Assembly (NCBI GenBank): GCA_964469335.1
Contig: CAYXYK010000004.1
Location: forward strand, 101,362 to 165,361
Direction of reading: 5' to 3'
DNA from: an uncultured Candidatus Saccharibacteria bacterium
Lineage (GTDB): Bacteria; Patescibacteriota; Minisyncoccia; Phycocordibacterales; UBA6899
DNA: 64,000 nucleotides
The position numbers and the translations under genes were made by a program. The notes below the pieces were generated by a model that was not told the origin of the DNA, searched no databases, and saw only the letters and a program-made list of their open reading frames with translations. Below are positions 1-64,000 of the stretch, piece by piece (within the stretch, counting starts at the first letter, position 1; the number at the start of each line of letters is the position of its first letter).

Positions 1-99
1 GGCGGGCGTGATGTTGCTCATGTAATTGAGAAAAAAGTTAGTGCCTAACTCTTTACACCGATAAATTTTACGGTATCTTAAAGAAAGCTTGTACATTCC

Positions 100-507
100 G
101 TGCAGGCGCTTTCAAGGAGAATCCCGATGTTCCGATGGCGCACTTCTTTGGCGGGGCTTTGCCTCGCACTCCTCTCCCCGATGGCGTTCGCGAGTTCCTG
201 CCAGATGACCCTGGCCGAGTTCCAGACCGACATGGCGCACGGCTTCCAGCACTCGCTCTGGACGCTCGCGGCGCTGGCGAACTTCGACACGATGGCCCTC
301 ATCAGCCTCAACGCGATGTGCATGGCGAAGGCCGGCTTCATGTTCTTCGTCGGCTTCTCGCTGCTGCCGTTCGTCATCCTCGGCACGCTGACGCTCGCGC
401 TGGTGTTGAGGCGACGGCTCGCCGTCGCCTTCCAGTTGGCCGCGAATCAGGCCTACCTCGCGCTCGCCGGTCACTACCGTCCGCTCGGCCGAATGCGGAT
501 CGCCTGA
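100..507 (+). CDS. hypothetical secreted/membrane protein
   Basis: The 135-aa ORF has a signal-peptide-like N-terminus (MFRWRTSLAGLCLALLSPMAFA) and a second hydrophobic stretch, and is followed by UUCG-type hairpins plus a T-tract. The region is ~65% GC, so the overlapping ORFs on both strands are expected artefacts. Confidence 0.3.
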   Translation: MQALSRRIPMFRWRTSLAGLCLALLSPMAFASSCQMTLAEFQTDMAHGFQHSLWTLAALANFDTMALISLNAMCMAKAGFMFFVGFSLLPFVILGTLTLALVLRRRLAVAFQLAANQAYLALAGHYRPLGRMRIA

Positions 508-516
508 CCTTCCTCA

Positions 517-562
517 CACCTTCGGGTGGCCCTCGCTTCGGCGGGGGTTTTTCTTTATTATT
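517..562 (+). terminator. putative Rho-independent terminator (two GC stems with TTCG loops followed by a T-run)
   Basis: The sequence caccTTCGggtg then ccctcgcTTCGgcggggg is followed by tttttctttatt. Confidence 0.4.
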
Positions 563-576
563 GATACATTCAACCC

Positions 577-966
577 ATGCCGATGAATTCAACAACGAAC
601 GAAGAGGGGATTTCCGAGATCCCGCCGACTGACCTTGCGGAGTACAATCATCGCGACACCGTGACCGTAGATGACAAAGTGATTCCGGGTTTCACCGCGA
701 AATACTACAAAAAAGATGTCGGTCCGCACGAAGTGACCATGGGCGTCTATCGTGACGCTTCTGGATCATTCGCATATCGCTCATGGGGAATCTACGGCGC
801 GGAGAACTGCTGTCGCTTCCATCAGGTTATGACCCCCGAAGGGGAATGGTCTCGCTCAATCCCCGGCGGTCCGGAGTTCCGGGTACTTGAACAGGACGGC
901 AAAGTGGTCGGCCTTGCAGTTGTGACACCAGACGGTGAACGTATATTCGATTGCCCGACTCTGTAG
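577..966 (+). CDS. hypothetical protein
   Basis: The 129-aa ORF is non-overlapping and ends 3 nt before the convergent DedA gene. I recognise no motif. Confidence 0.4.
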   Translation: MPMNSTTNEEGISEIPPTDLAEYNHRDTVTVDDKVIPGFTAKYYKKDVGPHEVTMGVYRDASGSFAYRSWGIYGAENCCRFHQVMTPEGEWSRSIPGGPEFRVLEQDGKVVGLAVVTPDGERIFDCPTL

Positions 967-969
967 TCG

Positions 970-1560
970 TCAGTATTTCTTCTTCGACTTCCTCCATTCG
1001 AGGAAGACCGGGATGAAAGAGACAAGGATGATCACGACGATCCCCGGTTCGATATATTTCTCTACTCCCGGCACTTGGTTCCCGAGCACATAACCAAGCA
1101 ACATGATGCCGCATACCCACACCACTCCTCCGATGATGTTGTATGCCATGAACGATCGGAACGGCATGCGTGCGACTCCCGCAACGATCGGGACAAAGGT
1201 GCGAATGATCGGAACGAAACGTGCGAGAAAGATCGCCTTGTTCCCATGACGAACGAAGAACTCGTGCGCGCGGGTTACGTGTGCGGGCTTGAAGAATCGT
1301 GACTCTTTCTTATTGAACAGCATCGGTCCCACCTTGCGTCCGAATGCGTAGCCGACGTTCTCGCCGAGGATCGCCGCCATGAGGGTGAAAATGAGCAGGG
1401 GAATGATGCTCATATATCCTTGTGAGGCAAGGAACCCCGCAGTAAAGAGCAGGCTGTCGCCGGGCAAGAAGAAACCGAAGAATAATCCGCATTCCGCGAA
1501 TACGATTGCGACGATTCCCGCCGCGCCGACACTCTGGATTAATCCGACGATATCGAACAT
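970..1560 (-). CDS. DedA/SNARE-associated (TVP38-like) family membrane protein
   Basis: The protein has multiple TM helices and the conserved DedA core (GENVGYAFGRKVG ... FVRHGNKAIFLARFVPIIRTFVPIVAGVARMPF). I prefer the internal Met at 1560 (MFDIVG) over the ORF-track start at 1626, because 1626 would abut the divergent nuclease gene. Confidence 0.75.
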   Translation of the reverse strand: MFDIVGLIQSVGAAGIVAIVFAECGLFFGFFLPGDSLLFTAGFLASQGYMSIIPLLIFTLMAAILGENVGYAFGRKVGPMLFNKKESRFFKPAHVTRAHEFFVRHGNKAIFLARFVPIIRTFVPIVAGVARMPFRSFMAYNIIGGVVWVCGIMLLGYVLGNQVPGVEKYIEPGIVVIILVSFIPVFLEWRKSKKKY

Positions 1561-1632
1561 TCGGCTATTATACACGGAATATCCATGGGCGCCGCAGTTG
1601 TCGTTTTTTCGCTCCTCTGTAATCATAGAGCG

Positions 1633-2196
1633 ATGCTTACACGACGTCAGACCAAGAAACTCATCACCACGCTCCTTACGCTGCTTGTTGCAGCATTGCT
1701 CTCGTTTGTGAACGGCGAATCGCTGCTGATCGGCATCGACCCCGGCACATCAGTCAAAGGGGTGACCTCTACCTCGTCATATCTGGTCCTCCATGTCGTC
1801 GACGGCGACACGCTCGACATCCTTCGCGGCGGCGAGAAAGAGCGACTGCGCCTCATTGGTATCAATAGTCCCGAGAGTGTTGATCCGCGCCGCCCGGTCG
1901 AATGTTTCGGCAAGGAAGCCTCTATGCATGCACATGAGCTACTTGACGGACAGTCGGTCACCCTCGAGACAGACTTCTCGCAGGGCACACTCGACAAGTA
2001 TGGTCGCACTCTCGCGTACATTTTTCTTCCTGATGGTCGTAACTTTGGCGAAGTGATGATCCGTGACGGTTATGCGTACGAGTACACCTACGACAAACCG
2101 TACAAGTATCAACAGCGTTTCAATGAAGCAGAAGACGACGCCAGCACGAACGCACGCGGGCTGTGGGCGAGTTCGTCTTGCCACGGCCTTAAATAA
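1633..2196 (+). CDS. staphylococcal/micrococcal nuclease homologue (thermonuclease, SNase-like), membrane-anchored
   Basis: An N-terminal TM is followed by an SNase-fold signature (VVDGDTLDI ... RLRLIGINSPES ... ECFGKEAS ... YGRTLAYIFLPDGRNFGEVMIRDGYA). The in-frame ATG at 1633 gives a sensible start. Confidence 0.85.
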   Translation: MLTRRQTKKLITTLLTLLVAALLSFVNGESLLIGIDPGTSVKGVTSTSSYLVLHVVDGDTLDILRGGEKERLRLIGINSPESVDPRRPVECFGKEASMHAHELLDGQSVTLETDFSQGTLDKYGRTLAYIFLPDGRNFGEVMIRDGYAYEYTYDKPYKYQQRFNEAEDDASTNARGLWASSSCHGLK

Positions 2197-2202
2197 AAAC
2201 CA

Positions 2203-2228
2203 AGCCCCGAACATGTGTTGTTCGGGGC
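2203..2228. terminator. bidirectional hairpin terminator between convergent genes
   Basis: The hairpin CCCCGAACAtgtgttgTTCGGGG is flanked by AAAAA on one side and a T-containing tail on the other. Confidence 0.5.
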
Positions 2229-2233
2229 GTTGT

Positions 2234-2515
2234 TCATGCGATCATGATGAGTTCATAGACGAACTCGCGTCCGTCCACTTCGAGCTTCTGCTCTTCGAAC
2301 ATGGCAGCGGACTGTTTCGTCAGTGCGAGTTTTCGGTGAACCAGCTTGCGGTCTTCCACGGAAAGGGGAGGTGACACAATCAGGCTGACCCGTCCACCAA
2401 TCGCAAGATTGATGAGCGCGTTAACAGTTTGTGCAAACTCTGTTCCTGGAGCGAATCGTTGTCGGTGTCGAGCGTACGCCACCTTGTCGATGACTTCGCA
2501 ATTGATCGATTCCAT
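2234..2515 (-). CDS. small nucleic-acid-binding protein, possible R3H-like domain
   Basis: The 93-aa protein has an R-x3-H motif (DRKLVH) followed by a Ser ... G..R..V pattern reminiscent of R3H. The assignment is tentative. Confidence 0.35.
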   Translation of the reverse strand: MESINCEVIDKVAYARHRQRFAPGTEFAQTVNALINLAIGGRVSLIVSPPLSVEDRKLVHRKLALTKQSAAMFEEQKLEVDGREFVYELIMIA

Positions 2516-2625
2516 TTTTGGTACTCCTATGTTTGTGTACGAGTCTTTCCCGAGATTACCACCCTCATCTCATCCGTCAAGTATTTCGATTGTTTTGTCT
2601 TCTGAATCCGTGTAGAATCGACTCC

Positions 2626-3345
2626 ATGGTCATCCTCATCAGTTTTCTGACGGTTATCTCGACCCTTCTCGGAGGGTTATTCGCGCTCCGCTTCAAGGAT
2701 AAACTCCACCTGATACTCGGTTTTTCCGCAGGTGCATTGCTTGGTGTCGCATTCTTCGACCTTTTACCGGAGGCGCTCATGCTCTCCGAAGGAGTATTCC
2801 CGGTCGAACAGATCACCGGCATCATTGCGCTTGGCTTCATTCTCTACATGGGTATCGATCGTCTGTTCACACTGCATGCGCACGACGATAGCCCGGAAGA
2901 TACCGCACATCACCGCGGCAAGCTCGGAGCGGGAAGCCTCTCCTTTCACAGTTTCCTTGATGGTGTCGCCATCGGTCTCGCATTCCAGGTCTCCGCATCG
3001 GTCGGTGCCATCGTAGCGACTGCGGTCCTGGTGCACGATTTCTCCGACGGAATCAACACGGTCAACATGATCCTGAAGAACAAAGGATCATCGAAGACCG
3101 CGATGAAGTGGCTGATGGTCGACGCCGTAGCGCCTTCACTCGGAGCTGCCTCGACACTTCTCTTCACGCTCCCTGAAGCCGCACTCGGTGTCATCCTCTC
3201 GATCTTCTGCGGTTTCTTCCTCTACATCGGTGCAAGCGACCTCCTCCCGGAAAGTTATCACGGTCATCCGACCAAGTGGACCACGTTCATGACGCTGCTT
3301 GGAATGGGAGTTCTCTATCTCGCGGTCCGCACCGCCGGCCTCTGA
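2626..3345 (+). CDS. ZIP family metal (zinc/iron) transporter, ZupT-like
   Basis: There are eight hydrophobic segments and ZIP signatures (HSFLDGVAIGLAF, LVHDFSDGI, HHRGK). The start is set to the in-frame ATG at 2626, because the upstream extension looks like non-coding sequence. Confidence 0.85.
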   Translation: MVILISFLTVISTLLGGLFALRFKDKLHLILGFSAGALLGVAFFDLLPEALMLSEGVFPVEQITGIIALGFILYMGIDRLFTLHAHDDSPEDTAHHRGKLGAGSLSFHSFLDGVAIGLAFQVSASVGAIVATAVLVHDFSDGINTVNMILKNKGSSKTAMKWLMVDAVAPSLGAASTLLFTLPEAALGVILSIFCGFFLYIGASDLLPESYHGHPTKWTTFMTLLGMGVLYLAVRTAGL

Positions 3346-3348
3346 CAA

Positions 3349-3378
3349 AAAAAGAACCCCGAAGATCGGGGTTCTTAC
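3349..3378. terminator. bidirectional Rho-independent terminator
   Basis: The hairpin aaaaaGAACCCCGAagatCGGGGTTCttacc lies between convergent genes. Confidence 0.55.
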
Positions 3379-3930
3379 CTAATAGAGCGAGGGAAGGACG
3401 TCACGGAAGTTCGACCAGTCGCAGCGGCGCGACTTCGAGTGTGTGTTGTACGGGCGGTCGAACACGATGTGTTCCCACTCCGGTTTCCGTACACCCGTCA
3501 CCTTGGGCTTGTCGTCGATCAGGATTGCGCCAGAGACCAGTGTCTTGTCACGGGTCATCACGATCCGGTTCACCCACTCATGCCCGAGATGCTCTTCGAC
3601 CCACAAGAATTTCTCCGGCACACAGTGGTGGAACACTTTTTTGGGAGCGGTGCAGATCCGCACATCGTAGCCCAAGGAGAGCATCTCACGCATGGCGTCG
3701 AGTGCTCCGGGAATCGGTGGGAGCGAGCGGAAGAATCCTGCTTGCACACTGAGCGCATCGATTTGTGCGTGATACTCCTCCGGAAAATGCTTCTCGGTAT
3801 CGAACTTGTCTGCTTCCTCGGGAAGTAGGAAGGGGAGTTCGGGGAAATGATCGGCGATCACCTCGAGGTAGCGCTTGGTGTAATCCGCGAGCACGCCGTC
3901 TTGATCGACGAGGATGATGGGCTTTTTCAT
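3379..3930 (-). CDS. HAD-superfamily 5'(3')-deoxyribonucleotidase (NT5C-like)
   Basis: The protein has the DxDGVL HAD motif I (ILVDQDGVLAD) and NT5C-like conserved blocks (RICTAP, ILIDDKP). I chose the start MKKPI at 3930, which has AAAGGA 5 nt upstream. Confidence 0.7.
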   Translation of the reverse strand: MKKPIILVDQDGVLADYTKRYLEVIADHFPELPFLLPEEADKFDTEKHFPEEYHAQIDALSVQAGFFRSLPPIPGALDAMREMLSLGYDVRICTAPKKVFHHCVPEKFLWVEEHLGHEWVNRIVMTRDKTLVSGAILIDDKPKVTGVRKPEWEHIVFDRPYNTHSKSRRCDWSNFRDVLPSLY

Positions 3931-4094
3931 GCTGTTCCTTTCAAGGTTCATAGATCTGTATCGATCATAGCTCCATCAAGAATATCTGTATGAAAATATA
4001 TACGTATATGTAGTGAATAGCTGGTATGATACCGAAATACTATGAAAAATAAAGTAAAACGTGTAAAATATATTTGTATTAAATTCATACAAAT

Positions 4095-4829
4095 ATGAAT
4101 CACATTCAATTCCTCACGAAGCTCGGACTTTCCGAGAAAGAATCCGCGGTTTACCTCGCGCTCCTCACTCATGGAGCTCTTGGTGTCTCAGACATCGCTC
4201 GCCACACTGCGCTCTATCGCACCGATGTATACACCGCGCTCCGCAGTCTTGAAGAGGATGCTTTGGTTTCGCTCACGCAGAAGGGGAAACAGAAGCGTTA
4301 CCTCGCACAGCCACCTTCCGTGCTTGAAGCGAAATTTGTTGAACTTGCGAACAGTTTCGACGATACGCTTGCCGAACTTACTGCGCTCAAGCAGCGAGTC
4401 AGCCCCGACGAGCCGCATGTTCACTATGCGAGCGGGAAGAAAGCGATCCGTGCACTCTACGATGATGTGGTGGAGTCGCTCGAGGAGGGCGAGACCTACT
4501 ACCGTTATAGTTCCGCGAAGGTGGAGGGCGTGGATAAGCGCGGCGATTATCTCTCCAAGAAGTACCGACTCCTGCGCGACAAGAAGGGGATCGAACGCAA
4601 GGTGATCACCAATGCGAAGAACATGGCATCCAAGCGCCCTCGGCTCGAGCGCGATATCAAGGTGGTCCCTCCCAACTTCGATCTGTTCGAGTACAACATC
4701 TCCGAGATCATCTATCGCGATAAGGTCGCGGTGATCGACTACAATCAAGAGACGGTGGTCACAATAGACAATCCCGTCGTCGCCAAGTTCCAAAAACGCA
4801 TCTTTGAACTCTTGTTCAAGAAGCTATGA
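4095..4829 (+). CDS. TrmB-family transcriptional regulator (N-terminal winged HTH)
   Basis: The N-terminus (LGLSEKESAVYLALLTHGALGVSDIARHTALYRTDVYTALRSLEEDALV) matches the TrmB HTH pattern. The gene follows a 140-bp AT-rich promoter region. Confidence 0.65.
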   Translation: MNHIQFLTKLGLSEKESAVYLALLTHGALGVSDIARHTALYRTDVYTALRSLEEDALVSLTQKGKQKRYLAQPPSVLEAKFVELANSFDDTLAELTALKQRVSPDEPHVHYASGKKAIRALYDDVVESLEEGETYYRYSSAKVEGVDKRGDYLSKKYRLLRDKKGIERKVITNAKNMASKRPRLERDIKVVPPNFDLFEYNISEIIYRDKVAVIDYNQETVVTIDNPVVAKFQKRIFELLFKKL

Positions 4830-4838
4830 TTCTCCTCG

Positions 4839-6116
4839 CTAGCTTACTGTTCCGATGAACGGTATCCCGATCCGCGCGAAAGATTCGTCGTTGAGTGAGG
4901 TCTTCGTCGCCTTCTCTTTGTGGAACAGGTGGGTGCTTGAGGCGAGGTGCACCAGCGTCTTGCCGTGCTTCACGTTGAGCTCGTCCACTTCTTTGTAGAT
5001 CTTCTCCAGTCTCTCAATTCGTAGCGTGATATCAAACAGGTCGAGCTGTCTTGCTGCGATGCTCGTCAGGTCCGAGATCGTCACTCCCGCCGCGCGATAG
5101 AGCGTGTGTTCGTCGTAGAGTTCTCCGAATTTCGAGAGTACCAAAGAGAGCACTTCCTCCGGGATATTGGTGGTGCGCGAGAGCCTGAGGTTGAGTCCGA
5201 CATATTTGAACCCCTGGGTCTTGAGGAAGAACGAGATGTTACGCCCAGCGAGTCCGTGCTCACGTGCACGTGCACACACCACTTCGACATGGCGGGAAAG
5301 CTCCGCGATGATGAACTTCTTGTCACTACGCGGAGGAGTGAAGGTGCGCGTGCGCATCAAGGATACATACGGTTTGCGTTCACCGGTATGGAGGGCGAGC
5401 GCTTTCTCGCCGCGCAGTTCCTTCCATAATTCCTGATATGGTTTCGAGAAATGCGACTCTACCCAGTACTGATCGCTATTCGCGAATTCGAGTGCGGTCT
5501 TGATATGGAGCTTCTCCATGTATGCAGTTGTCTGTTTGCCGATACCCCACACGTCGCCGATAGGGAACTTTGCGAGGAACACTTCGATATCCTTCCCTGG
5601 GATGATGGTGAGTCCGTCCGGCTTCTTGAAGTTCGACGCGATCTTTGCGAGCACCTTGGTCGGTGCGACTCCTATCGAGAAGGTCATCCCGAGCTCCTCA
5701 CGCAGCGTCTTCTTGAGTGATAGTGCGATCTCCTCGTAGCTCATCTTGAGGGGGAGTCGCATCCCGGTGATGTCCGCGAACGATTCATCGACCGAATAGC
5801 GCTCGATGTCCGAGGAATAGCGCTCAATGACATTATTCATCCGGTGCGAGAACAGCTCGTAGCTCTCATGGTCCGCGTCGAGGAATATCACATCCGGGCA
5901 GATCCGCTTCACTTCGCTTCCGGTCATCCCGCGCTTCACTCCACGTGCTTTCGCTTCGTAGGTCATCGCGAGTGCCATCCCGCGTTCGCGCCCCACCACC
6001 ACCGGCTTCCCGCGTAGCGAGGGATTCTTCGCAACTTCGCACCCCGCAAAGAAGCCATCACCATCGACGTGGAGGATTGCGCGTGGAAAATTCCGAATGA
6101 GGAACGGAGCACTCAT
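4839..6116 (-). CDS. Y-family (translesion) DNA polymerase, DinB/UmuC-like
   Basis: The protein has the ILHVDGDGFFAGCE catalytic start, SIGVAPTKVLAKIASNFKKPDGLTII and an HhH little-finger region. It lies 11 nt downstream of the lexA stop in the same orientation. Confidence 0.9.
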   Translation of the reverse strand: MSAPFLIRNFPRAILHVDGDGFFAGCEVAKNPSLRGKPVVVGRERGMALAMTYEAKARGVKRGMTGSEVKRICPDVIFLDADHESYELFSHRMNNVIERYSSDIERYSVDESFADITGMRLPLKMSYEEIALSLKKTLREELGMTFSIGVAPTKVLAKIASNFKKPDGLTIIPGKDIEVFLAKFPIGDVWGIGKQTTAYMEKLHIKTALEFANSDQYWVESHFSKPYQELWKELRGEKALALHTGERKPYVSLMRTRTFTPPRSDKKFIIAELSRHVEVVCARAREHGLAGRNISFFLKTQGFKYVGLNLRLSRTTNIPEEVLSLVLSKFGELYDEHTLYRAAGVTISDLTSIAARQLDLFDITLRIERLEKIYKEVDELNVKHGKTLVHLASSTHLFHKEKATKTSLNDESFARIGIPFIGTVS

Positions 6117-6126
6117 AATGGATGTG

Positions 6127-6696
6127 TTACGAGTACTTTCTAACTACACTGCGAACTACTGCCTCTATTTTAAGATTATCCTTCGGATGAATATCTTTAT
6201 ATTTCGGATTCGCCGCTTCGAGATAGAGCTTCCCGTCTTTCTTTCTGAGGTATTTCATCGTGAACGCTCCATCGACTTCGGCAATGACGATGCTACCGAC
6301 CCGCGCGTCCTGTGTGCGTTCGACGATCACCATGTCACCCTCGACGATGCCCGCATCTTTCATCGAGTCGCCTTTCACTTTGAGCATGTATGAAGCATCA
6401 CGCCGCGGGATCAGATATTCGTCAAGACTCATGCCGTCCCCACGATCTTCCTCCGCAGGAGAGGGGAAACCTGCTTCGACGAGACCGAGCACTCGCAGCT
6501 CTCCCCAGATATTTCCGGGAGCAAGTTTGCCGCGTTTGTCCTTTATCAGGAACCCTTCATGTGCGAGCCGCTCGATCAGTTTAAATACTGATGCGCGCGA
6601 AGAAAATCCGACGAGTGACATGATCTCGGAGTAGGAGGGCATACGTCTGCGTGTCTCATAGAATTGCCGTAGCTGTCTTTTATACTTCTCATCCAT
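6127..6696 (-). CDS. lexA: LexA repressor (wHTH + S24 peptidase)
   Basis: The N-terminal wHTH (SYSEIMSLVGFSSRASVFKLIERLAHEGFLI) is followed by an LVEAG Ala-Gly hinge and an S24 Ser/Lys domain (KGDSMKDAGIVEGDMVIV ... KYLRKK). The start is the internal Met at 6696, so the ORF-track 5' extension is non-coding. Confidence 0.85.
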   Translation of the reverse strand: MDEKYKRQLRQFYETRRRMPSYSEIMSLVGFSSRASVFKLIERLAHEGFLIKDKRGKLAPGNIWGELRVLGLVEAGFPSPAEEDRGDGMSLDEYLIPRRDASYMLKVKGDSMKDAGIVEGDMVIVERTQDARVGSIVIAEVDGAFTMKYLRKKDGKLYLEAANPKYKDIHPKDNLKIEAVVRSVVRKYS

Positions 6697-6718
6697 TGCT
6701 ACAGTATAAGCGAACAAC

Positions 6719-6732
6719 TGTTCGCCTGCAAG
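6719..6732. promoter_or_regulatory. SOS (Cheo-type) LexA box CGAACAACTGTTCG overlapping the lexA promoter
   Basis: This is a perfect GAAC-N4-GTTC palindrome 23 nt upstream of the lexA ATG. On the coding strand it lies adjacent to a TATACT -10 element. Confidence 0.7.
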
Positions 6733-7066
6733 ATCCCACCTTGTCGCACCGCTTTTCTTGATAGAGAAGGGAGAATGTCGCGTACTATATTGTGCACATC
6801 TTGACCCTTCGGAGCGCGAGCGTACACTCATGACACTACTTGTCGCATACGCGAGAGATCGATGGCGATCTCTGGAAGTGAGGTGTGATCCCTCCACTGT
6901 GCCGCAACGGTAAAGCTGTCACTCGAAAGAGGAGAGAGATGAGTCCGGTCAGCAAGTAGGTATTTCTTCCGAGCAGAAGCGCACTCATCATCTTGGGTGA
7001 CAAAAGGGAAAACAACCCGTGCTTCCAACTCAGAAGGGCGGTTTTCTTTTATTTACATAATCGACT

Positions 7067-7651
7067 ATGACACTAAAAAAATTACTTACTGGCTTCCTGC
7101 TCCTCATCGCCCTCATGTGGCTCTCGGGTGAACTCCTCCTCAAGAGTGACGAGCGCAGCAAGGCAAAGGGAGAGACTCGCGCCGCGACCACTACCAGCGA
7201 AGTCGCCGGAGCCGCAACGACTACATCGAAGAGCGCTATCCCTATTTTAAAGCAACAGCGAGCCGAACCATCAGTGTCGACTAGCACACCCCCTGCAGTC
7301 GTTCCCTCCGCCCAACCTTCACCTGTGAGTGCTACGAGCATGAAGGACGATATCAGTGTGACGCTCTCCGTCGACGGCAAATCATTCGTCCACCAGCTCC
7401 CAAAGGGCGCGAGTGTCGCAACGCTTCTTACCACAGCACAGTCCGCCGGCGAGCTCTCCTTCATAGGCAAGGACTACTCCGGCCTCGGCATGCTCATCGT
7501 TGGTATCAATAGCAAGCTGAACAATCAGGACAAGAACAACCTCTACTGGATCTACTCGGTGAACGGACAGAAGGCACAAAAGGGCGTTTCAGAGTATGTT
7601 CTTGCGGCAGGCGACACTGTTTCATGGAGTTACGAACAGAATACTTACTAA
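7067..7651 (+). CDS. membrane-anchored DUF4430-domain protein
   Basis: The protein has a signal/TM segment, a Ser/Thr/Pro-rich linker and a C-terminal DUF4430-like block (NNLYWIYSVNGQKAQKGVSEYVLAAGDTVSWSY). Confidence 0.6.
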   Translation: MTLKKLLTGFLLLIALMWLSGELLLKSDERSKAKGETRAATTTSEVAGAATTTSKSAIPILKQQRAEPSVSTSTPPAVVPSAQPSPVSATSMKDDISVTLSVDGKSFVHQLPKGASVATLLTTAQSAGELSFIGKDYSGLGMLIVGINSKLNNQDKNNLYWIYSVNGQKAQKGVSEYVLAAGDTVSWSYEQNTY

Positions 7652-7663
7652 TCACCAATCATC

Positions 7664-9613
7664 ATGCAACGCTTCATCAAGATCTTTTCAGTCATCATCA
7701 TGCTGTTTAGTGGGGTTCCGTTCACTGCATCAGCTGATGTGACTCCGGTGCCTATACATCTCACGATAGTAACGAATGACGCAACACTGTTCGATTCAGA
7801 CATTACGGTGGGCGAGTGTCTCGACACAGAGACGGGTACCTCGACCAGCGTGAATGCGTTCTGTGCGATCGAAGCGGTCGTAAGCTCTTCCGGTTGGACC
7901 CTCGCGACCACCTGGTACTCATTCGGTCGCTCGCTCGATGGGATAAATTCCTACACCGCCGATTTCGCGAACAACCGCTATTGGATCTACTACGTCAGCG
8001 GCGCACCCGGCATGATGTCACTCAACGCCGAGAAGCTTACGCCGGGCGAGCATCTCACGCTCGCATACGGTATCAACCCGCTTCGCATCGTCGTCGCATC
8101 CTCAAGCCCCGAGGTTGGAACATCGACCCTACTTACCGGACAGTACTTTGATCCGATCCTATTCGACTGGACGCTCGCGACCGGCACCACCTTCACCATA
8201 AATGATGAGGCGACTTCTTCGGATGCATCGGGCACACTCATGTTCATTCCGTCCACCACCACTCCCTACACCATCACGCTCACTCGTGACGGATACATTC
8301 CGAGCCCCGAAATCTCCATCACTCCATACATCGCAGATATCGCATCATCGAGCGCGGAGAGCTCAGAGCCCGAGTCGACTCCTCCATCGGTACAGGGAGG
8401 CAGTGCAACTCCCGAAGCCACTCATACCATCGACATCGAAAAGGCGGTCGCATTCCTCCGCACTGCACAGTCACCGGACGGCTCGTTCGGAGCTGCCCTC
8501 TATACCGATTGGGTCGCGATCGGGCTTTCTGGCGTTTCAGGCGCCGACGATATTCGCGCCAAGCTCGCGGCACAGCAAAAGAGTAGCACCGATCCCGGCA
8601 CACTCCCGACCGACGTCGAGCGACGCGCAATGGCACTCCTCGCTCTCGGTATTGATCCTTCCTCGGGCACATCGCGCGACTACATCAAAGAGCTCCTCAC
8701 TCACTTCGACGGATCACAGTGGGGGAGCGCGAGCGAGGTGAACGATGACATCTTCGCGCTCATCCCGCTCACCCACGTCGGCTACGGCGCGAGTGACGAG
8801 CTGGTCCAAAAGACGGTCACCTATATCGTTGCCGCACAATCCTCGTCCGGCTCATGGGGCAGTATCGACCTCACTGCTGCGGGGATGATGGCGCTTTCTC
8901 CCTACACCGCACTTCCGGGTGCCTCGGATGCGATTGTAAAAGCGAAAGCGTATCTCCATAGTGCGCAGGGTGAAGGTGGCGGCTTCGGTTCGAGTTTCGC
9001 CACCAGCTGGGTACTGCAGTCGCTTACTGGTGAAGACATTGCGATGAACTGGACGAAGAACGGAAAAAATCCGCAGGATTACCTCTGGCTCTTGCAGCAG
9101 ACGGACGGCGGCATCGAATCCACATCGCTCGATCAGTCTGCTCGCGTCTGGGCGACCGCATACGCCATCCCTGCGTCGGCCGGAAAGGATTGGCATACGC
9201 TGCTTGCTGCATTTCCGCGTTCGCACACTATCCCACTGTCATCATTCGGGAGTGCTGTCGGAGGGGATTCCGGAGAGGTCCTCGGTACGACAACACTCAT
9301 GACCGCAACAACTTCCGCACCGCTCGCGACATCAACGAGTGTGGTCGTGGTGCTGCAAGGTGCGACGAGCACACTTCTCGTCGCGACCGGCACTCCCGAT
9401 AAGGCAACTTCGACCCCTGTCGTGAAGAAACCGGTCATAGTGAAAAAGGTGACTCCAAAGAAAACCGGCACCACTTCTCCTCTGCGACTCGCGAGTTCAA
9501 CTGTGGCAACAACAAGCGTTATTGCCGTGCCGCCCGCTCGCAGCTCCTGGACCTCGGTCGTCACTAAACCGTTCATTCGCCTGTACCAAGAAGTCTCCTC
9601 GTGGTTTCATTGA
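7664..9613 (+). CDS. secreted DUF4430-like + prenyltransferase/squalene-oxidase-repeat (alpha-alpha toroid) protein
   Basis: The protein has a signal peptide and an NNRYWIYYVSGAPG block. Four or five repeats of the G..S(F/W)G ... W pattern (QSPDGSFG, QSSSGSWGS, QGEGGGFGS, QQTDGG) are typical of terpenoid-cyclase/prenyltransferase-like repeats. The C-terminus is Ser/Thr-rich. Confidence 0.6.
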   Translation: MQRFIKIFSVIIMLFSGVPFTASADVTPVPIHLTIVTNDATLFDSDITVGECLDTETGTSTSVNAFCAIEAVVSSSGWTLATTWYSFGRSLDGINSYTADFANNRYWIYYVSGAPGMMSLNAEKLTPGEHLTLAYGINPLRIVVASSSPEVGTSTLLTGQYFDPILFDWTLATGTTFTINDEATSSDASGTLMFIPSTTTPYTITLTRDGYIPSPEISITPYIADIASSSAESSEPESTPPSVQGGSATPEATHTIDIEKAVAFLRTAQSPDGSFGAALYTDWVAIGLSGVSGADDIRAKLAAQQKSSTDPGTLPTDVERRAMALLALGIDPSSGTSRDYIKELLTHFDGSQWGSASEVNDDIFALIPLTHVGYGASDELVQKTVTYIVAAQSSSGSWGSIDLTAAGMMALSPYTALPGASDAIVKAKAYLHSAQGEGGGFGSSFATSWVLQSLTGEDIAMNWTKNGKNPQDYLWLLQQTDGGIESTSLDQSARVWATAYAIPASAGKDWHTLLAAFPRSHTIPLSSFGSAVGGDSGEVLGTTTLMTATTSAPLATSTSVVVVLQGATSTLLVATGTPDKATSTPVVKKPVIVKKVTPKKTGTTSPLRLASSTVATTSVIAVPPARSSWTSVVTKPFIRLYQEVSSWFH

Positions 9614-9616
9614 TGG

Positions 9617-9853
9617 ATGGAATATCGGATAAAGGTGGTCACCAGCTCGAAAAAAGAATCCGTCACGCTGCTCCCTGACGGCCGCTATGAAGTGCGGGTG
9701 AATGCTCCGCGCAAAGAGGGGCGGGCAAATGAACGCACCTGTGAGCTGCTCGCGATGTATTTCTCTGTTTCGCCCGACGCGGTCAGTGTGATAAAAGGCC
9801 ATGCTCAGCCGGGAAAACTCATCCGGGTGAGCGATGGCAACCAAAAGTTCTGA
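9617..9853 (+). CDS. DUF167 (YggU-like) family protein
   Basis: The 78-aa protein matches the DUF167 pattern (V.V.A.P..GRAN ... L ... V ... V ... G ... K). Confidence 0.55.
   Translation: MEYRIKVVTSSKKESVTLLPDGRYEVRVNAPRKEGRANERTCELLAMYFSVSPDAVSVIKGHAQPGKLIRVSDGNQKF
9848..9853 (+). promoter_or_regulatory. -10 element TATAAT(AGA) upstream of the SIMPL gene
   Basis: The sequence gcgTATAATagataa lies 37 nt upstream of the ATG at 9890. Confidence 0.4.
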
Positions 9854-9889
9854 GGCGTATAATAGATAAATAACAACTAACTCACCACT

Positions 9890-10645
9890 ATGGAAAACAT
9901 GAAGATCGATTCGAAGGACGTTCAGCGCGGAGTCATCACCGCGGCACTGCTCGTTGGGGTCTGCCTCATCGGCGCGACGTGGATAGGAACCGCTGCATGG
10001 AAGACCGTCCGTGGGTATGACAACGCACTCTCGGTTACCGGTTCAACTAAAGAGCGCGTCACATCGGACCAGGTCAAGTGGACGATGGAAGTCACTCGGC
10101 ATTCCCTCGGTGCCGAAGGCCTCAAGGATGCGAACAAGGCGATCAAAGCAGACCTCATCTCCATCAACACATGGCTCACCGGACTTGGTATCGACGCGAA
10201 AAGTATCACCGTCACACCCGTCTACACCATGGAGAACTACGACTACAACAAGTCCTCTTCCGCTCCTCGTGACTATACACTCCGCTCGACGGTCACCGTC
10301 GCGTCATCGGATGTCGAGAAGCTCACTCAGCTCGCGAAGAACACCGACACCCTCGTGAATCAGGGGGTTTTCGTCAACACCGTCTCGCTTGAATATTATT
10401 TCAGCAAACTCGCTGACCTCCGTGTTTCACTCCTCGGCGCAGCGATCAAGGATGCACGCGCTCGTGCGGAAGAGATTGCAAAAGCGGATGGTAAGTCCGT
10501 CGGTGTGCTCAAGTCAGCGTCATCAGGTGTGGTACAAGTACTACCGGTCAATTCTGTTGATGTGTCCGACTACGGTTCTTATGACACACAGAACATCGAA
10601 AAAGAGGTCTCGGTCACTGTTCGTGCCTCGTTCGTGCTCAATTGA
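9890..10645 (+). CDS. SIMPL-domain (DUF541, YggE-like) membrane-anchored protein
   Basis: An N-terminal TM is followed by a two-lobed ~220-aa domain whose conserved pattern resembles the SIMPL family. Confidence 0.55.
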   Translation: MENMKIDSKDVQRGVITAALLVGVCLIGATWIGTAAWKTVRGYDNALSVTGSTKERVTSDQVKWTMEVTRHSLGAEGLKDANKAIKADLISINTWLTGLGIDAKSITVTPVYTMENYDYNKSSSAPRDYTLRSTVTVASSDVEKLTQLAKNTDTLVNQGVFVNTVSLEYYFSKLADLRVSLLGAAIKDARARAEEIAKADGKSVGVLKSASSGVVQVLPVNSVDVSDYGSYDTQNIEKEVSVTVRASFVLN

Positions 10646-10746
10646 GAACTGCGCACATCGTAGCGTCGTTTGCAGCAGTGCGCGATGGGTGGTATAAAAA
10701 CACTCTGTTCTTTTGTTCACACCGATCCCAAAAAAGGAAAATACAC

Positions 10747-10926
10747 ATGTCCAGACGCGCAGTGCTCCGTGCCGACCGCAACCAGATCCTGCTCGATCGC
10801 TTCCATTCTGGAGGAGAAGGCGCAGATGACGAGGCGGAGTTACACCGCCATGACAGCCACGCCCAAACGGGCGAGGAAAGTGACCAGGAGCCCCATATTT
10901 CGGGCCCCGACGAAACGGCGAAATAG
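10747..10926 (+). CDS. small acidic hypothetical protein (uncertain)
   Basis: The 59-aa ORF has AAAGGAAA 9 nt upstream and a stem-loop (GCGCAcccagggggtTGCGC) with a T-run ~40 nt downstream. This is weak evidence. Confidence 0.2.
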   Translation: MSRRAVLRADRNQILLDRFHSGGEGADDEAELHRHDSHAQTGEESDQEPHISGPDETAK

Positions 10927-11104
10927 CCGTCAACCGCTTGTTTTTTCACAATTTGGCAAAGCGCACCCAGGGGGTTGCGCTTTTCTCATATTCCTGTATG
11001 ATTTTTGTATTCGTGTGTTTTCTCGTAAGTGGCATGAGCCTGTCTCAAAAGCGCGTTCTCGAGAAGGTCGTACGCGAAGTATTTAGTATCTAGTATCAAT
11101 CACA

Positions 11105-11422
11105 ATGGCTCAAAAGCTATACGTTGGTGGACTCCCTTACTCGACAACCGATCAGGAACTCGCAGATGCATTCGCAGCTGCAGGAACTGTCGTTTCGTCG
11201 TCTATCGTCATCGATCGCATGACCAATCGCTCACGCGGTTTCGGTTTCGTCGAGATGAACACAGAGGAGGAAGCTAATGCAGCGATCGACATGTGGCATG
11301 GTAAGGAGTTCGGTGGGCGTACGCTCACAGTGAACGTCGCTCGTCCGAAGGAGGAGCGTCCTGCTGGTGATCGTGGCCCTCGCCGCGATTTCGGCCCTCG
11401 CCGTGAATACGGTTCTCGCTAA
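11105..11422 (+). CDS. RNA-binding protein with a single RRM domain and Gly/Arg-rich tail
   Basis: The protein has RNP-2 (KLYVGGL) and RNP-1 (RGFGFVEM) motifs and an RGG/RD-rich C-terminus. Confidence 0.85.
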   Translation: MAQKLYVGGLPYSTTDQELADAFAAAGTVVSSSIVIDRMTNRSRGFGFVEMNTEEEANAAIDMWHGKEFGGRTLTVNVARPKEERPAGDRGPRRDFGPRREYGSR

Positions 11423-11435
11423 GAGACGCGCTCAT

Positions 11436-11468
11436 GAAAAACACCACCTGCAAAGGTGGTGTTTTTCA
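11436..11468 (+). terminator. Rho-independent terminator
   Basis: The sequence is aaaaACACCACCtgcaaaGGTGGTGTttttc. Confidence 0.7.
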
Positions 11469-11515
11469 TTCCTGAGGTGGATAACGCATCTCAGTTGATT
11501 TGTTATACTGTTCCC

Positions 11516-12127
11516 ATGACAAAAGAAGAGCGAAAGCCATACATCATCGCTGTCATCGCCGCTGTGCTCATTGCAGGTTCTGCCGCGGTGTACAAATACG
11601 CGTTCGAAGAGAACGTATTCCTTCCGACTGAGCTTCCCGAGGTCGGTAAGGTCGGTTCAGATCATGCGCACGCAAGCCTTCTGATCATGGTTGGTGATCG
11701 TATTCTCAATTTCTGCAGCCCTGACTACATGCTGAAGAGTCAGTTCGTTCATTTCGAGGACGGCAATTGCACTGTGGTCCATCGCCATGCACGTGGGGTG
11801 ACCATCCCGACCTTCCTGAAGACCATCGGCATCGGACTCACCGAGGATTGTCTTACTATCCCCGGTGACCAAAAGACTTACTGCGGCAACGGCAAAGACA
11901 AACTCCGCGCTGTCGTCAACGGCACGGAGATGCCTATCGCGCAGCTGCCATACTATGTCTTCCGTAACAACGATCACATCCTCATTGACTACGGTGCTGA
12001 GTCGGGCGATATGCTGCGCTTCAAATACAATCAAGTCCCGCAGATTCCGCTCGATGTGAACGAGCCCAATGCTGACAATATGTTCGGCAAAGTACTCGAC
12101 GAGAAGCAGCTCGAGAACGTCAAATAG
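11516..12127 (+). CDS. hypothetical membrane-anchored protein (one N-terminal TM, Cys/His-containing extracytoplasmic domain)
   Basis: The ORF starts at the in-frame ATG (MTKEERKPY) because the upstream extension overlaps the terminator. I recognise no family. Confidence 0.45.
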   Translation: MTKEERKPYIIAVIAAVLIAGSAAVYKYAFEENVFLPTELPEVGKVGSDHAHASLLIMVGDRILNFCSPDYMLKSQFVHFEDGNCTVVHRHARGVTIPTFLKTIGIGLTEDCLTIPGDQKTYCGNGKDKLRAVVNGTEMPIAQLPYYVFRNNDHILIDYGAESGDMLRFKYNQVPQIPLDVNEPNADNMFGKVLDEKQLENVK

Positions 12128-12128
12128 C

Positions 12129-12665
12129 ATGGACACCTCATTCGAAGATGAGATTGTCTATGACCAAGACTACACCAAAATAATCTTGCGCCACTACCGC
12201 GACCGCAGTGGTATGGAGAAAGTGTGGGGCATGGTCCACATGAATGGTCTCGGCAAGGGCGCACTCGTCCTGGCATGCACCGAGCAGGGAGAGCTCATCC
12301 TTGAGCGCTCCTATCGCATCCCACTGAAGCGTATGGTGATCGAACTACCTGGCGGATTGAACGATATGAAGGGCGAGACACCACTCGACGTCGCAACGCG
12401 CGAGCTCCTGGAGGAGACCGGCTATGCCGCTGATGACTATCAGGAAGCAGCACTGTTCGCTGAAGCTCCTGGTGTGACCGATCAAGAGAGCCTTCTCTAC
12501 ATCGCAAAGAATGCAAGAAGAGTCACCGAGCCCATGCTTGGTGCGTCGGAAGAGATCGAGGTCCTCCTAGTACCACATGGGGATGTGTGGGAGTTTCTCA
12601 AAAAGACGGATGCCATCGTCGACGCGAAAGTCTACGCCGCCTTGTCATTCCTAGGTAAGGTTTAA
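12129..12665 (+). CDS. NUDIX hydrolase
   Basis: The protein has the Nudix box GG.N...E.P.D.A.RELLEETGY (ELPGGLNDMKGETPLDVATRELLEETGY). Confidence 0.8.
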   Translation: MDTSFEDEIVYDQDYTKIILRHYRDRSGMEKVWGMVHMNGLGKGALVLACTEQGELILERSYRIPLKRMVIELPGGLNDMKGETPLDVATRELLEETGYAADDYQEAALFAEAPGVTDQESLLYIAKNARRVTEPMLGASEEIEVLLVPHGDVWEFLKKTDAIVDAKVYAALSFLGKV

Positions 12666-13249
12666 TTCACGAGCGTTGCGAGCTCTTGCTTGAGATCAGC
12701 GAGCGCTTGGGTCATCAACACGCGCTTCGCGACCAGCTCATTGTAGCTGCTGTTGCTCTCGTCGAGTTTGTCGGTGTAGGGTTTTGCGCACGTGTCGGTC
12801 CAGTTACCACAGTTCTGATCAAAGGCGGTGACGAGTGCGACCGACGCGTTCTTCACTCGTTCGATCTCTTGGTTGAGTCGGTCAATGGCGATGGTGCGGT
12901 CATTGATCTCAAGCGTGAGCTCTGATCGCGTTTGTTTCGCGGCTCGCGCTGCTCCAGCTTCTCGTGTGATCTCCTGTGAGAGTTGCGTTGCGGCATTTTG
13001 ATTCACTTCCGGCTCGACCACAGTATTTTCAGGTGTCGGGGGAGTGGTCGTTGTAGTGTTCACATCTGAGAGCGCGATTGCTCCGGCGAGTGATTTCGGA
13101 TCGACTTCTGGGGCGCGCAGCTTTCCGCTCTGATAGAGGATGGCAGCACTTCCGAGTGTGACTCCGAGTGCGAACACCGCGAAGAGCGCGACGACTTTCT
13201 CCGCTCTGTTTTCTGAAACACGCCTGATCGTGACATGAGTGATTTGCAT
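12662..13249 (-). CDS. hypothetical membrane-anchored coiled-coil protein
   Basis: An N-terminal TM is followed by a Thr/Pro-rich linker and a coiled-coil-like C-terminus. The start is the Met at 13249 (MQITHV). Its stop overlaps the NUDIX stop (TTAA). Confidence 0.45.
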   Translation of the reverse strand: MQITHVTIRRVSENRAEKVVALFAVFALGVTLGSAAILYQSGKLRAPEVDPKSLAGAIALSDVNTTTTTPPTPENTVVEPEVNQNAATQLSQEITREAGAARAAKQTRSELTLEINDRTIAIDRLNQEIERVKNASVALVTAFDQNCGNWTDTCAKPYTDKLDESNSSYNELVAKRVLMTQALADLKQELATLVN

Positions 13250-13358
13250 GGATGCATAGTACAACAAATTGTTGTTATTGGCAATAGCAATCATCCATAG
13301 ATATACAAAAAGTTAGTAATGGATTTATATAGTTATTTTAGTGTTAATTTTCTGGGGA

Positions 13359-13373
13359 TTATCCTGTGGATAA
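13359..13373. promoter_or_regulatory. palindromic pair of DnaA-box-like motifs TTATCCtgtGGATAA
   Basis: TGTGGATAA is the exact reverse complement of the TTATCCACA DnaA box, and it overlaps an inverted TTATCCTGT. It lies in an AT-rich intergenic region ~120 nt upstream of the operon starting at 13492. Confidence 0.3.
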
Positions 13374-13491
13374 TTGACAGGACATTCTGTTGATTGTCTG
13401 GGGATAACTTTCAATATTTCCTTATTTTCCAAGATAAAATTGGAATATCGACCCTCGAGATTCCCACAGTCTCGAGCTTCGTGGCGTTCCC

Positions 13492-13950
13492 ATGACCATT
13501 GATGAAAAGAAGTTAGAAGGGTACATCACACTCAAAGAGGCGAGTGAGCTGTTCGGCTATTCGCCCGACTACATCGGACAGCTGATCAGAAAGGGAAAGA
13601 TCGAGGGCAAGCAGGTCTATGCCAATGTCGCGTGGATGACCACGAAGAATTCACTCGACGAGTATCTTTCGCGTGAGCGCGGCGTCGCACAGTCTACCGA
13701 AAGAGCTCCATTCTTCGAACGTACGATGCGCGTCCTCCTCCGTGACGAAACGGTCCGTATCACAAAATGGATGCTGACTGCACTCATTCCTGTACTCGTC
13801 ATCCTTGCGATGCTCGAGTTCTATTTCATCTCCATTTCGATCGACCGCAAACTCACGCTGGATGCACAGCACCGACTCGAAAGAGAGATGCTCGTCGCAG
13901 GTGTTAGCGTTGCGGATACTAACGCGGAATATTTCAGCTATGAGAAATAA
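13492..13950 (+). CDS. membrane-anchored HTH (excisionase/MerR-like HTH_17) DNA-binding protein
   Basis: An N-terminal HTH (ITLKEASELFGYSPDYIGQLIRKGKIEGKQV) is followed by one TM (LTALIPVLVILAMLEFYFI). Confidence 0.55.
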   Translation: MTIDEKKLEGYITLKEASELFGYSPDYIGQLIRKGKIEGKQVYANVAWMTTKNSLDEYLSRERGVAQSTERAPFFERTMRVLLRDETVRITKWMLTALIPVLVILAMLEFYFISISIDRKLTLDAQHRLEREMLVAGVSVADTNAEYFSYEK

Positions 13951-15610
13951 CGACGCACAACACATTGTCCGCCTTGCTCGTTCGGAGCCCGAGCGCACCG
14001 TACTTTCAGCCGTGCATATTGCTCGTGTTTCCGAGCAAAACGAAACACACGAAGTATTCTCGAGCTTCGCGCTTTCGCGCGGTATACTCGGCAAATTCGT
14101 CACAGTCCTGCTGCTTCCGATGATCTTCATCTACCCGCTCGCGCCAGCGTATGCCGCCGACGAATCAACCGCTGCTTCCTCCACGCCGGAGCAAGTTCCT
14201 ACTGAGATCGCCGAGACTCCTCCCGTGACCGACTCACTCAGCTCGGATCTTGGCAGTGCACTCTCGGGTGCCGCTGCAGCGGTCGCTGATCTCTTCGTCG
14301 GAGGTGAGACATCCTCGACATCGGAAGAGATGGCGACTACCACTCCAGACACCCTCCCCGCCACCGATGACACTGCAACAACGTCAGAAGGCATGACTTT
14401 GCTTGACGACACTGCGTCCTCGACCGACAGCGGCTCTCTTGCAACGAGTACACCTTCGGATTCTGATGCGTCGACCACTCCGGCAATCCCGAGTGGAAGC
14501 AGTTCGAGCGATGAGTTCGCTTCAAGTACTTCCTCAGCATCCTCGACCGATGACATCCTCGACACTGCATCCTCCACCGAAGAATCAGTCACCCCGTCGA
14601 AGAGCGCACAGGAGATTGCGGCCGAGATGCTGCGCGAGAAAGAGGATTCGATGCGCGCGTCGATCAGAAAAGAAGTCGAAGATGAATTCACAAAAGGTTG
14701 TGTTTCGCTCGACACAACCGGCTATTACTGTCTCAAAGACAGACCGAACAGCGGAGAGAGTCTCACGCCGTCGAATGTCATCACAGATGTCACATCCCGG
14801 CCGGATGCATCGGGAGAGTGGAAGCAGATCTTCATTACGCGCGGAGGGATAGAGGAGCAACTGACACACTTCAGCTGGGACAATGCATTTCCAGCGACCG
14901 ATGTCTCCGGCAAGTCCGTCGTTTGGCAGGGGAACGTGAATGGTCGTTGGCAGATATTCTATGCGACCATCAGCGCGAGTGGAACTCCCTCGATAATGGA
15001 GGTCACACATTCGAACGAGAGTAATTTCAACCCTAAGGTCGACGGCGACGACGTTGTCTGGCAGGGATGGGTCGACGGCAACTGGGAGATATTCCTTGCA
15101 GAGCATCTCACTCCCGAAAACTATCTTGCTTCGACCACTTTACCGATCGAGAACAAACTGCTTGCCATTGATAACAGCTGGAAGGTCACCCGTGTCACGA
15201 CGAATTCGGGGCACGATATGTTCCCGTCTGTCGCTGGCGGGCTCACGACTTGGCAGTCATTCCAGGACAATGCATGGAATGTCTATGTCTACAGCATGAA
15301 GACCGGCACCACACAGAAGATCTCAAAAAGTGGCGAGAAGAGCGAGCAGCCGCGCTTCGCCATTACTTGGGATGAGCGGACCACCGAAGGGAACACCCGC
15401 ATGGTCGGCTACGACATTGCAAGCGGCAAGACCATCGACCTCACCGAAGAGGCACGCCGGGTCAATGATGATAAACCGTATACACCGACCGCTCCGATTA
15501 CCCAGCCGGACCAGGCCGCATTACCGATCAGTGGCTCCGGCACCAGCACTTCTGCAAAGAGTGAGGGGGACGCGAACGGCACCAGTACTCCTAACGGTTT
15601 GGATATATGA
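13940..15610 (+). CDS. membrane-anchored protein with acidic Ser/Thr/Asp-rich linker and C-terminal TolB-like beta-propeller repeats
   Basis: The start is the in-frame ATG (MRNNDAQ) overlapping the upstream stop by 11 nt. The protein has a TM (LLLPMIFIYPLAPAYA) and at least four repeats of D(G)..VVWQG.V.G.W.IF. Confidence 0.55.
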   Translation: MRNNDAQHIVRLARSEPERTVLSAVHIARVSEQNETHEVFSSFALSRGILGKFVTVLLLPMIFIYPLAPAYAADESTAASSTPEQVPTEIAETPPVTDSLSSDLGSALSGAAAAVADLFVGGETSSTSEEMATTTPDTLPATDDTATTSEGMTLLDDTASSTDSGSLATSTPSDSDASTTPAIPSGSSSSDEFASSTSSASSTDDILDTASSTEESVTPSKSAQEIAAEMLREKEDSMRASIRKEVEDEFTKGCVSLDTTGYYCLKDRPNSGESLTPSNVITDVTSRPDASGEWKQIFITRGGIEEQLTHFSWDNAFPATDVSGKSVVWQGNVNGRWQIFYATISASGTPSIMEVTHSNESNFNPKVDGDDVVWQGWVDGNWEIFLAEHLTPENYLASTTLPIENKLLAIDNSWKVTRVTTNSGHDMFPSVAGGLTTWQSFQDNAWNVYVYSMKTGTTQKISKSGEKSEQPRFAITWDERTTEGNTRMVGYDIASGKTIDLTEEARRVNDDKPYTPTAPITQPDQAALPISGSGTSTSAKSEGDANGTSTPNGLDI

Positions 15611-18600
15611 CGCGAATGAGTTTCAAGATCCTTAGGTTGATCGGAAAAAAAGTGGGAGTCGGCATGATCATGCTCTCGACCGTGTTCTACAGCTTCGGTG
15701 GGCTTGATCTCTATCTCGGGCTCACTACTCCGTTCGCCCCCAAGAAAGCAGACGCCGCATACACTGGCAAGCAGCTTCGTACCATAGAATACATTCTTGG
15801 AAATGGTAGCGAGAACACCGCGCGTGCCGCAGGGGTGCTTTCATATTTTGGCTCGGCAAATGCAACGACCAAAGCTGGTGCCGGACAAGAAGTCGTCATC
15901 ATCGAAGGCTCGGGCATCAGGGTCGTAAATGCGTATCTTGATGTTGCGTTCCAGATCACTGCATCGGCGAATCTCACAGGACTCGATCTGTTCTTTGATG
16001 CCTCGAGTTCAGCAATCACCGGTACCGACGTCCGCATCGATGAAGTCACCGCGAACACACCGTACATCGGATCAGGGTTGTCCGGCTATTTTCGTGGTAC
16101 ACATGAGGTTACCGCGTTCTTCGCAACAACGAGTGATGCGAATTGGAACGCAGGAGTCGGCGTTGTCGCCGCCGCGTCGACCACATTTTCCGCTGCCGCA
16201 AGCCGTGCGCTCACCACCATTAAACTTGTCATCACCTATGAAGAGGATGTATCCGCCGGTGCACACAGCGAAGTGAAGACCGTGCGCTTTCCGCTCGACT
16301 CGAACAATGGAACCGATACCGGCACCAGGCAAGCCGCATGTGGCGCCGGAACGACGTGCGGTTTCACCTACACGGCGGACATCCCTGACGCACTCGCCGA
16401 TGCCGACATCCTCGACGTTTATTTCGAGATCCACGGCATGGTCGACTCCGGTACGGCTTCGACACTGCAGCCGCAGATTTCAGGTGGGACGGCAGGACCC
16501 GCATATGCCTGGACCGAAGCGCGCGCCGATAACACCTCCGTGAACGTTACTTTTCGTCCGACAGTCGGAGCTCCGAATTTCACCCGCAACACCCCACAGA
16601 CGCTCAATATAGTGAATGGTACGGTCGCACTCGGTGCGCTCGGCGGAGAACTGGTCGTGACATACCGCTACTCGACCGGAGCGTCCGCTCAGACCGAGAC
16701 GGTGCGCTACTTTGTCGATCAGGATACGACCAACCCCGGCACTGCAACTTCGACGTTCGCGACAAGTACTGCGGCGATCGCGAATTCAGGTCGGTCGGTG
16801 AAGAGCATCTGGTATCGCGTACAGATCGCCCCGATCGCCGCAGCGAACATCAATATCGGCAGCGAAGTCGGGACTGCGACCAAGCGTTTCAAAACCTATG
16901 CGATCACCGGTACGAATCCGCGCTCGGGAGATTCGCCGACCATCATCCATGACCTGAGCGCGGATATCGGCAATTTCTGGAACACCTCCGTTGGACTCGG
17001 AGGGGAAACTCGTGCATCGGTCTCGAATGCCCCCGTAGGACTCGAAGCATATGTCACGTTCACCTGGGACGGCAACACCGCCTCGGATGTGACCAAGAGT
17101 GTCTCATTCAGCGGTGCACAGCAGGGTGTTTCCGCCGTGGCACAGCAATGGAACAACACCTCGGTGTTCATCGAGCTTCCCGAGACGGTCACGAAGACCT
17201 ATCGCAGTGCATATCTTTTGACCAACTACGATCATTCCAATGCCGGCACCATTACGGTGGGCACGGTCACCATCGGTGTGAACGGCTCGACGACCGCGAT
17301 CACCGAGAATGGTGATACTGAATCGTTCAACACGAGATACTATACGAAGATCGCCTCGACCACATTCTCGAATGGTGACCCGATCCTTTGGACTTCTCGC
17401 GCGATCGAGATCAATCAGCAGAAGAGTGTTGCCAACAGCGCCTATTTCGCGAATGAGGTGATCGTCACTTATGACGCTGCACTCGGCGGCAATGACATCA
17501 CGGTGACTCCGAAGCAGCTCCGTACTGTCGAATATGAGCTCGGCGGGGAGTCCGACAATGCGCAGCGTGCAAGCGGAGTGCGCTCGTATGTCGGCGCCGC
17601 ATGGTCGGCGAGCAAGGTTGGAGCGGGGACACGCTCGATCGTACTTAACGGCAGTAATATCAGGGTCGTCAACGCATATCTCGAATTCGGCTTCATTATC
17701 GCTTCCTCCTCTAACCTCACCGGCCTCGATGTCTACCTCGATGCAGGCGGTTCGTCGTCTGCGGGCACTGATGTCCCAGTCGCTGAGGCGGTCGGAGTAT
17801 CCATCCGTTCAACGACCGGACTCACCGGTTATGTCCGCGGCAATCATGATGTCACCGCGCTCTTCGATCGCCAAAGTGATGCACAGTGGTCATCCGGAGT
17901 CGCCGTCGTCGCATCAGCTTCGACCACACTCGCACTCGGCAATCGCACGCTCTCGACGATGCGCCTCATCATCACCTATGAGTCCGACTATTCGCTCGTT
18001 GCACACACCGAGACCAAGACCGTGCGTTTCCCGCTCGACTCGACCGCCGGTACCGACACCGGTACCAAGCAGACCGCATGTGCGATCTCAGCGGTCTGCG
18101 GATTCAGCTATACCGCGAACATCCCCGATGCGGCCGCGGACGCTGACATCCTCGATGTCTATTTCGATATGCATGCGGAAGTGAACTCCGCCGCCGCAGG
18201 ATCGTTCGATTTCCAGATCACCTCGATGCCGACCCCGAGTCAGGCATATGCCTGGGTTGAGACGAATACCGATGACAACACCGTCAATGTCATCTATCGC
18301 CCGGCGGTCAGTGGAACCGCATTCCAGCGCAACACCGCGCAGACGCTCAATATCAATAATGGACCGGTCGCCTTGAATGCGCTCGGCGGAGAACTGGTCG
18401 TGACATACCGCTACTCGACCGGCTCGACGGCGCAGACCGAGACGGTGCGCTATTTCGAGGATCAGCGTACGACCGCCCCGGGTACGACCCGTAACAATTT
18501 CGCCACCATCACCCCGACCATCTCGAACGGTTCGCTTTCGGTGAAGAACATCTGGTACAAGGTGCATGTCGCCCCTGTTGCCGCGACCAATATGACCATC

Positions 18601-20889
18601 TTCGGGAGGGTTGGTACCTCGACCGAAAAATCGAAAGTTTTCACCTTCGCCGCGACCAACCCGCGTGCAGGGGATACCCCGACGGTCATCTATGACATGA
18701 GCGCGGACATCGGGAACTTCTGGACCTCGACCACGACGCTTGCCGGCGCGGCTCAGTTCTCCGCCGCGAACTCCGGCACTCCTCCTGCGGTCGAAGCGTA
18801 CATCACCTATACGTGGAACGGTTCGCTCGGAGGTACCACCACGCGCACCGTACTCTACTCGGGAGCGCAGCAGGGAGTCACCAATCTCCTTGGTGCCTGG
18901 AACAACAAAGACATGCATGTCGAACTACCGGAAACGGTGACCAAGACATTCCGCAGTGCATATTTCGAGACGACGCACTTGCACTCGAATGCGGCGACCA
19001 CCATCACCATCAGTACGCTCACGTTCGCCGAGAACGGTGTCGCCTCGACGGTCGCCGAGAACGGTGATACCGAAGCGTACAATGCGGTGTATTTCAATCC
19101 GATCGCATCGTCGACATTCTCTTCGGGCGATACGATCAATTGGACGAAACGTTCGCTTGAGGTCAGCAATGCGCGAAACGTCGCGAACTATAGCTATTGG
19201 AACAACGTGCTCGTGGTCACCTACGACGCCGCTCAGGAGTACAAATTCCCGACCTTCACCCAGAATGCGTTCCGATTCTATGCTGACAATGCCGCGATCA
19301 AGCCGACCGATGCTTGGCCTTCCGGTGTGGTCGACCTCGGCGAGAACACCGAGATCACCGCTGCAGACTCACCGCCCGGCAACGGGAGCAACCTCAGGCT
19401 CCGCATGTCGCTCACTGTCGCGACCACCACCATGCTTGCGTCGTCGACCCAGTTCAAATTGCAATACGGCGTACGTACCAGTACCTGCGGAGCGGTCGCC
19501 TCATGGGCGGACCTTGGCGCGCCGGGCTCAGGGGCACAGTGGCGCGGGTTCAATGCGGCTCCGGCTGACGGCTCGAACATCTCCACGAGTTCACCGATGG
19601 CGGGAGAGCTCCTGCTCTCGGTCTCCGATCGTGCCGGTCTTTATCAGGAGTCGAACAACACGGTGTTCAATCCGTTCGCGACCGCGGTCGGAGAAGATGT
19701 CGAGTATGACTGGAACATCCAGAACAACAATGCCGCCACCGACACACCATATTGTTTCCGGATGACGAAGGTAGACGGAACGGCGTTCAATGATTACTCC
19801 GCATCGTATCCGACGGTGCGCACGGCGGGGTATACTGCCGAGTCGAAGAACTGGCGTTGGTACGATGACGAGAACAATGAGACCCCGACTTCGCCGATGG
19901 CGATCGAGAATACCGCTCCGACGAACGTCGTCACCGAGAATATCATCAAGCTGCGCGTGACGCTGAATGAGACGGGAGGTTCCAACGGCGTAAACCAGAA
20001 GTTCATGCTGCAGTACTCCGAGTGGGGAGACTTCTCAAGAGGGGTGACCGACCTTGTCGGCACGTCGACTTGTGTGACCAATGTTATCTGGTGCTACGGC
20101 GACGGTACCGACCTCGACGACAGCGCCATCTCGACCTTGCTGCTCTCTGATTCTGCGGCAAAGGGGAGACACAACGAGGCGGCGACCACGACGTCTACCT
20201 CAGGTCCGCTCGGTTCCACTGCGACCGAATACGAATTCACCATAAAGCATGCCGGCGCCCGGGTGAACACTACCTATTTCTTCCGATTGTGGGACGTGAA
20301 TCATGCTCGCCCGGTTCCGCTCGGGTCCGGCGAGAGCTATCCTTCGCTCTCCACTCAAGGTGCGACACTCTCATTCACCGTCTCGGGTCTTGCTTCGACC
20401 ACGGTTACGGGTGGAGTCACCACTGACGTCGACACCACCGCGTCGACGATACCGTTCGGAACGATACAAGTGGGCGGACCGGGTACGGTAGCGGCACAGC
20501 GCCTCACCGTTTCGACTGATGCGACCGAAGGATATCAAGTGTTCGTGCGCAGTAACGGCGACCTGGCAAATGCGCTCGCCGACGACATCCCTCCGGTCAC
20601 CGGCACCAACAGTGCTCCGTCCGCGTGGAGTGTCGGGTGTGACACTGCTGCCGACGGGTGCTACGGCTACCATGCCACGGACGGCACGCTCGCGGGAGGA
20701 TCGATCCGTTTCCTCGTCGATGACACATATGCACGTTTCTCCAGCACGACACTCGAAGAGGTCATGTACAACTCAGGACCGGTCACCGCCGACACCGCCG
20801 ACATCATCTGGAGACTCGAAGCGCACATCACCCAACCTGCGGGAGCGTATACGACCAGTGCACAATATATCGTTGTCCCCATCTTCTAA
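15607..20889 (+). CDS. giant (1760 aa) secreted surface protein with duplicated ~580-aa module and WxL-like C-terminal domain
   Basis: The gene has an ATGA start/stop overlap with the upstream gene. The protein has an N-terminal TM/signal and two tandem homologous modules. Its C-terminal region is homologous to modules of the 6224-aa protein and to the C-terminus of the 24009 gene (TFTVSG ... W ... IWRL ... YIVVPIF). Confidence 0.8.
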   Translation: MTRMSFKILRLIGKKVGVGMIMLSTVFYSFGGLDLYLGLTTPFAPKKADAAYTGKQLRTIEYILGNGSENTARAAGVLSYFGSANATTKAGAGQEVVIIEGSGIRVVNAYLDVAFQITASANLTGLDLFFDASSSAITGTDVRIDEVTANTPYIGSGLSGYFRGTHEVTAFFATTSDANWNAGVGVVAAASTTFSAAASRALTTIKLVITYEEDVSAGAHSEVKTVRFPLDSNNGTDTGTRQAACGAGTTCGFTYTADIPDALADADILDVYFEIHGMVDSGTASTLQPQISGGTAGPAYAWTEARADNTSVNVTFRPTVGAPNFTRNTPQTLNIVNGTVALGALGGELVVTYRYSTGASAQTETVRYFVDQDTTNPGTATSTFATSTAAIANSGRSVKSIWYRVQIAPIAAANINIGSEVGTATKRFKTYAITGTNPRSGDSPTIIHDLSADIGNFWNTSVGLGGETRASVSNAPVGLEAYVTFTWDGNTASDVTKSVSFSGAQQGVSAVAQQWNNTSVFIELPETVTKTYRSAYLLTNYDHSNAGTITVGTVTIGVNGSTTAITENGDTESFNTRYYTKIASTTFSNGDPILWTSRAIEINQQKSVANSAYFANEVIVTYDAALGGNDITVTPKQLRTVEYELGGESDNAQRASGVRSYVGAAWSASKVGAGTRSIVLNGSNIRVVNAYLEFGFIIASSSNLTGLDVYLDAGGSSSAGTDVPVAEAVGVSIRSTTGLTGYVRGNHDVTALFDRQSDAQWSSGVAVVASASTTLALGNRTLSTMRLIITYESDYSLVAHTETKTVRFPLDSTAGTDTGTKQTACAISAVCGFSYTANIPDAAADADILDVYFDMHAEVNSAAAGSFDFQITSMPTPSQAYAWVETNTDDNTVNVIYRPAVSGTAFQRNTAQTLNINNGPVALNALGGELVVTYRYSTGSTAQTETVRYFEDQRTTAPGTTRNNFATITPTISNGSLSVKNIWYKVHVAPVAATNMTIFGRVGTSTEKSKVFTFAATNPRAGDTPTVIYDMSADIGNFWTSTTTLAGAAQFSAANSGTPPAVEAYITYTWNGSLGGTTTRTVLYSGAQQGVTNLLGAWNNKDMHVELPETVTKTFRSAYFETTHLHSNAATTITISTLTFAENGVASTVAENGDTEAYNAVYFNPIASSTFSSGDTINWTKRSLEVSNARNVANYSYWNNVLVVTYDAAQEYKFPTFTQNAFRFYADNAAIKPTDAWPSGVVDLGENTEITAADSPPGNGSNLRLRMSLTVATTTMLASSTQFKLQYGVRTSTCGAVASWADLGAPGSGAQWRGFNAAPADGSNISTSSPMAGELLLSVSDRAGLYQESNNTVFNPFATAVGEDVEYDWNIQNNNAATDTPYCFRMTKVDGTAFNDYSASYPTVRTAGYTAESKNWRWYDDENNETPTSPMAIENTAPTNVVTENIIKLRVTLNETGGSNGVNQKFMLQYSEWGDFSRGVTDLVGTSTCVTNVIWCYGDGTDLDDSAISTLLLSDSAAKGRHNEAATTTSTSGPLGSTATEYEFTIKHAGARVNTTYFFRLWDVNHARPVPLGSGESYPSLSTQGATLSFTVSGLASTTVTGGVTTDVDTTASTIPFGTIQVGGPGTVAAQRLTVSTDATEGYQVFVRSNGDLANALADDIPPVTGTNSAPSAWSVGCDTAADGCYGYHATDGTLAGGSIRFLVDDTYARFSSTTLEEVMYNSGPVTADTADIIWRLEAHITQPAGAYTTSAQYIVVPIF
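15754..19245 (+). repeat. intragenic tandem duplication (2 x ~1.75 kb)
   Basis: Protein residues ~50-632 and ~633-1213 align collinearly (KQLRTIEY/KQLRTVEY ... GELVVTYRYSTG ... ETVRYF ... LPETVTKT.RSAY). Confidence 0.7.
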
Positions 20890-20897
20890 TCACCACC

Positions 20898-22145
20898 ATG
20901 ACATATAATAGAGAACAACTCATGAAACGCTTGAAGACGAGAGGACGTACTCGGTCCGTGCTTGCGGTGTGCGGCATGCTGCTCTTTACGTTGCCGAGTT
21001 TCGCTTTTGCCGCAAGCTCATTCACGGCTACTCCTGCGGTGATCGACGGCAAAGGGAAGGTGCGTGAGATCCTGCACTATAGTATGACCGTCGTGAATAC
21101 GACCAAGCATCTCGTGACTGTCTATCCGTGGGTCACCGACATCGATACTACCGAAGGGAATTCTGGTTCGAGCGATCTCGCCGGGACGCACGAAAAGGAA
21201 CTTTCGGAGTCACTCGCGCGCTGGATCGAAGTCACTCGCGGCTCGGTCGACCTGCTCCCCGGTGAGCAAAAAGACGTGCCAATCACCATCCAGATCAACC
21301 TCAATGCGAAGCCGGGGGTTTATCATTCCGCCATCCACCTCTCTGCGGGAGGTACACGTCCCGACGCAGAAGCGAACAAGGCCGATACGATGGACGTGCT
21401 TGTGAATATTGAAGTTCTCGATGATATCAACGAGCGACTGCAGCTCAACACCTTCGTTCCTTCGAAGGGGGTATTTGCCAACGAGACTGCTTCTTTCAAT
21501 TACCATATCGAGAACATCGGCAATCGCGGGGAGGTGCCGCACGGCAAGATACGCATCTACGACAAAAGCGGGCGTGAAGTTGCCTCCGTTGATGCCAATC
21601 AGGACGCAAAACGACTTGAGCCGTCATCGAAGTTGATGCTCTCCTCGGTCTGGGCATCAGGGAACAGTTTCGGCCGCTACAAGGCGATGCTCGATCTCGA
21701 GTATGGCGGCCGTGGCACACTCCAAGATACCGTATACTTCTGGGTCATTCCATGGAAGAAATTGCTTGGCATGTTCGTCTCACTCATCGTGCTGTGTGTC
21801 GCAGCCGCCATCGTACTGCACTCATACGGTCAGTCACGTCGCCGCGCACTCGCCGCCGAGACTTCAGAGGGTGGGTGGAGGCTTCCGTGGGGGCGCGATG
21901 AAAGTGAAGAAGAGGATGAAGAGTGGGAGGAAGTCGCCGTGCATCGCGCACGTGCAGTGAAGGAGCTCCGCGAAGTTGAACCTCCCCCTCCTGTCCATAC
22001 CCGTCTCCGCTCCGAGATCTACCACGGAGAGGAAGCTACGCATCTCTCGAATATGCCGAAAGCGGATTTATCCTCGCATAAGGTCATTCTCGGGAAGCGT
22101 GAATCACCGCCCCCGCCTCGGACGCATATCGTGAACCTCAAATAA
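20898..22145 (+). CDS. CscA-like (DUF916/DUF3324-like) cell-surface protein, C-terminal TM anchor
   Basis: The protein has a signal peptide, two beta-rich domains, a C-terminal TM (FWVIPWKKLLGMFVSLIVLCVAAAIVL) and a charged tail. An alternative start at 20922 is preceded by TATAATAGAG. The family assignment rests on architecture and motif resemblance only. Confidence 0.55.
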   Translation: MTYNREQLMKRLKTRGRTRSVLAVCGMLLFTLPSFAFAASSFTATPAVIDGKGKVREILHYSMTVVNTTKHLVTVYPWVTDIDTTEGNSGSSDLAGTHEKELSESLARWIEVTRGSVDLLPGEQKDVPITIQINLNAKPGVYHSAIHLSAGGTRPDAEANKADTMDVLVNIEVLDDINERLQLNTFVPSKGVFANETASFNYHIENIGNRGEVPHGKIRIYDKSGREVASVDANQDAKRLEPSSKLMLSSVWASGNSFGRYKAMLDLEYGGRGTLQDTVYFWVIPWKKLLGMFVSLIVLCVAAAIVLHSYGQSRRRALAAETSEGGWRLPWGRDESEEEDEEWEEVAVHRARAVKELREVEPPPPVHTRLRSEIYHGEEATHLSNMPKADLSSHKVILGKRESPPPPRTHIVNLK

Positions 22146-22146
22146 G

Positions 22147-23454
22147 ATGAAAAGATCCGGCCCACACCAATTCATGTTCATCCTGATCTCGCTTCTTGCG
22201 ATGGTACTTCCGTTTGGAGTCATTGCCGCAGACGAAAGCTCACTCACGATCACAGTCACACCGCCATTGTTCCAGGTTTCTCAGCCGGCCGGCACTGATT
22301 GGCGCAGTCAACTTCGACTGGTCAACAGCAACAATTATGATATTTCCATCACGGTGACTGCGCAGGATTTCCATCCGGACGGAGAGACAGGAAATGCGGT
22401 GTTTGAAGAAGGGGAGAAGGGGACCCCGACGGACTCTCGACGCATGTCCGGTTGGATCGAGGTGCCACCGGGGCTGCTCACGATTAAGCGCGGCAGTACC
22501 GCAGAGATCCCATTTACGATACACGTTCCACCGAATGCTGACCCGGGCGGACATTACGGCGGGCTTCTGGTCAGTACTCGTCCAGGCGACACTGGAGCTG
22601 GGAGTGGCGCTGGTATCTCATCAGGCATTACCTCGCTCATCTTCCTTCGTGTTCCTGGTGACGTGGTGGAAAAGGGAAGTATCAGAGATTTTTATACTGA
22701 AAACAGTGTGATCGAATCCCCTGATGCACGTTTTGTGCTGCGGTTCGAGAATGAAGGGAATGTGCACATTGTTCCACAGGGAGAGATCGTCATCACCAAT
22801 ATGTGGGGGAAGGTCCGCGGCAAGGTAAGCATCAACGAGAGTAGTACCTTCGGCAATGTACTACCGGAGTCAACCAGAAAATTCGAGTTCAACTGGAAAG
22901 AGCTCGACCCGAGCCCATTGGAAGTCGGCCGCTATAAGGCCATTGCGACCATCGTCTATGGGGTTGAGGGTCGACAAACCGTGGAGCGCACAGTCTTTTT
23001 TTGGATCGTACCGTGGAAGCCAGTCGCCTCCATCCTCGGATCACTGTTCTTCTTCATTTGGTTCATTTCCTGGTCGCTCCGACGTTATATCAAGAAGGCG
23101 CTCATGATGGAGCGTGTCCGACTTGGGATGACTGAACAGGAATTTGTCGCATATCGTGGCGGGCCGAAACAGGAAAAGCCTCAGCAGCCTACCTTGACCT
23201 TTTCCGCACTCAAACAACCACTCCGTGCAGCATCACTCAACCTTTCGCAAGACCGGATGACCTCATCACCGTCAGTATCAACACAAAAAAGAAAGAAATT
23301 GAAACCCGGAGTTGTCGCAAAGTTGCGCGCGTATCGCCCGCTGATCATCTTCGTGCTCGTACTAGCAACAGGGATCTCACTCATCAGTTGGTATTTCGTA
23401 GAGGTGTTTCAGGATGAAAGGGCCTACCACGTCGAGCAGATCCGCCCGCGTTAG
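22147..23454 (+). CDS. CscA-like (DUF916/DUF3324-like) cell-surface protein paralog
   Basis: The architecture matches the 20898 gene (FFWIVPWKP + TM + basic tail), and the start is 1 nt after the upstream stop. Confidence 0.55.
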   Translation: MKRSGPHQFMFILISLLAMVLPFGVIAADESSLTITVTPPLFQVSQPAGTDWRSQLRLVNSNNYDISITVTAQDFHPDGETGNAVFEEGEKGTPTDSRRMSGWIEVPPGLLTIKRGSTAEIPFTIHVPPNADPGGHYGGLLVSTRPGDTGAGSGAGISSGITSLIFLRVPGDVVEKGSIRDFYTENSVIESPDARFVLRFENEGNVHIVPQGEIVITNMWGKVRGKVSINESSTFGNVLPESTRKFEFNWKELDPSPLEVGRYKAIATIVYGVEGRQTVERTVFFWIVPWKPVASILGSLFFFIWFISWSLRRYIKKALMMERVRLGMTEQEFVAYRGGPKQEKPQQPTLTFSALKQPLRAASLNLSQDRMTSSPSVSTQKRKKLKPGVVAKLRAYRPLIIFVLVLATGISLISWYFVEVFQDERAYHVEQIRPR

Positions 23455-23577
23455 AACTTTCAGAAATGGGAACCTTCTACTTGCAGGACCCCCCAGTGAT
23501 TCGGTCAACGTACTATGAGTACGTCTTCCTCATCACTTTCCCCGCGCCTTGAATTTTCCTCATTTCTGAAAGTTCTC
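23453..23577 (+). repeat. structured intergenic element, copy B (terminal inverted repeat + conserved core GTCAACGTACTATGAGTACGTCTTCCTCAT)
   Basis: The 18-nt arms AGAACTTTCAGAAATGgg / CTCATTTCTGAAAGTTCT flank a core that is near-identical to 33299..33328. The inner stem gtgat/atcac covaries with atgcaat/attgcat in copy A. Confidence 0.45.
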
Positions 23578-23703
23578 TTTGTAAATATTTAGAGTTGATG
23601 CTTACTCTGTGCGCCACGAACTTTGCTCAGTTTCGCAGCTTCTATACACGTTGATGACGCCTCAAATTTCATCTATATATAGAGTGATAAAAGTAGGCGA
23701 AAC

Positions 23704-23770
23704 TGTGGATAAGTAGAGCCATATTCTTGGTTATCCACCTCTATTTGGCTCTTATCCACAGTTATCCACT
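23704..23770. promoter_or_regulatory. cluster of four DnaA-box-like 9-mers
   Basis: The boxes are TGTGGATAA (23704-12, inverted), TTATCCACC (23731-39), TTATCCACA (23752-60) and TTATCCACT (23762-70). Two are perfect matches to TTATCCACA and two differ by one base. An AT-rich tract lies upstream and a TATAAT at 23809 downstream. Confidence 0.45.
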
Positions 23771-24008
23771 TTGGGCGCACCATTTTCCCACAGCTAAGAT
23801 ATAATGTTTGATAGGTGCGAAGACCATCAACTCTGCGAGTATCGATGATCAGATCACCATCAGGACAATCATCCCAATTGTTGTCAGAATCAAAATAGAT
23901 TTTCCATTGTATACGCTCTCGCCTTGCCCCACACGGCGAAAGCACTGAAGATTACTTGTCGTTTAATATTCAGTCTCTCACAGCCATTATTTGTTTTAGC
24001 TTAGTTCT

Positions 24009-25166
24009 ATGAACTATCTTAGTTCTTTCAAACAGCTTTCACGCGCGAAGCAGATTGCTGTGCTGCTCATTGTGAGCACGTTTACATGGGCTGTCGGAGT
24101 TCCAACATTTTTTGCTACCGCTTCTGCGGCGCAACTCTCGCTCGTTAGTGCGACCGCATCGTCGTCTGTCCCTGCAGCAGTCACCAACATGACACTGCGC
24201 TACACCTCGACTACTACAGTTTCGACAGGTCAGACTATCGCGATCCAGTTCAGTCCTGGCCATAATGGTGGCACTGACGAATACAGTCTCGCATCCCTCA
24301 CCGTCAACGATGTTGTCGGACAGGCGGGTGTGACGGTCATTACCGCAGCTTGTGGTGCAGTCACCGCTAACCAGGTCTCAATCTCTGGTGGTATCGCCAA
24401 CGCTGCCGGAAACCGAACCGTCACCCTTACTGCATGTGGTGCAGTCGCTGCGCAGCAGATCACCATCGGATTCATCAACAATCATCTCGTCAATCCGACC
24501 ACGACCGGTTCATACAAGATCACCATCGGCGGCACTCAGACTGACTCAGGAACCGCAATGACCGCCATCCTCAACCAGGTCACCGTCACTGCTTCAGTCG
24601 ACACAACCCTTACCTTCACTGTTTCGGGTGTCGCAGCAGGTCAAAGCATCAACAACGAGCAAGTTTCGACAACTTCGACCGCAGTTGCGATCGGATTCGG
24701 CACACTCGCTTCGGGTACCCCGGTCGTCGCCGCACAGGACCTCACCGTGGCAACAAATGCGCAGAATGGATTCATCGTTACTGTACATGAGGACCAGAAT
24801 CTCCTCTCGGCGAACGGTGCTGATATCGACCTCTTCCAAGACGGAAATGCCGTTGCGACACCGATCGCTTGGGCGACTCCGACAGCAGTGCTTGGAACAG
24901 AAGCTACATATGGCCATATGGGTATCACTAGTAACGACACTGACCTCAATGCCAACGAGTTCTTCTCAGGATCGGTCATCAAATGGGCAGGTAATTTCTA
25001 CCCGACCACCACTCGTACCATCTTCTCAAATACCGGTCCGGCTGATGGTGTAACTCAGAATATCGGTAGAGCACGTGTCGGTTATAAGATCCTCGTCTCC
25101 AACCTCCAGGAAGCCGCAACGGATTATACCAACCACCTCATCTACGTTTGCACCCCGACATTCTAA
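24009..25166 (+). CDS. secreted surface protein with WxL-like C-terminal domain (paralog of the giant-protein C-termini)
   Basis: The protein has a signal/TM, an Ala/Thr-rich beta domain, and a C-terminal ~170 aa (TLTFTVSGVAAG ... PIAW ... VIKW ... YVCTPTF) homologous to the C-terminus of the 1760-aa protein. Confidence 0.6.
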   Translation: MNYLSSFKQLSRAKQIAVLLIVSTFTWAVGVPTFFATASAAQLSLVSATASSSVPAAVTNMTLRYTSTTTVSTGQTIAIQFSPGHNGGTDEYSLASLTVNDVVGQAGVTVITAACGAVTANQVSISGGIANAAGNRTVTLTACGAVAAQQITIGFINNHLVNPTTTGSYKITIGGTQTDSGTAMTAILNQVTVTASVDTTLTFTVSGVAAGQSINNEQVSTTSTAVAIGFGTLASGTPVVAAQDLTVATNAQNGFIVTVHEDQNLLSANGADIDLFQDGNAVATPIAWATPTAVLGTEATYGHMGITSNDTDLNANEFFSGSVIKWAGNFYPTTTRTIFSNTGPADGVTQNIGRARVGYKILVSNLQEAATDYTNHLIYVCTPTF

Positions 25167-25196
25167 ACCACTCTTTGTCCAGATGGTGTCGCATGA

Positions 25197-25224
25197 ACAG
25201 CCCCCGCTCGGGGGCTGTTTTCTT
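25197..25224 (+). terminator. Rho-independent terminator
   Basis: The sequence is ACAGCCCCCgctcGGGGGCTGTtttctt. Confidence 0.7.
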
Positions 25225-25466
25225 ACACAACGCACAGAATTGCTGTCTTTTTCTTCGGCTTTGGACGTGGATCCAATCATCGTGGCGAACCACTTCATAT
25301 GAGAACCACAACCTCGCAGACTTAAATCCTGGCCATTTCTGAGCGTTCTATCTACATAAATGAGGATAGGAGAGCTTTCCAAGTAGGGTATCTCGGATAT
25401 AATTAGGAGGATTAACCTTTATTATTTGCCCTCCTACTTTTCCGTACGAATGAGTAGTCATTATTT

Positions 25467-26525
25467 ATGCAACCTTACAAAAAATTCTTAGCCTTCACCG
25501 TACTCTTCGCAGCGCTCCTCGTTGCGCTTCCATCCGAAGTGAGTGCGCAAGGGAAAGTGAGCTTCAGGCTTTCCCCGACCACCATCGAAGACAAGGTGGA
25601 CCCGGGAGCTGACCGAGATTTCGCGCTCAATATCGAGAATCAAGGCGATGCGACCGCAACACTCTACCCGTCGGCGCAGAACATCACCGGAATCGGTCCT
25701 GACCTTCACCCGATATATTCCTCTGCAAAGGATACAGAAGGATACGCACTTGCGTCGTGGATCACCTATCAAGAGAAAGAGCTTGTTGTTCGTCCTCATG
25801 AACAAAAGACCCTCCACTTCACCGTTCATTTCCCAAAGGATGCTCATCCGGGATCGCATATGGCCGGTGTGTTTTTGAGTGACAAACCTTCAGATGCCAC
25901 CCAGAGCGGATCATCAATCGGCTTCCAGATCGGAGCGATAGTGAATTTCCAGGTCGCAGGGGAGATCATTGAGGATACTCAGATCAGAGAGTTTTACACG
26001 ACAAAGGCGGTGTACAGCAATGCGGATGTGGGATTCACCACTAAGCTTGAGAACAGGGGCAATATCCTGTCTCGCCCGCACGGCCTTATCGACATCACCA
26101 ACATGTTCGGAAAGAAAGTCGCTTCCATTCCGGTAAATGACAATGGCGGCGGTATCTTCCCGAACGGTGTGCGTGAGTTCTCGAGTGTATGGAAGTCCGA
26201 CGATATCCAGCTTGGACGCTATGATGCCGTCGTTGCGCTTGCAGTCGAAGGACAGAATGGAACTCAGACGATCTCGCGTGTACTTCAGTTCTGGATCATG
26301 CCGATGAACATCATTGGACCTATCGTCGGAGGTCTGCTTTTTCTCATCATCCTTGTCTACGTCATCATCAGGCTCTACATCAGGAGTCAGCTCGCCGGAA
26401 TTTCCCGTCCGCGTGGTGCGTCACGCCGCTCTGATCCAGGACTATCGAAGAGTGCTGCGATCGTGATAGCACTGCTTGTCGCGATCATCATCGGATTCGT
26501 TATTTTATTCTTTTACTTCGGGTAA
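25467..26525 (+). CDS. CscA-like (DUF916/DUF3324-like) cell-surface protein paralog
   Basis: The protein has a signal peptide, two beta domains, QFWIMPMNIIGP + TM and a basic tail. It aligns collinearly with the 20898, 22147 and 60879 proteins. Confidence 0.55.
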   Translation: MQPYKKFLAFTVLFAALLVALPSEVSAQGKVSFRLSPTTIEDKVDPGADRDFALNIENQGDATATLYPSAQNITGIGPDLHPIYSSAKDTEGYALASWITYQEKELVVRPHEQKTLHFTVHFPKDAHPGSHMAGVFLSDKPSDATQSGSSIGFQIGAIVNFQVAGEIIEDTQIREFYTTKAVYSNADVGFTTKLENRGNILSRPHGLIDITNMFGKKVASIPVNDNGGGIFPNGVREFSSVWKSDDIQLGRYDAVVALAVEGQNGTQTISRVLQFWIMPMNIIGPIVGGLLFLIILVYVIIRLYIRSQLAGISRPRGASRRSDPGLSKSAAIVIALLVAIIIGFVILFFYFG

Positions 26526-26527
26526 AA

Positions 26528-26648
26528 GCTGTTTCAAATTTAGCGATTATCTTCAGCAAAACAACCACCCGCGACTCACCTTACAATAAGTAAGGCTCGT
26601 CTAGCGAGTGGTTGTTTTGTTTCGCTTCTCATCTAAATTTGAAACAGG
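26528..26648 (+). repeat. long nested-hairpin element immediately 3' of stop codon
   Basis: The outer inverted repeat is GCTGTTTCAAATTTAG / CTAAATTTGAAACAGG. The middle stem is CAAAACAACCAC / GTGGTTGTTTTG. The centre is CCTTACAataaGTAAGG. Confidence 0.45.
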
Positions 26649-26706
26649 TTCGTAAGCTGGCGTCAGTAATGTGAAATAGATTTACTGTTTATGTTACGAT
26701 GAAGGC

Positions 26707-27648
26707 ATGGAAGACCGTGTCGTTCTCCGTCCAACGCGCATCACGTCGAAGCATGTAGGACATCATAATCTTACCCCGAGCGGAGAACCTCCGCGCAGGA
26801 AAAAAAGGAGAAAGAGTAAACTCCTACAAGGTGCATTCATTACTGTTGGAGCGATGGCGATGACGGTACTTATCATACATGCCAGTGACTCGTTCAAGAA
26901 CCCGAACGATCTTGTTGCGGGAGTCGGAGGAGTAGCCGCACCGTCCGCACGTTGTCCGAGCGACATGGTATTCGTTTCCAGCCCAAACGGGGGATTTTGT
27001 ATCGACAAGTATGAGAACTCACCAGGGAAGTCGTGTCCGCACAGTGATCCGAAGAATCAATTCGAAACCAATGACAACATGTCGCAACCACTCTGTGTAT
27101 CGGTCTCTGTTCCTGAGTCCGACCCATGGGTAAATATCCCCGTCACGCAGGCGATGGAGATCTGCACAAGGGGAGGTAAGCACTTGGCGAGCAACGGCGA
27201 ATGGTACCGCGCCGCACTTGGTACTCCTGATACCGTCAACACGGAAATCGGAAGCCCGAATTGCGTACTCGGTCGCATCGGCGTGAGTCATGGAGAGAAG
27301 ACGGGGAGTCATAGTGCATGCGTTTCTTCTGTTGGGGCTTTCGACATGGTCGGGAATGTCTGGGAATGGGTCGACGGAAACATTGTGAACGGTATATACG
27401 AGAAACGCGATCTTCCGCGCGAAGGGTTCATTACGGAGACAGACGTCGATGGTGTCCCAGTGTCTGTTGCAAGTTCTTCTTCCGAAGTATTTCACGGTGA
27501 TTATTTCTATATCAAGCGGGACGGGGTCAGCGGAATGCTTCGCGGCGGATTCTGGAATCTCTCGGAAAAAGCTGGGGTAGCGACGGTGAATGCGACCATC
27601 CCGACGACGTTCGTTGGTAGTGCTGTCGGCTTCCGTTGCGCCAAATAA
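26707..27648 (+). CDS. membrane-anchored FGE-sulfatase (SUMF1/EgtB/PvdO-like) domain protein
   Basis: A basic N-terminal tail and one TM precede FGE-type motifs (GEWYRAALG, DMVGNVWEWVDG, LRGGFW, VGFRCAK). Confidence 0.75.
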   Translation: MEDRVVLRPTRITSKHVGHHNLTPSGEPPRRKKRRKSKLLQGAFITVGAMAMTVLIIHASDSFKNPNDLVAGVGGVAAPSARCPSDMVFVSSPNGGFCIDKYENSPGKSCPHSDPKNQFETNDNMSQPLCVSVSVPESDPWVNIPVTQAMEICTRGGKHLASNGEWYRAALGTPDTVNTEIGSPNCVLGRIGVSHGEKTGSHSACVSSVGAFDMVGNVWEWVDGNIVNGIYEKRDLPREGFITETDVDGVPVSVASSSSEVFHGDYFYIKRDGVSGMLRGGFWNLSEKAGVATVNATIPTTFVGSAVGFRCAK

Positions 27649-27650
27649 GA

Positions 27651-27686
27651 AAGCGTAGGAATAGCGATCTATTCCTACGCTTTGTT
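27651..27686 (+). terminator. hairpin terminator
   Basis: The hairpin AAGCGTAGGAATAgcgatcTATTCCTACGCTTtgtt has a perfect 13-bp stem. Confidence 0.55.
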
Positions 27687-27750
27687 AGAGACAGCATGAA
27701 CGCCAATTCATATTGCGGAAGAGTGAAAATCGCCGTAAAATTAAGGAGAT

Positions 27751-28194
27751 ATGGCAGATACAACTCCGACAGCACCCGTATATCGATTCCGTTATGCGAC
27801 GCTGATTATTGCGATCGTGATTTTCGGGCAGTTACAGTTGCCACACGTTTCCTTTTCGCAGATGGCAAGTTCCGCATATCAGAATCTTGCGAACGTCTCC
27901 TCGATCAATGCAGCGGTTCCACCGAACGAATACAATACGCTTGCGCAGCAATTTTCTGAAAAAGACCGTGAACTCACCGCTCGAGAGCAGGAGCTGATTG
28001 CACGAGAAAAGGCGCTCGATGCGAAGTATCAGGAAGAGATCGCGAGCACCAAACGTACGACACTGCTGACCATTCTTGGTGCGACAGTCATACTGATACT
28101 TCTGATTTTGGCGAATTTCTATTTTGATATCAAGCGGGAAGAGGAACGTGAGCGGGTGCTCAGGGCCGAACGAGGCGAATCTTCTCCCCTATGA
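27751..28194 (+). CDS. hypothetical bitopic coiled-coil membrane protein
   Basis: The protein has an N-terminal TM, a Glu/Arg-rich coiled coil, a second TM and a basic/acidic tail. Its stop overlaps the next start (ATGA). Confidence 0.45.
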   Translation: MADTTPTAPVYRFRYATLIIAIVIFGQLQLPHVSFSQMASSAYQNLANVSSINAAVPPNEYNTLAQQFSEKDRELTAREQELIAREKALDAKYQEEIASTKRTTLLTILGATVILILLILANFYFDIKREEERERVLRAERGESSPL

Positions 28195-29114
28195 GTCAGC
28201 GTGTCGTACTCAAGCCCGTTCGTGTCTCTTCTCGTCAACCCGATGCTCCGAGAAGAAAGAAGAAGCACAATAATCTCTGGAAAGGGATACTTGTCGTGCT
28301 TCTCTCGACAGGTCTCACGACACTTGCGATCAAGGCGAGCGACTCGTTCGAGAATCCCTCTGCACTCATTGCTGGAGTCGCGGGTTCAAAGCAGGCACAG
28401 GTCGACACGCATTGTCCTCCAGAAATGGCATATGTCAGTACTGCGGAAGGTGGATATTGCATAGACAAATATGAAGTATCCGCAGGGGATACCTGTGCTC
28501 GTACCGATCCTGCAAATGAATTTGAAACCCAAGCGGATCTTACTGACCCGAAATGTCTCCCGGTCTCACAGGTCGGGAATCCACCATGGGTGAATGTCCC
28601 GCTTCATCACGCTATGGCGATCTGTGCGAAAGTAGGGAAACGACTTCCAACCAACAAGGAATGGTATCGATCGGCAATAGGCACACCTGACAATGTGCAA
28701 TCGGACGATCCTTCCGCGTGCGCGCTTGGAAAGACCGGGCAAACGCATTCCGAGCCGACTGGGGTGCGATCAGCATGCGTGTCGTCATTCGGAGTCTATG
28801 ACATGGTCGGCAACGTATGGGAGTGGGTCGACGGACAGGTCGAAGACGGAAAATACGGAAGCCGCTTCCTTCCGAACGACGGTTATGTCGATGAAGTTGA
28901 CGTCGATGGTGTGCCGACCAAAACCGCGACCACATCCGATCTCGCGTTCGGGGAAGACTACTTATTCGTCGATCATTCGGGGGTACGAGGGATGATCCGT
29001 GGAGGATTCTGGTCGCTCAAGGAAAAAGCCGGCATCTTTGATATCAATGCCACCATTCCCACCTCCTTTGTCGGCGATGCGGTGGGATTTCGCTGTGCAA
29101 AAGACGCAAGCTGA
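28191..29114 (+). CDS. membrane-anchored FGE-sulfatase domain protein (paralog)
   Basis: The protein has the same motifs as the 26707 gene (KEWYRSAIG, DMVGNVWEWVDG, IRGGFW, VGFRCAK). The two proteins align collinearly. Confidence 0.75.
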   Translation: MSQRVVLKPVRVSSRQPDAPRRKKKHNNLWKGILVVLLSTGLTTLAIKASDSFENPSALIAGVAGSKQAQVDTHCPPEMAYVSTAEGGYCIDKYEVSAGDTCARTDPANEFETQADLTDPKCLPVSQVGNPPWVNVPLHHAMAICAKVGKRLPTNKEWYRSAIGTPDNVQSDDPSACALGKTGQTHSEPTGVRSACVSSFGVYDMVGNVWEWVDGQVEDGKYGSRFLPNDGYVDEVDVDGVPTKTATTSDLAFGEDYLFVDHSGVRGMIRGGFWSLKEKAGIFDINATIPTSFVGDAVGFRCAKDAS

Positions 29115-29178
29115 AAATCCAAATGATGTCCACTGGATCACTGTGGCGACATCACGGTGAGTTTTCGTTATTGCATAG

Positions 29179-29184
29179 TATAAT
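29179..29184 (+). promoter_or_regulatory. -10 element TATAAT 6 nt upstream of ATG (leaderless transcript predicted)
   Basis: The sequence is catagTATAATatttgcATG. Confidence 0.45.
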
Positions 29185-29190
29185 ATTTGC

Positions 29191-30903
29191 ATGAGGTCTT
29201 CGCGTATGTTCACACGTATACTTTTGTTTTTCGTCGTGGCACTCACCGGGACACTCTTCCTCCCGGATGCGGTCGTTGCTGGTCCGACATATTTCACTAG
29301 TGATTTGATCACCGACTCGACACCTGCGGGCACGTCGACAACGCATACGGTGACGTTCAATCCGGGTCTCGCGATACCGACTGCTGGAAAGATCATGATC
29401 ATTCCTGAGCCGAACGGCGGAGGGGTATTCACTGTTCCTCCCGCACTCAACCTTGCTGATATCACACTTGAAGTATCCGCAGGAGGAGGACCGTTCGTCG
29501 CGCGTCCGCTTGCGCTTCTTCCTTCGGGTGTCAGCGACGGGGTGACAGTCACCACAGGTGTGAACGGTTTCATCACCTTCGACCTCGCGACCGGTGTTCC
29601 TGGGATCGCCGCGGGCGACACGGTAAAAGTCACAATAGGCGGAGCGAACTTCATCACTTCGCCAGCGGTGCAAGGTTCCTATCGTATCCGCATCCGTACG
29701 TTTGACGCTGCGAGTCTCCCACTCGATGTCGGAACCGCGATGATCGCCATCGTCGAACGGGTCACCGTCACCGGCGACATCCAGGTCATCGTTCCACTCC
29801 GCTCGAACGGTTTGCCGACGGGCCTCCTGCCTGGTGCGACAACGAATGTCCTAGTTTCCTTGAACACTGACATTCCTGCATTCTGTAAATATGCGACGAC
29901 TTCAGGAGTCGATTTCTTCGCGATGTCGTCGACGACGATATTCCTCGACGCGAATGCGGGGCTCCTCCATTACATCAATGTGCCGGTGTTCGAGAACGAT
30001 ATCTTCACATACTACCTTCGCTGCGTGAGCTCGAATGGTAATCCGAATCCCGATGACTACGTGATCACATTCGAGATCGGTGTCATACCGAACGCATCGA
30101 CAACGCCCCTCCCTCCGCCTCCGCCCCCGACTCCCTCAGGTCCGTCGGGTGGTGGCGGGGGAGGAGGGCTGTTCCTCAAGGGCGGAGATGTCACTATTTC
30201 TGGTACAGGAATTCCGGGCGGCGCACTGACCATTCTCAAGGACGGTAAGATCGCAAAGGAAGATCAGGTCTCCGTTACCGGCTCGTTCACGAACGCATTC
30301 ACTCAGCTCGACCGCGGTACGTATACGTGGGGAGTCTACGTGAAAGACCCTGACGGTAATCTCTCCTCGACCTACAATTCCACGATCTATCTCATCGGCG
30401 GTACCAACAATATCATCGCACCGGTTTACCTCTCTCCGACCATCAAGGCTGCCACTACGACGGTGCCTATCGGGGGATCGCTCCTGATTTCCGGCTACGG
30501 TATCCCGCTTACCACGGTGCAGGCGATCATGAACAAGCAGGGAGATGTGCTGAACTCGAAGATCATCACCGGGACGACCACATCGAACGGGAACGGTTCA
30601 TGGAAGATGGTGCTTTCGACCGAAGGACTAAAGAAGGGAACCTATGAAGTGAAGGCACAGTCGCTTGTGACGACCAGGGACCAGAGCGTCTTTTCCCCGA
30701 CCCTCTACATCGGCGTAGGCGAGAACCCCAATCCGAATTTCAAGAATCGCGCAGATCTCAACAAGGACGGCAAGGTCAACTTGGTCGACTTCTCTATCTT
30801 GCTTTTCAATTGGAAGACGAGTGATGCGGTCGCTGATATCAATCAGGATGGGACGGTGTCGCTGATCGACTTTTCGATCATGCTCGCCAACTGGACCGGC
30901 TAG
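29191..30903 (+). CDS. secreted multi-domain protein with C-terminal type-I-like dockerin
   Basis: The protein has a signal peptide, beta domains, a Pro-rich then Gly-rich linker (PPPPPPTPSGPSGGGGGGG) and Ig-like modules. It ends with the two-segment dockerin DLNKDGKVNLVDFSILLFNW ... DINQDGTVSLIDFSIMLANW. Confidence 0.75.
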   Translation: MRSSRMFTRILLFFVVALTGTLFLPDAVVAGPTYFTSDLITDSTPAGTSTTHTVTFNPGLAIPTAGKIMIIPEPNGGGVFTVPPALNLADITLEVSAGGGPFVARPLALLPSGVSDGVTVTTGVNGFITFDLATGVPGIAAGDTVKVTIGGANFITSPAVQGSYRIRIRTFDAASLPLDVGTAMIAIVERVTVTGDIQVIVPLRSNGLPTGLLPGATTNVLVSLNTDIPAFCKYATTSGVDFFAMSSTTIFLDANAGLLHYINVPVFENDIFTYYLRCVSSNGNPNPDDYVITFEIGVIPNASTTPLPPPPPPTPSGPSGGGGGGGLFLKGGDVTISGTGIPGGALTILKDGKIAKEDQVSVTGSFTNAFTQLDRGTYTWGVYVKDPDGNLSSTYNSTIYLIGGTNNIIAPVYLSPTIKAATTTVPIGGSLLISGYGIPLTTVQAIMNKQGDVLNSKIITGTTTSNGNGSWKMVLSTEGLKKGTYEVKAQSLVTTRDQSVFSPTLYIGVGENPNPNFKNRADLNKDGKVNLVDFSILLFNWKTSDAVADINQDGTVSLIDFSIMLANWTG

Positions 30904-31026
30904 CAGTTCGAAATTGAGCGAAATACTTCGTTGAAACGCTGTTGAGCGCCTCGCCTTACACGGAGTGAGGCTCGGCCTGCTCTACAGCGTTTCGCCTTGT
31001 ACTTCATCTCAATTTTGAACTGCTAG
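30899..31026 (+). repeat. long nested-hairpin element overlapping the stop codon
   Basis: The outer inverted repeat is GCTAGCAGTTCGAAATTGAG / CTCAATTTTGAACTGCTAG. The centre is CCTTACAcggaGTGAGG, the same core as at 26578. Confidence 0.45.
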
Positions 31027-31224
31027 ATGATAGCTCGCGTCTCGGGTGGGGGGCGCACAAATGAGTTACAAACACCACATACAAAAAATTACTCTGTGAA
31101 TCCACTGGTTCTCCACAATTGTTTTGCAACTATGTTGTGCAAGTTGATTGAAGGGACGTATAATGTAGGTAATAGTTCGTGTGCGTCATGGAGGGACGCA
31201 TTATAAATAATTTGTACTTTTATC

Positions 31225-31731
31225 ATGAGTTCGTTCTTACAAAAACTGAAAGGAAAAGGTGTCGGAGTGACGGAAGACCACACAGCCGAGCCTGTGCATT
31301 CACAGAAATCCGATGTTCCCTCGGGTGTGACGCAACTGCCGGTCGACGTGCAGCAGAGTGATACCGAGATCATCATCTACGCGCAAGTCCCGGGTACCGA
31401 GATCAAGGACCTTGATGTGTCGATCGAGGGTGACAATGATGTCATCACCATCCAGGGTACATCGCGCAGACCCTCGGAGCTTGTTGGCGGTAAATCCGAA
31501 GAGGAAAGTGCCGTCATCATCAAGCAGGGTCGCGTCGCAGGACACGAAGACTTCACGCTCGAAGAATGCGCGTGGGGGAAATTTTTCCGCCAGATCATCC
31601 TTCCCCAAGAGGTTGATGCGGCATCAGCTCAGGCAAAAGTGAAAGATGGCGTGCTCGCGCTTCATCTTCCTCTCAAAGGTCATGCTACCAACAAGATGCG
31701 CATGCATGTCGAGCGCGTCGATTCTGTATAA
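31225..31731 (+). CDS. Hsp20/alpha-crystallin family small heat-shock protein
   Basis: The protein has the ACD core (DVQQSDTEIIIYAQVPGTEIKDLDVSIEGDNDVITIQG ... FRQIILPQEVDAASAQAKVKDGVLALHLPL). Confidence 0.85.
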   Translation: MSSFLQKLKGKGVGVTEDHTAEPVHSQKSDVPSGVTQLPVDVQQSDTEIIIYAQVPGTEIKDLDVSIEGDNDVITIQGTSRRPSELVGGKSEEESAVIIKQGRVAGHEDFTLEECAWGKFFRQIILPQEVDAASAQAKVKDGVLALHLPLKGHATNKMRMHVERVDSV

Positions 31732-31746
31732 CGACACACTTGCACG

Positions 31747-33261
31747 GTGAGTCCGTGCGCGCGCGACCATAGTATGCTGAAATCCTTCACGAGAATAGAT
31801 TTGCCCAAGTTCCTTCTCGGAGCGGTTTCGATTTTTTTCATACCGACTTTTGCGCTCACACAGACAGGAGCATCACTTTCTATCTCTCCGGACAGCGGGA
31901 CGTTCGCGGCGGGGAAGACATTCACCGTCAATATCGTCATCGATTCTGCTGATGGGTTCAATACCGGCAACGCGACGCTCAACTACGACCCTGCGGTACT
32001 CTCTGCGACCGGCGTCTCGAAAGGTAGTTCCGCTTTCTCCCTCTGGGCGGTCGAGCCTTCATTCGACAACAGTAAAGGTACGGTCAGTTTCGAAGGTGGG
32101 AATACCTCACCTCTCACCGGCAAGAAGACCATCCTTTCCGTCAGCTTCAGGGGCCTCACTGAAGGAAAGACTGACCTTTCGTTCTCGGCAGGTTCCGTGC
32201 TTGCGGCGGATGGAAAGGGTACCGATATTCTCGGTGCAAAGAACGGTGCCTCTTTCACGATAGGAGCAAAAGAGCTTGCAGTTGAGCCGCCTCCCGCACC
32301 TCCTGCAGCGCCGACAGACACTGGTGGAGGAGGGGGCGTGAAGCCCGACGCTCCTATCGTTTCTTCTCCGACACACTCCGACGAGAGTCTGTACTACAAT
32401 GCGAAGAAAGCAAAGTTCACTTGGGATCTTCCTCCGGATGTCACGGTCGTGCGACTCGCGCTCGACACAAGCGGAAGTACTACTCCAACGACGAACTATG
32501 ATCCCGCGATCAGCGAAAAGGAATTCGATCAACTCACCGACGGAGTGATGTATTTTCATTTGCGATACAAGAACGACGGCGGATGGGGTCCGGTCACACA
32601 CAGGAAGATCATGGTCGATCGTACTCCGCCTCCGGCGTTCGAGGTTGAAGCGACCACGGATGCGTCATCGTCGGATGTCATTCTTAAGTTCTCTGCCACA
32701 GATACTCTTTCGGGTATAGATCATTACGAACTGACCGTAGACGGCGGGACTCCGGTGAAGGCCTCACTTGCCGAACTTCTTTCGGGAGAATACAACTTGA
32801 CCGGTCAAGAATTGGGTGACCACAAACTTAAGGTCGCAGCTTTTGATAAAGCGGGGAATGCGGGTGAAGGAGCAGCAAATTTCAAGATCACCTACGACGC
32901 AGAGGCGGCAAAAAAAGGACTCGACGAGGGAGAGGCGAAGCCCACTGATTGGCGACTGATCATCGATATCGTTCTGGTCGCGTTCATCGCATTCCTGCTC
33001 GGGTATCTGTGGTATGAGCGCGGTGCGTTCCTACATGAGAAATATGTCTCGAAACGCGAAGCGGACGAAGTGCGCGACAATCTTGGCAATATCTTTGCTG
33101 CTCTCCGTGAAGAGGTGGGAGAGCAGGTCACCTATCTTTTCGACAAGCCCAATCCCTCTGCACTCAACAGGGAAGTGCTTGGGAACATCAATGAAGCGAT
33201 TGATCTCTCGGAAGAGCTACTCTCCAAAGAAGTTGAGGACGTTCGTAAGTTACTTTCGTAA
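31747..33261 (+). CDS. membrane-anchored cohesin-domain protein (scaffoldin-like)
   Basis: A signal/TM precedes a cohesin-like domain (LSISPDSGTFAAGKTFTVNIVIDSADGFNTGNATLNYDPAVL ... FSLWAVEP ... GTVSFEGG). A Pro-rich linker, Ig/Fn-like domains, a C-terminal TM (LIIDIVLVAFIAFLLGYLWY) and a cytoplasmic acidic tail follow. Confidence 0.7.
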   Translation: MSPCARDHSMLKSFTRIDLPKFLLGAVSIFFIPTFALTQTGASLSISPDSGTFAAGKTFTVNIVIDSADGFNTGNATLNYDPAVLSATGVSKGSSAFSLWAVEPSFDNSKGTVSFEGGNTSPLTGKKTILSVSFRGLTEGKTDLSFSAGSVLAADGKGTDILGAKNGASFTIGAKELAVEPPPAPPAAPTDTGGGGGVKPDAPIVSSPTHSDESLYYNAKKAKFTWDLPPDVTVVRLALDTSGSTTPTTNYDPAISEKEFDQLTDGVMYFHLRYKNDGGWGPVTHRKIMVDRTPPPAFEVEATTDASSSDVILKFSATDTLSGIDHYELTVDGGTPVKASLAELLSGEYNLTGQELGDHKLKVAAFDKAGNAGEGAANFKITYDAEAAKKGLDEGEAKPTDWRLIIDIVLVAFIAFLLGYLWYERGAFLHEKYVSKREADEVRDNLGNIFAALREEVGEQVTYLFDKPNPSALNREVLGNINEAIDLSEELLSKEVEDVRKLLS

Positions 33262-33367
33262 CTGGCAAATTTCGTCGTTGCGGGTCCCATGCAATTCAGT
33301 CAACGTACTGTGAGTAGGTCTTCTTCATTGCATTTCCCGCGCCTCGAACTTTATCCAGTTATGAAAG
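33252..33367 (+). repeat. structured intergenic element, copy A (core GTCAACGTACTGTGAGTAGGTCTTCTTCAT)
   Basis: The flanking inverted repeat is CTTTCGTAACTGGCAAATTTCG / CGAACTTTATCCAGTTATGAAAG. The inner stems are gcggg/cccgc and atgcaat/attgcat. The core differs from copy B at only 3 of 30 positions. Confidence 0.45.
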
Positions 33368-33645
33368 AACTTGAATAAGTATTTAAAATTTTCCAATCAA
33401 AATTTGAGGGAAAAATCAATAATTTTTTGCACATTTTTTCTGAAAAAACGCTTAGATGGTAAGAATTTTTTCAAAGTGCAGTGAGATGCAAAAAAATCTG
33501 TGGACAACTCGTGTTGCTTCCACGAAAGCCCTCAGTTGAGCCATGGTTTAAGAGCGATTTTAGCCCTATTTGAAGCCGTATTTTGGCTTTTTTCTGGTAA
33601 AATTAAGCCTAGCCAATCCTTTTTGGAGGAGGGGTGTGTATTTTC

Positions 33646-36600
33646 ATGTACCGACGCCTACGAACCTATGCACGAAGAGTGATTCACGCGTTTTCAACGC
33701 GCACGAGAGTCGCCTCAACCCTACTTTTTCTGGTACTCAGCGGATGGCTTGTATCGCAGTTCGTTCTTGCCCAGAAGGAATTGAATGTCTACATCTTTCC
33801 GTCCGCAGTGACGAGTGATGGATGGAACGACGATATTCAATCGCTCAGCCAGGATCTTTCTCCTGACGCAACGCTTGCGAATTTCACTACACTCAATTCA
33901 GCATCCGTTTCGTTCGGGTCTCTGGGCGCGGCTCCTGTCGCGACCTCATCGGTTCCCGGCGTGCCCACACCATCAGAAAGCGATCTGAGTACTTCGCTTG
34001 AGAACGTACTTCCTACTACCCCGTCTGTGGTGCCTACTGCACTCCCACTCAACGGCAACGATGAGCCGATCCTCGTTCCTGCAGTGGGAGAGGCGACCAC
34101 ATCTTCGGTGATCAGTCTTCCTAATCCCTTCGTTCCTGTCACGCCGCTACCTGAGAGCATCACTGCCTCATCTGCACAATCACTAAATCTATTGCCGGAT
34201 ATTCTGACCGATTTATTTGGCGTGAAGAAAGTGCTTGCACAAGAGCATGCTTCAGCGACGCCCAATGTGAGTGTGTCCGAGACTACGACCCCTGTTGTGA
34301 TGAATCAGGAAGGAAATGCCAGTGCCACTTTGCCAACTGTACCGGAACCTTACGTCCCCACCCCGATGTCGGCTGATCCCTATTCTGTCGCTTCATGTAC
34401 GACACTGGGACTCACATGCCACCTCATGACCTTCGTCGGGTTCGGGCTCGGAGATGCCTTCTCATCCCACCCGCTCACTTCAGCGACACTTGAGCTTTCT
34501 GTTGCGGGTCGTTCAGAGCTTTCCGCCCTGCAGCATGACCGATTGTTGGTTCGTGTATTCCATGCAGGTCGTTGGGAATTCCTTGGCGAAACTGAGATCA
34601 AGGGTGAACTTTCGAATGCAAAACGCGGAGGCTACCTTTCGTATGATCTTCCTGAGATCGCTGATTGGAAAGACCTTTCGGACATGAAGGTTGTTGTTGA
34701 GTATGCGCGCGAAGGTGAAGGGAATGCATCGCTCCTCATCGACGGTGTGTGGGTGAATGCGAAATACGGTACTGATAGCATCTCCGCCGATGCGACACCT
34801 GAAGAGATCGCGCTCTCGCAGTCGAACGTACGCAGTACTTTGTTCGCAAAGGACGCAGAAGATCGAAAAGTGAGACGTGACATCCTTGATACTCCGGAAG
34901 GAAGGGAGATCGCGCTTATGCATGCGGATGAGCACGACGATGCGGACATCATCATCAAGACCGACAAAGAGATATATCGCACCCTCGGGAATACCTCTGC
35001 ATACTTCAATGTCACCAACCAAAGCGACAAGGAACAGGTCGTTCGGCTGCAGTTCCATTTTCCTGAGGGTGGCGGCGGAGTTGCATCATTGTCCCGCCTT
35101 TCTCGCTCAGTCCCGTACAAAGTAAGTAATCTGAAATACGATTCCGTCGGTTACTTCTGTGCAAGCGGATGGCAGAGCGCCTCGTCGACCGACACGAAAG
35201 GATTTACTTGTGTTGATATGAATGAGACCCGATCTTGTGATGCGCTCAACGACGATAAGACGAACTGTATCGTCAGTGGTGCGCGAGTCGGGCTCACAGA
35301 AGACATCGAATATCGTGACGGATGGGTTCCTAGCGCTCTTCTACAGGGCTCGTTCCGTGATGATGCGGGCATCTTCGCCAAGGCGATCGACCTCATTCTC
35401 GGTAAGTTGCCTTCGGGAGCGATCCCTCCTTCTGAACAGCCGGTCTCGTACATCGAGAATTCGGTACTTCTTCTCCCGGGGCAGACTGCATACCTTCGCG
35501 CAGATCTTGCGCTCCCACTCAATGGACGCGGGGATTTCTATATCGAGGGAGCAACGGAGAGCGGTGCGTACGGTCTCGTTCATGCCGCATGGGATGGTTC
35601 ATGGAACTACCGTGTGCCCGTTGATATCGATAACGAGAAAGTCGAGACTGAAGACTCGTATGCCGTCCCGGTGTCGCTCGACTCGCTTCCGCTCGCATTC
35701 TGGGACAGGGTCAACGCGGACGGCTCGGATGTCCGTTTCGTTGACGAGACCGGGACGCAGGAACTCCCGTACTGGCTCTCTTCGTGGAAATACGAAGACC
35801 GAAAAGCATTCGCCTGGGTGCGAATCCCGAAGACGAGCAATTCGACCACTACGCGCATCTATGTGTACTACGGTGATCATAGTGCCGCTTCCCGCTCGTC
35901 GCTCACTGCTCCGTTCCGTACCGATAGGCTCACTTCGCGCGCGGTGATCGCAGGCTCGAGTCAGCATGATATGACACTACTCGCAATCGCGCTCGATGAA
36001 GATACGCACATCCAAGCGGGGGAGCATGAGCCAGTCACTCTCAAGAAGGGAGAGACTGCACTCTTTGGGTCGCTCGCACCGGGCGATGTAGTCCAAGCTG
36101 ATGGGCCGATATCTCTTTCGCTTGAGTCGAGCGGTTCAGGTGCGACGGTCGTTCCATACGGATATACTGGCGGCAATTTCGTTATTCCGGGAATCGGCGG
36201 TGAGCGCATCCTTTCGATGACTGCCGTCGAAGATGGTGAGGTGCACACGGAGCTCAAGCGAGGGAGTGCTACTTCGACAACTCTCGATCCGATTGCAGGG
36301 ACGATCGTTTCGGATACGGTGGATCTCGACAGTTCGATCCGTGTCGATGCGGCAAGTGATGTCATGGCACTCCTTTCTGCGGGGGATGGCACGCGCCTTA
36401 CCCCGCTTTATCCGTCGACCGATGAACCGCTTTATGGTTTCATGCTCGGAAAGACAGTGGTTGGATTCGGAACAGACGGATCGACGATGAAGGCGGTGTG
36501 TGCCGGAGGTGCGGTCAAATCCGCCGACGGACGTAGAGACGGCATGATGACCGTCCTCGATCATTGTCAAAGTTCCGTTCTTCCTTCGCTCGCCGACGCA

Positions 36601-39600
36601 GTCCGTATCAGTGAGTTGGCGAATCCCGCGTCGGTGTTGTCCCTCGGAGGAGAGATGTTTACGAGTTTCATTCCGAAAAGCGAGTTCGCTTCTTCATACG
36701 TGCTCGCCGAAGATGCCGGGACTCTCGCATTCATTTGTGCTCCCGAGGACGGTACCATCGATATCGGTGTTTTCGACGCAGGTGGCGCGTTCACTGCATC
36801 CACCACTTGTGAAGCGCGCGGTGCACGACCGGGCAAAGCACTGATCGAAAGCGCGAACGGTTTCCATGCCGGATCGATCGTCCGCTCTCTCGATGCGACT
36901 TCTACAGTGTTCATGGCAGCATATCAGGCGCTCGGACGTTCACTTGCTTCAGGTGAAGTTGCACCACTCACCACACTTTACGGAGCTCCCCAGTTACGAT
37001 CGCATTCACCGAACCACCCGAGAGTGACCACTGGCGAAGAGGAATTCGTGATTCCCGGCGAACACCGCAAACTCGATCTGGACGAGGAGGGGAAGGAACG
37101 TGTACATGTCGATAAGTTGCTCACTACTAAGCGTGAGTTCTCTGTACACGAACAGCCGGGATTCCAGTTCCAGTACACTCCGCAATCGAATTCGGTGGTC
37201 CAAGGAGTGAGAGGAGCGTTCGGTGTCGCGCAATTCTCGGTCACGAAGGTTTCCCTTCGTCATGCGCAGATCGGAGAACTGGAAGTCGAATATGACATCG
37301 GATATGGAGATGACAATATCTGGTCGCTTTCACTCAAGAATGTCGATGGTCATCTCCGCCCCGGGAAGTACACGCTCCATGTGGAGATCGAAGAAGGAGG
37401 AAGCACATATGTCGATGAGTATGATTTCTACTGGGGAGTACTTGCGATCAATTACAACAAATCGATGTTCACTCCCGGAGAGACAGCCAACATCTCGATC
37501 GGGGCACTCTCGGATAACGGCAATACGATCTGTGATGCGATACTGAAACTTTGGGTCACTCCTCCTGGAGGCACGGAGATCGAACTCCCTGTGTCGGCAT
37601 CCGGACTCTGCGACGGAAACAATGTTGTCGATGTGCCTGATTATTCATCCAGCTATTCCTTCTCCAGCGAGAATGCAACAGGTACGTACAAGGTGAAGTT
37701 AGTGCGCTTCGACAGAGAAGGAAATATCGCGAGCCAAGTGACAGACACCATCTCAGTCAAAGATTCAGTCCCTTTGAGTATCGAACGCGAAGGACCGACA
37801 CGCATCTATCCTGTAGCACATTATCCGATGAAGATCCGTGTTACCGCAAATGAGGATTTCAAGGGTAATATCATCGAACGCCTCCCCGGTGATTTCGTCG
37901 TGATTGATCGAGGAAGTGCGGAGCTCGCATGGGGAGACAGTGAGCATAGCTACATGACCGCAACATGGCCGGTCGACATGAAGAAGGGTGCTGTCGTGAC
38001 TTTTGCATACGAGTTTGATGCACCCGATCGCTCTCCGTATCTTTATGAACTCGGACCAGCAAGCACAGACGGAGACGTCGTATTTTCTGAAGCGCGCAAA
38101 TGGCAGATCGCTTCGGACGCAGCCGGGAAAATGATGATCTATTGGGACCGTACCTATACTCCCTCTGGGTGGACATGCATCTCATGTCTTCCATCCGATG
38201 TGTTCTACAATCGTTTTGCGATGGGGTCATCGACATATGGCGGGTTCGGTGGGACGGCGACCCACACACCGACAGCTTCCGCGGCAGTCGCGTCATTCGG
38301 AGGTACGGGTGTCGGACCAAACACAACCAATAACACCAACAACGCTCCTCTCGGACACACCCATACATTGACTCCACAGATTTCTGGAGTATCGAACCTT
38401 CCCACCTACAGACAGCTCGCAGTCCTGCAATCCAATAGCGCAGGCGACCCGGCTTCGATCCCCGGAGGAGCGATCGTCATGTTCGATATTGCATCATCGT
38501 CGCTACCGTCCGGTTGGTATCGCTACACTCCACTCGATGGCCGTTATGTGAGAGGACAATCAACGAGCACGACAGGTGTGACTGGAGGAGCGAATACCCA
38601 CTCGCATACTGCGACAGGCACACTTTCTGTAGCGATCGGGTCAGGACTTCGCGAACAGAACGGAGTGGTGAACGGTGCAACTGACGTGAATCACACCCAT
38701 ACCCTTTCCGCGACGAACACCGATGTGCTTTCGAATGAGCCGCCGTATGTTGAAGTGCTGTTTGCGCAGCAACCGGCGACGTCGACACCGGTCAATTATA
38801 TGCTCACTATGTGGGAAAATACCCCGCCGAGCGGATGGACGACACTCTCAGATCCGGGAGGTCCGCTCGAAGGGAAGTTTCTCAAGGCATCTACGACCTA
38901 CGGACTGACCGGTGGTTCGGCGACACATGCCCACGCGGATATATTCGGGGCGACCACATCGGTGCAAAGTCTTCTGAATAACTACACGGCAAACGTATCG
39001 AATGCACAGGCTCCTGCAGCACATACGCATACTGTTGACATCACTGGTTTTTCCACCGATGACCATCGACCTCCATATGTCGAGGTGATCTTCGCGAAAC
39101 GCCTCTCGGGGGTCACATTGTGGACACAGCAGCAATATCGCTGGTACTCAAACACGAACGCGATCACTCCGGTCGACCCATGGCCACCGACAGGAGGTGA
39201 TCTCGGAGAAGATTCGGCGATCGACGGCGGCTCACTTGCTGTTCGGGTCGGTGATGTGCTCAGACTTCGCATGTCGATACTCGCGATGAATTCGACCTCA
39301 ACTGTCGGAAGTCAGGCGTTCAAGCTTCAGTATGCCGACTCGCTTGATTGTCCGAGTGCGCTCAATTGGGACGATGTCGCTCCGATGTCTTCAACGACCG
39401 CAGAGTGGCGAGGGTACAATAATGGCGCTGTGGCCGATCGCGCGACGCTTCCGTCCACACTGCTCACGCTTTCGAATATCGCAGAAAGTTATACCGAAGA
39501 GAATAACTCTACCAGTACCTCCGTCGAGATCGGAGTCGGGCAGGCAGGTGAGTGGGATTGGGTGCTGCAGTCGAATGTTCCGCTTCCGGGTACCAATTAT

Positions 39601-42600
39601 TGTTTCCGCATGGTGAAGTCTGACGGAACTCCTCTCGACACAAATGACATCTATCCGGAAGCGCTCACCAACTTTGCTCCGAACGCAACAGTGCTCGCTT
39701 CACCGTTCGATAACGAGAAGATTTCTTCCACTACCCCATATTTAGTGTTCGCTTCGGCTGATCCTGAAGTGAATGACCTCGACTATGAAGTTCAGGTTTC
39801 CGCCACCAGTGATTTCGCTTCATCGATCGTTGACGTGGATTCGACCGTGAACCCTGAGCTTTTCGACAACGTACCGAATCCGACCAATAAAGCTCCGTTC
39901 AGTTCTGGAGATCAGATCCGTTATCGTGTAAGTCCTGCGCTGACGAACGGGAATACCTATTGGTGGAGGGTTCGCGCGAAGGATCTCTCTGGGTCGAATG
40001 CGTGGAGCTCCTGGTCGGCTGGAAGATCGTTCACTGTTGATACTGCGGTTACTATTTCCACATGGTTCCAGACCACTCGCGATCAGTTCGAAACGGACGG
40101 ACAGACGAACGTTGACGCTACGTCGACCGTAGCGAATGATGTCATGTTGATTGCTGGTCAGACAAGCGGCGTGCTCTATTCACCACAGATTGATCTCGAT
40201 CAGGCGACTCTTGGGACCGCCTGGGGCACACTATCGTGGAATGACTCTGAGGTCGTCGGGGACATCAAGTATCATGTGCAATACCTCGATGCGACTTCGA
40301 CGTGGGTAGATATTCCTGACTCAGGACTCTCAGGTAACTCTGCAGGATTCGATACCTCACCGATCTCACTGCTCTCAGTGGATCCCAATACCTATACTTC
40401 GATACGTCTTGCGGCGAACTTCACGAGTGTCGGAGGTTCCCCCCGTCTCTTCGATTGGACCCTTTCGTGGGGTTACAAAGTGACGACTCCGGTCATCAGC
40501 ACTCCGTTCGACAACGCCAAGGTCTCAACCACGACACCGTCATTCGACTTCGTTTCGACCGACCCGAACGGTGACCCGCTGACGTACGAGATCTCATGGT
40601 CTACAGACACCGCATTCTCGGCGTCGACCACTCGAACCTCAGATTTCAATCTCGGATTCCAGAATCTCACCACCCCGAGCGACACTGACCCGTATACGTC
40701 CGGCGAGAACATCCGTTTTACCGTGAGAGCGAGTGATGCGCTCACCAATGGGACAACCTATTACTACCGAGTCCGCGCGAAGGACCCGACTGGAGGGAAT
40801 GATTGGTCGTTCTGGTCTGACACACGCTCGCTTACCGTGGACACTTCGATCACCGTGGCAACCTGGTTCCAGAGCATGACCGGGCAGTTCAACACAGACA
40901 CACTCACCAGTATGTACAACTATGGCCTCGGTTCTTCTACTGTTTCGACATCAACCACCGAGGCGATGATCGCATACGGAGAAGGCACTGTGCAGACTCC
41001 CCGTTACCGCATCTGGGGAGGGACCGCATGGGGGAGCGAGTTTTCTGCCCTCTCCATCAATTCTAGTGTGCAGTGGGTCGTGCTCAAGGCATCCCCGGTC
41101 ATCGGTGAGTATATGATGGGAACGCTCGGGTCTGATCGTGATATCAATTTTCAGATATACAATAACGGTACTTGGGGGAACATGAATGAGATCACGACGA
41201 ATGCGCCGCCTGTGACTCGTCGGTCCCTCGACATCGCCTACGAGACGATTTCCGGACGCGCTCTTGCTGTCGCATGTGACGGTGATGCCGATCCATCATA
41301 CGCGATCTGGGACGGAACGAATTGGGGAAGTACGCAAACGATAGACCTTGCAAGCGCGAACAATTGTGAATGGATAAGACTTGCGTCGAATCCGGTCACC
41401 AACGAGATCATCCTCCTCGAGAGAAATACCGGTAATCTCTATCAGGCGGCGGTATGGAATGCCACATCTTCTACTTGGGGCACGACGACGAATATGGGAT
41501 CTATGTCCGAGATCGCACATGAGGGCATGGCACTTGAATATGAGGAAAGTGGAGACACTGCACTTGCGATCACGTCGAACACCACGAACTCCAGTTTTGT
41601 TTATAAGGCATACAAAGCAGGGGCATGGTCAGCATCGACGACAGTGACGCTCGGTGATGACTTCGAATGGGGAACGCTCGTTCGTGATCGTGGCACTGAC
41701 CGTATGGCACTCTGCTATGTCGATGAAGACGGTGATATCGGAATGAAACGCTGGGATGGGGGAGGATGGGTCGCGACCACTACCGTCGTCGAACTCGAGA
41801 CAGCGCCGACATTGACCGAGAATGAAGGACGCCCAGTCGACTGTGCATTCGAGAATACCACAGGAAGGGATACTTACATCATGACCTCCTACAGTGACCT
41901 CGTTGGAACCCGCTATCAGACATGGAACAACACCGCATGGGGCCCAGAAGCAAGCATTATGCCGGTGATCCGCAACTTCACTACTCAGTTGAGACGCACG
42001 GATGATAATAAGATCTTGGGTGTGTGGTTCGATTATCTCAATGGTGACTATTACACATCATCATGGAACGGCACGACATGGTCAGCGACCACCACCATCG
42101 AAACCAGTGCAAGTGTCACTGCTACGCCGTATGGTGAGCCGTTCATGATCGCACCCAAACTTCCGGCAACCAGAGGAACCATCGTCAGTTCGCCGATCGA
42201 CTACGATGATGGCGCATCACCCGCTTGGGATCAAGTGCTCTGGTCTAAGACCACCCCGGGACTAAGTACCTTCAAGGTGCAGGTCGAGTACTATGACAGC
42301 GCATCGTCATCATGGAAGCTCATCCCGGACACGGATCTCTCCGGTAACTCGAGCGGCACTTCGACCTCACCCATCAGTATCCGCAATCTTGATACAAGTA
42401 CATATAATCAGATCAGACTCGTTGGTAATGCGACCTGTGTGCTCGGTAATTGTCCTGTACTCAATGATTGGACAGTGAAATGGTCCGCGGGGCTCAACAT
42501 CTCCGGTACCGCGAAGCAGCAAGACCTCACGACGAATGTCACGAGCGGAACGGTCGCAGTCGCAGTCAACGGTGTGCTTCAGGCAGGGAAGACCGGGACC

Positions 42601-45600
42601 ATCTCAGCGGGGACCTGGACGATCCCGAATGTCACTTTCTTCCCAGGAAGTACGCTCACGGTATTCGTCTCTGGCGCGGCGACCTCTGCACGTGCCGTCG
42701 CGGTCGCAGTCTATGACGGCCCTGGAGATTTCGGAGGTATGTCCCTCAATGAACACTGGCTCACCGTCGGCTCCGCATCAGGAACTCTCGCGACGACCAC
42801 ACTCACCAATCTCAGTAAGTATGACAACTCGGTTGCGGGGGGTACGGACGTCTTCTACGATGTCACCGCCGGTGGAGACTATAACCACTGCGCGATCGCG
42901 GTTCCTGCAGGCTGCTATGATTCAAGTCTATACCTACTTGCTGAAAACATATTCAGTCCGTCGACCTCGACCGCAAAGACGCTCACCACCTACAACATGC
43001 GTATCGCCGGGAGCATGTACCTGGATGCGAACACGCTTAAGGTCGGAGCATCGTGGCGAAATCTTGGCGGCTTCACTCCAAATACCGGAACGGTCATGTT
43101 CAATGCGACTACTTCGACGCGCACGATCGATAATACCGGTGCGGCAACTTCGACATTCGGTAATGTGACATTCGGCGAGGTGGCGACGCTCGCAACGTGG
43201 ACTTTCTCGACCCCATTCGTGGCGACAGGAACAGTAGCGATGAACTTCGGTACGACCTCTCCCGGGGCACAGTCCATGACACTTCTCGGCGACCTTACGA
43301 TCGGTGCTTCGGGAATTTTCGCGAAAGGAAGTGCGACGACGACCTTCAGTGGAACACAGTCAAAGACGTGGACCGACAATACTGCGGCGAAGCAGGATCT
43401 CGGTAATGTTGCGATCAGCGGCACCGCGAAGACGGTCACACTCGCCTCATCGGTCAAAGCGACAAATATCAATATTGTAGCCGGGAATACCCTCAATGCA
43501 GGAGGTGCGAATACGTTTTCAGTGCTCGGTTTCTGGGATAATGCAGGGACGCTCACACCACAGACTGGTACGGTCGCATTCATCGCGACATCGTCGTCGA
43601 AGACGATCAACCAAGCATCATCGAATTTCTACAACGCGACATTCAACGGAGTCGGTGGTGCTTGGCGATGGCTCAATACCAATGCGACGACGACGAATGA
43701 CCTCACGATCGCGACCGGCACGCTCACCCTTCCAGGAGGAACACTCGAGGTCGGCGGCTCATTCGCGAATACTGGAGGCACATTCGTCAACAATTCAGGG
43801 ATCACCAAACTGACCTCTACTGCAGGAGGGAAGACGATCCAGACCGGAACCTCGACGTTCAATGATCTGGTGTTCAGCGGTTCCGGCGGCGCTTGGAGTT
43901 TCGTAGATGTGAATGCGACCACATCTGGGACACTGACAATACTTGCAGGAACTCCGACTTTCCCATCCGGAGTACTCGAAGTTGGAAATAATTTCATCAA
44001 CTCCGGAGGCACATTCGTCGCGAATGGCGGAACGCTCAAACTTACATCCTCGCTCAATTCACGTACGATCACATTCGGCGGTTCTTCGCCAGCGAACCTC
44101 ACTGTGCAGAACGCGGGCGTGTTCACTGTCACCGACACGAATGCAACAACGACAGGAAATGTGAATTTCGTCGCTGGCACCACCACGCTTCCCGCCGCGA
44201 ATTTCGTCATCGGAGGCTCGTTCACAAACACGGGCAGGTTCACCGCAGGTACGAACCTTGTGACGTTCAATGCAGCGTCCGGTGCGAAGACGATTAACCC
44301 CGGTGCCTCATCATTCGCATCAGTACTCTTCAGCGGTGCCGGCACGTTCACGGTCTCCGCAAATGCAACAACGACGAATGATCTCACGATTTTCTCAGTA
44401 GGCGGCTTCACACAGTCGAGCGGAACGACGCTTGCGGTAGGAGGACAATTCACCAATCAGGTCGGCGGTGCTACCACGACCTGGTCCGGCTCTACTCTCG
44501 CGCTCAACTCGGGAACTGCATACAGTATCAATACCAAGACGACGGGTGGAGATCTCTATGGCACACTGCGACTCGCTGCCAATACGCAGATCCGCTCTTG
44601 GAATTCATCCTCGACAGTCTATGTGCTCGGCACTTCCGCAAGTCTCTATTCGCAGAACCATAATAGTGTTTCCGGAGAAGTGGACATTTTCGGTACATAC
44701 ACTCGTACATCCGGTTCGGACTACTGGAGCTATGCGACGGACTTTGATGGCACAGTCCTCGGATCTCCCCGTCAGGCAAACGTACGTTTCGATTCGGGTG
44801 CGACAGCAAGTTTCGCTGCCGGTACGACACTAGAAATCCTCGGCTCAGCAACTGCATCAACTTCGATCGACAGAAAGTCGAGCGGTAACTATGGGGTCAC
44901 CCTTTCTTCGTCGACGATCAACGCGCAGTATTATCAGTTCCGCAACATGAATGCGTCCGGGCTCACCCTGAATTCCTCTACGACGGTCACCTCGCTCGCG
45001 AACGGTGATTTCACGATCGACCTGAATGGCGCGTCAGGAATGACGGTGGCATCTTCGACCATCGACACCAATCCTGGATTGCAGCTCTTCAATGTGAGAT
45101 TCGCGACTTCGACAGGGATCTCAGCTGGATTCAACGTGGCAGAAACTGGAGCCGCGACGTCTTTTTGGAGATTCAAGAATCACTATGGGAACTACGCTGG
45201 TGAAGCTTACGATAGCGACCCTGGTCCATCATCAGGGAACCCCGGATATGTTCGATGGGACGACAGTAATTTCGTCATTTCGATTTCTGGCACAGTCTAT
45301 TCCGATGCAGGATCGACCCCGATGGGGGCACCGACCTGTGATGGAGTGACCAATACTGTGCGCGTGAAGGTCTCGGGCCAAGGTAATTATGCCGCACCAT
45401 GCGCCAATGGCAGTGGTGTGTACACCGTTTCCGGAGTGACATTCACCGGTGATAATGTGATGACGGTGTATCTCGACACCAATGGTGGTGCACAAGCGGT
45501 CGCGGTCACCAAGTCTGCTTCGGCGGACCTCACTGGAATCGATCTCTATCAACATCGTGTCATTCTTCGCCACGAAGATACGTTCCCGATGTCGATCGCT

Positions 45601-48600
45601 GACATGAAAGCATACGACAAGACCGGTGACACGGACATCCCGTTCATCGCGGCAACTTCGTCCGTGCCATACACACTCACTACTGATCCGGATACGCAAC
45701 TCTGGGTTTGGAATTCCAAGACCTTCATCCCGGGAGGGAATATCACGCTGAACTCAGGAGGTTCGGGGCAGACCTACGACGGATCACTCATCTTGAGTGC
45801 GAACTCAGTGTTCACCGCACAGGGGACAGAAACTCACTCGATCGGAGGCGGTTTCAGCGCGAATGCAGGTGCCGTGTTCACTGCCGCGAATTCGACCTTC
45901 AATTTCACTGCAACGACAACGGGGAAGAGCATCATTGGTGTGGCACCGCTCACGTTCTGGAGGATGAGTTTCAGCGGTTCGGGTGGTGGGTGGGTGATCA
46001 ATCAGGCGCTCACGGTCGGTGAGAATTTCCTCCCGAATGCAGGAACAGTTTCCGGAACAAGCAACGTTACCGTGAGTGGAACGACAGTTTCAGGAGCCGG
46101 TTCGATCGCGATGACCGGCGGGACTTTCACTCTTTCGAACGGTGGCACATTCGGAGGGAATAGTGATTGGTCGTTCAACAATCTCACCTTTGGCAACGGA
46201 ACTTTGGCAACAACAACGAAGACCGGGTCGTCTACTGTCACCGTCGCAAGCGTCCTTACTGATGCCGCCAATCAGACCTTCCAGGCCGGAACATCGACCA
46301 CCTGGGTGCTCACTGGTGGAGGAACCCCGCTTGTTCTCTCAGGTACGTTTTCCGTTCAGAATGCAACGTTCCGCTATGCAGGCACGAGTGCGACGAACGT
46401 GACTCCCGCCACATATGCGCAGCTCGATTTCGGAGCGAGCGGAGTCTCTTCCCCGGTCTATACCTTGCTATCGGGAACTTTCAATGTCGGTGGGGCATGG
46501 AATGTCGGAGTGGTTGCGACGAATACCGTCACGGTGAATGCGAACACCAACGATCCGACACTTACGCTATCAGGCAACGTGAACGTTGTCGCTTCATCTA
46601 CCTTCGTACTATCCAATACTGGCTCACTCACTGCACGAAGGAATTGGACGAATCTCGGAACGACGACTGCGTCCGGAGGAACCGTGACTTTCGATGCGAC
46701 GACGACAGGCTTCACCATCTCAGCGGGCGCATCTCCGTTCGCAAATGTCTCGTTCAATAATTCTAATGGTGGTTGGACTGTTGTAGGGAACGCTACCGCG
46801 ACGGGGAACTTCACACTCTCCGCACTCGCATCGTTCACACTCTCGCCGAATGCGACACTTGAAGTCGACGGTGTCTTTACGAACGGTATCGGAGGGGGCG
46901 CGACCACATGGACCAATTCGACGCTATACCTCAATGCGAATGCGGCAGAAACGATCAACACCAAAACGACGGGCGCCGATACATATGGAACATTGCTCAC
47001 TGGCGGCACAACGCAAGTGCGCGTGTGGAATTCATCAGCAGCAACTACAACGACCAACAATTCGAGCAGCGTCTATTCGATGAATCATGCGAATGTCTCA
47101 GGGGCGCTCAATATCTGGGGCACATACAATCACTCAAGCGGCACCGACTACTGGGATTACGCGACTGACTTCGATGGTGTGTCGATTGCGTCAACTTCAC
47201 GTGTCGTGAACGTACGTGTCGCTTCGAGTTCTTCTCTTAATTTCTCAGGCGGACAACTTGAAGTACTTGGTGCATCCGGTGCGACGACGACGATTGACGT
47301 ACTGACAACCGGCGGATATTCATGGAACATCACCGGCGGAGTGGTCAACATGCAGTATTACAAGATCCGAGGTATCGACCAGAACGGACTTTCGATCTCG
47401 GGCTCACCAACGGTCTCAGGGCTCTCCAATGGAGATTTCCTGCTTGCGGTGAACGGCGCTACCATGATGACAATCGCGGGCGGAACTATCGACGCGAACC
47501 CCCTAAAGACCTTCTTTGGAATGAGTTTTGCTACTTCAAGCGGCATCACGTCAGGGTACAACATTACTGCGACCGGTGTGTCCGGCTCAGTGTGGACCAT
47601 AAGCGGCCTATCGGGGAACTATGCCGGTGAAGCGCGAGACAACGATCCGGGTGGTGACCCAGGATACATTCGTTGGGACGATTCCGCCGCACAGATCTCG
47701 GTCTCAGGAAATGTCTACAGTGACGAAGGTCTAACACCAATAGGGGGACCCGTGTGTGATGGAGTGACACAGAATGTGCGCCTCAAGGTTCAAGGTGCGG
47801 GTTCGTATACTTCGGCATGTAATGCAGGAACCGGTGCATTCTCGATCTCGAACATCATCTATAATCCGAAGGATACACTGACACTCTATCTTGCATCGAC
47901 GACCGGTGTGCGAGCGGTCAATATTGCCTACGATCCCGCGACCAACATCACGAGCATGAATCTTTACCAGAACCGTATCATCCTCAGACATGAGCAGGGC
48001 AGTGCGGTCGGCATCGCTCAGATGGCGGCATATGACAACAACAAAGACAGTGCGATCCCGTTCATTGCGACGACGACCGTTGCGACCTCGACGACCGTAT
48101 TCGCGGGCACAGGACTCATTGTCTGGAATTCGAAGGTTTTCGCACCTGGCGGAAATGTCACGCTCCATGCGAATGCATCAGGAAATAGCTGGGATGGATC
48201 GGTGCACCTGTTGGCGACATCGACATGGAGTTCATCAGGGACAGAGTCGTATACAATCGGAGGATCGTTCGCAGCCGACACTTCCGCGTCAGTGGCACCC
48301 GCGAACTCGACATTTAATTTCACTGCAACAACAACAGGAAAGTCTGTTTCCGCTTCGAATACTCTCACTTTCTACAACCTCACTTTCAGTGGCGCCGGTG
48401 GGGCATGGAGTATCCCCGGAGTCTCGACAACGTCGAATGATCTCACTATCTCCGGAGGCACCCTCACTCTTCCCACGGGGACACTCTTCGTCGGAGGAAG
48501 TTGGAACAATTCAGGCGGGGCATTCGTGGCAAGCGGCGGCACCGTAGAGTTCATTGCGACGGCGAGTGGGAAGAACATTCGCACAGGTACTTCAGCGTTT

Positions 48601-51600
48601 TGGAATACCACGTTCTCGGGTACGGGTGGCGCATGGACATATCTCGACACGAATTCTACTACTTCAGGTACCACGACAGTGACGGCAGGGACACTGACGC
48701 TTCCTTCGGGCGTATATGCGGAAGGGAAGAGCTTTGACGTACGCTCCGGGTCGGTAAGTGCGAACGGTGGTACACTCAAGATGATATCGACGTCGACCGG
48801 ACAGACGGTCAGGCTTTCCGGTTCATCACTCGCGAACCTCTTGGTCGCCGCGACAGGCACATTCCAATTCCTCGACAGTTATGCGACGACGACAGGAGAT
48901 GTTTCGCTCACGTTCGGAACGACGACGTTCCCTTACGCGGCACTCACGATTGGCGGTTCGTTCTCCAATTCGGCGGTATTCAGTGCGGGAACCTCGACAC
49001 TGGTGATGAACGGCAGCGTTGCGGGGAAGACGATCTCACTCGGGAATTCATCGCCGTACAATATGACGATAAACGGTGCTTCGGGAGGATTCACCGTTTC
49101 GGGAAACGCGACAACGAGCAATAATTTCAGTCTCATTGCAGCGAGTACATATACACAGAGCTCAGGTACTACGCTTGCGGTCGGTGGCGTCTTCACGAAT
49201 TCGGTCGGTGGCGCTCCGACCACATGGTCAGGAACGACGCTCTCGCTTTACGGCACATCGTCGAATTACAGTATCAACAGCAAGTCGGCGGGAGGTGATG
49301 CATATAACATCATCCGCCTCGCGGCGAATACCAATATCCGCATGTGGAACTCGTCCGTTTCGACCACTCAGCTAGACCCCGCCTCGAGCATCTATTCACA
49401 GAACAATGCGGCGTCCGCCGGCTCACTCTATATTTACGGTAACTATACTCGTTCTTCGGGGACCGACTACTGGAGCTATGCGACTGATTTTGATGGAACC
49501 GCACTCGGCGGCTCATCACGGCAGGCGAATGTTCGCTTCGATGCGAATGCTACTGCGACATTCCAGAACGGTGCGACACTTTCGATGCAAGGCAGCGCGA
49601 CCGCCTCGACGTCAGTTGATCGTATCTCGAGCGGTAGTTATGGCATCACACTCGATTCATCGTGGTGGACCGCACAGTACTATCAGTTCCGCAACATGAA
49701 TTCGACCGGGCTCAATCTCACAGGCACAACAACGATCTCGATGAACAACGGTGATTTCTCGCTCGATGTGAATGGGGGAAGATCGATCACCGTATCATCC
49801 ACCACCATAGATCAGAATGCCTCACAGCAGTTCTTCTACGTGAAGTTCGCGACTTCGAGCGGCATCACCTCAGGGTACAACGTACTTCGAACGGGAACCA
49901 CGACGAACTCGTTCACCTTCAATTCCGAGTATGGAAACTTTGCAGGGGAAGCATTCGACAATGATGGTGCTGATGGTTGTGGTTCTATCAGGTGGTCAGA
50001 TAGTGCATGCCTTATCTCTGATCAGCGCGGATATCGATGGAGAAATGATGATGGCGCAGAAGGTGCACCTTCGTCCGAGTGGTACAACCAGAGCTGGACG
50101 AAGCGCGAGCGTATCCGCATCGTCAATAATGCAACCACGTCTTACACCAATGAGCAGGTAAAACTTGATATTCCTTACGATTCGGATATGAAGAGTAATT
50201 TTGATGATATCCGTTTCACTGACTCATCGGGTACCACCAGTATCCCGTTTTGGACCGAAAGTTACCTCACTTCTGCGACCGCTACCGTATGGGTGAAAGT
50301 GCCGTCACTCCCGGGGTCCGGAACTGCTGATATCTTCATGTACTTCGGTAATTCCGGTGCGTCTTATGCTGGCTCGGGCACCTCGACATTCACGTTCTTC
50401 GATGATTTCGAAGACGGTAATCTGAGTGAATACACTGGCAACACTACGCTGTTCTCCAATGATGCGACATTCAATTATGAACGCACATACGGTCTTGCTG
50501 CATCGGCAGGAAATACCGGAGCTCAGAATACCAGCGGTATCGGTCAAGCATCGGCAGGAGTCGGGCGTGATACAACCTTCCGTTTCAATCAGTATATCGA
50601 CATGACAAGTGGCGGCTCGGACGAGCCCTGCTTCTTGTTCGCGATCCAGCCCCCTATCACGGGACATCAGAACTACGGTGTCTGCCTCTCTCCGTTCGGT
50701 GCTGATCATCTCGTGGTCGCGAAGAACGTCTCATGGAACGGACGTGCGGCAAGTGACGGCTCGACACTGCTCGTATCGAAAGCGGTCACATATACGACGG
50801 GTTGGTATCAGGTTTCCGTTGATTGGATCGCAACGAACAATCAGATCAATGTGAATGTGTACGACAATACTGGATCGCTATTTGCGACCGCGACGACGAC
50901 CGATTCTACTTGGACCTCAGGTGGTGTCGGCTTCACATTCTGGGGAATGCACGGAGGATGGGATATTCCGTTCGCACGTACATATAACTACCTCACACCG
51001 TCGTATGCACTCTTCACCAAGCAAGCAGATTCCGGTGCAACATGGGCAGCTGCAGAGAACACATATCTTCCGAATTATGTGCAGAATCAGAATGTCCGCC
51101 TGCGCTTCTCGGTACGCAATTCATCACTCGCACCTCTGTCGGAGAACTTCCGCTTACAATATGCTGCAAAGCTCGCATCTCCGAACTGTGAGTCAGTACC
51201 GACGGGGAACTATAGTGATGTACCGACCACCTCGGGAGGATGCGGAAGCGCCGCGGCATGTATGACCTCATCAAGCCAGTTCACCAAATCATCTTCGACG
51301 CAGCTCTTGACCTTCCCGAACGGCTACACGTTCACCCAGGCACAGATCCTCGAGGATCCGAACAATCAGACCGACAACATCTCTCTTTTGGCGAATGCGT
51401 TCACTGAAGTCGAGTACAACATCCAGATGACGAACAATTCGTCACTCGACAGATATTGTTTCCGAACCACGAATGCCGGCACACCGCTCGACAACTATAC
51501 CCGCGTTGCTGAGATTCAAGTGCTGCATCCTCCGACACTCTCGAATTTTAGCTTCAATCAGAACTCGGATATTGCGCTCACCGAAGGAACGACCACCTCA

Positions 51601-52308
51601 GTGATGGCAACTGCCACGGTCACAGACCTCAATGGGTATTCAGACATAGTCGCAGCATCGTCGACGTATTATCGCTCTTCGGTCGCTGGTGGCCGCAATT
51701 GTAGTGCTGATAGTAATAACTGCTATCAGATGGCGACATCATCGTGTGCACTTTCGAATTGTGCGGGTAACTCTTGCACGATCTCATGTGCTGCGCCGAT
51801 GTACTACTTTGCTGATCCGACCGATGTGGGTAGTACTTTCGCAGCAGATGTATGGAGTGCGATCGTCGATATCTGGGACACTGCCAATGCGCATTCGAAC
51901 AGTAGCTCGAATCAAGAGCTCTACACGCTCAAGGCACTCACTTCTTCGAGTACCATTAATTACGGTTCGATCACGGTTGGTGCTGATACTGGTGCGTCTG
52001 ATGCGACAACTACGGTCAGTAATACCGGGAATACGGTACTCAATTTGCTCCTTTCGGGATCGAATATGACTGCTGGATCGAGCACTATCTCGGTCGACAA
52101 ACAGAAGTATGCGACCTCCACCTTTGTCTATAGTTCTTGTACGCTCTGTAATTCGCTTGCGACATCGTCGAACCCGTTCAATATCGGCATCGTGAAACCT
52201 ACCACCACCACGACTCCGTTCTCAGGCAATCTCTATTGGGGTCTCGCAGTTCCGAACGGCACTGCGGCGACGACACACTCAGGCGTGAATACCTTCCTCG
52301 CCAATTAA
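33646..52308 (+). CDS. giant (~6220 aa) secreted multi-domain surface protein/adhesin
   Basis: The ATG at 33646 has GGAGGAGGGG 11 nt upstream. The protein has a signal peptide. Domains seen: tail-collar-like HxH (~38.16-39.1 kb), two Fn3-like modules (39.67-40.05 and 40.48-40.85 kb), a W-rich propeller-like region, three ~2.4-kb tandem beta-helix-type repeat units (42.5-49.9 kb), a Cys-rich domain (~51.5-51.9 kb) and a WxL-like C-terminus (YWGLAVPNG). The reading frame is unbroken. Confidence 0.85.
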   Translation: MYRRLRTYARRVIHAFSTRTRVASTLLFLVLSGWLVSQFVLAQKELNVYIFPSAVTSDGWNDDIQSLSQDLSPDATLANFTTLNSASVSFGSLGAAPVATSSVPGVPTPSESDLSTSLENVLPTTPSVVPTALPLNGNDEPILVPAVGEATTSSVISLPNPFVPVTPLPESITASSAQSLNLLPDILTDLFGVKKVLAQEHASATPNVSVSETTTPVVMNQEGNASATLPTVPEPYVPTPMSADPYSVASCTTLGLTCHLMTFVGFGLGDAFSSHPLTSATLELSVAGRSELSALQHDRLLVRVFHAGRWEFLGETEIKGELSNAKRGGYLSYDLPEIADWKDLSDMKVVVEYAREGEGNASLLIDGVWVNAKYGTDSISADATPEEIALSQSNVRSTLFAKDAEDRKVRRDILDTPEGREIALMHADEHDDADIIIKTDKEIYRTLGNTSAYFNVTNQSDKEQVVRLQFHFPEGGGGVASLSRLSRSVPYKVSNLKYDSVGYFCASGWQSASSTDTKGFTCVDMNETRSCDALNDDKTNCIVSGARVGLTEDIEYRDGWVPSALLQGSFRDDAGIFAKAIDLILGKLPSGAIPPSEQPVSYIENSVLLLPGQTAYLRADLALPLNGRGDFYIEGATESGAYGLVHAAWDGSWNYRVPVDIDNEKVETEDSYAVPVSLDSLPLAFWDRVNADGSDVRFVDETGTQELPYWLSSWKYEDRKAFAWVRIPKTSNSTTTRIYVYYGDHSAASRSSLTAPFRTDRLTSRAVIAGSSQHDMTLLAIALDEDTHIQAGEHEPVTLKKGETALFGSLAPGDVVQADGPISLSLESSGSGATVVPYGYTGGNFVIPGIGGERILSMTAVEDGEVHTELKRGSATSTTLDPIAGTIVSDTVDLDSSIRVDAASDVMALLSAGDGTRLTPLYPSTDEPLYGFMLGKTVVGFGTDGSTMKAVCAGGAVKSADGRRDGMMTVLDHCQSSVLPSLADAVRISELANPASVLSLGGEMFTSFIPKSEFASSYVLAEDAGTLAFICAPEDGTIDIGVFDAGGAFTASTTCEARGARPGKALIESANGFHAGSIVRSLDATSTVFMAAYQALGRSLASGEVAPLTTLYGAPQLRSHSPNHPRVTTGEEEFVIPGEHRKLDLDEEGKERVHVDKLLTTKREFSVHEQPGFQFQYTPQSNSVVQGVRGAFGVAQFSVTKVSLRHAQIGELEVEYDIGYGDDNIWSLSLKNVDGHLRPGKYTLHVEIEEGGSTYVDEYDFYWGVLAINYNKSMFTPGETANISIGALSDNGNTICDAILKLWVTPPGGTEIELPVSASGLCDGNNVVDVPDYSSSYSFSSENATGTYKVKLVRFDREGNIASQVTDTISVKDSVPLSIEREGPTRIYPVAHYPMKIRVTANEDFKGNIIERLPGDFVVIDRGSAELAWGDSEHSYMTATWPVDMKKGAVVTFAYEFDAPDRSPYLYELGPASTDGDVVFSEARKWQIASDAAGKMMIYWDRTYTPSGWTCISCLPSDVFYNRFAMGSSTYGGFGGTATHTPTASAAVASFGGTGVGPNTTNNTNNAPLGHTHTLTPQISGVSNLPTYRQLAVLQSNSAGDPASIPGGAIVMFDIASSSLPSGWYRYTPLDGRYVRGQSTSTTGVTGGANTHSHTATGTLSVAIGSGLREQNGVVNGATDVNHTHTLSATNTDVLSNEPPYVEVLFAQQPATSTPVNYMLTMWENTPPSGWTTLSDPGGPLEGKFLKASTTYGLTGGSATHAHADIFGATTSVQSLLNNYTANVSNAQAPAAHTHTVDITGFSTDDHRPPYVEVIFAKRLSGVTLWTQQQYRWYSNTNAITPVDPWPPTGGDLGEDSAIDGGSLAVRVGDVLRLRMSILAMNSTSTVGSQAFKLQYADSLDCPSALNWDDVAPMSSTTAEWRGYNNGAVADRATLPSTLLTLSNIAESYTEENNSTSTSVEIGVGQAGEWDWVLQSNVPLPGTNYCFRMVKSDGTPLDTNDIYPEALTNFAPNATVLASPFDNEKISSTTPYLVFASADPEVNDLDYEVQVSATSDFASSIVDVDSTVNPELFDNVPNPTNKAPFSSGDQIRYRVSPALTNGNTYWWRVRAKDLSGSNAWSSWSAGRSFTVDTAVTISTWFQTTRDQFETDGQTNVDATSTVANDVMLIAGQTSGVLYSPQIDLDQATLGTAWGTLSWNDSEVVGDIKYHVQYLDATSTWVDIPDSGLSGNSAGFDTSPISLLSVDPNTYTSIRLAANFTSVGGSPRLFDWTLSWGYKVTTPVISTPFDNAKVSTTTPSFDFVSTDPNGDPLTYEISWSTDTAFSASTTRTSDFNLGFQNLTTPSDTDPYTSGENIRFTVRASDALTNGTTYYYRVRAKDPTGGNDWSFWSDTRSLTVDTSITVATWFQSMTGQFNTDTLTSMYNYGLGSSTVSTSTTEAMIAYGEGTVQTPRYRIWGGTAWGSEFSALSINSSVQWVVLKASPVIGEYMMGTLGSDRDINFQIYNNGTWGNMNEITTNAPPVTRRSLDIAYETISGRALAVACDGDADPSYAIWDGTNWGSTQTIDLASANNCEWIRLASNPVTNEIILLERNTGNLYQAAVWNATSSTWGTTTNMGSMSEIAHEGMALEYEESGDTALAITSNTTNSSFVYKAYKAGAWSASTTVTLGDDFEWGTLVRDRGTDRMALCYVDEDGDIGMKRWDGGGWVATTTVVELETAPTLTENEGRPVDCAFENTTGRDTYIMTSYSDLVGTRYQTWNNTAWGPEASIMPVIRNFTTQLRRTDDNKILGVWFDYLNGDYYTSSWNGTTWSATTTIETSASVTATPYGEPFMIAPKLPATRGTIVSSPIDYDDGASPAWDQVLWSKTTPGLSTFKVQVEYYDSASSSWKLIPDTDLSGNSSGTSTSPISIRNLDTSTYNQIRLVGNATCVLGNCPVLNDWTVKWSAGLNISGTAKQQDLTTNVTSGTVAVAVNGVLQAGKTGTISAGTWTIPNVTFFPGSTLTVFVSGAATSARAVAVAVYDGPGDFGGMSLNEHWLTVGSASGTLATTTLTNLSKYDNSVAGGTDVFYDVTAGGDYNHCAIAVPAGCYDSSLYLLAENIFSPSTSTAKTLTTYNMRIAGSMYLDANTLKVGASWRNLGGFTPNTGTVMFNATTSTRTIDNTGAATSTFGNVTFGEVATLATWTFSTPFVATGTVAMNFGTTSPGAQSMTLLGDLTIGASGIFAKGSATTTFSGTQSKTWTDNTAAKQDLGNVAISGTAKTVTLASSVKATNINIVAGNTLNAGGANTFSVLGFWDNAGTLTPQTGTVAFIATSSSKTINQASSNFYNATFNGVGGAWRWLNTNATTTNDLTIATGTLTLPGGTLEVGGSFANTGGTFVNNSGITKLTSTAGGKTIQTGTSTFNDLVFSGSGGAWSFVDVNATTSGTLTILAGTPTFPSGVLEVGNNFINSGGTFVANGGTLKLTSSLNSRTITFGGSSPANLTVQNAGVFTVTDTNATTTGNVNFVAGTTTLPAANFVIGGSFTNTGRFTAGTNLVTFNAASGAKTINPGASSFASVLFSGAGTFTVSANATTTNDLTIFSVGGFTQSSGTTLAVGGQFTNQVGGATTTWSGSTLALNSGTAYSINTKTTGGDLYGTLRLAANTQIRSWNSSSTVYVLGTSASLYSQNHNSVSGEVDIFGTYTRTSGSDYWSYATDFDGTVLGSPRQANVRFDSGATASFAAGTTLEILGSATASTSIDRKSSGNYGVTLSSSTINAQYYQFRNMNASGLTLNSSTTVTSLANGDFTIDLNGASGMTVASSTIDTNPGLQLFNVRFATSTGISAGFNVAETGAATSFWRFKNHYGNYAGEAYDSDPGPSSGNPGYVRWDDSNFVISISGTVYSDAGSTPMGAPTCDGVTNTVRVKVSGQGNYAAPCANGSGVYTVSGVTFTGDNVMTVYLDTNGGAQAVAVTKSASADLTGIDLYQHRVILRHEDTFPMSIADMKAYDKTGDTDIPFIAATSSVPYTLTTDPDTQLWVWNSKTFIPGGNITLNSGGSGQTYDGSLILSANSVFTAQGTETHSIGGGFSANAGAVFTAANSTFNFTATTTGKSIIGVAPLTFWRMSFSGSGGGWVINQALTVGENFLPNAGTVSGTSNVTVSGTTVSGAGSIAMTGGTFTLSNGGTFGGNSDWSFNNLTFGNGTLATTTKTGSSTVTVASVLTDAANQTFQAGTSTTWVLTGGGTPLVLSGTFSVQNATFRYAGTSATNVTPATYAQLDFGASGVSSPVYTLLSGTFNVGGAWNVGVVATNTVTVNANTNDPTLTLSGNVNVVASSTFVLSNTGSLTARRNWTNLGTTTASGGTVTFDATTTGFTISAGASPFANVSFNNSNGGWTVVGNATATGNFTLSALASFTLSPNATLEVDGVFTNGIGGGATTWTNSTLYLNANAAETINTKTTGADTYGTLLTGGTTQVRVWNSSAATTTTNNSSSVYSMNHANVSGALNIWGTYNHSSGTDYWDYATDFDGVSIASTSRVVNVRVASSSSLNFSGGQLEVLGASGATTTIDVLTTGGYSWNITGGVVNMQYYKIRGIDQNGLSISGSPTVSGLSNGDFLLAVNGATMMTIAGGTIDANPLKTFFGMSFATSSGITSGYNITATGVSGSVWTISGLSGNYAGEARDNDPGGDPGYIRWDDSAAQISVSGNVYSDEGLTPIGGPVCDGVTQNVRLKVQGAGSYTSACNAGTGAFSISNIIYNPKDTLTLYLASTTGVRAVNIAYDPATNITSMNLYQNRIILRHEQGSAVGIAQMAAYDNNKDSAIPFIATTTVATSTTVFAGTGLIVWNSKVFAPGGNVTLHANASGNSWDGSVHLLATSTWSSSGTESYTIGGSFAADTSASVAPANSTFNFTATTTGKSVSASNTLTFYNLTFSGAGGAWSIPGVSTTSNDLTISGGTLTLPTGTLFVGGSWNNSGGAFVASGGTVEFIATASGKNIRTGTSAFWNTTFSGTGGAWTYLDTNSTTSGTTTVTAGTLTLPSGVYAEGKSFDVRSGSVSANGGTLKMISTSTGQTVRLSGSSLANLLVAATGTFQFLDSYATTTGDVSLTFGTTTFPYAALTIGGSFSNSAVFSAGTSTLVMNGSVAGKTISLGNSSPYNMTINGASGGFTVSGNATTSNNFSLIAASTYTQSSGTTLAVGGVFTNSVGGAPTTWSGTTLSLYGTSSNYSINSKSAGGDAYNIIRLAANTNIRMWNSSVSTTQLDPASSIYSQNNAASAGSLYIYGNYTRSSGTDYWSYATDFDGTALGGSSRQANVRFDANATATFQNGATLSMQGSATASTSVDRISSGSYGITLDSSWWTAQYYQFRNMNSTGLNLTGTTTISMNNGDFSLDVNGGRSITVSSTTIDQNASQQFFYVKFATSSGITSGYNVLRTGTTTNSFTFNSEYGNFAGEAFDNDGADGCGSIRWSDSACLISDQRGYRWRNDDGAEGAPSSEWYNQSWTKRERIRIVNNATTSYTNEQVKLDIPYDSDMKSNFDDIRFTDSSGTTSIPFWTESYLTSATATVWVKVPSLPGSGTADIFMYFGNSGASYAGSGTSTFTFFDDFEDGNLSEYTGNTTLFSNDATFNYERTYGLAASAGNTGAQNTSGIGQASAGVGRDTTFRFNQYIDMTSGGSDEPCFLFAIQPPITGHQNYGVCLSPFGADHLVVAKNVSWNGRAASDGSTLLVSKAVTYTTGWYQVSVDWIATNNQINVNVYDNTGSLFATATTTDSTWTSGGVGFTFWGMHGGWDIPFARTYNYLTPSYALFTKQADSGATWAAAENTYLPNYVQNQNVRLRFSVRNSSLAPLSENFRLQYAAKLASPNCESVPTGNYSDVPTTSGGCGSAAACMTSSSQFTKSSSTQLLTFPNGYTFTQAQILEDPNNQTDNISLLANAFTEVEYNIQMTNNSSLDRYCFRTTNAGTPLDNYTRVAEIQVLHPPTLSNFSFNQNSDIALTEGTTTSVMATATVTDLNGYSDIVAASSTYYRSSVAGGRNCSADSNNCYQMATSSCALSNCAGNSCTISCAAPMYYFADPTDVGSTFAADVWSAIVDIWDTANAHSNSSSNQELYTLKALTSSSTINYGSITVGADTGASDATTTVSNTGNTVLNLLLSGSNMTAGSSTISVDKQKYATSTFVYSSCTLCNSLATSSNPFNIGIVKPTTTTTPFSGNLYWGLAVPNGTAATTHSGVNTFLAN
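42490..49935 (+). repeat. three tandem ~2.3-2.7-kb intragenic repeat units
   Basis: Unit boundaries are marked by NYAGEAYDSDPG.PGYVRWDD (45190), NYAGEARDNDPGGDPGYIRWDD (47621) and NFAGEAFDNDGADGCGSIRWSD (49935). The units contain internal GGAW../TLTLP.G.LEVGGSF.N.GG.FV beta-helix-like sub-repeats. Confidence 0.7.
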
Positions 52309-52398
52309 GCGAATGACAGACATGACCATCTGCGAACCCTTGCGCCTGTGTACGAAAGGGGAAGCGATATGACAAATATCATATATAATAGAGTAAGC

Positions 52399-53889
52399 AT
52401 GTGGCGTGTACGAAAGTTTCGTCCGGTATTTTTCCTCGCACTCATCGGTGGCGCGTTCGGTTTTCTGTTCTTTGGACCTGGGTCACTCCTCGCGCAGAGC
52501 GGCACTCCTCCGAAGATAACCGGAATAACCATCACTCAGCCGACCCCCACTTCCACGGTCGTCACTTGGGATACTGATATCAGTGCGGACTCCGAAGTGA
52601 ATTATGGCCTCAACAAAGACTATGGCATCGCCCGTGATCCGTTTCCCGACAAGACGCACCATGTCATCACCATCGATGACCTCGAGCCGTCGATGCTCTA
52701 TCATCTCCGTATCGGCTCTGCTGATGCGGCGGGGAATCAGGCGCTCACAGGTGATTACATCATCAAGACGAACACCGTACTCTCGAAGAAGGAACTCGAC
52801 AAGATTCCAGTTGAAGAACGCGTGTTCGTTGACCGGGCGATCGCCTCGGTGAAGCAGATCAAGAGTGCCGAAGGGATACAACTCGTCGCGGAGGCGGTGA
52901 ACGAGCAGGCAAGGAAGGAACTCGTCGCACCGGCGATCATTGGCTATCCGAGACTCGACGAGATAGGAACAGACCATGCTTCGGTTTCATGGGCTACGGA
53001 TCGCGAGGCAGGCTCGAAGGTGAATTATGCGCGTGAATCGGAATATCGCGAGGGAAGCGATGATCCGTATACGACCCAAGCAGGTGATGAGGGAGAGAGA
53101 GTGAAGGAACACAAGGTCATCCTCTCTGGCCTCACTCCGGGCACCACCTACCACTTCAATGCCGAATCACCCGCTGAGCAAGGCCTCACTGGTGTATCGC
53201 GCGATACGACGTTCGTCACCAAAGCGCTACAGCCGACGGTGTCGAATTTCCATATCGTCAAAGCAGAGACCGATTCGGTCACACTTGCGTGGAATACCAA
53301 TATTCCAGCGTCCGGTGTCGTCGAGTATACCAACACCAAGAACAAGTTCGCACAGTCGATCGGTTCACCGATCTTCTCTACTACGAAATTGGTGAAGATC
53401 TCCAACCTTTCTCTTGGTGCGCGTTATAGTGCCGTCGTGAAGGCGATGAATTCACTGGGGGAGACCGTGACATCGAATCAGATCTATTTCTCAACAGTGA
53501 AGGATACTTCGCCCCCCTTGATCTCGAAGGTCGCACAGGAGTCGACGCTCTATGCGTCAGCAGACGTGAAGGTGCAGACCATCGTATCGTGGCAGACAGA
53601 TGAAAAGACCTACTGTCAGTATTTCTACCGTGAAGGCCTCAATCCGAATGTCGAGCCTACTGGACTCGGGGAAGAGAAGGATCCTCGCACTGATCATGTC
53701 GTCGTCATCGTCGAATTTTTGCCCTCGACGGTCTATCAGTTCTGGGTGGAATGTAAGGATGTTTCGGGGAACAAGTCCAAGTCGGAGAATTTCGTGTTGT
53801 TCACTCCGAACAAGGAGAAGAGCATCATTGATATCATTCTCGAGAACTTCCAGGGGACGTTCGGATGGGTCAATAACATTGGGAAATAA
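52399..53889 (+). CDS. membrane-anchored protein with four fibronectin-type-III-like repeats
   Basis: The start is ATG 52399 (MWRVRKF), 9 nt after TATAATAGAG. A TM precedes four repeats of the pattern TSTVVTWDTD ... EV.YG ... LEPS.LYH.R, as seen in purple-acid-phosphatase-type Fn3 modules. Confidence 0.6.
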   Translation: MWRVRKFRPVFFLALIGGAFGFLFFGPGSLLAQSGTPPKITGITITQPTPTSTVVTWDTDISADSEVNYGLNKDYGIARDPFPDKTHHVITIDDLEPSMLYHLRIGSADAAGNQALTGDYIIKTNTVLSKKELDKIPVEERVFVDRAIASVKQIKSAEGIQLVAEAVNEQARKELVAPAIIGYPRLDEIGTDHASVSWATDREAGSKVNYARESEYREGSDDPYTTQAGDEGERVKEHKVILSGLTPGTTYHFNAESPAEQGLTGVSRDTTFVTKALQPTVSNFHIVKAETDSVTLAWNTNIPASGVVEYTNTKNKFAQSIGSPIFSTTKLVKISNLSLGARYSAVVKAMNSLGETVTSNQIYFSTVKDTSPPLISKVAQESTLYASADVKVQTIVSWQTDEKTYCQYFYREGLNPNVEPTGLGEEKDPRTDHVVVIVEFLPSTVYQFWVECKDVSGNKSKSENFVLFTPNKEKSIIDIILENFQGTFGWVNNIGK

Positions 53890-54001
53890 ATCAGTTTTGG
53901 CGACCTGCTCGTGCTTCCTCCAGCAAGTCGAGGCACCGTAGATGACTACGGCTTCTCGACATTGCCTCAGTCCAGCACGTCGCATCTCATCCAAAACTGC
54001 T
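53890..54001 (+). repeat. long nested-hairpin element immediately 3' of stop codon
   Basis: The outer inverted repeat is ATCAGTTTTGG / CCAAAACTGCT. The middle stem is GTCGAG/CTCGAC. The centre is CCGTAGatgaCTACGG. Confidence 0.4.
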
Positions 54002-54118
54002 ATATTTCTACATATTGACATTTAATATATATTATGAATAATAATTTACGCATTCATTAATCAGTAGACATGTAGCTTGAAATTCCTCAAGTTCATCACT
54101 CTGCTGATAGCAGAGGAG

Positions 54119-54433
54119 ATGGAAATGGGCGAACTGAAAGCGTTGTGCGAGTTTTGCGGCCTCGTTGCCGCGGACCATCACAAGAACGGGTTGTGTACCA
54201 CAGCCGCCGGCATCAAGGCCAGAAAGGACTTTGACGATGGATTAGAAACAGGACAGTACTTTCCGTACTACCCGCTCGCGCGGCGTGAGGTAGTGCTTAC
54301 GAATATTGAAAAGGTCTCTCCAGCGTTCGTGCGGGGTTACCGAAAGGGCGAACTGCTGGCGCGTCTAGATGACCTTGCCTCCCAGTATGAGGTCGATGAT
54401 CTGAGTGACCTCGAAGACGGTTCTTCTGTATAA
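54119..54433 (+). CDS. hypothetical Cys-containing protein
   Basis: The ORF runs from MEMGELKALCEFCGL with GAGGAG adjacent to the start. An AT-rich promoter region lies upstream. I recognise no family. Confidence 0.3.
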   Translation: MEMGELKALCEFCGLVAADHHKNGLCTTAAGIKARKDFDDGLETGQYFPYYPLARREVVLTNIEKVSPAFVRGYRKGELLARLDDLASQYEVDDLSDLEDGSSV

Positions 54434-54512
54434 AAAAAGTAGAATGATGGAACAGGGGACACTGATCCTGACCTTGGATCAAGGGGCTTCGGCCCCTTTT
54501 TGCATGTGGAAA

Positions 54513-54893
54513 TCAATCAAGTATCCCGAGTTTTTGTTTGACGTGGGAGACGACCTCGTCCATCATCCAACCTTCCTTTTTGAAATAGTCGAGACCTTCG
54601 GTGTTGATCCATGACATCACCCGCTCTTCTTCCGCTCCGGTAAGCATGATGACCGGGATGGATTTCCCCCACTCATCTTTACGGAGATTTTGGTACATCG
54701 CGAGGCCATCCATGACGGGCATCATCACGTCGAGCATGATCAGGTCAGGGTGGATGTTCTTTGCAGTCTCAAGTCCAAGCATTCCGTTCTCCGCTTCATA
54801 GACCTCAAAGCCCGCCCCCTCGAGTGCGTCCTGTACCACCGCACGTAAGAGTCGTGAATCTTCGACGATCAGTACTTTCTTTTTGTCGCTCAT
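54513..54893 (-). CDS. single-domain response regulator (CheY-like receiver)
   Basis: The sequence MSDKKKVLIVEDSRLLR ... LIMLDVMMPVMDG ... PVIMLTG is typical of a REC domain with the phospho-acceptor Asp in LIMLD. Only the 3' 381 nt of the long minus-strand ORF is credible. Confidence 0.75.
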   Translation of the reverse strand: MSDKKKVLIVEDSRLLRAVVQDALEGAGFEVYEAENGMLGLETAKNIHPDLIMLDVMMPVMDGLAMYQNLRKDEWGKSIPVIMLTGAEEERVMSWINTEGLDYFKKEGWMMDEVVSHVKQKLGILD

Positions 54894-54961
54894 GACATCA
54901 TAGTAGCAGGGGATAATGCACTCATCCACTCGAAACAGTGGAGGAATCCTATTTTGCTCTA

Positions 54962-54967
54962 TATAAT
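54962..54967 (+). promoter_or_regulatory. -10 element TATAAT(AGAG) 10 nt upstream of ABC ATPase start
   Basis: The sequence is ctcTATATAATAGAGcaagctATG. Together with the divergent response regulator gene it sits in a 60-bp divergent promoter region. Confidence 0.45.
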
Positions 54968-54977
54968 AGAGCAAGCT

Positions 54978-56306
54978 ATGGCGAAACCGATCATTTTTGG
55001 GGACCGAATAGAGATCACCTATAATCTTGGCAAGGAAAATGAGTTCCGTGCAAACAAAGGTGCTACCGTCGAGATATTCGACCAAGAGTACATCATTCTG
55101 TTTGGTCCGTCCGGTTGCGGGAAATCGACCCTCCTTTACTGTATGTTCGGTGTGCTTGAACCTTCGGCGGGGAAGATGTATGTGAACGGTGAGTCGATCT
55201 ATGATTTCGAGCCGATGCAGATGGTGAACTTCCAGCGCAAAACGATGGGGATCATGTATCAGTCGTTCAACCTCATTCCATCGATCACTGTTCTGGATAA
55301 TGTCGCGCTCCCGCTCATCTTCGACGGGATCGGTCCGCGTGAACGCAACGATCGCGCGATGGAACTCTGTCGCCGTTTCATGATCGACCATGTTGCGAAC
55401 AAACGTCCGACCCTTCTTTCCGGTGGTCAACAGCAGCGTGTGTCTGTCGCGCGCTCGTTGGTGAATGACCCACAGATCCTCATCGCAGACGAACCGGTCG
55501 GTAACCTCGACTCTATTACCGCCGCACAGGTTATGGATACGCTCGCTGAGATTAACGATAAGGACAAGAAGACCGTCATTCTCGTTACTCACGATGCTAA
55601 GTACTTACCGTATGCGCACCGCATCGTCTATATGGCCGACGGAAAGATTGAGCGCATCGTTCCCAATCCCGAGAAGAAGCAGATCCTGAAGCTTGCGCCA
55701 GGCACCACCATCGTCACCGAGATCGAGCAGATCGCCCGCATCTACCCGTATGACTCGCCGAATGAACTGCAGGTGAAGAGTGTGGTGAATTATCTCATCG
55801 AAGAACTCACATTCGATCAGATTACCAGACTGCAGAAGACCACCGAATCGGTCATCTCCGGACGGATGGAGATATCTAACTACCTCCGTACTTTGATGGA
55901 TGACTACGAGAAGGGAGGTGTTGGGCTACCCGTCGCACGCGCGACAGAGATGAGTCAAAAGCTCTCCGACATCCTCATTCACGCCCGTGACATCCAGCGC
56001 TACCGCCGCGTCAGGAATAATCAGGTCACCCAGATCCGCAGCACTGAGTTCATCAACCGCATTGCCGAGTTTCTTGCTACGCAGGTGGATCTCAAACTCG
56101 ATGCTGCACAGAAAGAGCATTTCGAGACCGCGATCGCGCAACGCATCGGCGGCTTCGTCCGTAAAGATGAGTTCGGCGAGCAACTCGGACTTTCGCTTGC
56201 CGACGGTGGAGTTGCTCTCAACAAGAAACAGACATTCGATACAGTGAGACTCATCGAGAAATTGATCGCGCTCGGTATTCCGCGCACCGGCGAAGCACAT
56301 CATTGA
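54978..56306 (+). CDS. ABC transporter ATP-binding protein (MacB/LolD/FtsE-type) with ~220-aa C-terminal extension
   Basis: The protein has Walker A (GPSGCGKST), the LSGGQQQRV signature and Walker B (ILIADEPVGNLD). A long helical C-terminal extension has no obvious family. Confidence 0.8.
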   Translation: MAKPIIFGDRIEITYNLGKENEFRANKGATVEIFDQEYIILFGPSGCGKSTLLYCMFGVLEPSAGKMYVNGESIYDFEPMQMVNFQRKTMGIMYQSFNLIPSITVLDNVALPLIFDGIGPRERNDRAMELCRRFMIDHVANKRPTLLSGGQQQRVSVARSLVNDPQILIADEPVGNLDSITAAQVMDTLAEINDKDKKTVILVTHDAKYLPYAHRIVYMADGKIERIVPNPEKKQILKLAPGTTIVTEIEQIARIYPYDSPNELQVKSVVNYLIEELTFDQITRLQKTTESVISGRMEISNYLRTLMDDYEKGGVGLPVARATEMSQKLSDILIHARDIQRYRRVRNNQVTQIRSTEFINRIAEFLATQVDLKLDAAQKEHFETAIAQRIGGFVRKDEFGEQLGLSLADGGVALNKKQTFDTVRLIEKLIALGIPRTGEAHH

Positions 56307-56336
56307 TGTTTTTGCACCTTAGGGGAAAGTGCTACC

Positions 56337-56897
56337 ATGGATCAACATATGTTCATGGATATAGGCATGGGTATCTTGATCGCATTCGGAGTGGCAAACG
56401 TATTCGTCGTTGCTCCCACTCCAGAGGTCGTTCTTTTTGGTGTGCTTTTTGCTCTTCTTCCTGATATTGATTTCTTGCTTACTCGAATCGCCGCGATACG
56501 AAATGTGATCGGCGAACATCGTAGCGCAACACACTTTCCGCTCCTACATCTTGTCGTTTCAATGATCATGTACATGTTGTTCGGGAAGGTGTTAGCCACC
56601 CTATATTTCATATGCACGTTCTATCATCTGGTTCACGATACATTGTTCCTCGGTTGGGGGATAAAGTGGCTTTGGCCCTACTCCAACAAGGCATTGTCGA
56701 TATTTCATGATAAGGGAGGTGTCATCACTTCAGACATACTCGTTTGGGGTACGGATGAAGACAAGAGGGTACGGACCGAGTATGCGAGTCCGAATTGGGT
56801 GCGCGACTTCTATCTCCGCCCAAGCATCATTGCTTTCTCTGAGTACGGGATATTCCTTGCAGGATTAGCTGCACTGATCTATCAATTCCGAGTATGA
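56337..56897 (+). CDS. membrane-bound metal-dependent hydrolase-like protein (DUF457/YdjM-like)
   Basis: The protein has four or five TM segments with conserved His/Asp residues (HRSATHFPLLH, HLVHD), a pattern resembling LexA-regulated YdjM-family proteins. Confidence 0.45.
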   Translation: MDQHMFMDIGMGILIAFGVANVFVVAPTPEVVLFGVLFALLPDIDFLLTRIAAIRNVIGEHRSATHFPLLHLVVSMIMYMLFGKVLATLYFICTFYHLVHDTLFLGWGIKWLWPYSNKALSIFHDKGGVITSDILVWGTDEDKRVRTEYASPNWVRDFYLRPSIIAFSEYGIFLAGLAALIYQFRV

Positions 56898-56913
56898 CAG
56901 AGCGGCACTACCC

Positions 56914-57372
56914 CTATTGCTTGGAGAGGATTGAGGCGAAGTTAGCGAACAGGTCGTCAGCGAGTTTGCTGCATGCGCTTCCTATGTTTGTACACCGTAG
57001 GTCATACTTTTTCCCGCCTGCTTCGAACTGAATCCGCGAGGTGCTTTCATCTGGTCCCGGGGTGCCGTCGCTCTCGATCCTCGTTGCGTCGTGTTTCTGC
57101 AGTGTCGAAAGAATGATTCTTCGTTCCGCTTCGGACAGTACTCCTGTTTTCTTCTGCGTCGTACTTGTCCCCGCATAGGTCATCTGCGTCGCGATGATCT
57201 TTCCTGTCGTGTCGAATCCGACACTCTGCATGCCCACCATGTTGTTGTATGTCACTTCAAGTGTGGTCACAGCATCGAGTGTTGGCAATGCCGCATTTGA
57301 ATTCCATGAATATGTGCCGATCAGTACGAGGAATATCAGTACGATGAGAAAACCGATGAGTTTTATGTTCAT
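56914..57372 (-). CDS. hypothetical secreted protein
   Basis: The start is MNIKLIGFLIVLIF, which is signal-peptide-like. I recognise no family. Confidence 0.4.
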   Translation of the reverse strand: MNIKLIGFLIVLIFLVLIGTYSWNSNAALPTLDAVTTLEVTYNNMVGMQSVGFDTTGKIIATQMTYAGTSTTQKKTGVLSEAERRIILSTLQKHDATRIESDGTPGPDESTSRIQFEAGGKKYDLRCTNIGSACSKLADDLFANFASILSKQ

Positions 57373-57449
57373 GGTATGTATTATAGTTGATACCGATTCG
57401 CATGACATCCCCTTGGTACTGAGGCGTTTCTCTTCTATAATAGACAGGT

Positions 57450-58658
57450 ATGCAGCTCCGTGATATCGCCATGCTCTCGACTCGCGCGTTCAAGACGAAT
57501 CCTGCGCGTACTTGGCTCACCATCGCCGGCATGGGCGTCGGAACGGGTGCCGTTGTTACGCTCGTTGGACTCGGCTTTGGGCTCCAGAATATCATCCTCG
57601 AGCAGATCGTCTTCGGCGAGACGTTGCTATCACTCACGGTCAACAACCCACCCTCGAAGATCGTGCAGATAAACACTCAGACCGTGAAAGACTTCGCCGC
57701 GCTGCCGAATGTCAAAGACGTCTCGCCGCTCGCAAGCTTTCCTGCACTCATCACCCTCGATGGACTCACAGGAAACACCTTCCTTCAAGGGGCCGAGCCC
57801 GCGTATTTCCGCTACACAGGAGCGAATGCTGCTGCAGGTGAGCTGTTCAAAGATGGCGAAGAGGCGAAGAACAGAGGAGGAGTGATACTCACCAAGGCAA
57901 TACTCAAACTTTTTGCCATCAAAGAGCCCAAAGAAGCACTTGGAAAGACCGCGACATTTCGAGTACTCGTCTCAAAGGAGGGTTCCGATGAGTCTGAGGA
58001 AATCGCAATCGATAAGTCCTACAAGGTCGTCGGAGTCACCAACGAAGAGAACTTCATTGCCGCGATCATTCCTCTTGATGAATTGCAGAGTCATGTTGAG
58101 GTGACGAATTATGACAAGATACAGGTCCGCGTCACCAAGAGTGAGGCGCTCGACGCGACACAGGCATCCATCGTGAAAAAAGGATACGTGGTGACCGCAC
58201 TCTCGAAGACCGTTGAACAGGCGAATAAAATCTTCCAAGGTATCCAGGCGGTCCTTGCAGTCTTCGGTGGTATCGCGCTCACGGTGTCTGCGATCGGTAT
58301 GTTCAATACCATGACCGTCACACTGCTTGAGCGTACCGCCGAGATCGGTATCATGCGCACGCTTGGCGCCTCTTCAGGTGACATCCAGATCCTCTTCGTC
58401 GCGGAAGCCGTCATCGTGGGATTTCTCGGGGGAGTGATGGGGATACTTTTCGGACTCACGATAGGTTTCTCGCTCAATACCGTGATGAATGCCACTGCAT
58501 CGCACTTCGGCGGTAAATCCGTCTCATTGTTCTCATTTCCGATCCCGTTCCTCCTCTTCATCGCTATCTTCTCAGCTATCGTCGGGTTCATGACTGGAGT
58601 GTTCCCTGCACGCCGCGCCGCTTCACTCAATCCGCTCGACGCGATTCGTTACAAATAA
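57450..58658 (+). CDS. ABC transporter permease, FtsX/MacB-like
   Basis: The protein has an N-terminal TM, a large extracytoplasmic domain and a C-terminal three-TM FtsX core (GIMRTLGASSGDIQILFVAEAVIVGFLGG). TATAATAGA lies 9 nt upstream of the ATG. Confidence 0.8.
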   Translation: MQLRDIAMLSTRAFKTNPARTWLTIAGMGVGTGAVVTLVGLGFGLQNIILEQIVFGETLLSLTVNNPPSKIVQINTQTVKDFAALPNVKDVSPLASFPALITLDGLTGNTFLQGAEPAYFRYTGANAAAGELFKDGEEAKNRGGVILTKAILKLFAIKEPKEALGKTATFRVLVSKEGSDESEEIAIDKSYKVVGVTNEENFIAAIIPLDELQSHVEVTNYDKIQVRVTKSEALDATQASIVKKGYVVTALSKTVEQANKIFQGIQAVLAVFGGIALTVSAIGMFNTMTVTLLERTAEIGIMRTLGASSGDIQILFVAEAVIVGFLGGVMGILFGLTIGFSLNTVMNATASHFGGKSVSLFSFPIPFLLFIAIFSAIVGFMTGVFPARRAASLNPLDAIRYK

Positions 58659-58854
58659 GCTGCTGAAGATCCTGAATATTCGTACCGGCACCTTTGCACT
58701 GAGAGTCTCACTGCAACTCGCATGATACCCATTCACTCAAGAGGGGCGAGCATCGGGGCATATTTTTAAGATATTGTGGATAAATAGTAGGAAAACTGTG
58801 TATAACTATTGCGCTTTCGGTGGATAAGGCGTGTATAATGTATCTACGTTCGCA

Positions 58855-60727
58855 TATGATGTTCCGAGAAAACCACAGCACGACAGGCGGGAAGGTGAGT
58901 ATTCTCACTGCTATTTTAGCGGTGCTCATTTTGCTCATCGGTGTGATGGGAGAGCTCCCACATGGTAAGGTCGCCCGCGCATCGACAGCGACCACCTCGG
59001 TCACGGTGCTCAATACTCCTCCGCAGTGGGACACCAACGTCTACGTTCAGGAGGCAAACCCCGTCGGGACCACTTCATCAGCAACAAGCACTTCACCGAC
59101 CAACGCGGGGAATACGCTGACTTGGTACGCAACCTCTACTGACTCATCCGGTGACAACTACTATATCCTTCTTTGCGATAACTTCGCGTCGCCGACCCCG
59201 AACTCAAGTGCACCACCCACCTGCGGTGCAGGCTCAGGGCACCAGATCGCTGTGTCAGCTGCTACGCAGAGTGGAACAGCCGCTACACTTTCAACGACAA
59301 CGGTATCTTGGATGCCCGAAGTCTACACCTACTACGCATATCTCTGTGACGGGAATGCGACAGGTCCTTCATGTAATCCGCAGGCATTCTCACCTTCGAG
59401 TAACCCGTTTCCTACCGTTGCGACTTCAAGCCCGAATCTCTCGCCGTTCATCGTCAATCATCGACCGACATTCACGGCGTACCTCAATACCTCACCCATC
59501 AATCCGGGTGGTACGGTAAGTTGGTATGCGACTGCGACCGATGCGGATACGTACGCATATGGAGCATATTCTTCAGATCGCGTGATGCTGTTTATCTGTA
59601 AACTCGCAGACTTCACCGGTACGGCCTGTGGAGGCGGGGGGACTTGGGCGACCTCAACTTTCGTGACCAACTTCGCCACTGGCACTCTCACCATTGGCAC
59701 TCCGTACCCGAAGGGTTCGTTTCCTGCCTACGGTTATGTCATCGACTATCATGGAGGTTTCGCCGCATCAGGTGGTCAACAGGGCGTCAGTGCACCGCTT
59801 GTCGTGAACAATGTCGCTCCTTCTATTGCTGCAGCATCGATCAGTCTGTTCAGTGCGACAGGTACGTCACCGCTTGTTCTGACCAATCTTGCGACACAGA
59901 CCCAAAACTTCTCTGTACAGTTCACTGTCACCGACCAGAATAGCTGCATGACATCGGTCGGTGGACCTGAGATCACCAATTCAATCATCAATGTCTATCG
60001 TTCCGGTGTAGCGTCAACGTCATGCTTCACTGGCTCACACTACAATGCGAATAATTGCTACACGGCAGCTACAGGTACGAGAGCGTGGAATTACTCGTGC
60101 TCTCCGGGGTCATGTACAGGCACATCTTCCGCGACCCAAGTGTGGACATGTTCATTCCCGCTCTGGTTCATCGCTGATGCGACTGATGCAGGATCACAGT
60201 TCCCGACAAACAATTGGCTTGCGACAGCTTCCTCATCTGACAGTTCCTTCGCTTCATCTTCGTTAGTCGAGTCGTCAGTAGGTACAGAGTTGCTGCAGTT
60301 CCTGGGATACGACATCTCAAGCACGACCATTGCTTATGGTGGCTTGCAGCCAGGTAACTCAGCCGACCTCCTCGCCTCCACAAGTGTCGCACTGCTTGCA
60401 CAAGGGAATGTCGGTCTCGATGAGAGTCTGTTCGGTGATGATATGTGTCCGACATATCCGACATGTACCGGTAATGCCACCTCGACGATCTTCGTAGCGA
60501 ACCAGAAGTATTACCATGCTCCCATTTCATATGCTTTAGCGACGTCTACTCTCTCAGGCGTTCCGACGACATACGGTGTTCGAGTGCCGAAAACCGTTGC
60601 AACGACTTCGATTCAGTCAAAAACCACCTACTGGGGTATCCAGGTTCCTGGAACGATCACTCTCTCCGGTAGTTATATCGGAAGGAACACGATACTCGGT
60701 GTCACCTCACTAGCTTCGTCCTGGTAA
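58855..60727 (+). CDS. secreted Cys-rich surface protein, paralog of the C-terminal region of the 6224-aa protein (WxL-like end)
   Basis: The ATG at 58855 lies 15 nt after TATAAT; the ORF-track start at 58820 is GTG. The protein has a TM/signal, a Cys-rich domain collinear with giant-protein residues ~5980-6130 and a C-terminus YWGIQVPG ... LASSW. Confidence 0.6.
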
Positions 60728-60758
60728 AAAACAGCCTGATCAGACAGGCTGTTTTTCT
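60726..60758. terminator. bidirectional Rho-independent terminator
   Basis: The sequence is aaaaaACAGCCTGatcagaCAGGCTGTttttt. Confidence 0.7.
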
Positions 60759-60878
60759 ATCCGTCCGCCTCCCCATCTTTGCACATCAAGACAGTGATCC
60801 GGTATCCACCGTTCATCCACACTATGTTTTGCCATAGATGCATGGCTGCTGTGTTACAATATCAATACCCTAACACAC

Positions 60879-61922
60879 ATGAAGAAGGGGATACTTTTTG
60901 TCTTAGGAACGCTCCTCGTTTGGGGAGGTTTAACGAATGTTGCATTCGCAGGCTTTGGTATTACCCCTCCATATGTACGCAACGAGACACTTAGACAAGG
61001 TTCAGAATATACACAGGAGATCATCATAGTTCGAAGTGACCCAGTGGAGGACCTTAACGCCGAGCTGACCTATTCTCTCCCCGGCTATGAGTCGTGGTTC
61101 TCATCGGATCGCGGCACGAAGTTCATTCTTCCAAAAGGTGAATCACAAGTGAAATTGCACATCACCGTGCGCGTCCCTGACGACGCGAAACTTGGTGCAT
61201 ACAACGGCAACATCCGTATCCGCACATATTCATCGGAAAACGCCTCGAGCGGAGTCTCACTCGCACTGGGAGCACAGATCGATGTACACCTCAAGGTCGT
61301 CGATGAGGTGTTCGATTTCCAGGTTCGTCGCGTCGAACTTGCCGAAGCCGAAGAAGGCTACAAGAAATGGTGGCTGTCATTCCCGGGCAAAGTGAAATTC
61401 GCCATCTATCTCGAGAATACTGGCAATGTGCCCGCGGCCCCGTACAAAGTGGTGCTCTCTGTCTATGATGTGACCGGCACACAACTACTCGAGACGACGG
61501 AGAATACCAATCGGATCGACACGATACTCCCGTTCGATACGAAAAAAGTATACGCATACATCCCAACATGGCTTCCCCCCGGTAGCTATTCTGTGAAGTA
61601 CGATATCAAGAAGACCGAGACCGAGTCCGCACAGACCGGGCAACTTTCGCTTTCCGTCCTTCCGCGCGGAACGATCACTGGCTACGAGCAATATGGGTTC
61701 GAAGGATTGAAGCTCGCTGATCAACTCTCGCTTATAATTCCCGTTGCGATCCTTCTCCTTTCGGTGGTGACCGTCATCATCGTGAAGAAATCGAAACGAA
61801 AGAAGCGATCACGGCGCACTGATAGCGAAGACGAGCCACCGCGAAGACAAAGCAGGGAAGTGTCCCCACCCCCGCGACGAGCGGTCTCAAGCGGTGTCGT
61901 CGATCTTTCTCGTAAACGCTAA
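60879..61922 (+). CDS. CscA-like (DUF916/DUF3324-like) cell-surface protein paralog
   Basis: The protein has a signal peptide, two beta domains, a C-terminal TM (LSLIIPVAILLLSVVTVIIV) and a KKSKRKKRSRR tail. An extended -10 TGtTACAAT lies upstream. Confidence 0.55.
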   Translation: MKKGILFVLGTLLVWGGLTNVAFAGFGITPPYVRNETLRQGSEYTQEIIIVRSDPVEDLNAELTYSLPGYESWFSSDRGTKFILPKGESQVKLHITVRVPDDAKLGAYNGNIRIRTYSSENASSGVSLALGAQIDVHLKVVDEVFDFQVRRVELAEAEEGYKKWWLSFPGKVKFAIYLENTGNVPAAPYKVVLSVYDVTGTQLLETTENTNRIDTILPFDTKKVYAYIPTWLPPGSYSVKYDIKKTETESAQTGQLSLSVLPRGTITGYEQYGFEGLKLADQLSLIIPVAILLLSVVTVIIVKKSKRKKRSRRTDSEDEPPRRQSREVSPPPRRAVSSGVVDLSRKR

Positions 61923-63124
61923 TGACGATGAAGTACACCCCCGCGTGCCGAAGAAGCAACGAAAAAACACGCGCGCGAGGCAAGACATTCCTTGCGTTGT
62001 GCGTGTTTTTGATAGGTCTTGCGCCATCGAGTGCTTTTGCGGCATATGTGACAACTACTCTCTCGATCTCCATCTGCTACAACGGAATCATCGATGCAGG
62101 TGAGGTCTGTGACGATGGGCTTTTCAATAATGGAGCATATGGGTCTACCTCAGCAGAGAGACATTGCAATGCGGTCTGCTCCGGTTATGGTCCATACTGC
62201 GGGGATGGAGTATTGCAAGCTCTCTATAGCGAGGCATGCGATGATGGTGCTGCCAATGGTACGGTCGGGGACCTCTGTTCTATCTCGTGTGTGCAACTTT
62301 CTCCACCCATCTCGACGACGACACCCCCTGCTCCACCCCCACCCCCACCCGCTTCGTCTGGCGGAGGCGGAGGTGGCGGAGCATTCTCAGGAACGATCCC
62401 TGTTCGCACTCAGACCCGCGTTGTTCTTCAGGGGAAAGCATATCCAGGAAGTACGGTGAATATTTTGAAGGATGGACAGGTCGTCGGTGTTGCGCAGTCT
62501 GATAATAGTGCGGATTTCAGTTACGAGATGTCGAGTGTCACTCCCGGGCCAACCACATTCGGTTTTTGGTCGACTGATGGAAAAGGAGTGCGTTCGATCA
62601 CATTCACGACAACGTTCCAGGTAACCCAGAATGCGGTCACCACCGTTTCCAATGTGTTCTTGCCTCCCACTCTCGACCTCAAACAGAAGAAAGCAAATCT
62701 CGGCGACGTCATAGACTCACTCGGTTCAACAGCACCCAACGCACTTGTCACACTGTTCGTGGACAAAGAGACCACCGCAAGAGCAAGGGCAACTTCGACA
62801 GGTGCGGGCGCATGGACAGCTGCGCTCCCGACGGACATCCTTAGCAATGAATCGTTCCATGCAGTGAAGGCGATGTTCGAACTTTCCGGAGGAGGTGCGC
62901 AAGCCAAAAGCGGTTACTCTCAAGCGGTGAATTTCTACATCGGTGCGAAAGATGTTCGAACTCCATCGAATGGTGATATTAACGGTGACGGGAAGGTCAA
63001 CCTCGTCGATTTCTCGATCCTGCTTTTCCATTGGGGGACATCGGATGCGATTGCAGACCTAAACGGTGACGGGAAGGTGAATCTCACTGACTTCTCGATT
63101 TTGCTTTTCAATTGGACAGGTTAA
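61922..63124 (+). CDS. secreted protein with Myxococcus-type Cys-rich repeats, Pro/Gly linker, Ig-like domains and C-terminal dockerin
   Basis: The start overlaps the upstream stop (TAATG). The protein has C..G..D.GE.CDDG ... NG repeats, PPAPPPPPPASSGGGGGGG, and the dockerin DINGDGKVNLVDFSILLFHW ... DLNGDGKVNLTDFSILLFNW. Confidence 0.7.
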   Translation: MTMKYTPACRRSNEKTRARGKTFLALCVFLIGLAPSSAFAAYVTTTLSISICYNGIIDAGEVCDDGLFNNGAYGSTSAERHCNAVCSGYGPYCGDGVLQALYSEACDDGAANGTVGDLCSISCVQLSPPISTTTPPAPPPPPPASSGGGGGGGAFSGTIPVRTQTRVVLQGKAYPGSTVNILKDGQVVGVAQSDNSADFSYEMSSVTPGPTTFGFWSTDGKGVRSITFTTTFQVTQNAVTTVSNVFLPPTLDLKQKKANLGDVIDSLGSTAPNALVTLFVDKETTARARATSTGAGAWTAALPTDILSNESFHAVKAMFELSGGGAQAKSGYSQAVNFYIGAKDVRTPSNGDINGDGKVNLVDFSILLFHWGTSDAIADLNGDGKVNLTDFSILLFNWTG

Positions 63125-63168
63125 CATGTGCCGCATTCGCCTAGAAGCGTGATGCACAAAGTGTTACT

Positions 63169-64000
63169 ATGAAAACAACGACAATGAACCTTTTTAAAGA
63201 AAACCTTTCGAAAAAAATCGGGAATAACGCAATAGGGACTCTCATGTATTCCGTGTTCTTCACCTGCGTATTACTTTCTCCTGCGGGGTTCGTGTCTGCC
63301 GCCACACTCTCGATTGATCCTTCTCATGGAAGTTTTGGACCTGGAGATATGTTCGTGATGACGGTGCGCATCGATACCGCTACTGACGAATGTATCAATG
63401 CAGCAGATATCGAGGTCGTGTTCCCGAACGATCTCGTGAAAGTGACTGCGGTCTCAAAAGGCGAGTCACTTATGACGCTTTGGACTGACGGACCACTGAT
63501 AGAGAATGAGAAAGGGAGAGTCACATGGAGTGGCGGTATCCCGGGCGGATACTGCGGAAGAGTGCTTGGAGATCCCGGAAAGACGAATATCCTTGGAAAG
63601 GTCGTGTTCAATGTGCTCCCAGTGAAGGCAGACAGCGTTGAACTCGCGATGCGTTTTACGTTCGGTTCATCGACGAAAGTCCTTCTCAATGACGGGTTCG
63701 GAAGTGCAGCGCCTCTGTCACTCCGTAGTGCCGATCTAACTCGCGTGCTTCGCTCGAGTGGTGTAAAAAACGAATGGGTTGATATCGTCCGCGCTGACAC
63801 CACCCCACCGGATCAATTCGATGTTTCCATTCACCATGACAAAAGTACGCTTGATGGGAAATATTTCATAATTTTCTCGACGGTAGACAAGCAGAGTGGA
63901 GTCGATCACTTCGAGGTCATGGAGGATGATCCTGCTCGGATTGGATACCTAAGGGGGAAGAACGAGAAAGCTCACTTCGCGCCCGCAACAAGTCCGTTCG
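63169..64000 (+). CDS. cohesin-domain protein (5' partial; continues beyond window)
   Basis: An open frame runs from ATG 63169 to the window end. The protein has a signal peptide and a cohesin-like block (LSIDPSHGSFGPGDMFVMTVRIDTATDECINAADIEVVFPNDLVKV ... MTLWTDGP ... GRVTWSGG). It is paralogous to the 31747 gene, including the DHFEV/DHYEL block. Confidence 0.6.
   Translation, partial: MKTTTMNLFKENLSKKIGNNAIGTLMYSVFFTCVLLSPAGFVSAATLSIDPSHGSFGPGDMFVMTVRIDTATDECINAADIEVVFPNDLVKVTAVSKGESLMTLWTDGPLIENEKGRVTWSGGIPGGYCGRVLGDPGKTNILGKVVFNVLPVKADSVELAMRFTFGSSTKVLLNDGFGSAAPLSLRSADLTRVLRSSGVKNEWVDIVRADTTPPDQFDVSIHHDKSTLDGKYFIIFSTVDKQSGVDHFEVMEDDPARIGYLRGKNEKAHFAPATSPF

Follow-up and report, generated by a model that had tools for sequence, protein, structure and literature searches.

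The four membrane-anchored proteins A, B, C and D encoded in the window (the whole 64,000-nucleotide stretch of Candidatus Saccharibacteria DNA that was analysed) are very distant Patescibacterial (candidate phyla radiation, CPR; probably Ca. Lloydbacteria-related) homologues of WxLIP/CscA, the proteins composed of DUF916, DUF3324 and a transmembrane (TM) helix. Their genes follow the same cluster logic as WxL clusters, although no WxL domain was detected in the partner proteins. On the model of the WxLIP-WxL pair, we lean, with modest confidence, towards A to D being membrane docks that would hold partner proteins by their C-terminal domains.

Four paralogues with a common layout

All four open reading frames named in the preliminary description of this DNA were found, each on the + strand:

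20898..22145, + strand: paralogue A, 415 aa, WxLIP-like, with a signal peptide, two beta-sandwich domains and one TM helix
22147..23454, + strand: paralogue B, 435 aa, WxLIP-like; its TM helix spans residues 293-311
25467..26525, + strand: paralogue C, 352 aa, the nearest of the four to canonical WxLIP
60879..61922, + strand: paralogue D, 347 aa, distantly related to the others within one superfamily, by hhalign against the A/B/C family

Judged by their sequences, A, B and C are clear paralogues. BLASTP gave 25% identity over 315 aa for A and B (E 1e-24), 29% over 309 aa for B and C (E 9e-45) and 26% over 307 aa for A and C (E 4e-26); all three aligned regions extend from the signal peptide across the two beta domains into the TM helix, and low-complexity sequence is not their basis. 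The same kind of comparison points to D as a real but distant fourth member, with 22% identity to C over 250 aa (E 1e-8) and a match to B over only ~100 aa (E 5e-5). The D family aligned with the A/B/C family profile at 98.9% probability (E 2e-17, 241 columns), and domain by domain at 97.6% and E 4e-12 for domain 1 and E 3e-7 for domain 2. Thus, the fourfold paralogy proposed earlier holds by BLASTP for A, B and C (25-29% over ~310 aa) and by profile for the much more distant D. The A/B/C-type family is Patescibacterial and large (~16,000 clusters), and D belongs to a separate large family of at least 738 clusters.

Hydropathy and the AF2 model give a layout common to all four proteins, namely a signal peptide, a beta domain of ~135 aa, a second of ~115 aa and a TM helix. 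An EN.GN motif at the start of domain 2 is invariant in all four; it is missing from the motif list of the preliminary description. The two motifs which that list assigned to all four proteins occur in A, B and C and not in D: the P.G.Y/H.G region (P.G.[YH]) reads PGVYHSA in A, PGGHYGG in B, PGSHMAG in C and LGAYNGN in D, and where A, B and C have FW[IV][IVM]P[WM], listed as (F/Q)W(I/V)(I/M)P(W/M), D reads LSVLPR. A single TM helix with a basic tail, likewise ascribed to all, fits only D (TM helix 284-302, basic tail of 45 aa), in which domain 1 is shorter. The single TM helix of A (289-307) is followed by a net-acidic, Pro-rich tail of 108 aa that is predicted to be cytoplasmic, and M9 of this protein is a possible alternative start. 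B has a second hydrophobic helix near its C-terminus (~397-420). In C, domain 1 (~30-165, DUF916-like) and domain 2 (~166-279) precede TM1 (280-304), a basic loop and TM2 (329-351), and this second helix is conserved among C orthologues.

Homology to WxLIP/CscA

The earlier designation of the proteins as CscA-like was borne out by profile and structure comparisons. Of 28 family members, 26 matched Pfam PF06030 (WxLIP_PGBD, which is DUF916) with E<=0.1, and the lowest E was 6.3e-8; the copies in the window scored 24.4 (C), 15.6 (A) and 15.9 bits (B), all below the gathering score of 27.3, with C at E 3.2e-5. D itself has no match to PF06030 and is tied to DUF916 only via the CPR family; its hhalign comparison with the Firmicutes WxLIP proteins reached only E 0.012. 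The Firmicutes WxLIP HMM matched C at E 5.8e-11 and, among 493 window ORFs, B at E 1.6e-3. Against the PDB, the best sequence match of the family profile was EfmWxLIP1 (9i25_C and 9i1y_A, E ~1e-5), and hhalign aligned the family with eight annotated Firmicutes 'DUF916 and DUF3324' proteins at 98.3% (E 1.6e-14, 242 columns), the negative controls of this comparison giving E 0.39-0.77.

This sequence significance is limited to domain 1, the DUF916 homologue, which alone matched the Firmicutes WxLIP proteins at 97.9% (E 5.9e-13). Domain 2 reached a probability of 7.7% against DUF3324 (E 0.0045), no better than CPR domain 1 against CPR domain 2, and PF11797 (WxLIP_HBD, which is DUF3324) matched 1 of the 28 members, at E 0.047. 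Of the DUF916/DUF3324 pair to which the preliminary description had pointed, only DUF916 is therefore significant by sequence, and a DUF3324-like domain 2 would rest on fold and architecture. The structure prediction agrees with the CscA-like designation: in the AF2 model (pLDDT 83.6), C adopts a two-domain WxLIP-like fold, and the top PDB matches of the model in Foldseek were the WxLIP structures 9i25_C and 9i1y (E 1e-12), the alignment with 9i25_C covering 262 columns and both domains at low TM-scores (0.38/0.48). The 9i25 entry is the deposited WxLIP-long WxL complex.

Class I partner candidates beside A, B and C

Two secreted proteins encoded near A, B and C, both partner candidates, have a common C-terminal domain, here termed class I:

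15607..20889, + strand: long partner candidate, 1760 aa, with a class I C-terminal domain
24009..25166, + strand: short partner candidate, 385 aa; its signal peptide and N-terminal Ig-like domain are followed by a class I C-terminal domain
25195..25227, + strand: intrinsic terminator, hairpin and T-tract, 30 nt past the stop of the 385-aa gene, read directly from the sequence

The 1760-aa gene is directly upstream of A and B: A starts 9 nt past its stop and B starts 2 nt past the stop of A, and orthologues of A hold the same position in L004, L015, L016, L019 and L020. The protein has an internal tandem duplication of ~590 aa, and its class I domain spans residues 1587-1760 (nt 20365-20886; C-terminal end ...YTTSAQYIVVPIF). 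The 385-aa gene is directly upstream of C and of C orthologues, with a promoter-like site (25376-25403, 10/12 positions matching) ahead of C; its class I beta domain covers residues ~200-385 (nt 24606-25163; C-terminal end ...DYTNHLIYVCTPTF). The C-terminal domains of the two proteins are 31% identical (E 3e-10), and the class I HMM matched the 1760-aa protein at E 2e-49.

These neighbours had been described as WxL-like, which can be upheld only weakly. Pfam PF13731 and the Firmicutes WxL HMMs were negative for the partner proteins and gave no match across the window and 31 CPR loci, and the top 50 Foldseek matches included no WxL chain. By hhalign, class I gave P values of 0.017 and 0.1 against large WxL and of 0.034 and 0.39 against small WxL, with sub-significant probabilities of only 1.5-2.7%; the matches are collinear, lie at both WxL motifs and score above all 78 controls (16 natural decoys, 2 reversed and 60 shuffled alignments). 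A WxL cluster is defined by at least two WxL-domain proteins within 4 genes (PMC10599100); the equivalent positions in the window hold two proteins with a common class I domain instead.

The properties of the 385-aa protein bear on a different and, in our judgement, unlikely reading, in which the WxLIP-like proteins would be membrane-tethered PapD-type chaperones or a platform for a surface fibre or sheath, donating a strand to the 385-aa protein as major subunit, which would polymerise by donor-strand exchange with the 1760-aa protein or the giant described below as tip or adhesin. Like major-subunit genes, the 385-aa gene has large flanking intergenic regions and its own strong terminator (RNA fold of -21.2 kcal/mol, z -4.8, with 0/200 shuffles equally stable), and it occurs in tandem copies in L017, L018 and L020. 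Its homologues form at least 403 clusters, none with a Pfam domain, and the family is highly conserved (45-88% identity over at least 400 clusters). Fold matches of the protein model include the TasA fibre (8aur), the tip adhesin CfaE and Ig domains like those of BslA, but these fibre matches are weak (TM 0.2-0.3). The second-tier Foldseek matches of C are the chaperones CfaA, CsuC, FimC and Caf1M (E 1e-10 to 1e-7), ~100-fold worse in E-value than WxLIP and no more; however, by TM-score C is no closer to the chaperones than to WxLIP, the pilus chaperone families PF00345 and PF02753 matched none of the 28 members in Pfam, and the window proteins scanned included no usher-like or sortase gene. 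WxLIP, the nearest sequence relative, is moreover not known to polymerise its partners.

Class II partner candidates and D

A second C-terminal domain, class II, is common to the protein encoded next to D and to a giant protein:

51616..52299, + strand: class II C-terminal domain of a 6224-aa giant, similar to that of the 635-aa protein
58820..60727, + strand: secreted protein, 635 aa, with a class II C-terminal domain, directly upstream of D

In the 635-aa protein this domain spans residues 369-635 (nt 59924-60724) and carries the motif YWGIQVP...G.NT. The giant, whose gene (33634-52308) also carries DUF2341 domains, is 32% identical to it in this region (E 3e-13) and matched the class II HMM at E 7e-91. 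D and the giant gene lie 8.5 kb apart, and their sole tie is the domain of the 635-aa protein. The earlier proposal that the paralogues serve giant proteins thus needs to be divided: there are two short/giant pairs with common C-terminal domains, but the 6224-aa giant groups with D by a different domain, whereas A, B and C belong with the 1760-aa and 385-aa proteins.

The surroundings of D could also suggest that D alone is not a static anchor but an accessory or substrate-side component of an adjacent MacB-type ABC transporter; it might, for instance, pass the 635-aa protein or the giant on to the exporter or receive it from there. ABC_tran and MacB_PCD/FtsX genes are upstream of the pair formed by a ~620-aa gene and D in 6/6 loci examined, directly in some and with one or two unrelated genes between in others. 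We regard this as very improbable, since such genes (NUDIX, YdjM, Mrr, DUF2726 and uncharacterised ORFs) intervene in the window, L040, L041, L042 and L044, and the homologues A, B and C have no adjoining transporter of that kind. No MacB system is known to use a DUF916-like partner.

Conserved gene adjacency

The pairing of genes is conserved well beyond the window. Among 47 informative WxLIP-like ORFs from CPR loci (Lloydbacteria, Sungbacteria, Paceibacteria, Saccharibacteria and Gottesmanbacteria), 36 stand immediately after a class I gene and a further 8 come after another WxLIP-like gene of such a unit, so that the WxLIP-like gene is downstream of a class I gene or unit in 44/47 cases. 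By the class II HMM, a class II gene is upstream of the D orthologue in 6/6 loci. The same arrangement, with one small and one large protein, defines the Firmicutes WxL clusters (PMC10599100, PMC9772566) and was seen in the Firmicutes loci L007, L008, L010 and L013.

This conservation bears on whether A to D could instead be independent Ig-like membrane adhesins or envelope proteins of the CARDB/NPCBM-associated type, binding host or cell-wall polymers, the adjacency being mere co-regulation in a surface-protein island. The window is indeed a dense island of this kind (cohesin, dockerin, Big, fn3, giants), some family members have weak Pfam matches to fn3_5, NPCBM_assoc, CARDB and DUF11, and domain 2 is not demonstrably DUF3324. 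Nevertheless, we consider independent adhesins quite unlikely: the gene-by-gene pairing is kept across CPR classes that otherwise have little synteny, the common C-terminal domains of short and long proteins mirror WxL clusters, and domain 1 is specifically DUF916-like (E 6e-13).

Proposed role

An anchoring or receptor role is plausible because of the conserved adjacency and the C-terminal domains common to the short/long pairs. In the docking model, each of A to D would be exported via its signal peptide, would stay in the cytoplasmic membrane by its C-terminal helix, the positively charged segment facing inwards, and would display a tandem pair of Ig-like beta-sandwich domains on the outside of the cell. 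A, B and C would hold the 385-aa and 1760-aa proteins by the class I domain, and D the 635-aa protein and the 6224-aa giant by the class II domain. The membrane-proximal DUF916-like domain would bind the partner C-terminal domain non-covalently, by beta-strand complementation, so that both short and very long proteins would be kept on the cell surface. We infer this physical interaction, its mode and the assignment of partners to paralogues by analogy with WxLIP, for which insertion of a strand, from a hairpin, into the WxL sandwich has been predicted (PMC10599100).

Comparison with known systems

The chaperone-usher chaperones (PapD, FimC, CfaA, CsuC) resemble the CPR proteins in their two-domain Ig-like fold, as the second-best Foldseek group, and complement an incomplete Ig-like partner with a strand, as in the predicted WxLIP mechanism. 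They differ in that there is no sequence similarity and the CPR proteins are membrane-anchored, whereas the chaperones are soluble in the periplasm of diderm bacteria and require an outer-membrane usher, absent here.

On the partner side, class II (YWG[IL].VP) has no similarity at all to WxL. The class I domain is, like WxL (PF13731; CscB/CscC), C-terminal, beta-rich and ~190 aa long, and is found beside a WxLIP-like gene in two proteins, a short one and a very long one. In the weak profile matches, its '...TNA.nGY.VtV...' aligns with 'r....gW.l.V' of WxL motif 1 and its '...AG.YT..l.Y[IV]..P' with 'a..Y.ttLtW.L...P' of motif 2. However, Tyr or Phe takes the place of both tryptophans: the two Trp-x-Leu motifs are absent from class I, the CPR consensus reading G[FY].V and Y[IV].., and the WxL chain of 9i25 is outside the top 50 Foldseek matches. 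One WRL is present in the 1760-aa protein.

Compared with WxLIP/CscA itself, the CPR proteins are only ~18% identical, and the window copies fall under the Pfam gathering score. The conserved N-terminal WxLIP motif NQIDKxxxYFDLK (PMC10599100) is deleted in them, falling opposite an 11-column gap in the hhalign alignment, in which only the 'IEe' versus 'Fdl' part aligns. Domain 2 has no significant sequence similarity to DUF3324 and carries the invariant EN.GN, the second TM helix of B and C is not described for WxLIP and is lacking in its canonical members, A differs by its long acidic tail, the partners have no recognisable WxL motifs, and an LPXTG (CscD-like) gene was not seen in the cluster. 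Their host phylum is Patescibacteria, but Firmicutes account for more than 91% of WxL proteins (PMC9772566); known WxLIP/CscA hosts are Lactobacillales, Listeria and Bacillales, and the structures 9i1y and 9i25 come from E. faecium. In other respects the two groups are alike: in proteins of ~340-430 aa, both combine a signal peptide and a tandem pair of Ig-like sandwiches with a juxtamembrane aromatic motif and, at the C-terminus, a TM helix, the 'P..A.PG.H..G' strand of CPR domain 1 matches 'P.....G.llGG', WxLIP is the best PDB match both in sequence and in fold, and in both the gene adjoins those of one short and one long secreted protein with a common C-terminal domain.

Paralogy and superfamily membership of the docks

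Four genes in the window encode membrane proteins resembling the WxL-interacting WxLIP (CscA) proteins, and we refer to these putative anchors as docks:

20898-22145, + strand, dock A, 415 aa
22147-23454, + strand, dock B, 435 aa
25467-26525, + strand, dock C, 352 aa
60879-61922, + strand, dock D, 347 aa

A, B and C share 25-29% pairwise identity across about 310 residues (BLASTP; E 1e-24 for A/B, 9e-45 for B/C and 4e-26 for A/C), in alignments that span the signal peptide through to the transmembrane (TM) helix, and judged by their sequences they are unambiguous paralogues. D aligns with C over 250 aa (22% identity, E 1e-8) and with B over about 100 aa (E 5e-5), and it has its own family of 738 or more clusters, separate from that of A/B/C. 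When the two family profiles were compared, they aligned with 98.9% probability (E 2e-17, 241 columns), and each of the two beta domains was significant alone (domain 1, E 4e-12; domain 2, E 3e-7). Thus, the fourfold paralogy claimed in the preliminary description is real, with three close members and a distant D. An origin of this similarity in low-complexity sequence was ruled out, because the A/B/C alignments cross structured beta domains modelled at pLDDT>90. The layout motifs described as common to the docks were found, but not in all four, as D is without the FW..P motif and L replaces P in its first motif; a single tail layout had to be given up, since the A tail is long, net-acidic and Pro-rich, and B and C carry a second C-terminal hydrophobic helix, which in C is kept in its orthologues. 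A further motif that had been overlooked, EN.GN, opens domain 2 in A, B, C and D.

In Pfam, A, B and C match PF06030 (WxLIP_PGBD, formerly DUF916) below threshold only, and D gave no match to it; at the family level, 26 of the 28 aligned members match PF06030 (best E 6.3e-8), and the sole significant PDB sequence match of the family profile was EfmWxLIP1 (9i25_C, 9i1y_A; E ~1e-5). As a Firmicutes reference set, we used eight proteins annotated as "DUF916 and DUF3324 domain-containing" from plasmids of Enterococcus, Listeria, Lactococcus, Lactiplantibacillus and Levilactobacillus, together with their WxL neighbours. The family from the candidate phyla radiation (CPR, Patescibacteria) aligned with the Firmicutes WxLIP proteins with 98.3% probability (hhalign, E 1.6e-14, 242 columns; cross-controls, E 0.39-0.77). 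Taken alone, domain 1 matched DUF916 significantly (97.9%, E 5.9e-13) and was the only domain to match its counterpart so, the E of 0.0045 for domain 2 against DUF3324 being no better than generic Ig-Ig similarity. In the hhalign alignment, a gap in the CPR proteins faces NQIDKxxxYFDLK, a conserved motif of WxLIP proteins (PMC10599100). The AlphaFold2 model of C (mean pLDDT 83.6) has tandem beta-sandwich domains at about 33-163 and 171-277, a TM helix and then a second C-terminal helix; its best Foldseek matches in the PDB were Enterococcus faecium WxLIP structures (E 1e-12, about 260 aligned columns), followed by chaperone-usher chaperones (E 1e-10 and worse). A, B, C and D are therefore divergent WxLIP-superfamily proteins. 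Accordingly, the earlier naming of the docks as CscA-like stands as to DUF916 and overall architecture, which is solid, and is unproven as to DUF3324.

Class I partner proteins and gene organization

The 385-aa protein encoded upstream of C (24009-25166) has 403 or more homologue clusters and no Pfam domain. Its residues 200-385 match residues 1587-1760 of the 1760-aa protein (15607-20889) whose gene precedes A and B (31% identity, E 3e-10), so that two secreted proteins, one short and one very long, have a common C-terminal domain, termed class I. A starts 9 nt past the stop of the 1760-aa gene and B starts 2 nt past the stop of A. Two regulatory features lie between the 385-aa gene and C:

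25195-25227, intrinsic terminator 30 nt past the 385-aa gene (GC-rich stem of 9-11 bp and T-tract; -21.2 kcal/mol, z -4.8)
25376-25403, promoter-like site for C

A consensus terminator scan did not pick up the 25195-25227 hairpin. Because the 385-aa gene ends in a strong terminator and C has its own promoter-like site, this arrangement suggests that the short protein is abundant and the dock less so.

The adjacency was surveyed with HMMs on six-frame ORFs of 31 CPR loci and the window, three of these loci being essentially the window's own strain. Upstream sequence was available for 47 WxLIP-like ORFs, of which 36 were directly downstream of a class I gene, 8 more followed a WxLIP-like gene in such a unit, and 3 did neither. 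The exact layout of the window (large protein, two docks, 385-aa protein, dock, FGE-sulfatase-domain genes, dockerin/Big protein, HSP20, cohesin protein, giant) recurs in Lloydbacteria loci L015, L016, L019 and L020, the order "large, dock, small, dock" is also found in a Saccharimonadales genome (L025), and the sampled CPR loci share with WxL/WxLIP clusters the gene logic of one dock, one short and one long protein.

Several further observations concern these genes. In the 1760-aa protein, an internal segment of about 590 aa is duplicated in tandem, as noticed in its translation ("...KQLRTIEYILGNGSENTARAAGVLSYFG..." near residue 55 and "...KQLRTVEYELGGESDNAQRASGVRSYVG..." near residue 635). 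An upstream ORF (13805-15610) overlaps the start of its gene by 4 nt, probably in one operon with it, and encodes beta-propeller repeats (TIGR04275, E 2.6e-16) behind a Ser/Thr/Asp-rich low-complexity region; this ORF likely starts further downstream, past the listed TTG. The 385-aa protein has an N-terminal Ig-like domain related to the first ~200 aa of the dockerin/Big protein (29191-30903; hmmsearch E 2e-10 in the window), and the same relation (E 1e-5 to 2e-17) was found in most other CPR loci with the downstream region present.

Relationship of the class I domain to WxL

The neighbours of the docks had been called WxL-like, and they were negative in every standard test. PF13731 (WxL) had no match in the partner proteins in Pfam; at E up to 10, neither Pfam nor NCBIfam placed any family, WxL included, on the C-termini of the 385-aa, 1760-aa and 635-aa proteins and the giant or on ten Saccharibacterial class I proteins; and the Firmicutes WxL HMMs (small, large and combined) matched none of 493 window ORFs or 1,863 CPR-locus ORFs. 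Against PDB sequences, the 385-aa family profile gave nothing at E<=10, and the 635-aa and 1760-aa proteins gave nothing. With the AlphaFold2 model of the 385-aa protein (pLDDT 85.8), the Foldseek matches in the PDB were confined to generic two-domain Ig adhesins, TasA and BslA, and the top 50 did not include the WxL chain of 9i25. What stood of the claim is a weak profile signal above controls: a broadened class I profile gave local hhalign matches that were collinear and fell exactly at the two WxL motif regions (P 0.017 and 0.1 against large WxL, 0.034 and 0.39 against small WxL). The top scores of 21.9 and 20.1 and collinear sums of 39.0 and 33.1 exceeded all controls, namely 16 natural beta-domain decoys (maximum 17.1), reversed alignments (11.6) and 60 column shuffles (16.5). 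Global-mode hhalign of class I against WxL yielded end-only alignments and was discarded as meaningless. In the CPR class I consensus, Tyr or Phe stands in place of both WxL tryptophans; the partner domains either lost the WxL motifs or never had them.

In L017, L018 and L020 (Lloydbacteria-type), one C-type dock comes after a tandem array of two to three 385-aa paralogues, a pattern compatible with a major surface subunit that comes in antigenic or functional variants. In the main rival to a docking role, the docks may act in a fibre or as assembly chaperones, as the tandem paralogues, the chaperone-usher fold matches of C and the TasA-type matches of the 385-aa model suggest.

The class II domain, D and the giant

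The genes around D and the giant are as follows:

33634-52308, gene of the 6224-aa giant (C-terminal part, 51616-52299)
54954-56306 and 57450-58658, ABC ATPase and MacB_PCD/FtsX permease genes, upstream of the 635-aa gene and D
58820-60727, gene of the 635-aa protein, directly upstream of D (C-terminal part, 59924-60724)

The 635-aa protein and the giant end in a common domain of about 260 aa, termed class II, that is 32% identical between them (E 3e-13; motif YWG[IL].VP...G.NT). In 6/6 loci, the class II HMM matches the gene that precedes the D orthologue. Class II showed no similarity to class I, WxL or WxLIP (E 0.31-0.99) and is unrelated in sequence to any Pfam or PDB entry, and it has the appearance of a further "address" domain, not previously described. 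The giant was considered as a class I carrier and hence a ligand of A, B or C; it is without class I and ends in the domain that is encoded upstream of D, and this reading was rejected. The MacB-type transporter genes lie upstream of the pair of the 635-aa-type gene and D in all six loci examined; the two transporter genes are themselves separated in the window by a YdjM gene and by an uncharacterised ORF on the minus strand. For D only, a role with this conserved transporter is another explanation to be weighed against docking.

Other genes of the island

Further surface-related and syntenic genes are found around the docks:

4839-6897, - strand, LexA-like S24 peptidase and DinB/IMS polymerase pair, upstream of the island
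26707-27648, 27751-28194 and 28191-29114, two FGE-sulfatase-domain (PF03781) proteins and a 147-aa membrane or coiled-coil protein, after C
29191-30903, 31225-31731, 31747-33261 and 61922-63124, cohesin (PF00963) and dockerin (PF00404) proteins with an HSP20 gene between

The same set of genes, with two to four FGE-like genes, follows the C orthologue in the distant CPR loci L001 and L002, which suggests a conserved functional link, perhaps surface-protein modification. Across CPR genomes, the cohesin, dockerin and HSP20 genes keep their synteny with both dock modules, which gives the island a second mode of non-covalent surface assembly, of the cohesin-dockerin type. L001 and L002 also carry Peptidase_S24 and IMS genes upstream of their dock module, so the synteny reaches beyond the surface genes.

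Distribution among Patescibacteria

The WxL/WxLIP (Csc) cluster is considered particular to Bacilli that inhabit gut or plant surfaces. Firmicutes account for more than 91% of WxL proteins (PMC9772566), and we found no paper in the searchable literature joining DUF916 or WxL to Patescibacteria/CPR. The close homologues of the docks are all metagenomic, the named ones coming from Candidatus Giovannonibacteria or Lloydbacteria. A scan of GTDB species genomes gave 26 loci with the family, and the named loci are nearly all Patescibacteria (Lloydbacteria, Sungbacteria, Paceibacteria, Saccharibacteria/Saccharimonadales and Gottesmanbacteria), with Lloydbacteria closest at 51-64% identity; a few bear only the label "bacterium" or other bin names. 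In an exhaustive HMM search of clusters at 50% identity, the family profile matched 16,001 cluster representatives at E<=1e-3, 8,251 at <=1e-10 and 2,022 at <=1e-30, and Patescibacterial relatives are among the members of this ~16,000-cluster family. In their homology, the Patescibacterial docks extend a known family.

Proposed mechanism and comparison with Csc clusters

DUF916 and WxL are reported to co-purify and to stabilise each other. For WxLIP proteins, it is established or predicted that the DUF916 domain is unstable alone and that a long hairpin supplies the beta-strand completing the WxL sandwich (PMC10599100), and 9i25 is a deposited complex of WxLIP with long WxL. Transferring this mechanism to the window, we infer as the best-supported model that A, B, C and D would be type I membrane proteins, with the signal peptide cleaved, the ectodomain outward and positive charges after the first TM helix, and that the DUF916-like domain of each would bind the C-terminal address domain of the protein encoded upstream, holding it non-covalently at the surface. 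The predicted clients are the class I proteins (1760-aa and 385-aa) for A, B and C and the class II proteins (635-aa and giant) for D. The gene organization, with its 9-nt and 2-nt spacing, terminator and promoter-like site for C, fits this docking model; the docks might instead be independent adhesins. More broadly, we tentatively speculate, with rather less than even confidence, that Patescibacteria may have their own widespread non-covalent surface display system, in which diversified docks (A/B/C and D types) each have a dedicated address domain, class I being a Trp-less WxL relative and class II new, and which retains giants of multi-thousand residues, possibly as strand-complementation fibres.

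CPR bacteria live as obligate epibionts and bear giant surface proteins. If true, such a display system would explain how the giants of these ultrasmall episymbionts stay on the cell and would offer a direct handle on the apparatus by which they attach to hosts. The pairing of docks with tail domains is a concrete, testable hypothesis for the anchoring of these proteins, and class I and class II are two new candidate anchoring domains with which thousands of "hypothetical" CPR proteins could be annotated.

The known system that the window cluster would work like is the WxL/WxLIP (Csc) cluster. Like WxLIP proteins, the docks have a DUF916 domain, a signal peptide and a TM helix, but they are without the N-terminal signature motif and some carry extra TM helices. 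Unlike the partners in WxL clusters, those in the window are not WxL by any standard test; their domains are Trp-less or new, and the predicted clients reach multi-thousand residues.

Follow-up and report, generated by a model that had tools for sequence, protein, structure and literature searches.

The question raised by this locus is what a pair of ~125-nt palindromes, lodged at the ends of two different genes, represents in a bacterium of the candidate phyla radiation (CPR). The CPR/Patescibacteria genomes are very small and are usually called poor in repeats and mobile DNA, and the 64,000-nt stretch analysed here (the window) was found to be an ordinary CPR chromosomal region with its closest relatives among Parcubacteria, Lloydbacteria and Taylorbacteria. 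An earlier note on this DNA had described two copies (c1 and c2) of a structured element with covarying stems, starting at the stop codons of surface-protein genes. Both copies are real and lie at the sites given there, with ~80% identity across ~125 nt; the terminal arms ACTTTC..AA.TGG were confirmed in both, and the window holds exactly two occurrences of the shared core, GTCAACGTACT(R)TGAGTA(S)GTCTTC(Y)TCAT, which was absent from all of 100 dinucleotide-preserving shuffles. Each copy forms a single long imperfect hairpin (~-47 kcal/mol, z ~-7), and the compensatory inner-stem changes, GTGAT/ATCAC in c1 in register with ATGCAAT/ATTGCAT in c2, are present as described. The count of two, however, was too low: c1 and c2 are two of at least five window copies of a dispersed palindromic repeat family of the Parcubacteria (CPR).

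The extent of the family was established by searching with the core pattern against one genome per species and JGI metagenomes, and with a covariance model trained on nine copies. The core pattern recovered homologues in Patescibacteria MAGs (loci L004, L002, L001, L009, L010 and L012), among which L004, L007 and L008 (Candidatus Uhrbacteria) are duplicates of one locus, as are L001 and L005, and L009 and L014; L002 carries two copies, one on either side of an S41 peptidase gene. The covariance model added a further, more diverged copy in each of L001 and L009 and, with its filters off, three extra window matches (26548-26629, 30923-31004 and 53905-53980). An independent inverted-repeat scan of the window placed outer arms of 16-19 nt, spaced 89-92 nt apart, at exactly the intervals listed in Table 1 for c1, w3, w4 and w5, and the hairpins that it returned all have z between -7 and -9. 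Retrieval of loci by their HSP20 and LexA homologues brought further copies, in L017 and L018 and, with four and three copies respectively, in L021 and L026. Approximately 17 copies are thus known beyond the window, in Patescibacteria/Parcubacteria contigs (L001, L002, L004, L009, L010, L012, L017, L018, L021 and L026). The earlier note had itself proposed a covariance-model search and held that a lack of further copies would count against its reading; further copies exist.

Table 1. Members of the repeat family in the window; the strand is that of the better-folding sequence, folding energies are in kcal/mol, and scores are those of the covariance model.
Copy	Subfamily	Position	Strand	Form	Parts	Abutting gene and stop codon	Folding	Score
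c1	A	23453..23576	-	124-nt imperfect palindrome	Outer arms 23453-23468 / 23561-23576; inner stem GTGAT 23496-23500 / ATCAC 23532-23536; apical core 23504-23533	ORF 22147-23454 (+); TAG 23452-23454, overlapping the outer stem by 2 nt	-47.6 sense, -59.6 antisense	76.7 bits
w3	B (apex GCCTTAC..GTAAGG)	26526..26650	-	125-nt hairpin		ORF 25467-26525 (WxL-interacting/peptidoglycan-binding-like); element begins directly 3' of TAA 26523-26525	-54.8 sense, -61.2 antisense	26 bits, E 1e-4
w4	B	30900..31026	-	127-nt hairpin		ORF 29191-30903 (dockerin domain); TAG 30901-30903 within the outer arm	-71.6 / -71.3	22.6 bits, E 1e-3
c2	A	33248..33372	-	125-nt hairpin	Core 33299-33328; inner stem ATGCAAT/ATTGCAT	ORF 31747-33261 (cohesin domain); 5' arm encloses the last four codons (KLLS) and TAA 33259-33261		92.7 bits
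w5	B-like (apex GCCGTAG..CTACGG)	53883..54008	-	126-nt hairpin		ORF 52348-53889 (fn3 / purple acid phosphatase N-terminal domain); 5' arm encloses TAA 53887-53889	-53.2 sense, -66.2 antisense	17.5 bits, E 0.03-0.07

At least three subfamilies are distinguished by their apices, named here on the bottom strand: subfamily A with GACGUACU..AGUACGUUGAC, subfamily B with GAGCCnnAC..GUnnGGUGAG, and subfamily C with GGACAUAC..GUAUGUUC. The window genome, L001 and L009 each contain both A and B. Several candidates were excluded from membership: L003 (Algicola), L006, L011/L013 and L015 hold only a 22-26 nt seed and no hairpin, a covariance-model match after corA (L002:5153-5234) does not fold (z +0.5), and an inverted repeat at 3579-3694 of the window lies within coding sequence and has another shape. 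No match to Rfam 15 was obtained anywhere in the window at gathering thresholds, and with E up to 10 the interval 23400-23650 gave only two sub-threshold matches to sR17 (a C/D-box sRNA), the higher-scoring of which reached 15.4 bits where the threshold is 36. Nor was the element matched in viral contigs or in phage and plasmid records. The literature and databases searched gave no account of palindromic repeats interspersed in genomes of Parcubacteria/Patescibacteria, and this multi-subfamily family of ~125-nt hairpin repeats in Parcubacteria is new.

The element is 120-135 nt long and forms one long hairpin in which four parts can be recognised: a variable, A/T-rich outer stem of 16-19 bp; a junction with conserved GATG and RAGGCG motifs (bottom strand); a variable inner stem; and a subfamily-specific apical stem-loop with 2x2 purine loops on its flanks. 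On the bottom strand GAUG adjoins the outer stem in 14 of 21 copies, compared with 2.4 in shuffles, and RAGGCG comes next. Pairing was quantified on a 14-sequence alignment that was model-guided and fitted to the structure, which favours structure, but the margins obtained are large: standard pairs fill 86.6% of cells, against 68.6% after column shuffling and 25-45% with partners displaced by 1-3 columns, and the covariation score is 0.506, compared with 0.161 for shuffles, none of 500 of which attains it, and 0.07-0.10 for slid partners. Changes on both sides were seen in 20 of the 27 pairs, and the outer stems, which lie outside the covariation model, pair in every copy despite their unrelated sequences. 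With compensatory changes above both the shuffle and the slide controls, the hairpin structure itself is selected and its stems are held by compensatory change, so that on this point the earlier note was right to dismiss chance similarity. Two more specific readings of the conserved parts were rejected: the purine loops are not a K-turn, being symmetric 2x2 loops without a 3-nt bulge, and the small antisense ORFs that begin at GAUG vary in length and frame from copy to copy.

The position of the element relative to genes is equally constrained. Its start falls -14 to +1 nt from the stop codon in 16 of 18 evaluable copies (for the L004 copy the nearest credible stop codon is uncertain), and the probability that all five window copies would reach stop codons by random intergenic placement is ~1e-6, as estimated from gap lengths. 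The register of the stop codon within the 5' arm differs between copies. The hairpin of c1 overlaps its stop by 2 nt, and the stop of c2 lies inside the 5' arm; the KLLS* end enclosed there is the native C-terminus, and element-free relatives encode the same residues with other synonymous codons. The neighbouring genes are unrelated to one another, comprising those for cohesin, dockerin, WxL-interacting-like, fn3, S41 peptidase, HMA, VTT, GH18 and RRM proteins, a ZIP transporter, and rplU, mreB and ndk. The link to surface proteins was apt for the cohesin-domain ORF, but the 435-aa protein at the other starting copy is without a Pfam match, and as a rule for the family the link falls because other copies follow housekeeping genes. 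A VTT gene in L012 was considered as an ortholog of the minus-strand VTT gene of the window and rejected at 26% identity.

Relative to the abutting gene the orientation is one and the same throughout, except in L002a, which lies in a divergent promoter region and not behind a gene. At the convergent dinB and ZIP genes of L026 the element abuts ZIP, the gene that matches the orientation rule, and all three L026 copies, set amid genes on both strands near a lexA homologue, follow the locally dominant gene strand. This shared orientation to genes means that a link to transcription and a link to the replication strand are not separable in these data, and the direction of replication is itself ambiguous because GC3 skew changes with the coding strand, leaving AT3 skew alone strand-constant.

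Such a placement invites a reading at the level of the message, in which the element would be, as the earlier note suggested first, a cis-acting structured RNA in the 3'UTR of the sense mRNA that terminates transcription or shields the 3' end and spreads because it is useful. The copies are co-oriented with the upstream gene and co-transcribable, the sense strand still folds (~-47 kcal/mol, z ~-7), 3'-end hairpins in compact genomes typically overlap stop codons, and at one orthologous site L018 has a canonical terminator. Intrinsic terminators, whose short stem is rich in G+C and runs into a U-tract, resemble the element as hairpins directly after a stop codon. They differ in that the stem here is five times longer, its base is A/T-rich, no U-tract follows, and the wrong strand folds better; the identity with a canonical terminator was rejected since the downstream flanks lack T-runs and the outer hairpins are not listed as terminator-like, the only such listing being an internal sub-hairpin of w3. 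Furthermore, the copy L001a lies between the rplU stop codon and a separate canonical bidirectional terminator and so is not itself the terminator, while L002a lies in a divergent promoter region and does not follow a gene. It is over the choice of strand that this reading fails.

Folding favours the strand antisense to the abutting gene in 19 of 22 copies (16 of 19 in the main set and all three in L026), with a summed minimum free energy over 19 copies of -965 kcal/mol for the sense and -1183 kcal/mol for the antisense strand, and DNA parameters give an asymmetry in the same direction. The transition-type mismatches of the palindrome appear as G.T on the antisense and as A.C on the sense strand: G.T appositions prevail by 32 to 10 in the outer stems, which are non-homologous between copies (binomial p 0.0009), and by 41 to 18 in the inner part, and one G.U pair, which closes the apical stem, is kept without exception in all 14 sequences. 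Mutation bias was rejected as the origin, since third codon positions (C3>G3 tracking the coding strand, T3>A3 on the + strand) carry no keto/amino skew, so that such a bias does not predict the asymmetry. Purine-rich loops by themselves were given no weight, because the pyrimidine richness of unpaired positions on the sense strand matches base composition at neutral sites in + strand genes. What is preserved is the folding of the bottom strand, which runs antisense to the abutting gene and is the reverse complement of the strand that the earlier note had read.

For the sense 3'UTR reading, this excess of mismatches that are A.C on the sense and G.U on the antisense strand (73 vs 28, with the unrelated outer stems included) is the opposite of what selection on a sense RNA predicts, and the quick replacement of subfamilies described below would be unexpected for a gene-specific regulator. 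We accordingly consider this reading unlikely, and its narrower form, a structured 3'UTR of surface-protein genes, gives way before unrelated genes, sites that turn over and a preserved antisense fold. An RNA made from the bottom strand, either an sRNA or a structure antisense to the 3' end of the gene that acts on the stop region or binds a protein by way of its conserved apex and G.A loops, would agree with the G.U pairs, the invariant G.U, the tandem G.A / A.A 2x2 loops and the conserved GAUG and RAGGCG motifs. The G.T preference and the G.A loops, however, stabilise single-stranded DNA (ssDNA) equally. On that strand, neither a conserved promoter-like motif upstream nor a terminator after the element was seen, and in L001 the bidirectional terminator lies directly upstream on that strand and shields L001a, which makes antisense transcription into it unlikely. 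The independent sRNA suggested in the earlier note finds no conserved antisense promoter here and has one copy fenced by that terminator, and bottom-strand RNA as a whole appears quite improbable.

Comparison of relatives at orthologous sites reveals how quickly the elements change. Near hsp20 the gene order is conserved in L016-L025, whereas the elements are not. The window has a subfamily A copy (c2) after the cohesin gene and a subfamily B copy (w4) after the dockerin gene; L016, at 94% HSP20 identity, has an unrelated hairpin of ~113 nt at the former site and nothing alignable at the latter. In L017 there is nothing after the cohesin gene, and the dockerin gene is followed by an A-like copy and then by remnants, which are 3'-halves of an L018-type element inside a ~165-nt tandem duplication. 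L018-L020 carry a canonical terminator, CCGGAGGCAATCTCCGG + T8, after the cohesin gene and a B' copy after the dockerin gene, and L021 carries a subfamily C copy and an A-like copy at the two sites, respectively. After the cohesin gene L023 has another hairpin and then a subfamily C 3'-half remnant, while in L025 neither the scan nor the model flagged a hairpin there and the dockerin gene is followed directly by the next gene. L021 (2496-2626 and 2683-2815) and L009 each contain a tandem pair, and at sites with two generations the intact copy sits at the stop codon with the remnant downstream, an order that suggests that new copies arrive on the stop-codon side. There is, in short, rapid gain, loss and replacement among relatives at orthologous sites, and the family turns over like mobile DNA, because close relatives differ at the same site and both tandems and half-remnants occur; movement is deduced here from between-genome differences only.

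This turnover places the family beside several known kinds of non-autonomous repeat. ERIC or IRU elements of Enterobacteria and Vibrio are imperfect palindromes of ~125 nt found in transcribed intergenic or 3' regions, conserved across species and variable in presence. The present elements are like them in length, palindromic form, cross-species conservation and variable presence at orthologous sites, but ERIC elements occur in both orientations to transcription, have no fixed relation to stop codons, belong to another phylum and show no sequence similarity. Those elements have been reviewed together with the bacterial MITEs (Correia/NEMIS, RUP and Rickettsia palindromic elements), which overlap gene ends and vary between strains (PMC2229807, PMC3184786). 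The likeness to MITEs is that of small non-autonomous palindromes able to supply or enclose stop codons; MITEs, however, have conserved terminal inverted repeats and target-site duplications, whereas the arms here covary instead of being conserved and no flanking direct repeat was found. REP and REPIN sequences are dispersed extragenic hairpins of ~100 nt, mostly 3' of genes, with subfamilies within a genome, and their pairing is kept by compensatory change, with folding as ssDNA thought important (PMC3337134, PMC3733652, PMC8266576). The REPIN/REP system, with its RAYT (an IS200/IS605-type Y1 HUH enzyme), thus shares with this family the dispersed noncoding hairpins, the subfamilies and the compensatory change. 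It differs in having a conserved GTAG (or CGTC) tag and stem base with a variable centre, whereas the present family varies at the base and is conserved at the apex; the copy density here is also modest, and neither tight adjacency to stop codons nor a single orientation is a REP feature. The outer arms differ in every copy with no common GTAG/CGTC tag at the foot (CGTC occurs only on the 3' side of the apical stem in subfamily A), and the window and the fetched flanks yielded no RAYT or Y1 transposase gene.

Integron attC sites offer another comparison, under which the elements would be attC sites or an integrase-less attC cluster, the genes cassettes, and the bottom strand the recombination substrate. 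An attC site carries R''/R' boxes at its stem base together with an unpaired central spacer and extrahelical bases, and is accompanied by an IntI tyrosine recombinase and attI nearby or by an array of cassettes that lack promoters. The attC sites range in size from 57 to 141 nt, and the elements match them in size, imperfect palindromic form, position at the stop codon, fixed orientation to the ORF, folding of the bottom strand and conservation of structure over sequence. In attC, however, the apex is variable, whereas here the conserved part is the apex and not the base, and the R/L boxes (RYYYAAC / GTTRRRY) are missing from the stem base: when the five stem bases in the window were read by eye, only c1 had AAC...GTT, and that without the YYY/RRR context. 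No integrase was detected by Pfam on the scanned ORFs of the window, and the neighbours, rplU, mreB and ndk among them, are chromosomal genes in conserved synteny, not cassettes. We therefore regard an attC identity as very improbable. Two other systems were rejected as well. TIGR-Tas arrays repeat in tandem a hairpin unit that carries box C/D motifs and two spacers of 8-12 nt, and they adjoin a Tas (Nop-domain) gene (PMC12045711); a TIGR/Tas or box C/D-like RNA does not fit copies that lie kilobases apart with no large spacer loops and no Tas-like neighbour. A link to a diversity-generating retroelement (DGR) does not hold either: although the FGE-sulfatase paralogs share 110 nt, adenines are not specifically affected where they differ, and a reverse transcriptase is lacking.

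Taken together, these observations lead us to favour, with somewhat more confidence than doubt, a non-autonomous mobile family of the REPIN/ERIC/MITE kind, in which the selected form would be an ssDNA hairpin engaged in copying or moving the element. Propagation probably proceeds via the folded bottom strand, and the bottom-strand hairpin would be used when the element is copied or moved in the manner of REP/REPIN with RAYT, the ends of IS200/IS605 and the bottom strands of integron attC. The hairpin that necessarily forms at the 3' end of the mRNA (~-47 kcal/mol) would then be a by-product, possibly co-opted as a 3'-end stabiliser or terminator. Several observations weigh on the other side. 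Neither the ORFs of the window (Pfam, 39 ORFs) nor the genes beside any copy include a transposase, recombinase or reverse transcriptase, no target-site duplication or conserved flank or target motif was seen at the copies compared, and conservation within the element is highest at the apex and lowest at the ends, opposite to MITEs and REPINs. That the apex is nearly identical across species could instead reflect a host factor that binds each copy, that is, a cellular function. The earlier suggestion of a DNA-level hairpin or cruciform comes nearer to the mobile-repeat reading favoured by the evidence than its RNA alternatives did.

A more specific proposal, which we hold as a tentative possibility, is that the elements are substrates of an unrecognised CPR system of ssDNA recombination or transposition; as a variant, they would be orientation-specific ssDNA hairpins with a host chromosomal function, comparable to the single-strand origins of plasmids. 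Under the recombination form of this proposal, the element would insert at the exact stop codon in a fixed orientation with the bottom strand active, older copies would be pushed downstream, and the element would act as a portable gene-end module.

For the biology of these bacteria, a repeat family bound to stop codons in one orientation offers a way to study how CPR bacteria build and remodel the ends of their genes, and the preserved fold on the non-coding strand is a possible pointer to an unknown single-strand-specific enzyme. The elements also cause false calls of structured RNA, and they are useful as a marker of strain-level variation in Parcubacteria metagenomes.

Variants of the hairpin element, the imperfect-palindrome repeat family found at gene stop codons, were seen in two other contigs. 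At the relatives' locus L017, a stretch of some 165 nt downstream of an intact copy is duplicated in tandem (~9600-9930) and holds 3'-half remnants of the element type carried by L018, another such locus. In L010, a Patescibacteria MAG contig, an extra small hairpin of ~16 nt (TAAGGTGAAACACTTA, ~14-30) lies within the GCGGG arm of one subfamily A copy, subfamily A being one apex type of the element. Short perfect hairpins of the ordinary terminator type occur at three other gene ends in the window, which shows that this genome also employs conventional terminators.

Coordinates of features in the window
Feature	Position
Short perfect hairpin, terminator type, gene end	2198-2234
Short perfect hairpin, terminator type, gene end	11434-11469
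Short perfect hairpin, terminator type, gene end	27646-27687
FGE-sulfatase-domain paralog 1	26707-27648
FGE-sulfatase-domain paralog 2	28191-29114
Dockerin-domain protein	29191-30903
hsp20 (start)	31225
Cohesin-domain protein	31747-33261
Dockerin-domain protein	61922-63124

Three further sites are regulatory candidates. Within 70 nt (23701-23770), four DnaA-box-like 9-mers (TGTGGATAA, TTATCCACC, TTATCCACA and TTATCCACT) lie ~240 nt upstream of an ORF (24009-25166) whose 385-aa product has no Pfam match; because cumulative GC skew does not switch at this cluster, a putative DnaA-regulated promoter is more likely than oriC. Upstream of hsp20 and directly 3' of a TATAAT box, the inverted repeat TGCGTC-ATGGAGG-GACGCA (~31176-31196), which is also kept in the relatives' locus L016, may represent a heat-shock operator or 5'UTR hairpin. 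The motif TGTGGACAAC (33499-33508) is situated ~130 nt 5' of a giant ORF (33634-52308, 6224 aa); it is kept in all syntenic relatives (L016, L017 and L018) while the remaining spacer is unalignable, and a regulator may bind at this site.

The two FGE-sulfatase paralogs share a 110-nt stretch (27316-27425 and 28773-28882) with 70% identity. A DGR template/variable pair was considered here and is excluded, since the two copies do not differ specifically at adenines and there is no reverse transcriptase gene near the paralogs.

The cohesin- and dockerin-domain protein genes are adjoined by two giant ORFs, one of 1760 aa and the other of 6224 aa, and their region is syntenic across relatives. Together, these genes suggest that this CPR genome has a cell-surface system of the cohesin-dockerin kind.

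Follow-up and report, generated by a model that had tools for sequence, protein, structure and literature searches.

A conserved cluster of DnaA-box-type sites phased to the promoter of a secreted-protein gene in Patescibacteria

One intergenic region of the window (by which we mean the whole 64-kb stretch of DNA that was analysed) contains a group of closely spaced 9-mers of the DnaA-box type, TTATCCACA. Such a group might belong to an origin of replication, might titrate DnaA, or might be the operator of a promoter, and in the last case it is also necessary to ask which protein reads it. We approached these questions by analysing the region itself, by comparing it with related loci and by locating other promoters that carry the same box.

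The box cluster and its intergenic region

Four TTATCCACA-type 9-mers lie within 67 bp at 23704-23770, two of them perfect and two with one mismatch. Their positions are exactly those given in the initial annotation, and to them we add a fifth, weaker box (box 4; Table 1). The starts of the four head-to-tail boxes, boxes 1 to 4, are spaced by 21, 10 and 22 bp. Over the whole window, there are 17 matches with at most one mismatch versus 9.9 expected, and none of 100 shuffles reached 17. The clustering is also unmatched by shuffled sequences. No 67-bp span had more than 2 matches in 300 dinucleotide shuffles of the window, compared to the 4 observed, and shuffling the intergenic region alone never yielded 4 matches (0 of 2000). 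A chance origin of the cluster is ruled out by these shuffles of the window and of the intergenic region. Exact TTATCCAC 8-mers are similarly concentrated, as seven of the nine in the window sit in three intergenic clusters (at 13.37, 23.7 and 58.8 kb).

Table 1. Coordinates of the box cluster, its surroundings and other box-bearing promoters in the window.
Feature	Position	Strand	Description
Extended hairpin	23453-23576	+	124 nt; directly after the upstream operon; 16-nt perfect outer arms
Box R	23704-23712	-	perfect TTATCCACA, reverse-oriented; anchors the array at its upstream end
Box 1	23731-23739	+	TTATCCACC, one mismatch; 60 nt 5' of the -10
Box 2	23752-23760	+	perfect TTATCCACA; 39 nt 5' of the -10; conserved distal high-consensus box
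Box 3	23762-23770	+	TTATCCACT, one mismatch; 29 nt 5' of the -10; 1 nt after box 2
Box 4	23784-23792	+	degenerate TTTCCCACA, two mismatches; 7 nt 5' of the -10, inside the promoter spacer
Putative -10, TATAAT	23800-23805	+	at a fixed distance from the boxes across loci; placed by consensus only
Putative 5' leader	23806-24008	+	about 200 nt; short conserved C/A-rich motifs CCATCCCA, ATTTCCCAnTTT and TCTCACAG..ATTAT
Candidate regulated gene	24009-25166	+	385-aa secreted protein with two Ig-like domains
Second cluster	13365-13407	-	TGTGGATAA at 13365-13373 and TGGGGATAA at 13399-13407; the latter is 27 nt before TAAAAT (13435-13440), upstream of the HTH_17+TM gene (13492-13950)
Third cluster	58775-58839	-	TGTGGATAA, TGTGTATAA, GGTGGATAA and CGTGTATAA; starts spaced by 22, 22 and 11 nt; TGTGTATAA is 28 nt before TATAAT (58834-58839), upstream of the gene for a 623-aa membrane protein (58856-60727)
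Single box	31109-31164	+	TTCTCCACA, 41 nt before TATAAT (31159-31164), upstream of hsp20 (31225-31731)
Two boxes	60802-60860	+	GTATCCACC and TCATCCACA, the latter 33 nt before TACAAT (60855-60860); 347-aa secreted protein downstream

By our ORF calls, the intergenic region extends over 23455-24008. It is therefore 554 bp long, rather than the 430 bp initially given, and has a GC content of 0.42 versus about 0.53 for the window. From left to right, the region consists of a hairpin, a non-conserved spacer with an AT-rich tract, the box array, the hexamer TATAAT, a leader and the ATG. The AT-rich tract beside the boxes had been noted initially and is indeed present at 23673-23696, but it is not conserved in one of the related loci described below (L009), despite the same layout of boxes in that locus. 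The hairpin (RNA MFE of -47.6 kcal/mol, z = -7.3) has a homologous copy at approximately 33262-33375 and is likely a terminator or a repeated structured element that forms the left bound of the promoter region. Extended hairpins of about 125 nt are found right after the ends of operons at four places in the window, in two homologous pairs (these two, 26526-26650 and 30904-31025), and could be either terminators of large size or copies of a structured element that is repeated.

The putative -10 and transcription start were placed by consensus. No canonical -35 is located 16-18 nt 5' of the TATAAT, and a consensus scan did not find any TTGACA-type promoter on the + strand of the region. The short C/A-rich motifs of the leader are kept in orthologous leaders too, and there is no Shine-Dalgarno sequence. 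Alignment with MAFFT followed by RNAalifold revealed no consensus RNA structure in the leader, given that the alignment was poor, and a structured leader RNA 3' of the promoter is thus not supported. A known RNA or tRNA was also rejected, because Rfam and ARAGORN gave no match in the region; nor were tRNA or Rfam matches found in the rest of the window.

Some additional repeats overlap the array. Box R and box 2 lie within a 13-nt perfect inverted repeat (23701-23763; AACTGTGGATAAG / CTTATCCACAGTT), and a nested repeat, AGAGCCATAT / ATTTGGCTCT, occupies both sides of box 1. A CCATAT motif at this place is seen again in two related loci (L009 and L014).

Genes on both sides of the region run in the same direction, as the initial annotation had stated. 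The gene downstream of the array encodes a 385-aa protein that has a signal peptide visible in its translation and 403 homologues, and that matches no Pfam or NCBIfam family. Its predicted structure (pLDDT 83.7) has two Ig-like beta-sandwich domains, with a fold that resembles MSCRAMM adhesins, BslA, TasA and a WxLIP. The initial description of this gene as WxL-like was not upheld; a weak WxLIP-like match belongs to the next gene, at 25467-26525. Three paralogous WxLIP-like genes flank the gene for the 385-aa protein, and this synteny is conserved. The gene content of the window resembles that of Patescibacteria, with many ORFs without a family match, as well as cohesin and dockerin proteins. 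A single ORF at 33634-52308, following hsp20 and the gene for a cohesin-domain protein, encodes 6224 aa, and the window's response regulator showed a receiver domain only.

Conservation and phasing in related loci

The comparison drew on loci from related ultra-small bacteria (Paceibacteria), of which 78 are genomic and 80 metagenomic. The 78 loci come from a genome scan with alignment of homologues of the two-Ig protein (36-69% identity, with the best species representative at 69%); in CP060229.1, for example, the two-Ig locus is at 911.8-925.0 kb of 994.8 kb. The metagenomic loci (L087-L166) are a set collected around HTH_17 genes. Near-identical strain contigs (L001-L006) contain no footprinting information. 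In interpreting the numbers that follow, it is important to consider that orthologous promoters share descent, and that box counts are therefore not independent events.

Boxes with at most one mismatch occur at a density of 2.13/kb in the 730 bp 5' of the 78 orthologues, versus 0.24/kb in the rest of the loci; we estimated the chance rate at roughly 0.21/kb. In an unbiased, strand-specific count of 9-mers, the top rank goes to TTATCCACA, found in 32 of 72 upstream regions and 0 of 66 controls, followed by TTATCAACA. The upstream zones have 75 perfect boxes versus 20 elsewhere, and every one of the 29 multi-box clusters found is intergenic. Mismatches in upstream boxes cluster at positions 3 and 5, while positions 2, 4, 8 and 9 are almost never altered. 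Two variants recur, namely TTATCCCCA (22 cases) and TTATCAACA (13 cases), which are changed at positions 7 and 6, respectively.

Individual boxes of the window's array have counterparts in other loci. A reverse box at the place equivalent to box R is kept in L008, L009 and L014, the counterpart of box 1 in L009 is CTATCCACC, and the slot of box 4 holds TTTTCAACA or TTTTCCACA in orthologues. The gap that separates box 2 from the -10 recurs, at 39-40 nt, in L007, L008, L009, L020, L023, L024, L027, L028 and L032. The protein of L009 is 63% identical to that of the window, and this locus has the same box layout as the window with spacers that cannot be aligned. Given the complete divergence of the spacers, it is the boxes, together with their spacing, that selection has preserved. 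In other clades, a single box is kept, at 32 or 40 nt from the -10.

The distances between boxes and the -10 are strongly quantised. Among the 58 forward boxes that have an exact TATAAT at most 60 nt downstream, 56 have a gap of 6-9, 18-22, 29-32 or 39-43 nt. These gaps form a ladder with a step of about 10.5 bp, in which the boxes are arranged head to tail with a period of 10-11 bp, and their histogram has a peak at 7-8 nt, i.e., at the slot of box 4. The corresponding gaps in the window are 60, 39, 29 and 7 nt, in addition to the reverse anchor; reverse boxes in the TATAAT set of the two-Ig loci exhibit no comparable pattern. Full four-box head-to-tail arrays that abut the -10 are present in five loci (L010, L011, L012, L022 and L023), where the spacers are 1-3 bp and the arrays end 7-8 nt from the -10, e.g., TTATCCACT-a-CTATTCACA-ct-TTATCCACG-ca-TTATTCACA-N8-TATAAT in L011. 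Within such arrays, the most distal box usually has the best consensus and the proximal boxes are degenerate. Isolated single boxes at a fixed phase are found in L020, L027, L028, L059 and others.

Head-to-tail repeats of about 10-11 bp that abut or replace the -35 are a feature of direct-repeat activator operators, and this feature is present here. We also considered whether the box could itself be the -35 element of a sigma factor. This idea was rejected, since four phased slots are occupied and boxes additionally occur in reverse orientation at 26-28 nt. We are highly confident that the cluster is a conserved, phased promoter operator and not an origin.

Other promoters with the same box

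Phase-locked box promoters number 169 in all loci. With extra within-locus paralogues included, 71 of these precede members of the two-Ig family; 50 precede the membrane-anchored HTH_17 gene, 11 a membrane protein of approximately 630 aa, 10 hsp20 (each in a different locus), 5 a 485-aa family and 4 WxLIP-like genes. The remainder are singletons, one lexA among them. All three clusters of the window are conserved members of this regulon. For example, orthologous promoters of the ~630-aa protein, whose 623-aa representative in the window is encoded after a MacB/FtsX permease, carry TGTGTATAA (which is TTATACACA reversed) in nine further loci, L041 and L074 included, and its distance to a -10-like hexamer is 26-28 nt in the eight orthologous promoters that were counted. 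The cis-element, its conservation, its phasing and the membership of its regulon are thus seen directly in these loci.

At 11476-11509 of the window, a single reverse box, GGTGGATAA, lies 19 nt before a TATACT, just after the gene for an RRM-type RNA-binding protein and a terminator-like hairpin. It may represent a further promoter of the regulon. We also considered a duplicated promoter cassette or mobile element as the source of the recurring boxes. However, the promoter regions of the window share only the boxes, at 8-13 nt, and the lack of shared sequence beyond them implies that they are not copies of a cassette.

The gene that follows the second cluster encodes a putative transcription factor. 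This HTH_17+TM protein is 150 aa long, with an N-terminal Xis/BldC/MerR-like wHTH, one transmembrane helix and a conserved C-terminal ..YEK. Its gene heads a conserved operon of giant surface proteins (13492-23454 in the window; also L087-L166), in which the proteins encoded next always range from 500 to more than 1300 aa in size. The window has genes for 601- and 1760-aa proteins at this place and, after them, two WxLIP-like paralogues. The HTH is nearly invariant across homologues, and the HTH_17 domain superposes on BldC, Pukovnik Xis and RacA (target TM 0.62-0.76).

In the 80 metagenomic loci, a box precedes 63 of 76 HTH_17 homologues at a distance of at most 300 bp (3.96/kb versus 0.26/kb). 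The gaps between box and -10 in these promoters are 20-22, 30-32 and 39-42 nt for forward boxes and 26-27 nt for reverse boxes. Most loci in which K34 of the HTH is replaced by S or T are without boxes. In five loci (L104, L111, L113, L147 and L153), hsp20 is divergent from the HTH_17+TM gene, and each of the two genes has its own phase-locked box promoter. One clade (L101, L104, L110-L114, L129, L147 and L153) has a conserved (A)GTCAAA 3-4 nt after the forward box. The resulting composite, TTATCCACAGnnAGTCAAA, is about 11-12 nt from the -10, which a standard -35 does not explain.

HTH_17+TM genes carry a different motif in 74 of 77 loci. This motif, the palindrome ATCTCGA-N3-TCGAGAT, is located 3' of the -10 and 5' of the ATG and is usually present twice (13446-13460 and 13470-13484 in the window). 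None of the 45 controls contains it, two-Ig loci show no enrichment of it, and ten loci have the palindrome without a box. Its half-sites degenerate independently, with no compensating changes, which points to a DNA operator and not an RNA hairpin. The palindrome is probably the autoregulatory site of the membrane-anchored HTH_17+TM regulator.

Function of the cluster and candidate readers

The presence of four to five DnaA boxes beside an AT-rich tract is what might be expected of oriC or of a secondary origin. However, several observations make an origin extremely unlikely. The cumulative GC skew of the 64 kb decreases monotonically, from 0 to -1.7, with no extremum at 23.7 kb, and the + strand encodes the genes on both sides of the site and, between 7 and 63 kb, nearly all others. 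The initial remark that neither dnaA nor dnaN is nearby was confirmed: dnaA was not detected in the window by Pfam among the main ORFs or by tblastn (using E. coli and B. subtilis DnaA queries), and there was no DnaN-type Pfam match. Motif and tblastn scans also found no dnaA in 1.24 Mb of related loci. The AT-rich tract, as mentioned, is not conserved in L009. Finally, the window has at least three clusters and single loci such as L023 have two or three arrays, and the existence of several clusters argues against any unique element. We therefore reject oriC on the basis of skew, gene orientation, absence of dnaA and multiple copies. Multiple clusters would, on the other hand, suit a site that titrates or inactivates DnaA and so buffers the free protein, in the manner of datA or DBC, and by our arithmetic the density and quality of the boxes exceed the threshold for stable binding in B. 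subtilis. Yet such a site has no need for a fixed orientation or helical phase relative to a -10, whereas nearly all forward boxes are phase-locked, and the position of the boxes is conserved 5' of specific orthologous genes while the spacers diverge. A pure DnaA reservoir offers no explanation for the phase-locking, and we regard this possibility as very unlikely. Thus, from the initial annotation, which doubted an origin and suggested titration, regulation or an operator, the doubt and the operator of the downstream gene have held up, and pure titration has not.

The most likely reader of this operator is DnaA, acting as a transcription factor, and we put the chances of this at about even. 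The operator would then comprise five 9-bp DnaA-box-type sites in the promoter of the two-Ig gene at 24009, where four head-to-tail sites, all facing the same side of the helix, follow a reverse anchor and reach as far as 7 nt from the -10. DnaA would bind the consensus distal boxes first, and oligomerising ATP-DnaA would subsequently fill the weaker proximal boxes toward the -10. Phased binding at the distal sites would most plausibly activate a promoter that has no -35, and filling of box 4, in the spacer, could shut the promoter down. Activation is favoured by the lack of a -35 and by the smallest unit that is conserved, which consists of one box with its centre near -45 to -57. As to the sign of regulation, we consequently lean to activation from the distal sites, to which the spacer box may add repression. 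The same element would control a small regulon that is conserved across this group, namely the two-Ig gene and its paralogues, the HTH_17+TM gene, the gene for the ~630-aa membrane protein and hsp20.

In favour of DnaA, the motif is the canonical 9-mer, and the positions at which changes are chiefly tolerated, 3 and 5, are also the degenerate ones in the DnaA consensus TT(A/T)TNCACA. A protein able to bind as a monomer would account for single boxes at a fixed phase, whichever their orientation. Two hallmarks of non-origin DnaA-box clusters are seen, i.e., box density in an intergenic region and conservation by the same gene in relatives. In B. subtilis, stable binding of DnaA follows a rule, in which A is greater than 0.3 and at least four boxes match TTATNCACA with at most one mismatch (PMC2533591). 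Applying this rule with our own arithmetic, we obtain A of about 0.88 for the focal cluster (affinity sum 10, d 11.3), compared to the threshold of 0.3. Moreover, DnaA and DnaN are reported to be encoded in Paceibacterota genomes (bioRxiv 10.1101/2025.01.22.634366). Against DnaA, a regulon of surface proteins and hsp20 is atypical for this protein, and no replication genes were seen in the regulon, in loci that were chosen around surface and regulon genes. In addition, the positions that are altered in the recurrent variants TTATCCCCA and TTATCAACA, namely 7 and 6, are contacted by DnaA, and strict phasing to the -10, with arrays that replace the -35, is more typical of dedicated activators such as PhoB/PhoP, ToxR and BldC.

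These last points would be accommodated by the main rival of DnaA, a dedicated transcription factor whose 9-bp specificity matches that of the DnaA box and that reads the same operator. Such a factor would activate surface and stress genes in a class I/II-type manner, and it could even be a paralogue derived from domain IV of DnaA. Phase-locking and direct repeats in place of the -35 are established for the pho boxes of PhoB/PhoP and for BldC, the regulon is functionally coherent in consisting of surface proteins and hsp20, and the variants TTATCCCCA and TTATCAACA are retained selectively. Nevertheless, we consider such a factor somewhat unlikely, as no candidate was found, and the sole nearby transcription factor, the HTH_17+TM protein, has another operator. 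Canonical DnaA, even if such a factor exists, should bind the perfect consensus boxes anyway, and the tolerance at positions 3 and 5 is that of DnaA. The HTH_17+TM protein might itself bind the boxes as a head-to-tail multimer, as BldC or Xis would, and in this way regulate its own gene and the neighbouring surface genes. Consistent with this idea, boxes usually precede its gene, its almost invariant HTH has a BldC/Xis/RacA-like fold, its operon adjoins the two-Ig gene in the window, the gene is divergent from hsp20 in five loci, and loci with K34 replaced by S or T mostly do not have boxes. The palindrome is difficult to reconcile with this idea, however, as it provides the HTH_17+TM gene with an operator of its own, occurs without boxes in some loci and is unrelated to the boxes; recognition of both motifs by a single HTH would be unlikely. 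Given that the palindrome is the expected autoregulatory site, we judge it improbable that the HTH_17+TM protein is the reader of the boxes.

LexA was also rejected as a binder, because the window's lexA-like gene is without a box. On the - strand at 4839-6897, this gene, which encodes a LexA-like S24 peptidase with an unusually long N-terminus, is followed by a gene for a DinB-type Y-family polymerase; no DnaA-type box was found in the promoter of the lexA-like gene. A canonical lexA in L058 has three DnaA-type boxes in its promoter. For Patescibacteria, the reported LexA motif belongs to the Gram-positive GAAC-N4-GTTC type.

The closest described relatives of the element are the non-origin DnaA-box clusters of B. 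subtilis, which are found at sda, ywlC, yydA, vpr and other genes (Ishikawa et al. 2007, PMC2533591). Like the cluster in the window, these are intergenic, have four or more TTATNCACA-type boxes and are conserved among relatives; they span about 45-95 bp and adjoin genes whose transcription is modulated by DnaA. Unlike them, the boxes described here, which are putative DnaA sites, are arranged head to tail with a periodicity of 10-11 bp and are locked to the -10 at distances of 7-8, 19-21, 30 and 40 nt, and their targets are surface-protein operons and hsp20, conserved across a group of Patescibacteria. In the oriC of E. coli, arrays of low-affinity DnaA sites are anchored by R1 and R4 and are read by cooperative oligomers of ATP-DnaA. 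The architecture is similar here, in that a consensus anchor is followed by weaker boxes in the same orientation, 1-3 bp apart, but here it is the -10 of a promoter, and not a DNA unwinding element, at which the array ends, and the context is not that of an origin. The DnaA-control sites datA and DARS of E. coli (PMC10950094 and PMC8682772) resemble our cluster in being groups of DnaA boxes away from oriC. They work through the nucleotide state of DnaA, with a dependence on IHF or Fis. We saw nothing of this kind here, and the phasing to the promoter favours a transcriptional role. Finally, the operators of PhoB/PhoP (pho boxes), ToxR and BldC likewise have two to four head-to-tail repeats, spaced by about one helical turn, that abut the -10 without a -35. 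Unlike in those systems, the repeat unit here is the 9-bp DnaA box, and single and reverse boxes also occur at fixed distances. Our literature search found no description of Patescibacteria or Parcubacteria promoters, regulons or origins that involve DnaA boxes.

The occurrence of a 9-mer at quantised distances from the -10 amounts to a concrete cis-regulatory code for the main surface-protein promoters, at loci whose genes are the most likely to mediate attachment to a host. As a tentative generalisation, to which we assign a little less than even probability, DnaA might be the main regulator of the surface or host-contact apparatus and of hsp20 in Paceibacteria, and possibly in Patescibacteria more widely, by means of phased box arrays that replace the -35. 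If DnaA does read the boxes, they would define an unusually large and architecturally strict DnaA regulon that links replication status to the cell surface. In these bacteria, which otherwise have very few regulators, remodelling of the surface would then be directly coupled to the DnaA-ATP cycle. If another factor reads them, that regulator would share the recognition sequence of the initiator, and cross-talk at the origin would be expected. With either reader, annotation of promoters and prediction of regulon members in thousands of uncultured genomes can already make use of the motif.

Follow-up and report, generated by a model that had tools for sequence, protein, structure and literature searches.

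The ERIC or IRU sequences of the Enterobacteriaceae and Vibrio are imperfect palindromes of 127 bp found in intergenic stretches that are transcribed, in many cases directly after a stop codon, and to our knowledge no transposase has been assigned to them. Correia elements carry conserved 26-bp terminal inverted repeats and are bordered by a TA target-site duplication. The attC sites are 57-141 nt long, with the R'' core (RYYYAAC) on the 5' side, the R' core (GTTRRRY) on the 3' side and a variable apical part. Hairpins no more than 15 nt away from a stop codon were reported by Liang, Rudd and Deutscher in 2015 to affect translation. REP and BIME sequences, as well as the REPIN-RAYT system, are extragenic palindromes which are found at gene 3' ends and within operons, persist vertically for long periods and were proposed to stabilise mRNA; REPs are units of 20-40 nt tagged GTAG or CGTC, and a REPIN consists of two inverted REPs (PMC3116915, PMC3337134, PMC3733652). 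In addition, Rho-dependent 3' ends have been described in which stem-loops have no U-tract and C exceeds G (PMC13613805).

The window analysed here, the whole 64-kb stretch of DNA from an uncultured Candidatus Saccharibacteria bacterium, contains five full copies of a long hairpin, one mini copy and one possible decayed copy, all on the + strand. Five long hairpins had been proposed in an earlier note on this DNA, and all of them were found where it had placed them, give or take a few bases; its count of at least five copies of one family was borne out by folding and by a covariance model. The features, with their scores under the covariance models R1 and R2, are:

23452-23576, + strand: full copy 1, overlapping the stop codon TAG (23452-23454) of ORF 22147-23454; R1 96.6 bits, R2 89.4 bits
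about 25226-25355, + strand: possible decayed copy, 3' of the intrinsic terminator of ORF 24009-25166; R1 19.4 bits (E = 0.067)
26526-26650, + strand: full copy 2, beginning right after the stop codon TAA (26523-26525) of ORF 25467-26525; R1 110.3 bits, R2 90.9 bits
27646-27687, + strand: mini copy of 42 nt, internally deleted, overlapping the stop codon TAA (27646-27648) of ORF 26707-27648; R1 22.3 bits (E = 0.017), R2 21.3 bits (E = 0.021)
30900-31026, + strand: full copy 3, containing the TAG (30901-30903) that ends the dockerin gene 29191-30903; R1 110.3 bits, R2 92.2 bits
33258-33365, + strand: full copy 4, whose outer stem is shorter, containing the TAA (33259-33261) that ends the cohesin gene 31747-33261; R1 110.1 bits, R2 107.4 bits
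53883-54008, + strand: full copy 5, containing the stop codon TAA (53887-53889) of ORF 52348-53889; R1 94.5 bits, R2 70.4 bits

The covariance-model match of copy 4 spans 33248-33377, and the outer stem of copy 5 extends 6 nt inside the coding sequence. The elements had been thought to start 0-3 nt after a stop codon; they do lie at the stop codon, but usually include it. The mini copy, which has a 19-bp outer stem and the loop CGAT (stem-CGA/T-stem), is the outer module without the interior. The possible decayed copy was not recovered by covariance model R2. Neither of these two had been listed in the earlier note.

The nested architecture described there was found again, with outer arms of 16-19 nt and 89-100% complementarity in four copies, namely copy 1 (23453-23468 and 23561-23576; 16 nt, 100%), copy 2 (26526-26543 and 26633-26650; 18 nt, 94%), copy 3 (30900-30918 and 31008-31026; 19 nt, 95%) and copy 5 (53883-53900 and 53991-54008; 18 nt, 89%), and with middle stems in copy 2 (26557-26572 and 26604-26619) and copy 3 (30933-30947 and 30979-30993). 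Each full copy folds as a single long irregular hairpin; its RNA z-score is between -3.7 and -10.7, and none of 200 shuffles was as stable. In a GC-corrected sliding scan of the window with a size of 130 nt, four of the five copies stood out more strongly than anything else on one or both strands (z about -5.5 to -6.7), the copy at 33258 was a weaker outlier (z about -3.2), and no coding-region position in the 64 kb reached z = -5. The hairpin is about 125 nt long, has about 43 pairs and is built of four modules. The outermost is an A/T-rich stem of 15-19 bp that differs from copy to copy; its columns hold 0.05-0.7 bits, the lowest conservation in the family alignment, and its poorly conserved consensus reads GUUUCAAAUUUGG...CCAAAUUUGAAAC, in which GTT stands 5' and AAC stands 3'. 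It is followed by a conserved junction (left arm 5'-GCGA...CUUCGUUG, right arm CGCCUYGNA...CAU-3'), a variable middle stem and an apical hairpin, UCACC-GUAC-NNURA-GUAC-GGCUC, represented in copy 2 by CCTTAC-AATAA-GTAAGG. No other part of the family is as well conserved as this apical hairpin, the central hairpin to which the earlier note had drawn attention.

It was confirmed that the window hairpins are one homologous family. Among eight diverse copies, 33 of the 37 pairs had compensatory changes, and among 112 copies both sides change in 36 of 37 pairs, with 89% of the cells paired versus 55% in shuffles and about 35% when the partners were slid. A degenerate search with a 23-nt core pattern gave at least 116 loci, almost all in metagenome-assembled genomes (MAGs) of Patescibacteria, and the covariance model found 117 copies within 717 kb of such loci; loci picked solely by an HSP20 gene yielded 11 copies at E < 0.01 in 139 kb. 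Density is about 40-80 copies per Mb, and many MAGs have several copies in one 8-kb locus. Nearly all matches are in Patescibacteria (Saccharibacteria, Kaiserbacteria, Uhrbacteria and others), so that the family is lineage-specific, as had been suggested, with the whole Patescibacteria radiation as the lineage. No Rfam 15 family was found in the whole window at gathering thresholds, and a relaxed Rfam search of 23300-33700 gave chance-level matches only (E >= 0.4), none of them on an element; the hairpin family had no match among Rfam families, in reference collections or in the papers searched. The family is previously undescribed and is a lineage-wide gene-end element of the ultra-small bacteria of the candidate phyla radiation (CPR).

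The CPR element shares with ERIC/IRU its build as one long imperfect hairpin of about 125 nt, its restriction to intergenic DNA that is probably transcribed, its conservation over a large clade and a stability that depends on orientation. However, ERIC is conserved over its whole sequence, whereas the CPR family combines variable outer stems with a conserved core, and it further differs in its orientation bias of roughly 10:1 and in the extreme pyrimidine bias of its unpaired positions. A blastn search with the family consensus (word size 11, E up to 0.01) gave no match in 5,426 complete genomes of E. coli, a carrier of ERIC. Like REP/BIME and REPIN-RAYT, the CPR palindromes occur at gene 3' ends and inside operons and persist over long times; unlike a REPIN, the element is a single 125-nt hairpin that has no GTAG or CGTC terminal tags and whose arms are not palindromic units. 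No RAYT gene was seen in loci of 8-20 kb, in which no recurrent protein cluster was a transposase.

A preference for gene ends had also been claimed, and it holds for the family at large: in 71 of 112 copies the stop codon of a same-strand ORF lies at the 5' edge of the element (offset peak +2/+3) in a fixed orientation, while about six copies abut solely a gene in the opposite orientation. A converging ORF was found at the 3' edge of 15 of the 112 copies, most of which also have a sense ORF. Facing pairs of elements lie between convergent genes in L073, L059, L064, L091 and L087, showing that orientation is set by the adjacent gene and not by the locus. The upstream genes are mostly housekeeping genes (rpsL, rpsG, rpsJ, secY, groEL, gyrA, recA, polA and others), and therefore surface genes are not the target, and the association with them described in the earlier note is incidental and local to the window. 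Some copies stand inside tight operons, for instance between rpsL and rpsG, where a copy with a similar inner part is common to L110, L112 and L158.

Since the element lies on the coding strand and the foot of its hairpin is at the stop codon, the beginning of the 3' UTR or intercistronic spacer should consist of its transcript. Our tentative explanation, which we favour with some reserve, is that the elements may be co-transcribed 3'-end hairpins that also spread as a repeat. The RNA hairpin would define or protect the mRNA 3' end, or serve as a processing site, being a stem-loop without a U-tract of the type linked to factor-dependent termination or exonuclease trimming. Its unpaired residues are nearly all pyrimidines (947 pyrimidine-pyrimidine versus 86 purine-purine oppositions outside Watson-Crick pairing on the mRNA-sense strand) and the element has more C than G (0.276 and 0.200), in contrast to both flanks, where G exceeds C; these features could form a platform for a conserved trans-acting factor. 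As the stem base rests on the stop codon, a terminating ribosome would have to melt the outer stem, and it is proposed that the state of the element is thereby coupled to translation of the upstream gene. The putative role as terminator or mRNA stabiliser that the earlier note had put forward is plausible. The CPR hairpins resemble the Rho-dependent stem-loops in their place near the stop codon, the missing U-tract, the excess of C over G and their covarying pairs, but those stem-loops are short and gene-specific, whereas the CPR elements are a homologous 125-nt family with a shared core (PMC13613805). Counting against the favoured explanation is the high degree of structure, as classical rut sites are unstructured, and a strong terminator is unlikely inside the tight operons. 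Moreover, canonical terminator-like hairpins after the elements are neither depleted nor enriched (6 of 42 elements versus 80 of 440 other ORF ends). A broader reading, which we regard as doubtful, is that the family might be an abundant, radiation-wide cis-acting nucleic-acid signal marking gene ends in all major Patescibacteria lineages, that is, a stop-codon-anchored platform with a pyrimidine-only unpaired face that would recruit a conserved termination, decay or processing protein and be opened by the terminating ribosome. If true, the reduced CPR genomes would have a gene-expression mechanism of their own that couples translation to transcript fate. In an alternative form of this reading, a mobile module, namely the conserved core of about 95 nt, would move between pre-existing gene-end hairpins.

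That the elements are ordinary intrinsic (Rho-independent) terminators, merely long, is extremely improbable. They are stable hairpins at gene ends, and a promoter-like intergenic region follows three of the five window copies, but TTTT lies between -8 and +12 relative to the 3' edge in just 12 of 99 copies, and the 15 nt downstream show no T enrichment (at least four T in the first 6 nt in just 6 of 90 copies). The short G+C-rich stem of an intrinsic terminator (about 5-12 bp), closed by a small loop, was not found, the element having an A/T-rich outer stem and about 43 pairs, and the claim of a hairpin far larger than ordinary terminators and free of a T-run stands. Copies within operons such as rpsL-rpsG, the canonical T-run terminators coexisting in the window (2198, 3352, 11434, 25197, 60727) and a core conserved throughout the radiation, which is not a property of intrinsic terminators, all argue against this reading. 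It was also considered that the functional form might be the complement of the gene strand, acting as a single-stranded DNA hairpin for a structure-specific recombinase or HUH transposase (as in attC, IS200/IS605 ends or REP) or as an antisense RNA hairpin blocking antisense transcription into the gene. With RNA parameters this strand gives the more stable fold in 99 of 103 copies (-58.3 versus -46.0 kcal/mol), it has 3.9 G·U pairs per copy versus 1.7 on the sense strand, and mismatches on it are of the G·A and G·T type instead of C×T and C×A; taken alone, the better fold points to the other strand as the functional one. Moreover, the sense strand has few G·U pairs (161 of 3980 cells), no more than would match the frequency of A×C (144). 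Such a pattern is not usual in an RNA helix under selection and counts against a sense-RNA reading. Like attC, the element is an imperfect palindrome at the 3' end of an ORF, in many cases spanning the stop codon, with a fixed orientation, a size within the attC range, a structure more conserved than its sequence, conserved unpaired features and strand asymmetry, and the segments between elements diverge unequally between strains (96.5, 98.6 and 99.4% identity). With DNA parameters, however, both strands fold about equally, the R'' and R' cores are missing (the outer-stem consensus is GTTTC...GAAAC) and the apical hairpin, variable in attC, is here the most conserved part. The copies are dispersed after conserved housekeeping genes and not in cassette arrays, no integrase was found in the window, no upstream A-tract could serve as the U-tract of an antisense terminator, and nothing in this reading links a template-strand hairpin to the stop codon, so that we consider it quite improbable.

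Less easily set aside, though in our judgement still rather unlikely, is that the elements are selfish non-autonomous mobile DNA (MITE- or REPIN-like) that would be moved by an enzyme acting in trans, have no host function and be tolerated only at gene 3' ends, with an orientation bias arising because the opposite orientation is harmful. It was shown that the family, dispersed at the density given above, does also behave as a repeat, with duplication, module exchange, decay, and gain and loss at orthologous sites. The most similar pairs of copies come from the same genome at different sites (in L170, 83% for the element as a whole and 97% within the inner 97 nt), copies 97% identical inside carry different outer stems, tandem, half and mini copies are present, and in the MAG OH_HFB_283 the element is contained in a composite repeat of about 290 bp whose copies, 85-97% identical, lie at contig ends. 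Occupancy of orthologous sites is patchy between related genomes, and the helices are almost purely Watson-Crick. Like the Correia/NEMIS elements of Neisseria and other MITEs, these are short, non-coding, multi-copy palindromes (five to seven copies in 64 kb) at gene ends, strain-polymorphic and probably co-transcribed. The MITE-like nature raised as an option in the earlier note was nevertheless not upheld in its classical form: the termini, unlike those of Correia elements, are the least conserved part, the flanks of the maximal palindromes of 90 copies show no consistent direct repeat and no TA pair that would represent a target-site duplication, and no transposase or recombinase family recurs across the 116 loci or in the window. 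The same core is found across the whole radiation, the rpsL-rpsG site keeps copies in different genera, and the 11:1 pyrimidine bias together with the orientation bias needs selection on one strand. Turnover at orthologous sites, which had been named as a sign of mobility, does occur between related genomes; however, the different alleles of near-identical strains result from homologous recombination with divergent donors and not from clean insertion or excision.

Between strains that are 97-99% identical, orthologous copies show 0-3 nt of difference, so there is no hypermutation. For copy 1, the ortholog in L003 differs solely by a 2-nt indel and flank changes. The site of copy 3 has two other alleles, one in strain L002 and one in L006, L008 and L009. 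At the stop codon where the window has the mini copy, L001, L003 and L006 have a full unrelated copy, and the site of the possible relic is occupied in L003 (2683-2813) by a good unrelated copy of 62 bits. The closest relative of copy 1 is copy 4, with 80% identity over 74 nt.

All five of the long nested inverted repeats reported in the earlier note were present at the places named, with slightly corrected coordinates (copies 1 to 5, at 23452-23576, 26526-26650, 30900-31026, 33258-33365 and 53883-54008, all on the + strand). The outer arms listed below are 16-19 nt long and 89-100% complementary, and enclose a gap of 89-92 nt.

Arms of the hairpin elements, located with a repeat finder (coordinates, strand, feature)
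23453-23468/23561-23576, +, outer arms of copy 1
26526-26543/26633-26650, +, outer arms of copy 2
30900-30918/31008-31026, +, outer arms of copy 3
53883-53900/53991-54008, +, outer arms of copy 5
26557-26572/26604-26619, +, nested middle stem of copy 2
30933-30947/30979-30993, +, nested middle stem of copy 3

Each of the five elements was found to fold as a single long hairpin, with RNA z-scores of -3.7 to -10.7, and for none of them was any of 200 shuffles as stable as the element itself. In a GC-corrected scan of the entire window (130-nt windows, both strands), four of the five ranked as the top folding outliers for one strand or both (z of about -5.5 to -6.7) and the element at 33258 (copy 4) was a weaker one (z about -3.2), while no coding-region stretch reached z = -5. 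The possibility that similar repeats might be scattered through coding DNA, or that the folding energies would be unexceptional, was thus not borne out. In all five an upstream + strand ORF ends at the element, with its stop codon within the base of the stem or immediately ahead of it.

When the five copies were aligned with three from related contigs, common sequence was also found outside the stems, and the RNAalifold consensus hairpin of the eight had 37 pairs, 33 of which showed compensatory changes. R1, a covariance model built on these eight copies and run across the window with filters off, returned exactly five full copies (94-110 bits, all +), as well as a 22-bit match on a small hairpin at 27647-27691 and a 19-bit match at 25226-25355. 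R2, a second covariance model made from 112 copies, recovered the five copies and the small hairpin; the possible relic at 25226-25355 was not recovered by it. The elements are copies of one family. The small hairpin is an outer module joined directly to itself (stem-CGA joined to T-stem), which retains the conserved bases that open and close the interior. Another nested hairpin (2167-2268) is unrelated to the family and matched neither covariance model; it has a 12-bp outer repeat (2167-2178/2257-2268) around a terminator-like hairpin (2198-2234), where an SNase-like gene (1585-2196) ends.

Across the 112 aligned copies standard pairs made up 89% of the helix cells, compared with 55% in the shuffled control and about 35% with the partners slid by 1-3 columns, and 36 of the 37 pairs had changes on both sides. 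The R2-based consensus, aaaaaguuucaaauuuggCgauCUgCUUCGUugcaauccgCaaauacuucacUCACCGUACauUAAGUACGGCUCgugcagcuuucuuccugcgCCUcGcAuuucAUccaaauuugaaacuuuUuuauua, is most conserved at three places: the apical hairpin, where conservation is inflated by a search pattern that covers that part, an irregular junction, and a bulged CAU immediately 5' of the 3' outer arm. The junction lies outside the search pattern and is conserved at U33, C36, G41 and U42 on its left side (CUUCGUUG) and at C196, C197, U200, G203 and A207 on its right side (CGCCUYGNA). Conservation is lowest in the outer stem.

Contigs carrying an identical HSP20 gene (loci L001-L010) were 97-100% identical to the window. A search with the 23-nt core pattern TCACCNTACNNTRAGTANGGCTC, using one genome per species, gave at least 116 loci; among the matches listed nearly all were in Patescibacteria MAGs, with carriers in Saccharibacteria, Kaiser-, Uhr-, Nomura-, Yanofsky-, Zambryskii- and Azambacteria, Paceibacterota and Minisyncoccia. 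The retrieved loci include none closely related to the window, so the host is placed no more finely than Patescibacteria. R1 detected 117 full-length copies in 717 kb of the listed core-pattern loci, where several per 8 kb were common, and 11 copies at E < 0.01 were found in 139 kb of metagenome loci picked solely through an HSP20 homologue, which suggests that each Mb holds roughly 40-80 copies. Misbinning or transfer may account for a few carriers that were otherwise labelled ("Bacillota bacterium OH_HFB_283", with at least 10 loci, Lentisphaerae GWF2_44_16, Patiriisocius and Wallbacteria). A looser core pattern had 37 matches in viral contigs, none of which was confirmed by covariance model, and these were attributed to chance. 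The consensus had no BLAST match in phage, plasmid or E. coli genome collections, Rfam 15 gave 0 families at gathering thresholds, and none of its hits was relevant with the cutoff relaxed to E = 5; no tRNA or tmRNA gene was found in the window. Our literature search brought up no account of a repeat of this kind from these organisms, and exact-protein database look-ups returned no record for the neighbours of copies 1 and 5.

In the orientation of the model, 71 of 112 copies had the stop of a same-strand ORF at the element start (ORFs of at least 80 codons, stop codon end between -15 and +25), and the offset peaked at +2/+3. The stop codons of 60 upstream ORFs, from which near-identical strain loci were excluded, were TAA in 32, TAG in 21 and TGA in 7. 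A converging ORF was found at the 3' edge of only 15 of the 112 copies, most of which also had a sense ORF. In the facing pairs that lie between convergent genes (L073, L059, L064, L091 and L087), each element follows its own gene, and therefore orientation tracks the gene and not the direction of replication of the locus. The next downstream gene was co-directional in 49 cases (23 of them less than 100 nt away) and convergent in 34. A diverse set of genes lies upstream, most of them with housekeeping functions, including S12 (three times), S7, S10, SecY, GroEL, GyrA, Tgt, RNR, EF-Tu/G, RecA, PolA, PyrG and Pgk; thus the association with surface genes in the window, on which the earlier note had remarked, is incidental.

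Three sites were found to vary among strains that are otherwise 97-99% identical. At the stop codon of the dockerin gene (29191-30903) there are three alleles: the element 30900-31026 in the window, an unrelated copy with a 122-aa ORF after it in L002, and, in L006, L008 and L009, a third copy, next the right-hand 35 nt of a copy of the L002 type, and then the same ORF. This ORF, which had no Pfam match on record, is absent from the window (31026 to 31225).

The 122-aa ORF between the dockerin gene and HSP20 (locus, coordinates)
L002, 240-608
L008, 2077-2445
L006, 5241-5609
L009, 890-1258

At the stop codon of the sulfatase-like gene (26707-27648) the window has the mini hairpin (27646-27687) and L001, L003 and L006 have a full copy, and the site 3' of the gene 24009-25166 has a good copy in L003 and at most a relic in the window. 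The intrinsic terminator after that same gene (window 25195-25222, L003 2647-2680) is itself strain-variable through compensatory stem changes (CAGCCCCC/GGGGGCTG versus CTGGCCTCC/GGAGGCCAG), with the same loop and with flanking genes that are 96-99% identical. Comparison of orthologous sites, proposed earlier as a check for mobility, thus revealed turnover among close strains; in distant relatives (45-65% protein identity) occupancy is patchy and similarity between copies is independent of site. Copies shared by close strains at orthologous sites differ by 0-3 nt, which rules out hypermutation of the elements. The alternative alleles bring a SNP cluster (30870, 30873, 30876) into the dockerin gene, within its final 33 nt, and the identity of L002 shifts from 85% to 99% across the site; this excludes clean insertion or excision between strains, and the alleles therefore arrived via homologous recombination with divergent donors.

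The evolution of the family is modular. The closest pairs of copies come from the same genome at different sites: two copies in L170 match each other at about 97% across an inner segment of 97 nt (GCGAUCUGC...CUCAUCC) and have different outer stems, each nevertheless self-complementary, and two copies in L165 share their outer stems and differ in the core. A copy in the rpsL-rpsG spacer is common to L110, L112 and L158; the similarity of its inner part among the three speaks for vertical persistence. In the OH_HFB_283 MAG the element lies inside a composite repeat of about 290 bp, the copies of which are 85-97% identical and break contigs. In this composite (L048, L057, L074, L075, L080, L089, L101, L122 and L138) an extra outer stem (TTGCCGGATTGG...CCAATCCGGCAA) encloses the element, further hairpins lie 3', and two copies have internal insertions of 56 and 69 nt. 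L170 also has two tandem elements (2499-2818) 3' of one gene, spaced by 56 nt containing an additional 14-bp inverted repeat (AAATTCATAGCATC...GATGCTATGAATTT).

The helices are almost purely Watson-Crick (3392 cells, beside 161 G·U, 144 A×C and 283 other); two positions account for 81 of the G·U cells. When the left arm was aligned to the reverse complement of the right arm on the sense strand, that of the gene whose stop codon sits at the 5' edge, 947 pyrimidine-pyrimidine oppositions were counted (C×U 370, U×C 367, U×U 123, C×C 87) against 86 purine-purine ones, and A×C outnumbered G×U by 291 to 152. Pyrimidines also made up 379 of 482 bulged bases on this strand, and C exceeded G within the element (0.276 versus 0.200) while both flanks had G>C. 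The 11:1 pyrimidine bias exceeds a mutational explanation, and therefore one strand is under selection. Under RNA parameters the complementary strand was the more stable in 99 of 103 copies (-58.3 versus -46.0 kcal/mol), because of the mismatch and C>G asymmetry of the sense strand; under DNA parameters both strands folded about equally.

We prefer the reading that the sense RNA must expose pyrimidines only, which could serve binding by a candidate protein of YC-rich RNA or the avoidance of Shine-Dalgarno-like sequences, start codons or nuclease sites; the pyrimidine face may also keep the hairpin meltable by the terminating ribosome. Alternatively, the complementary strand might be the functional fold, as single-stranded DNA or antisense RNA. 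Exposure of pyrimidines is preferred since it also accounts for the stop-codon anchoring and the gene-linked orientation, which a functional complementary strand does not; the scarcity of G·U remains unexplained by it. An element that acts through the template strand, either as a DNA hairpin or as antisense RNA, in the manner of attC, IS200 ends or REP, is improbable, and a classical attC was ruled out by its core sites and by genomic context. The analysis shows a repeat family, with its structure, distribution, position and orientation, strand bias and turnover, that also duplicates and recombines; for its role we tentatively favor, short of thinking it probable, a hairpin that is co-transcribed within the 3' end or the intercistronic spacer. 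The element would be transcribed with the upstream gene, the hairpin would alter the mRNA by defining, protecting or processing its end, and a trans-acting factor would read the conserved pyrimidine loops. In other bacteria, stop-proximal stem-loops with C>G and without a U-tract have been linked to Rho-dependent 3' ends (PMC13613805). A tblastn search of 1.4 Mb of DNA with an approximate E. coli Rho sequence gave no match, which is not informative.

That hairpins so regularly placed after stop codons are ordinary intrinsic terminators is very improbable. In line with the earlier note, few of them are closed by a T-run (one was found 3' of the element in only 12 of 99 cases), neither flank is enriched in A or T, and a terminator in either direction was ruled out as upstream A-tract and downstream T-tract are both lacking. 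Nor do the elements substitute for canonical terminators, since terminator-like hairpins were equally frequent after elements (6 of 42) and other ORF ends (80 of 440), and a promoter and terminator consensus scan around the elements gave nothing consistent. Purely selfish MITE- or REPIN-like DNA is a more serious rival, if still an unlikely one. The MITE suggested earlier is not supported in its classical form: no target-site duplication or conserved terminus was detectable in 90 copies, where a TA duplication of the IS630/Tc1-like type, seemingly possible by eye in 5 of 8, was rejected, and no transposase or recombinase family recurred near copies or occurred in the window. Clustering of 1,649 ORFs from the 116 listed loci gave only housekeeping families, the largest in 8 loci, as candidates for an associated protein. 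The family is closest in behavior to ERIC elements and resembles Correia elements, REP/REPIN and attC sites too, but for every one of these it fails the sequence or structural tests that define the group. We rate it among the bacterial interspersed palindromic gene-end repeats, where it is unusual in four ways: its radiation-wide breadth, its stop-codon anchoring, its strict orientation and its pyrimidine-only unpaired face.

Patescibacteria constitute a large share of bacterial diversity, and the ending, processing and stabilization of their transcripts are almost uncharacterized. With tens of copies per Mb and one core shared by Saccharibacteria and many Parcubacteria-type lineages, the element would be among the conserved non-coding features that these genomes carry in greatest number, and the core genes it follows include rpsL, rpsG, secY and groEL. 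Current RNA-element or mobile-DNA models do not readily explain an 11:1 pyrimidine bias together with near-pure Watson-Crick helices. The covariance model and consensus are a concrete handle for transcript-end mapping and factor pull-down; the element also marks sites of difference between closely related strains and could help to recognize gene ends, assembly breaks and misbinned contigs.

Several other features of the window were noted. DnaA-box-like TTATCCACA motifs cluster in intergenic regions 5' of + strand genes, with four boxes within 67 bp in one cluster and three at 22-nt spacing in another; 17 matches with at most one mismatch were found against 9.9 expected, a number reached by 0 of 100 shuffles. 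No origin-like GC-skew switch was found in the window, and the motif may therefore belong to a promoter or regulator rather than to oriC. Genes from about 13.5 to 54 kb are all on the + strand, in a run that opens with an HTH_17 (excisionase-like) ORF (13492-13950), includes cohesin and dockerin genes and may be a surface-protein island. Two adjoining genes make up an SOS-type cassette.

Other features of the window (coordinates, strand where given, feature)
13365-13407, cluster of TTATCCACA motif matches
23704-23770, cluster of TTATCCACA motif matches (four boxes)
58775-58827, cluster of TTATCCACA motif matches (three boxes)
31109, 33499 and 60813, single TTATCCACA motif matches
33634-52308, +, single ORF of 6224 codons, downstream of the cohesin-domain gene (31747-33261) and the dockerin-domain gene (29191-30903)
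61922-63124, another dockerin gene
4839-6116 and 6127-6897, -, Y-family DNA polymerase gene (IMS domains) and adjoining LexA-like Peptidase_S24 gene
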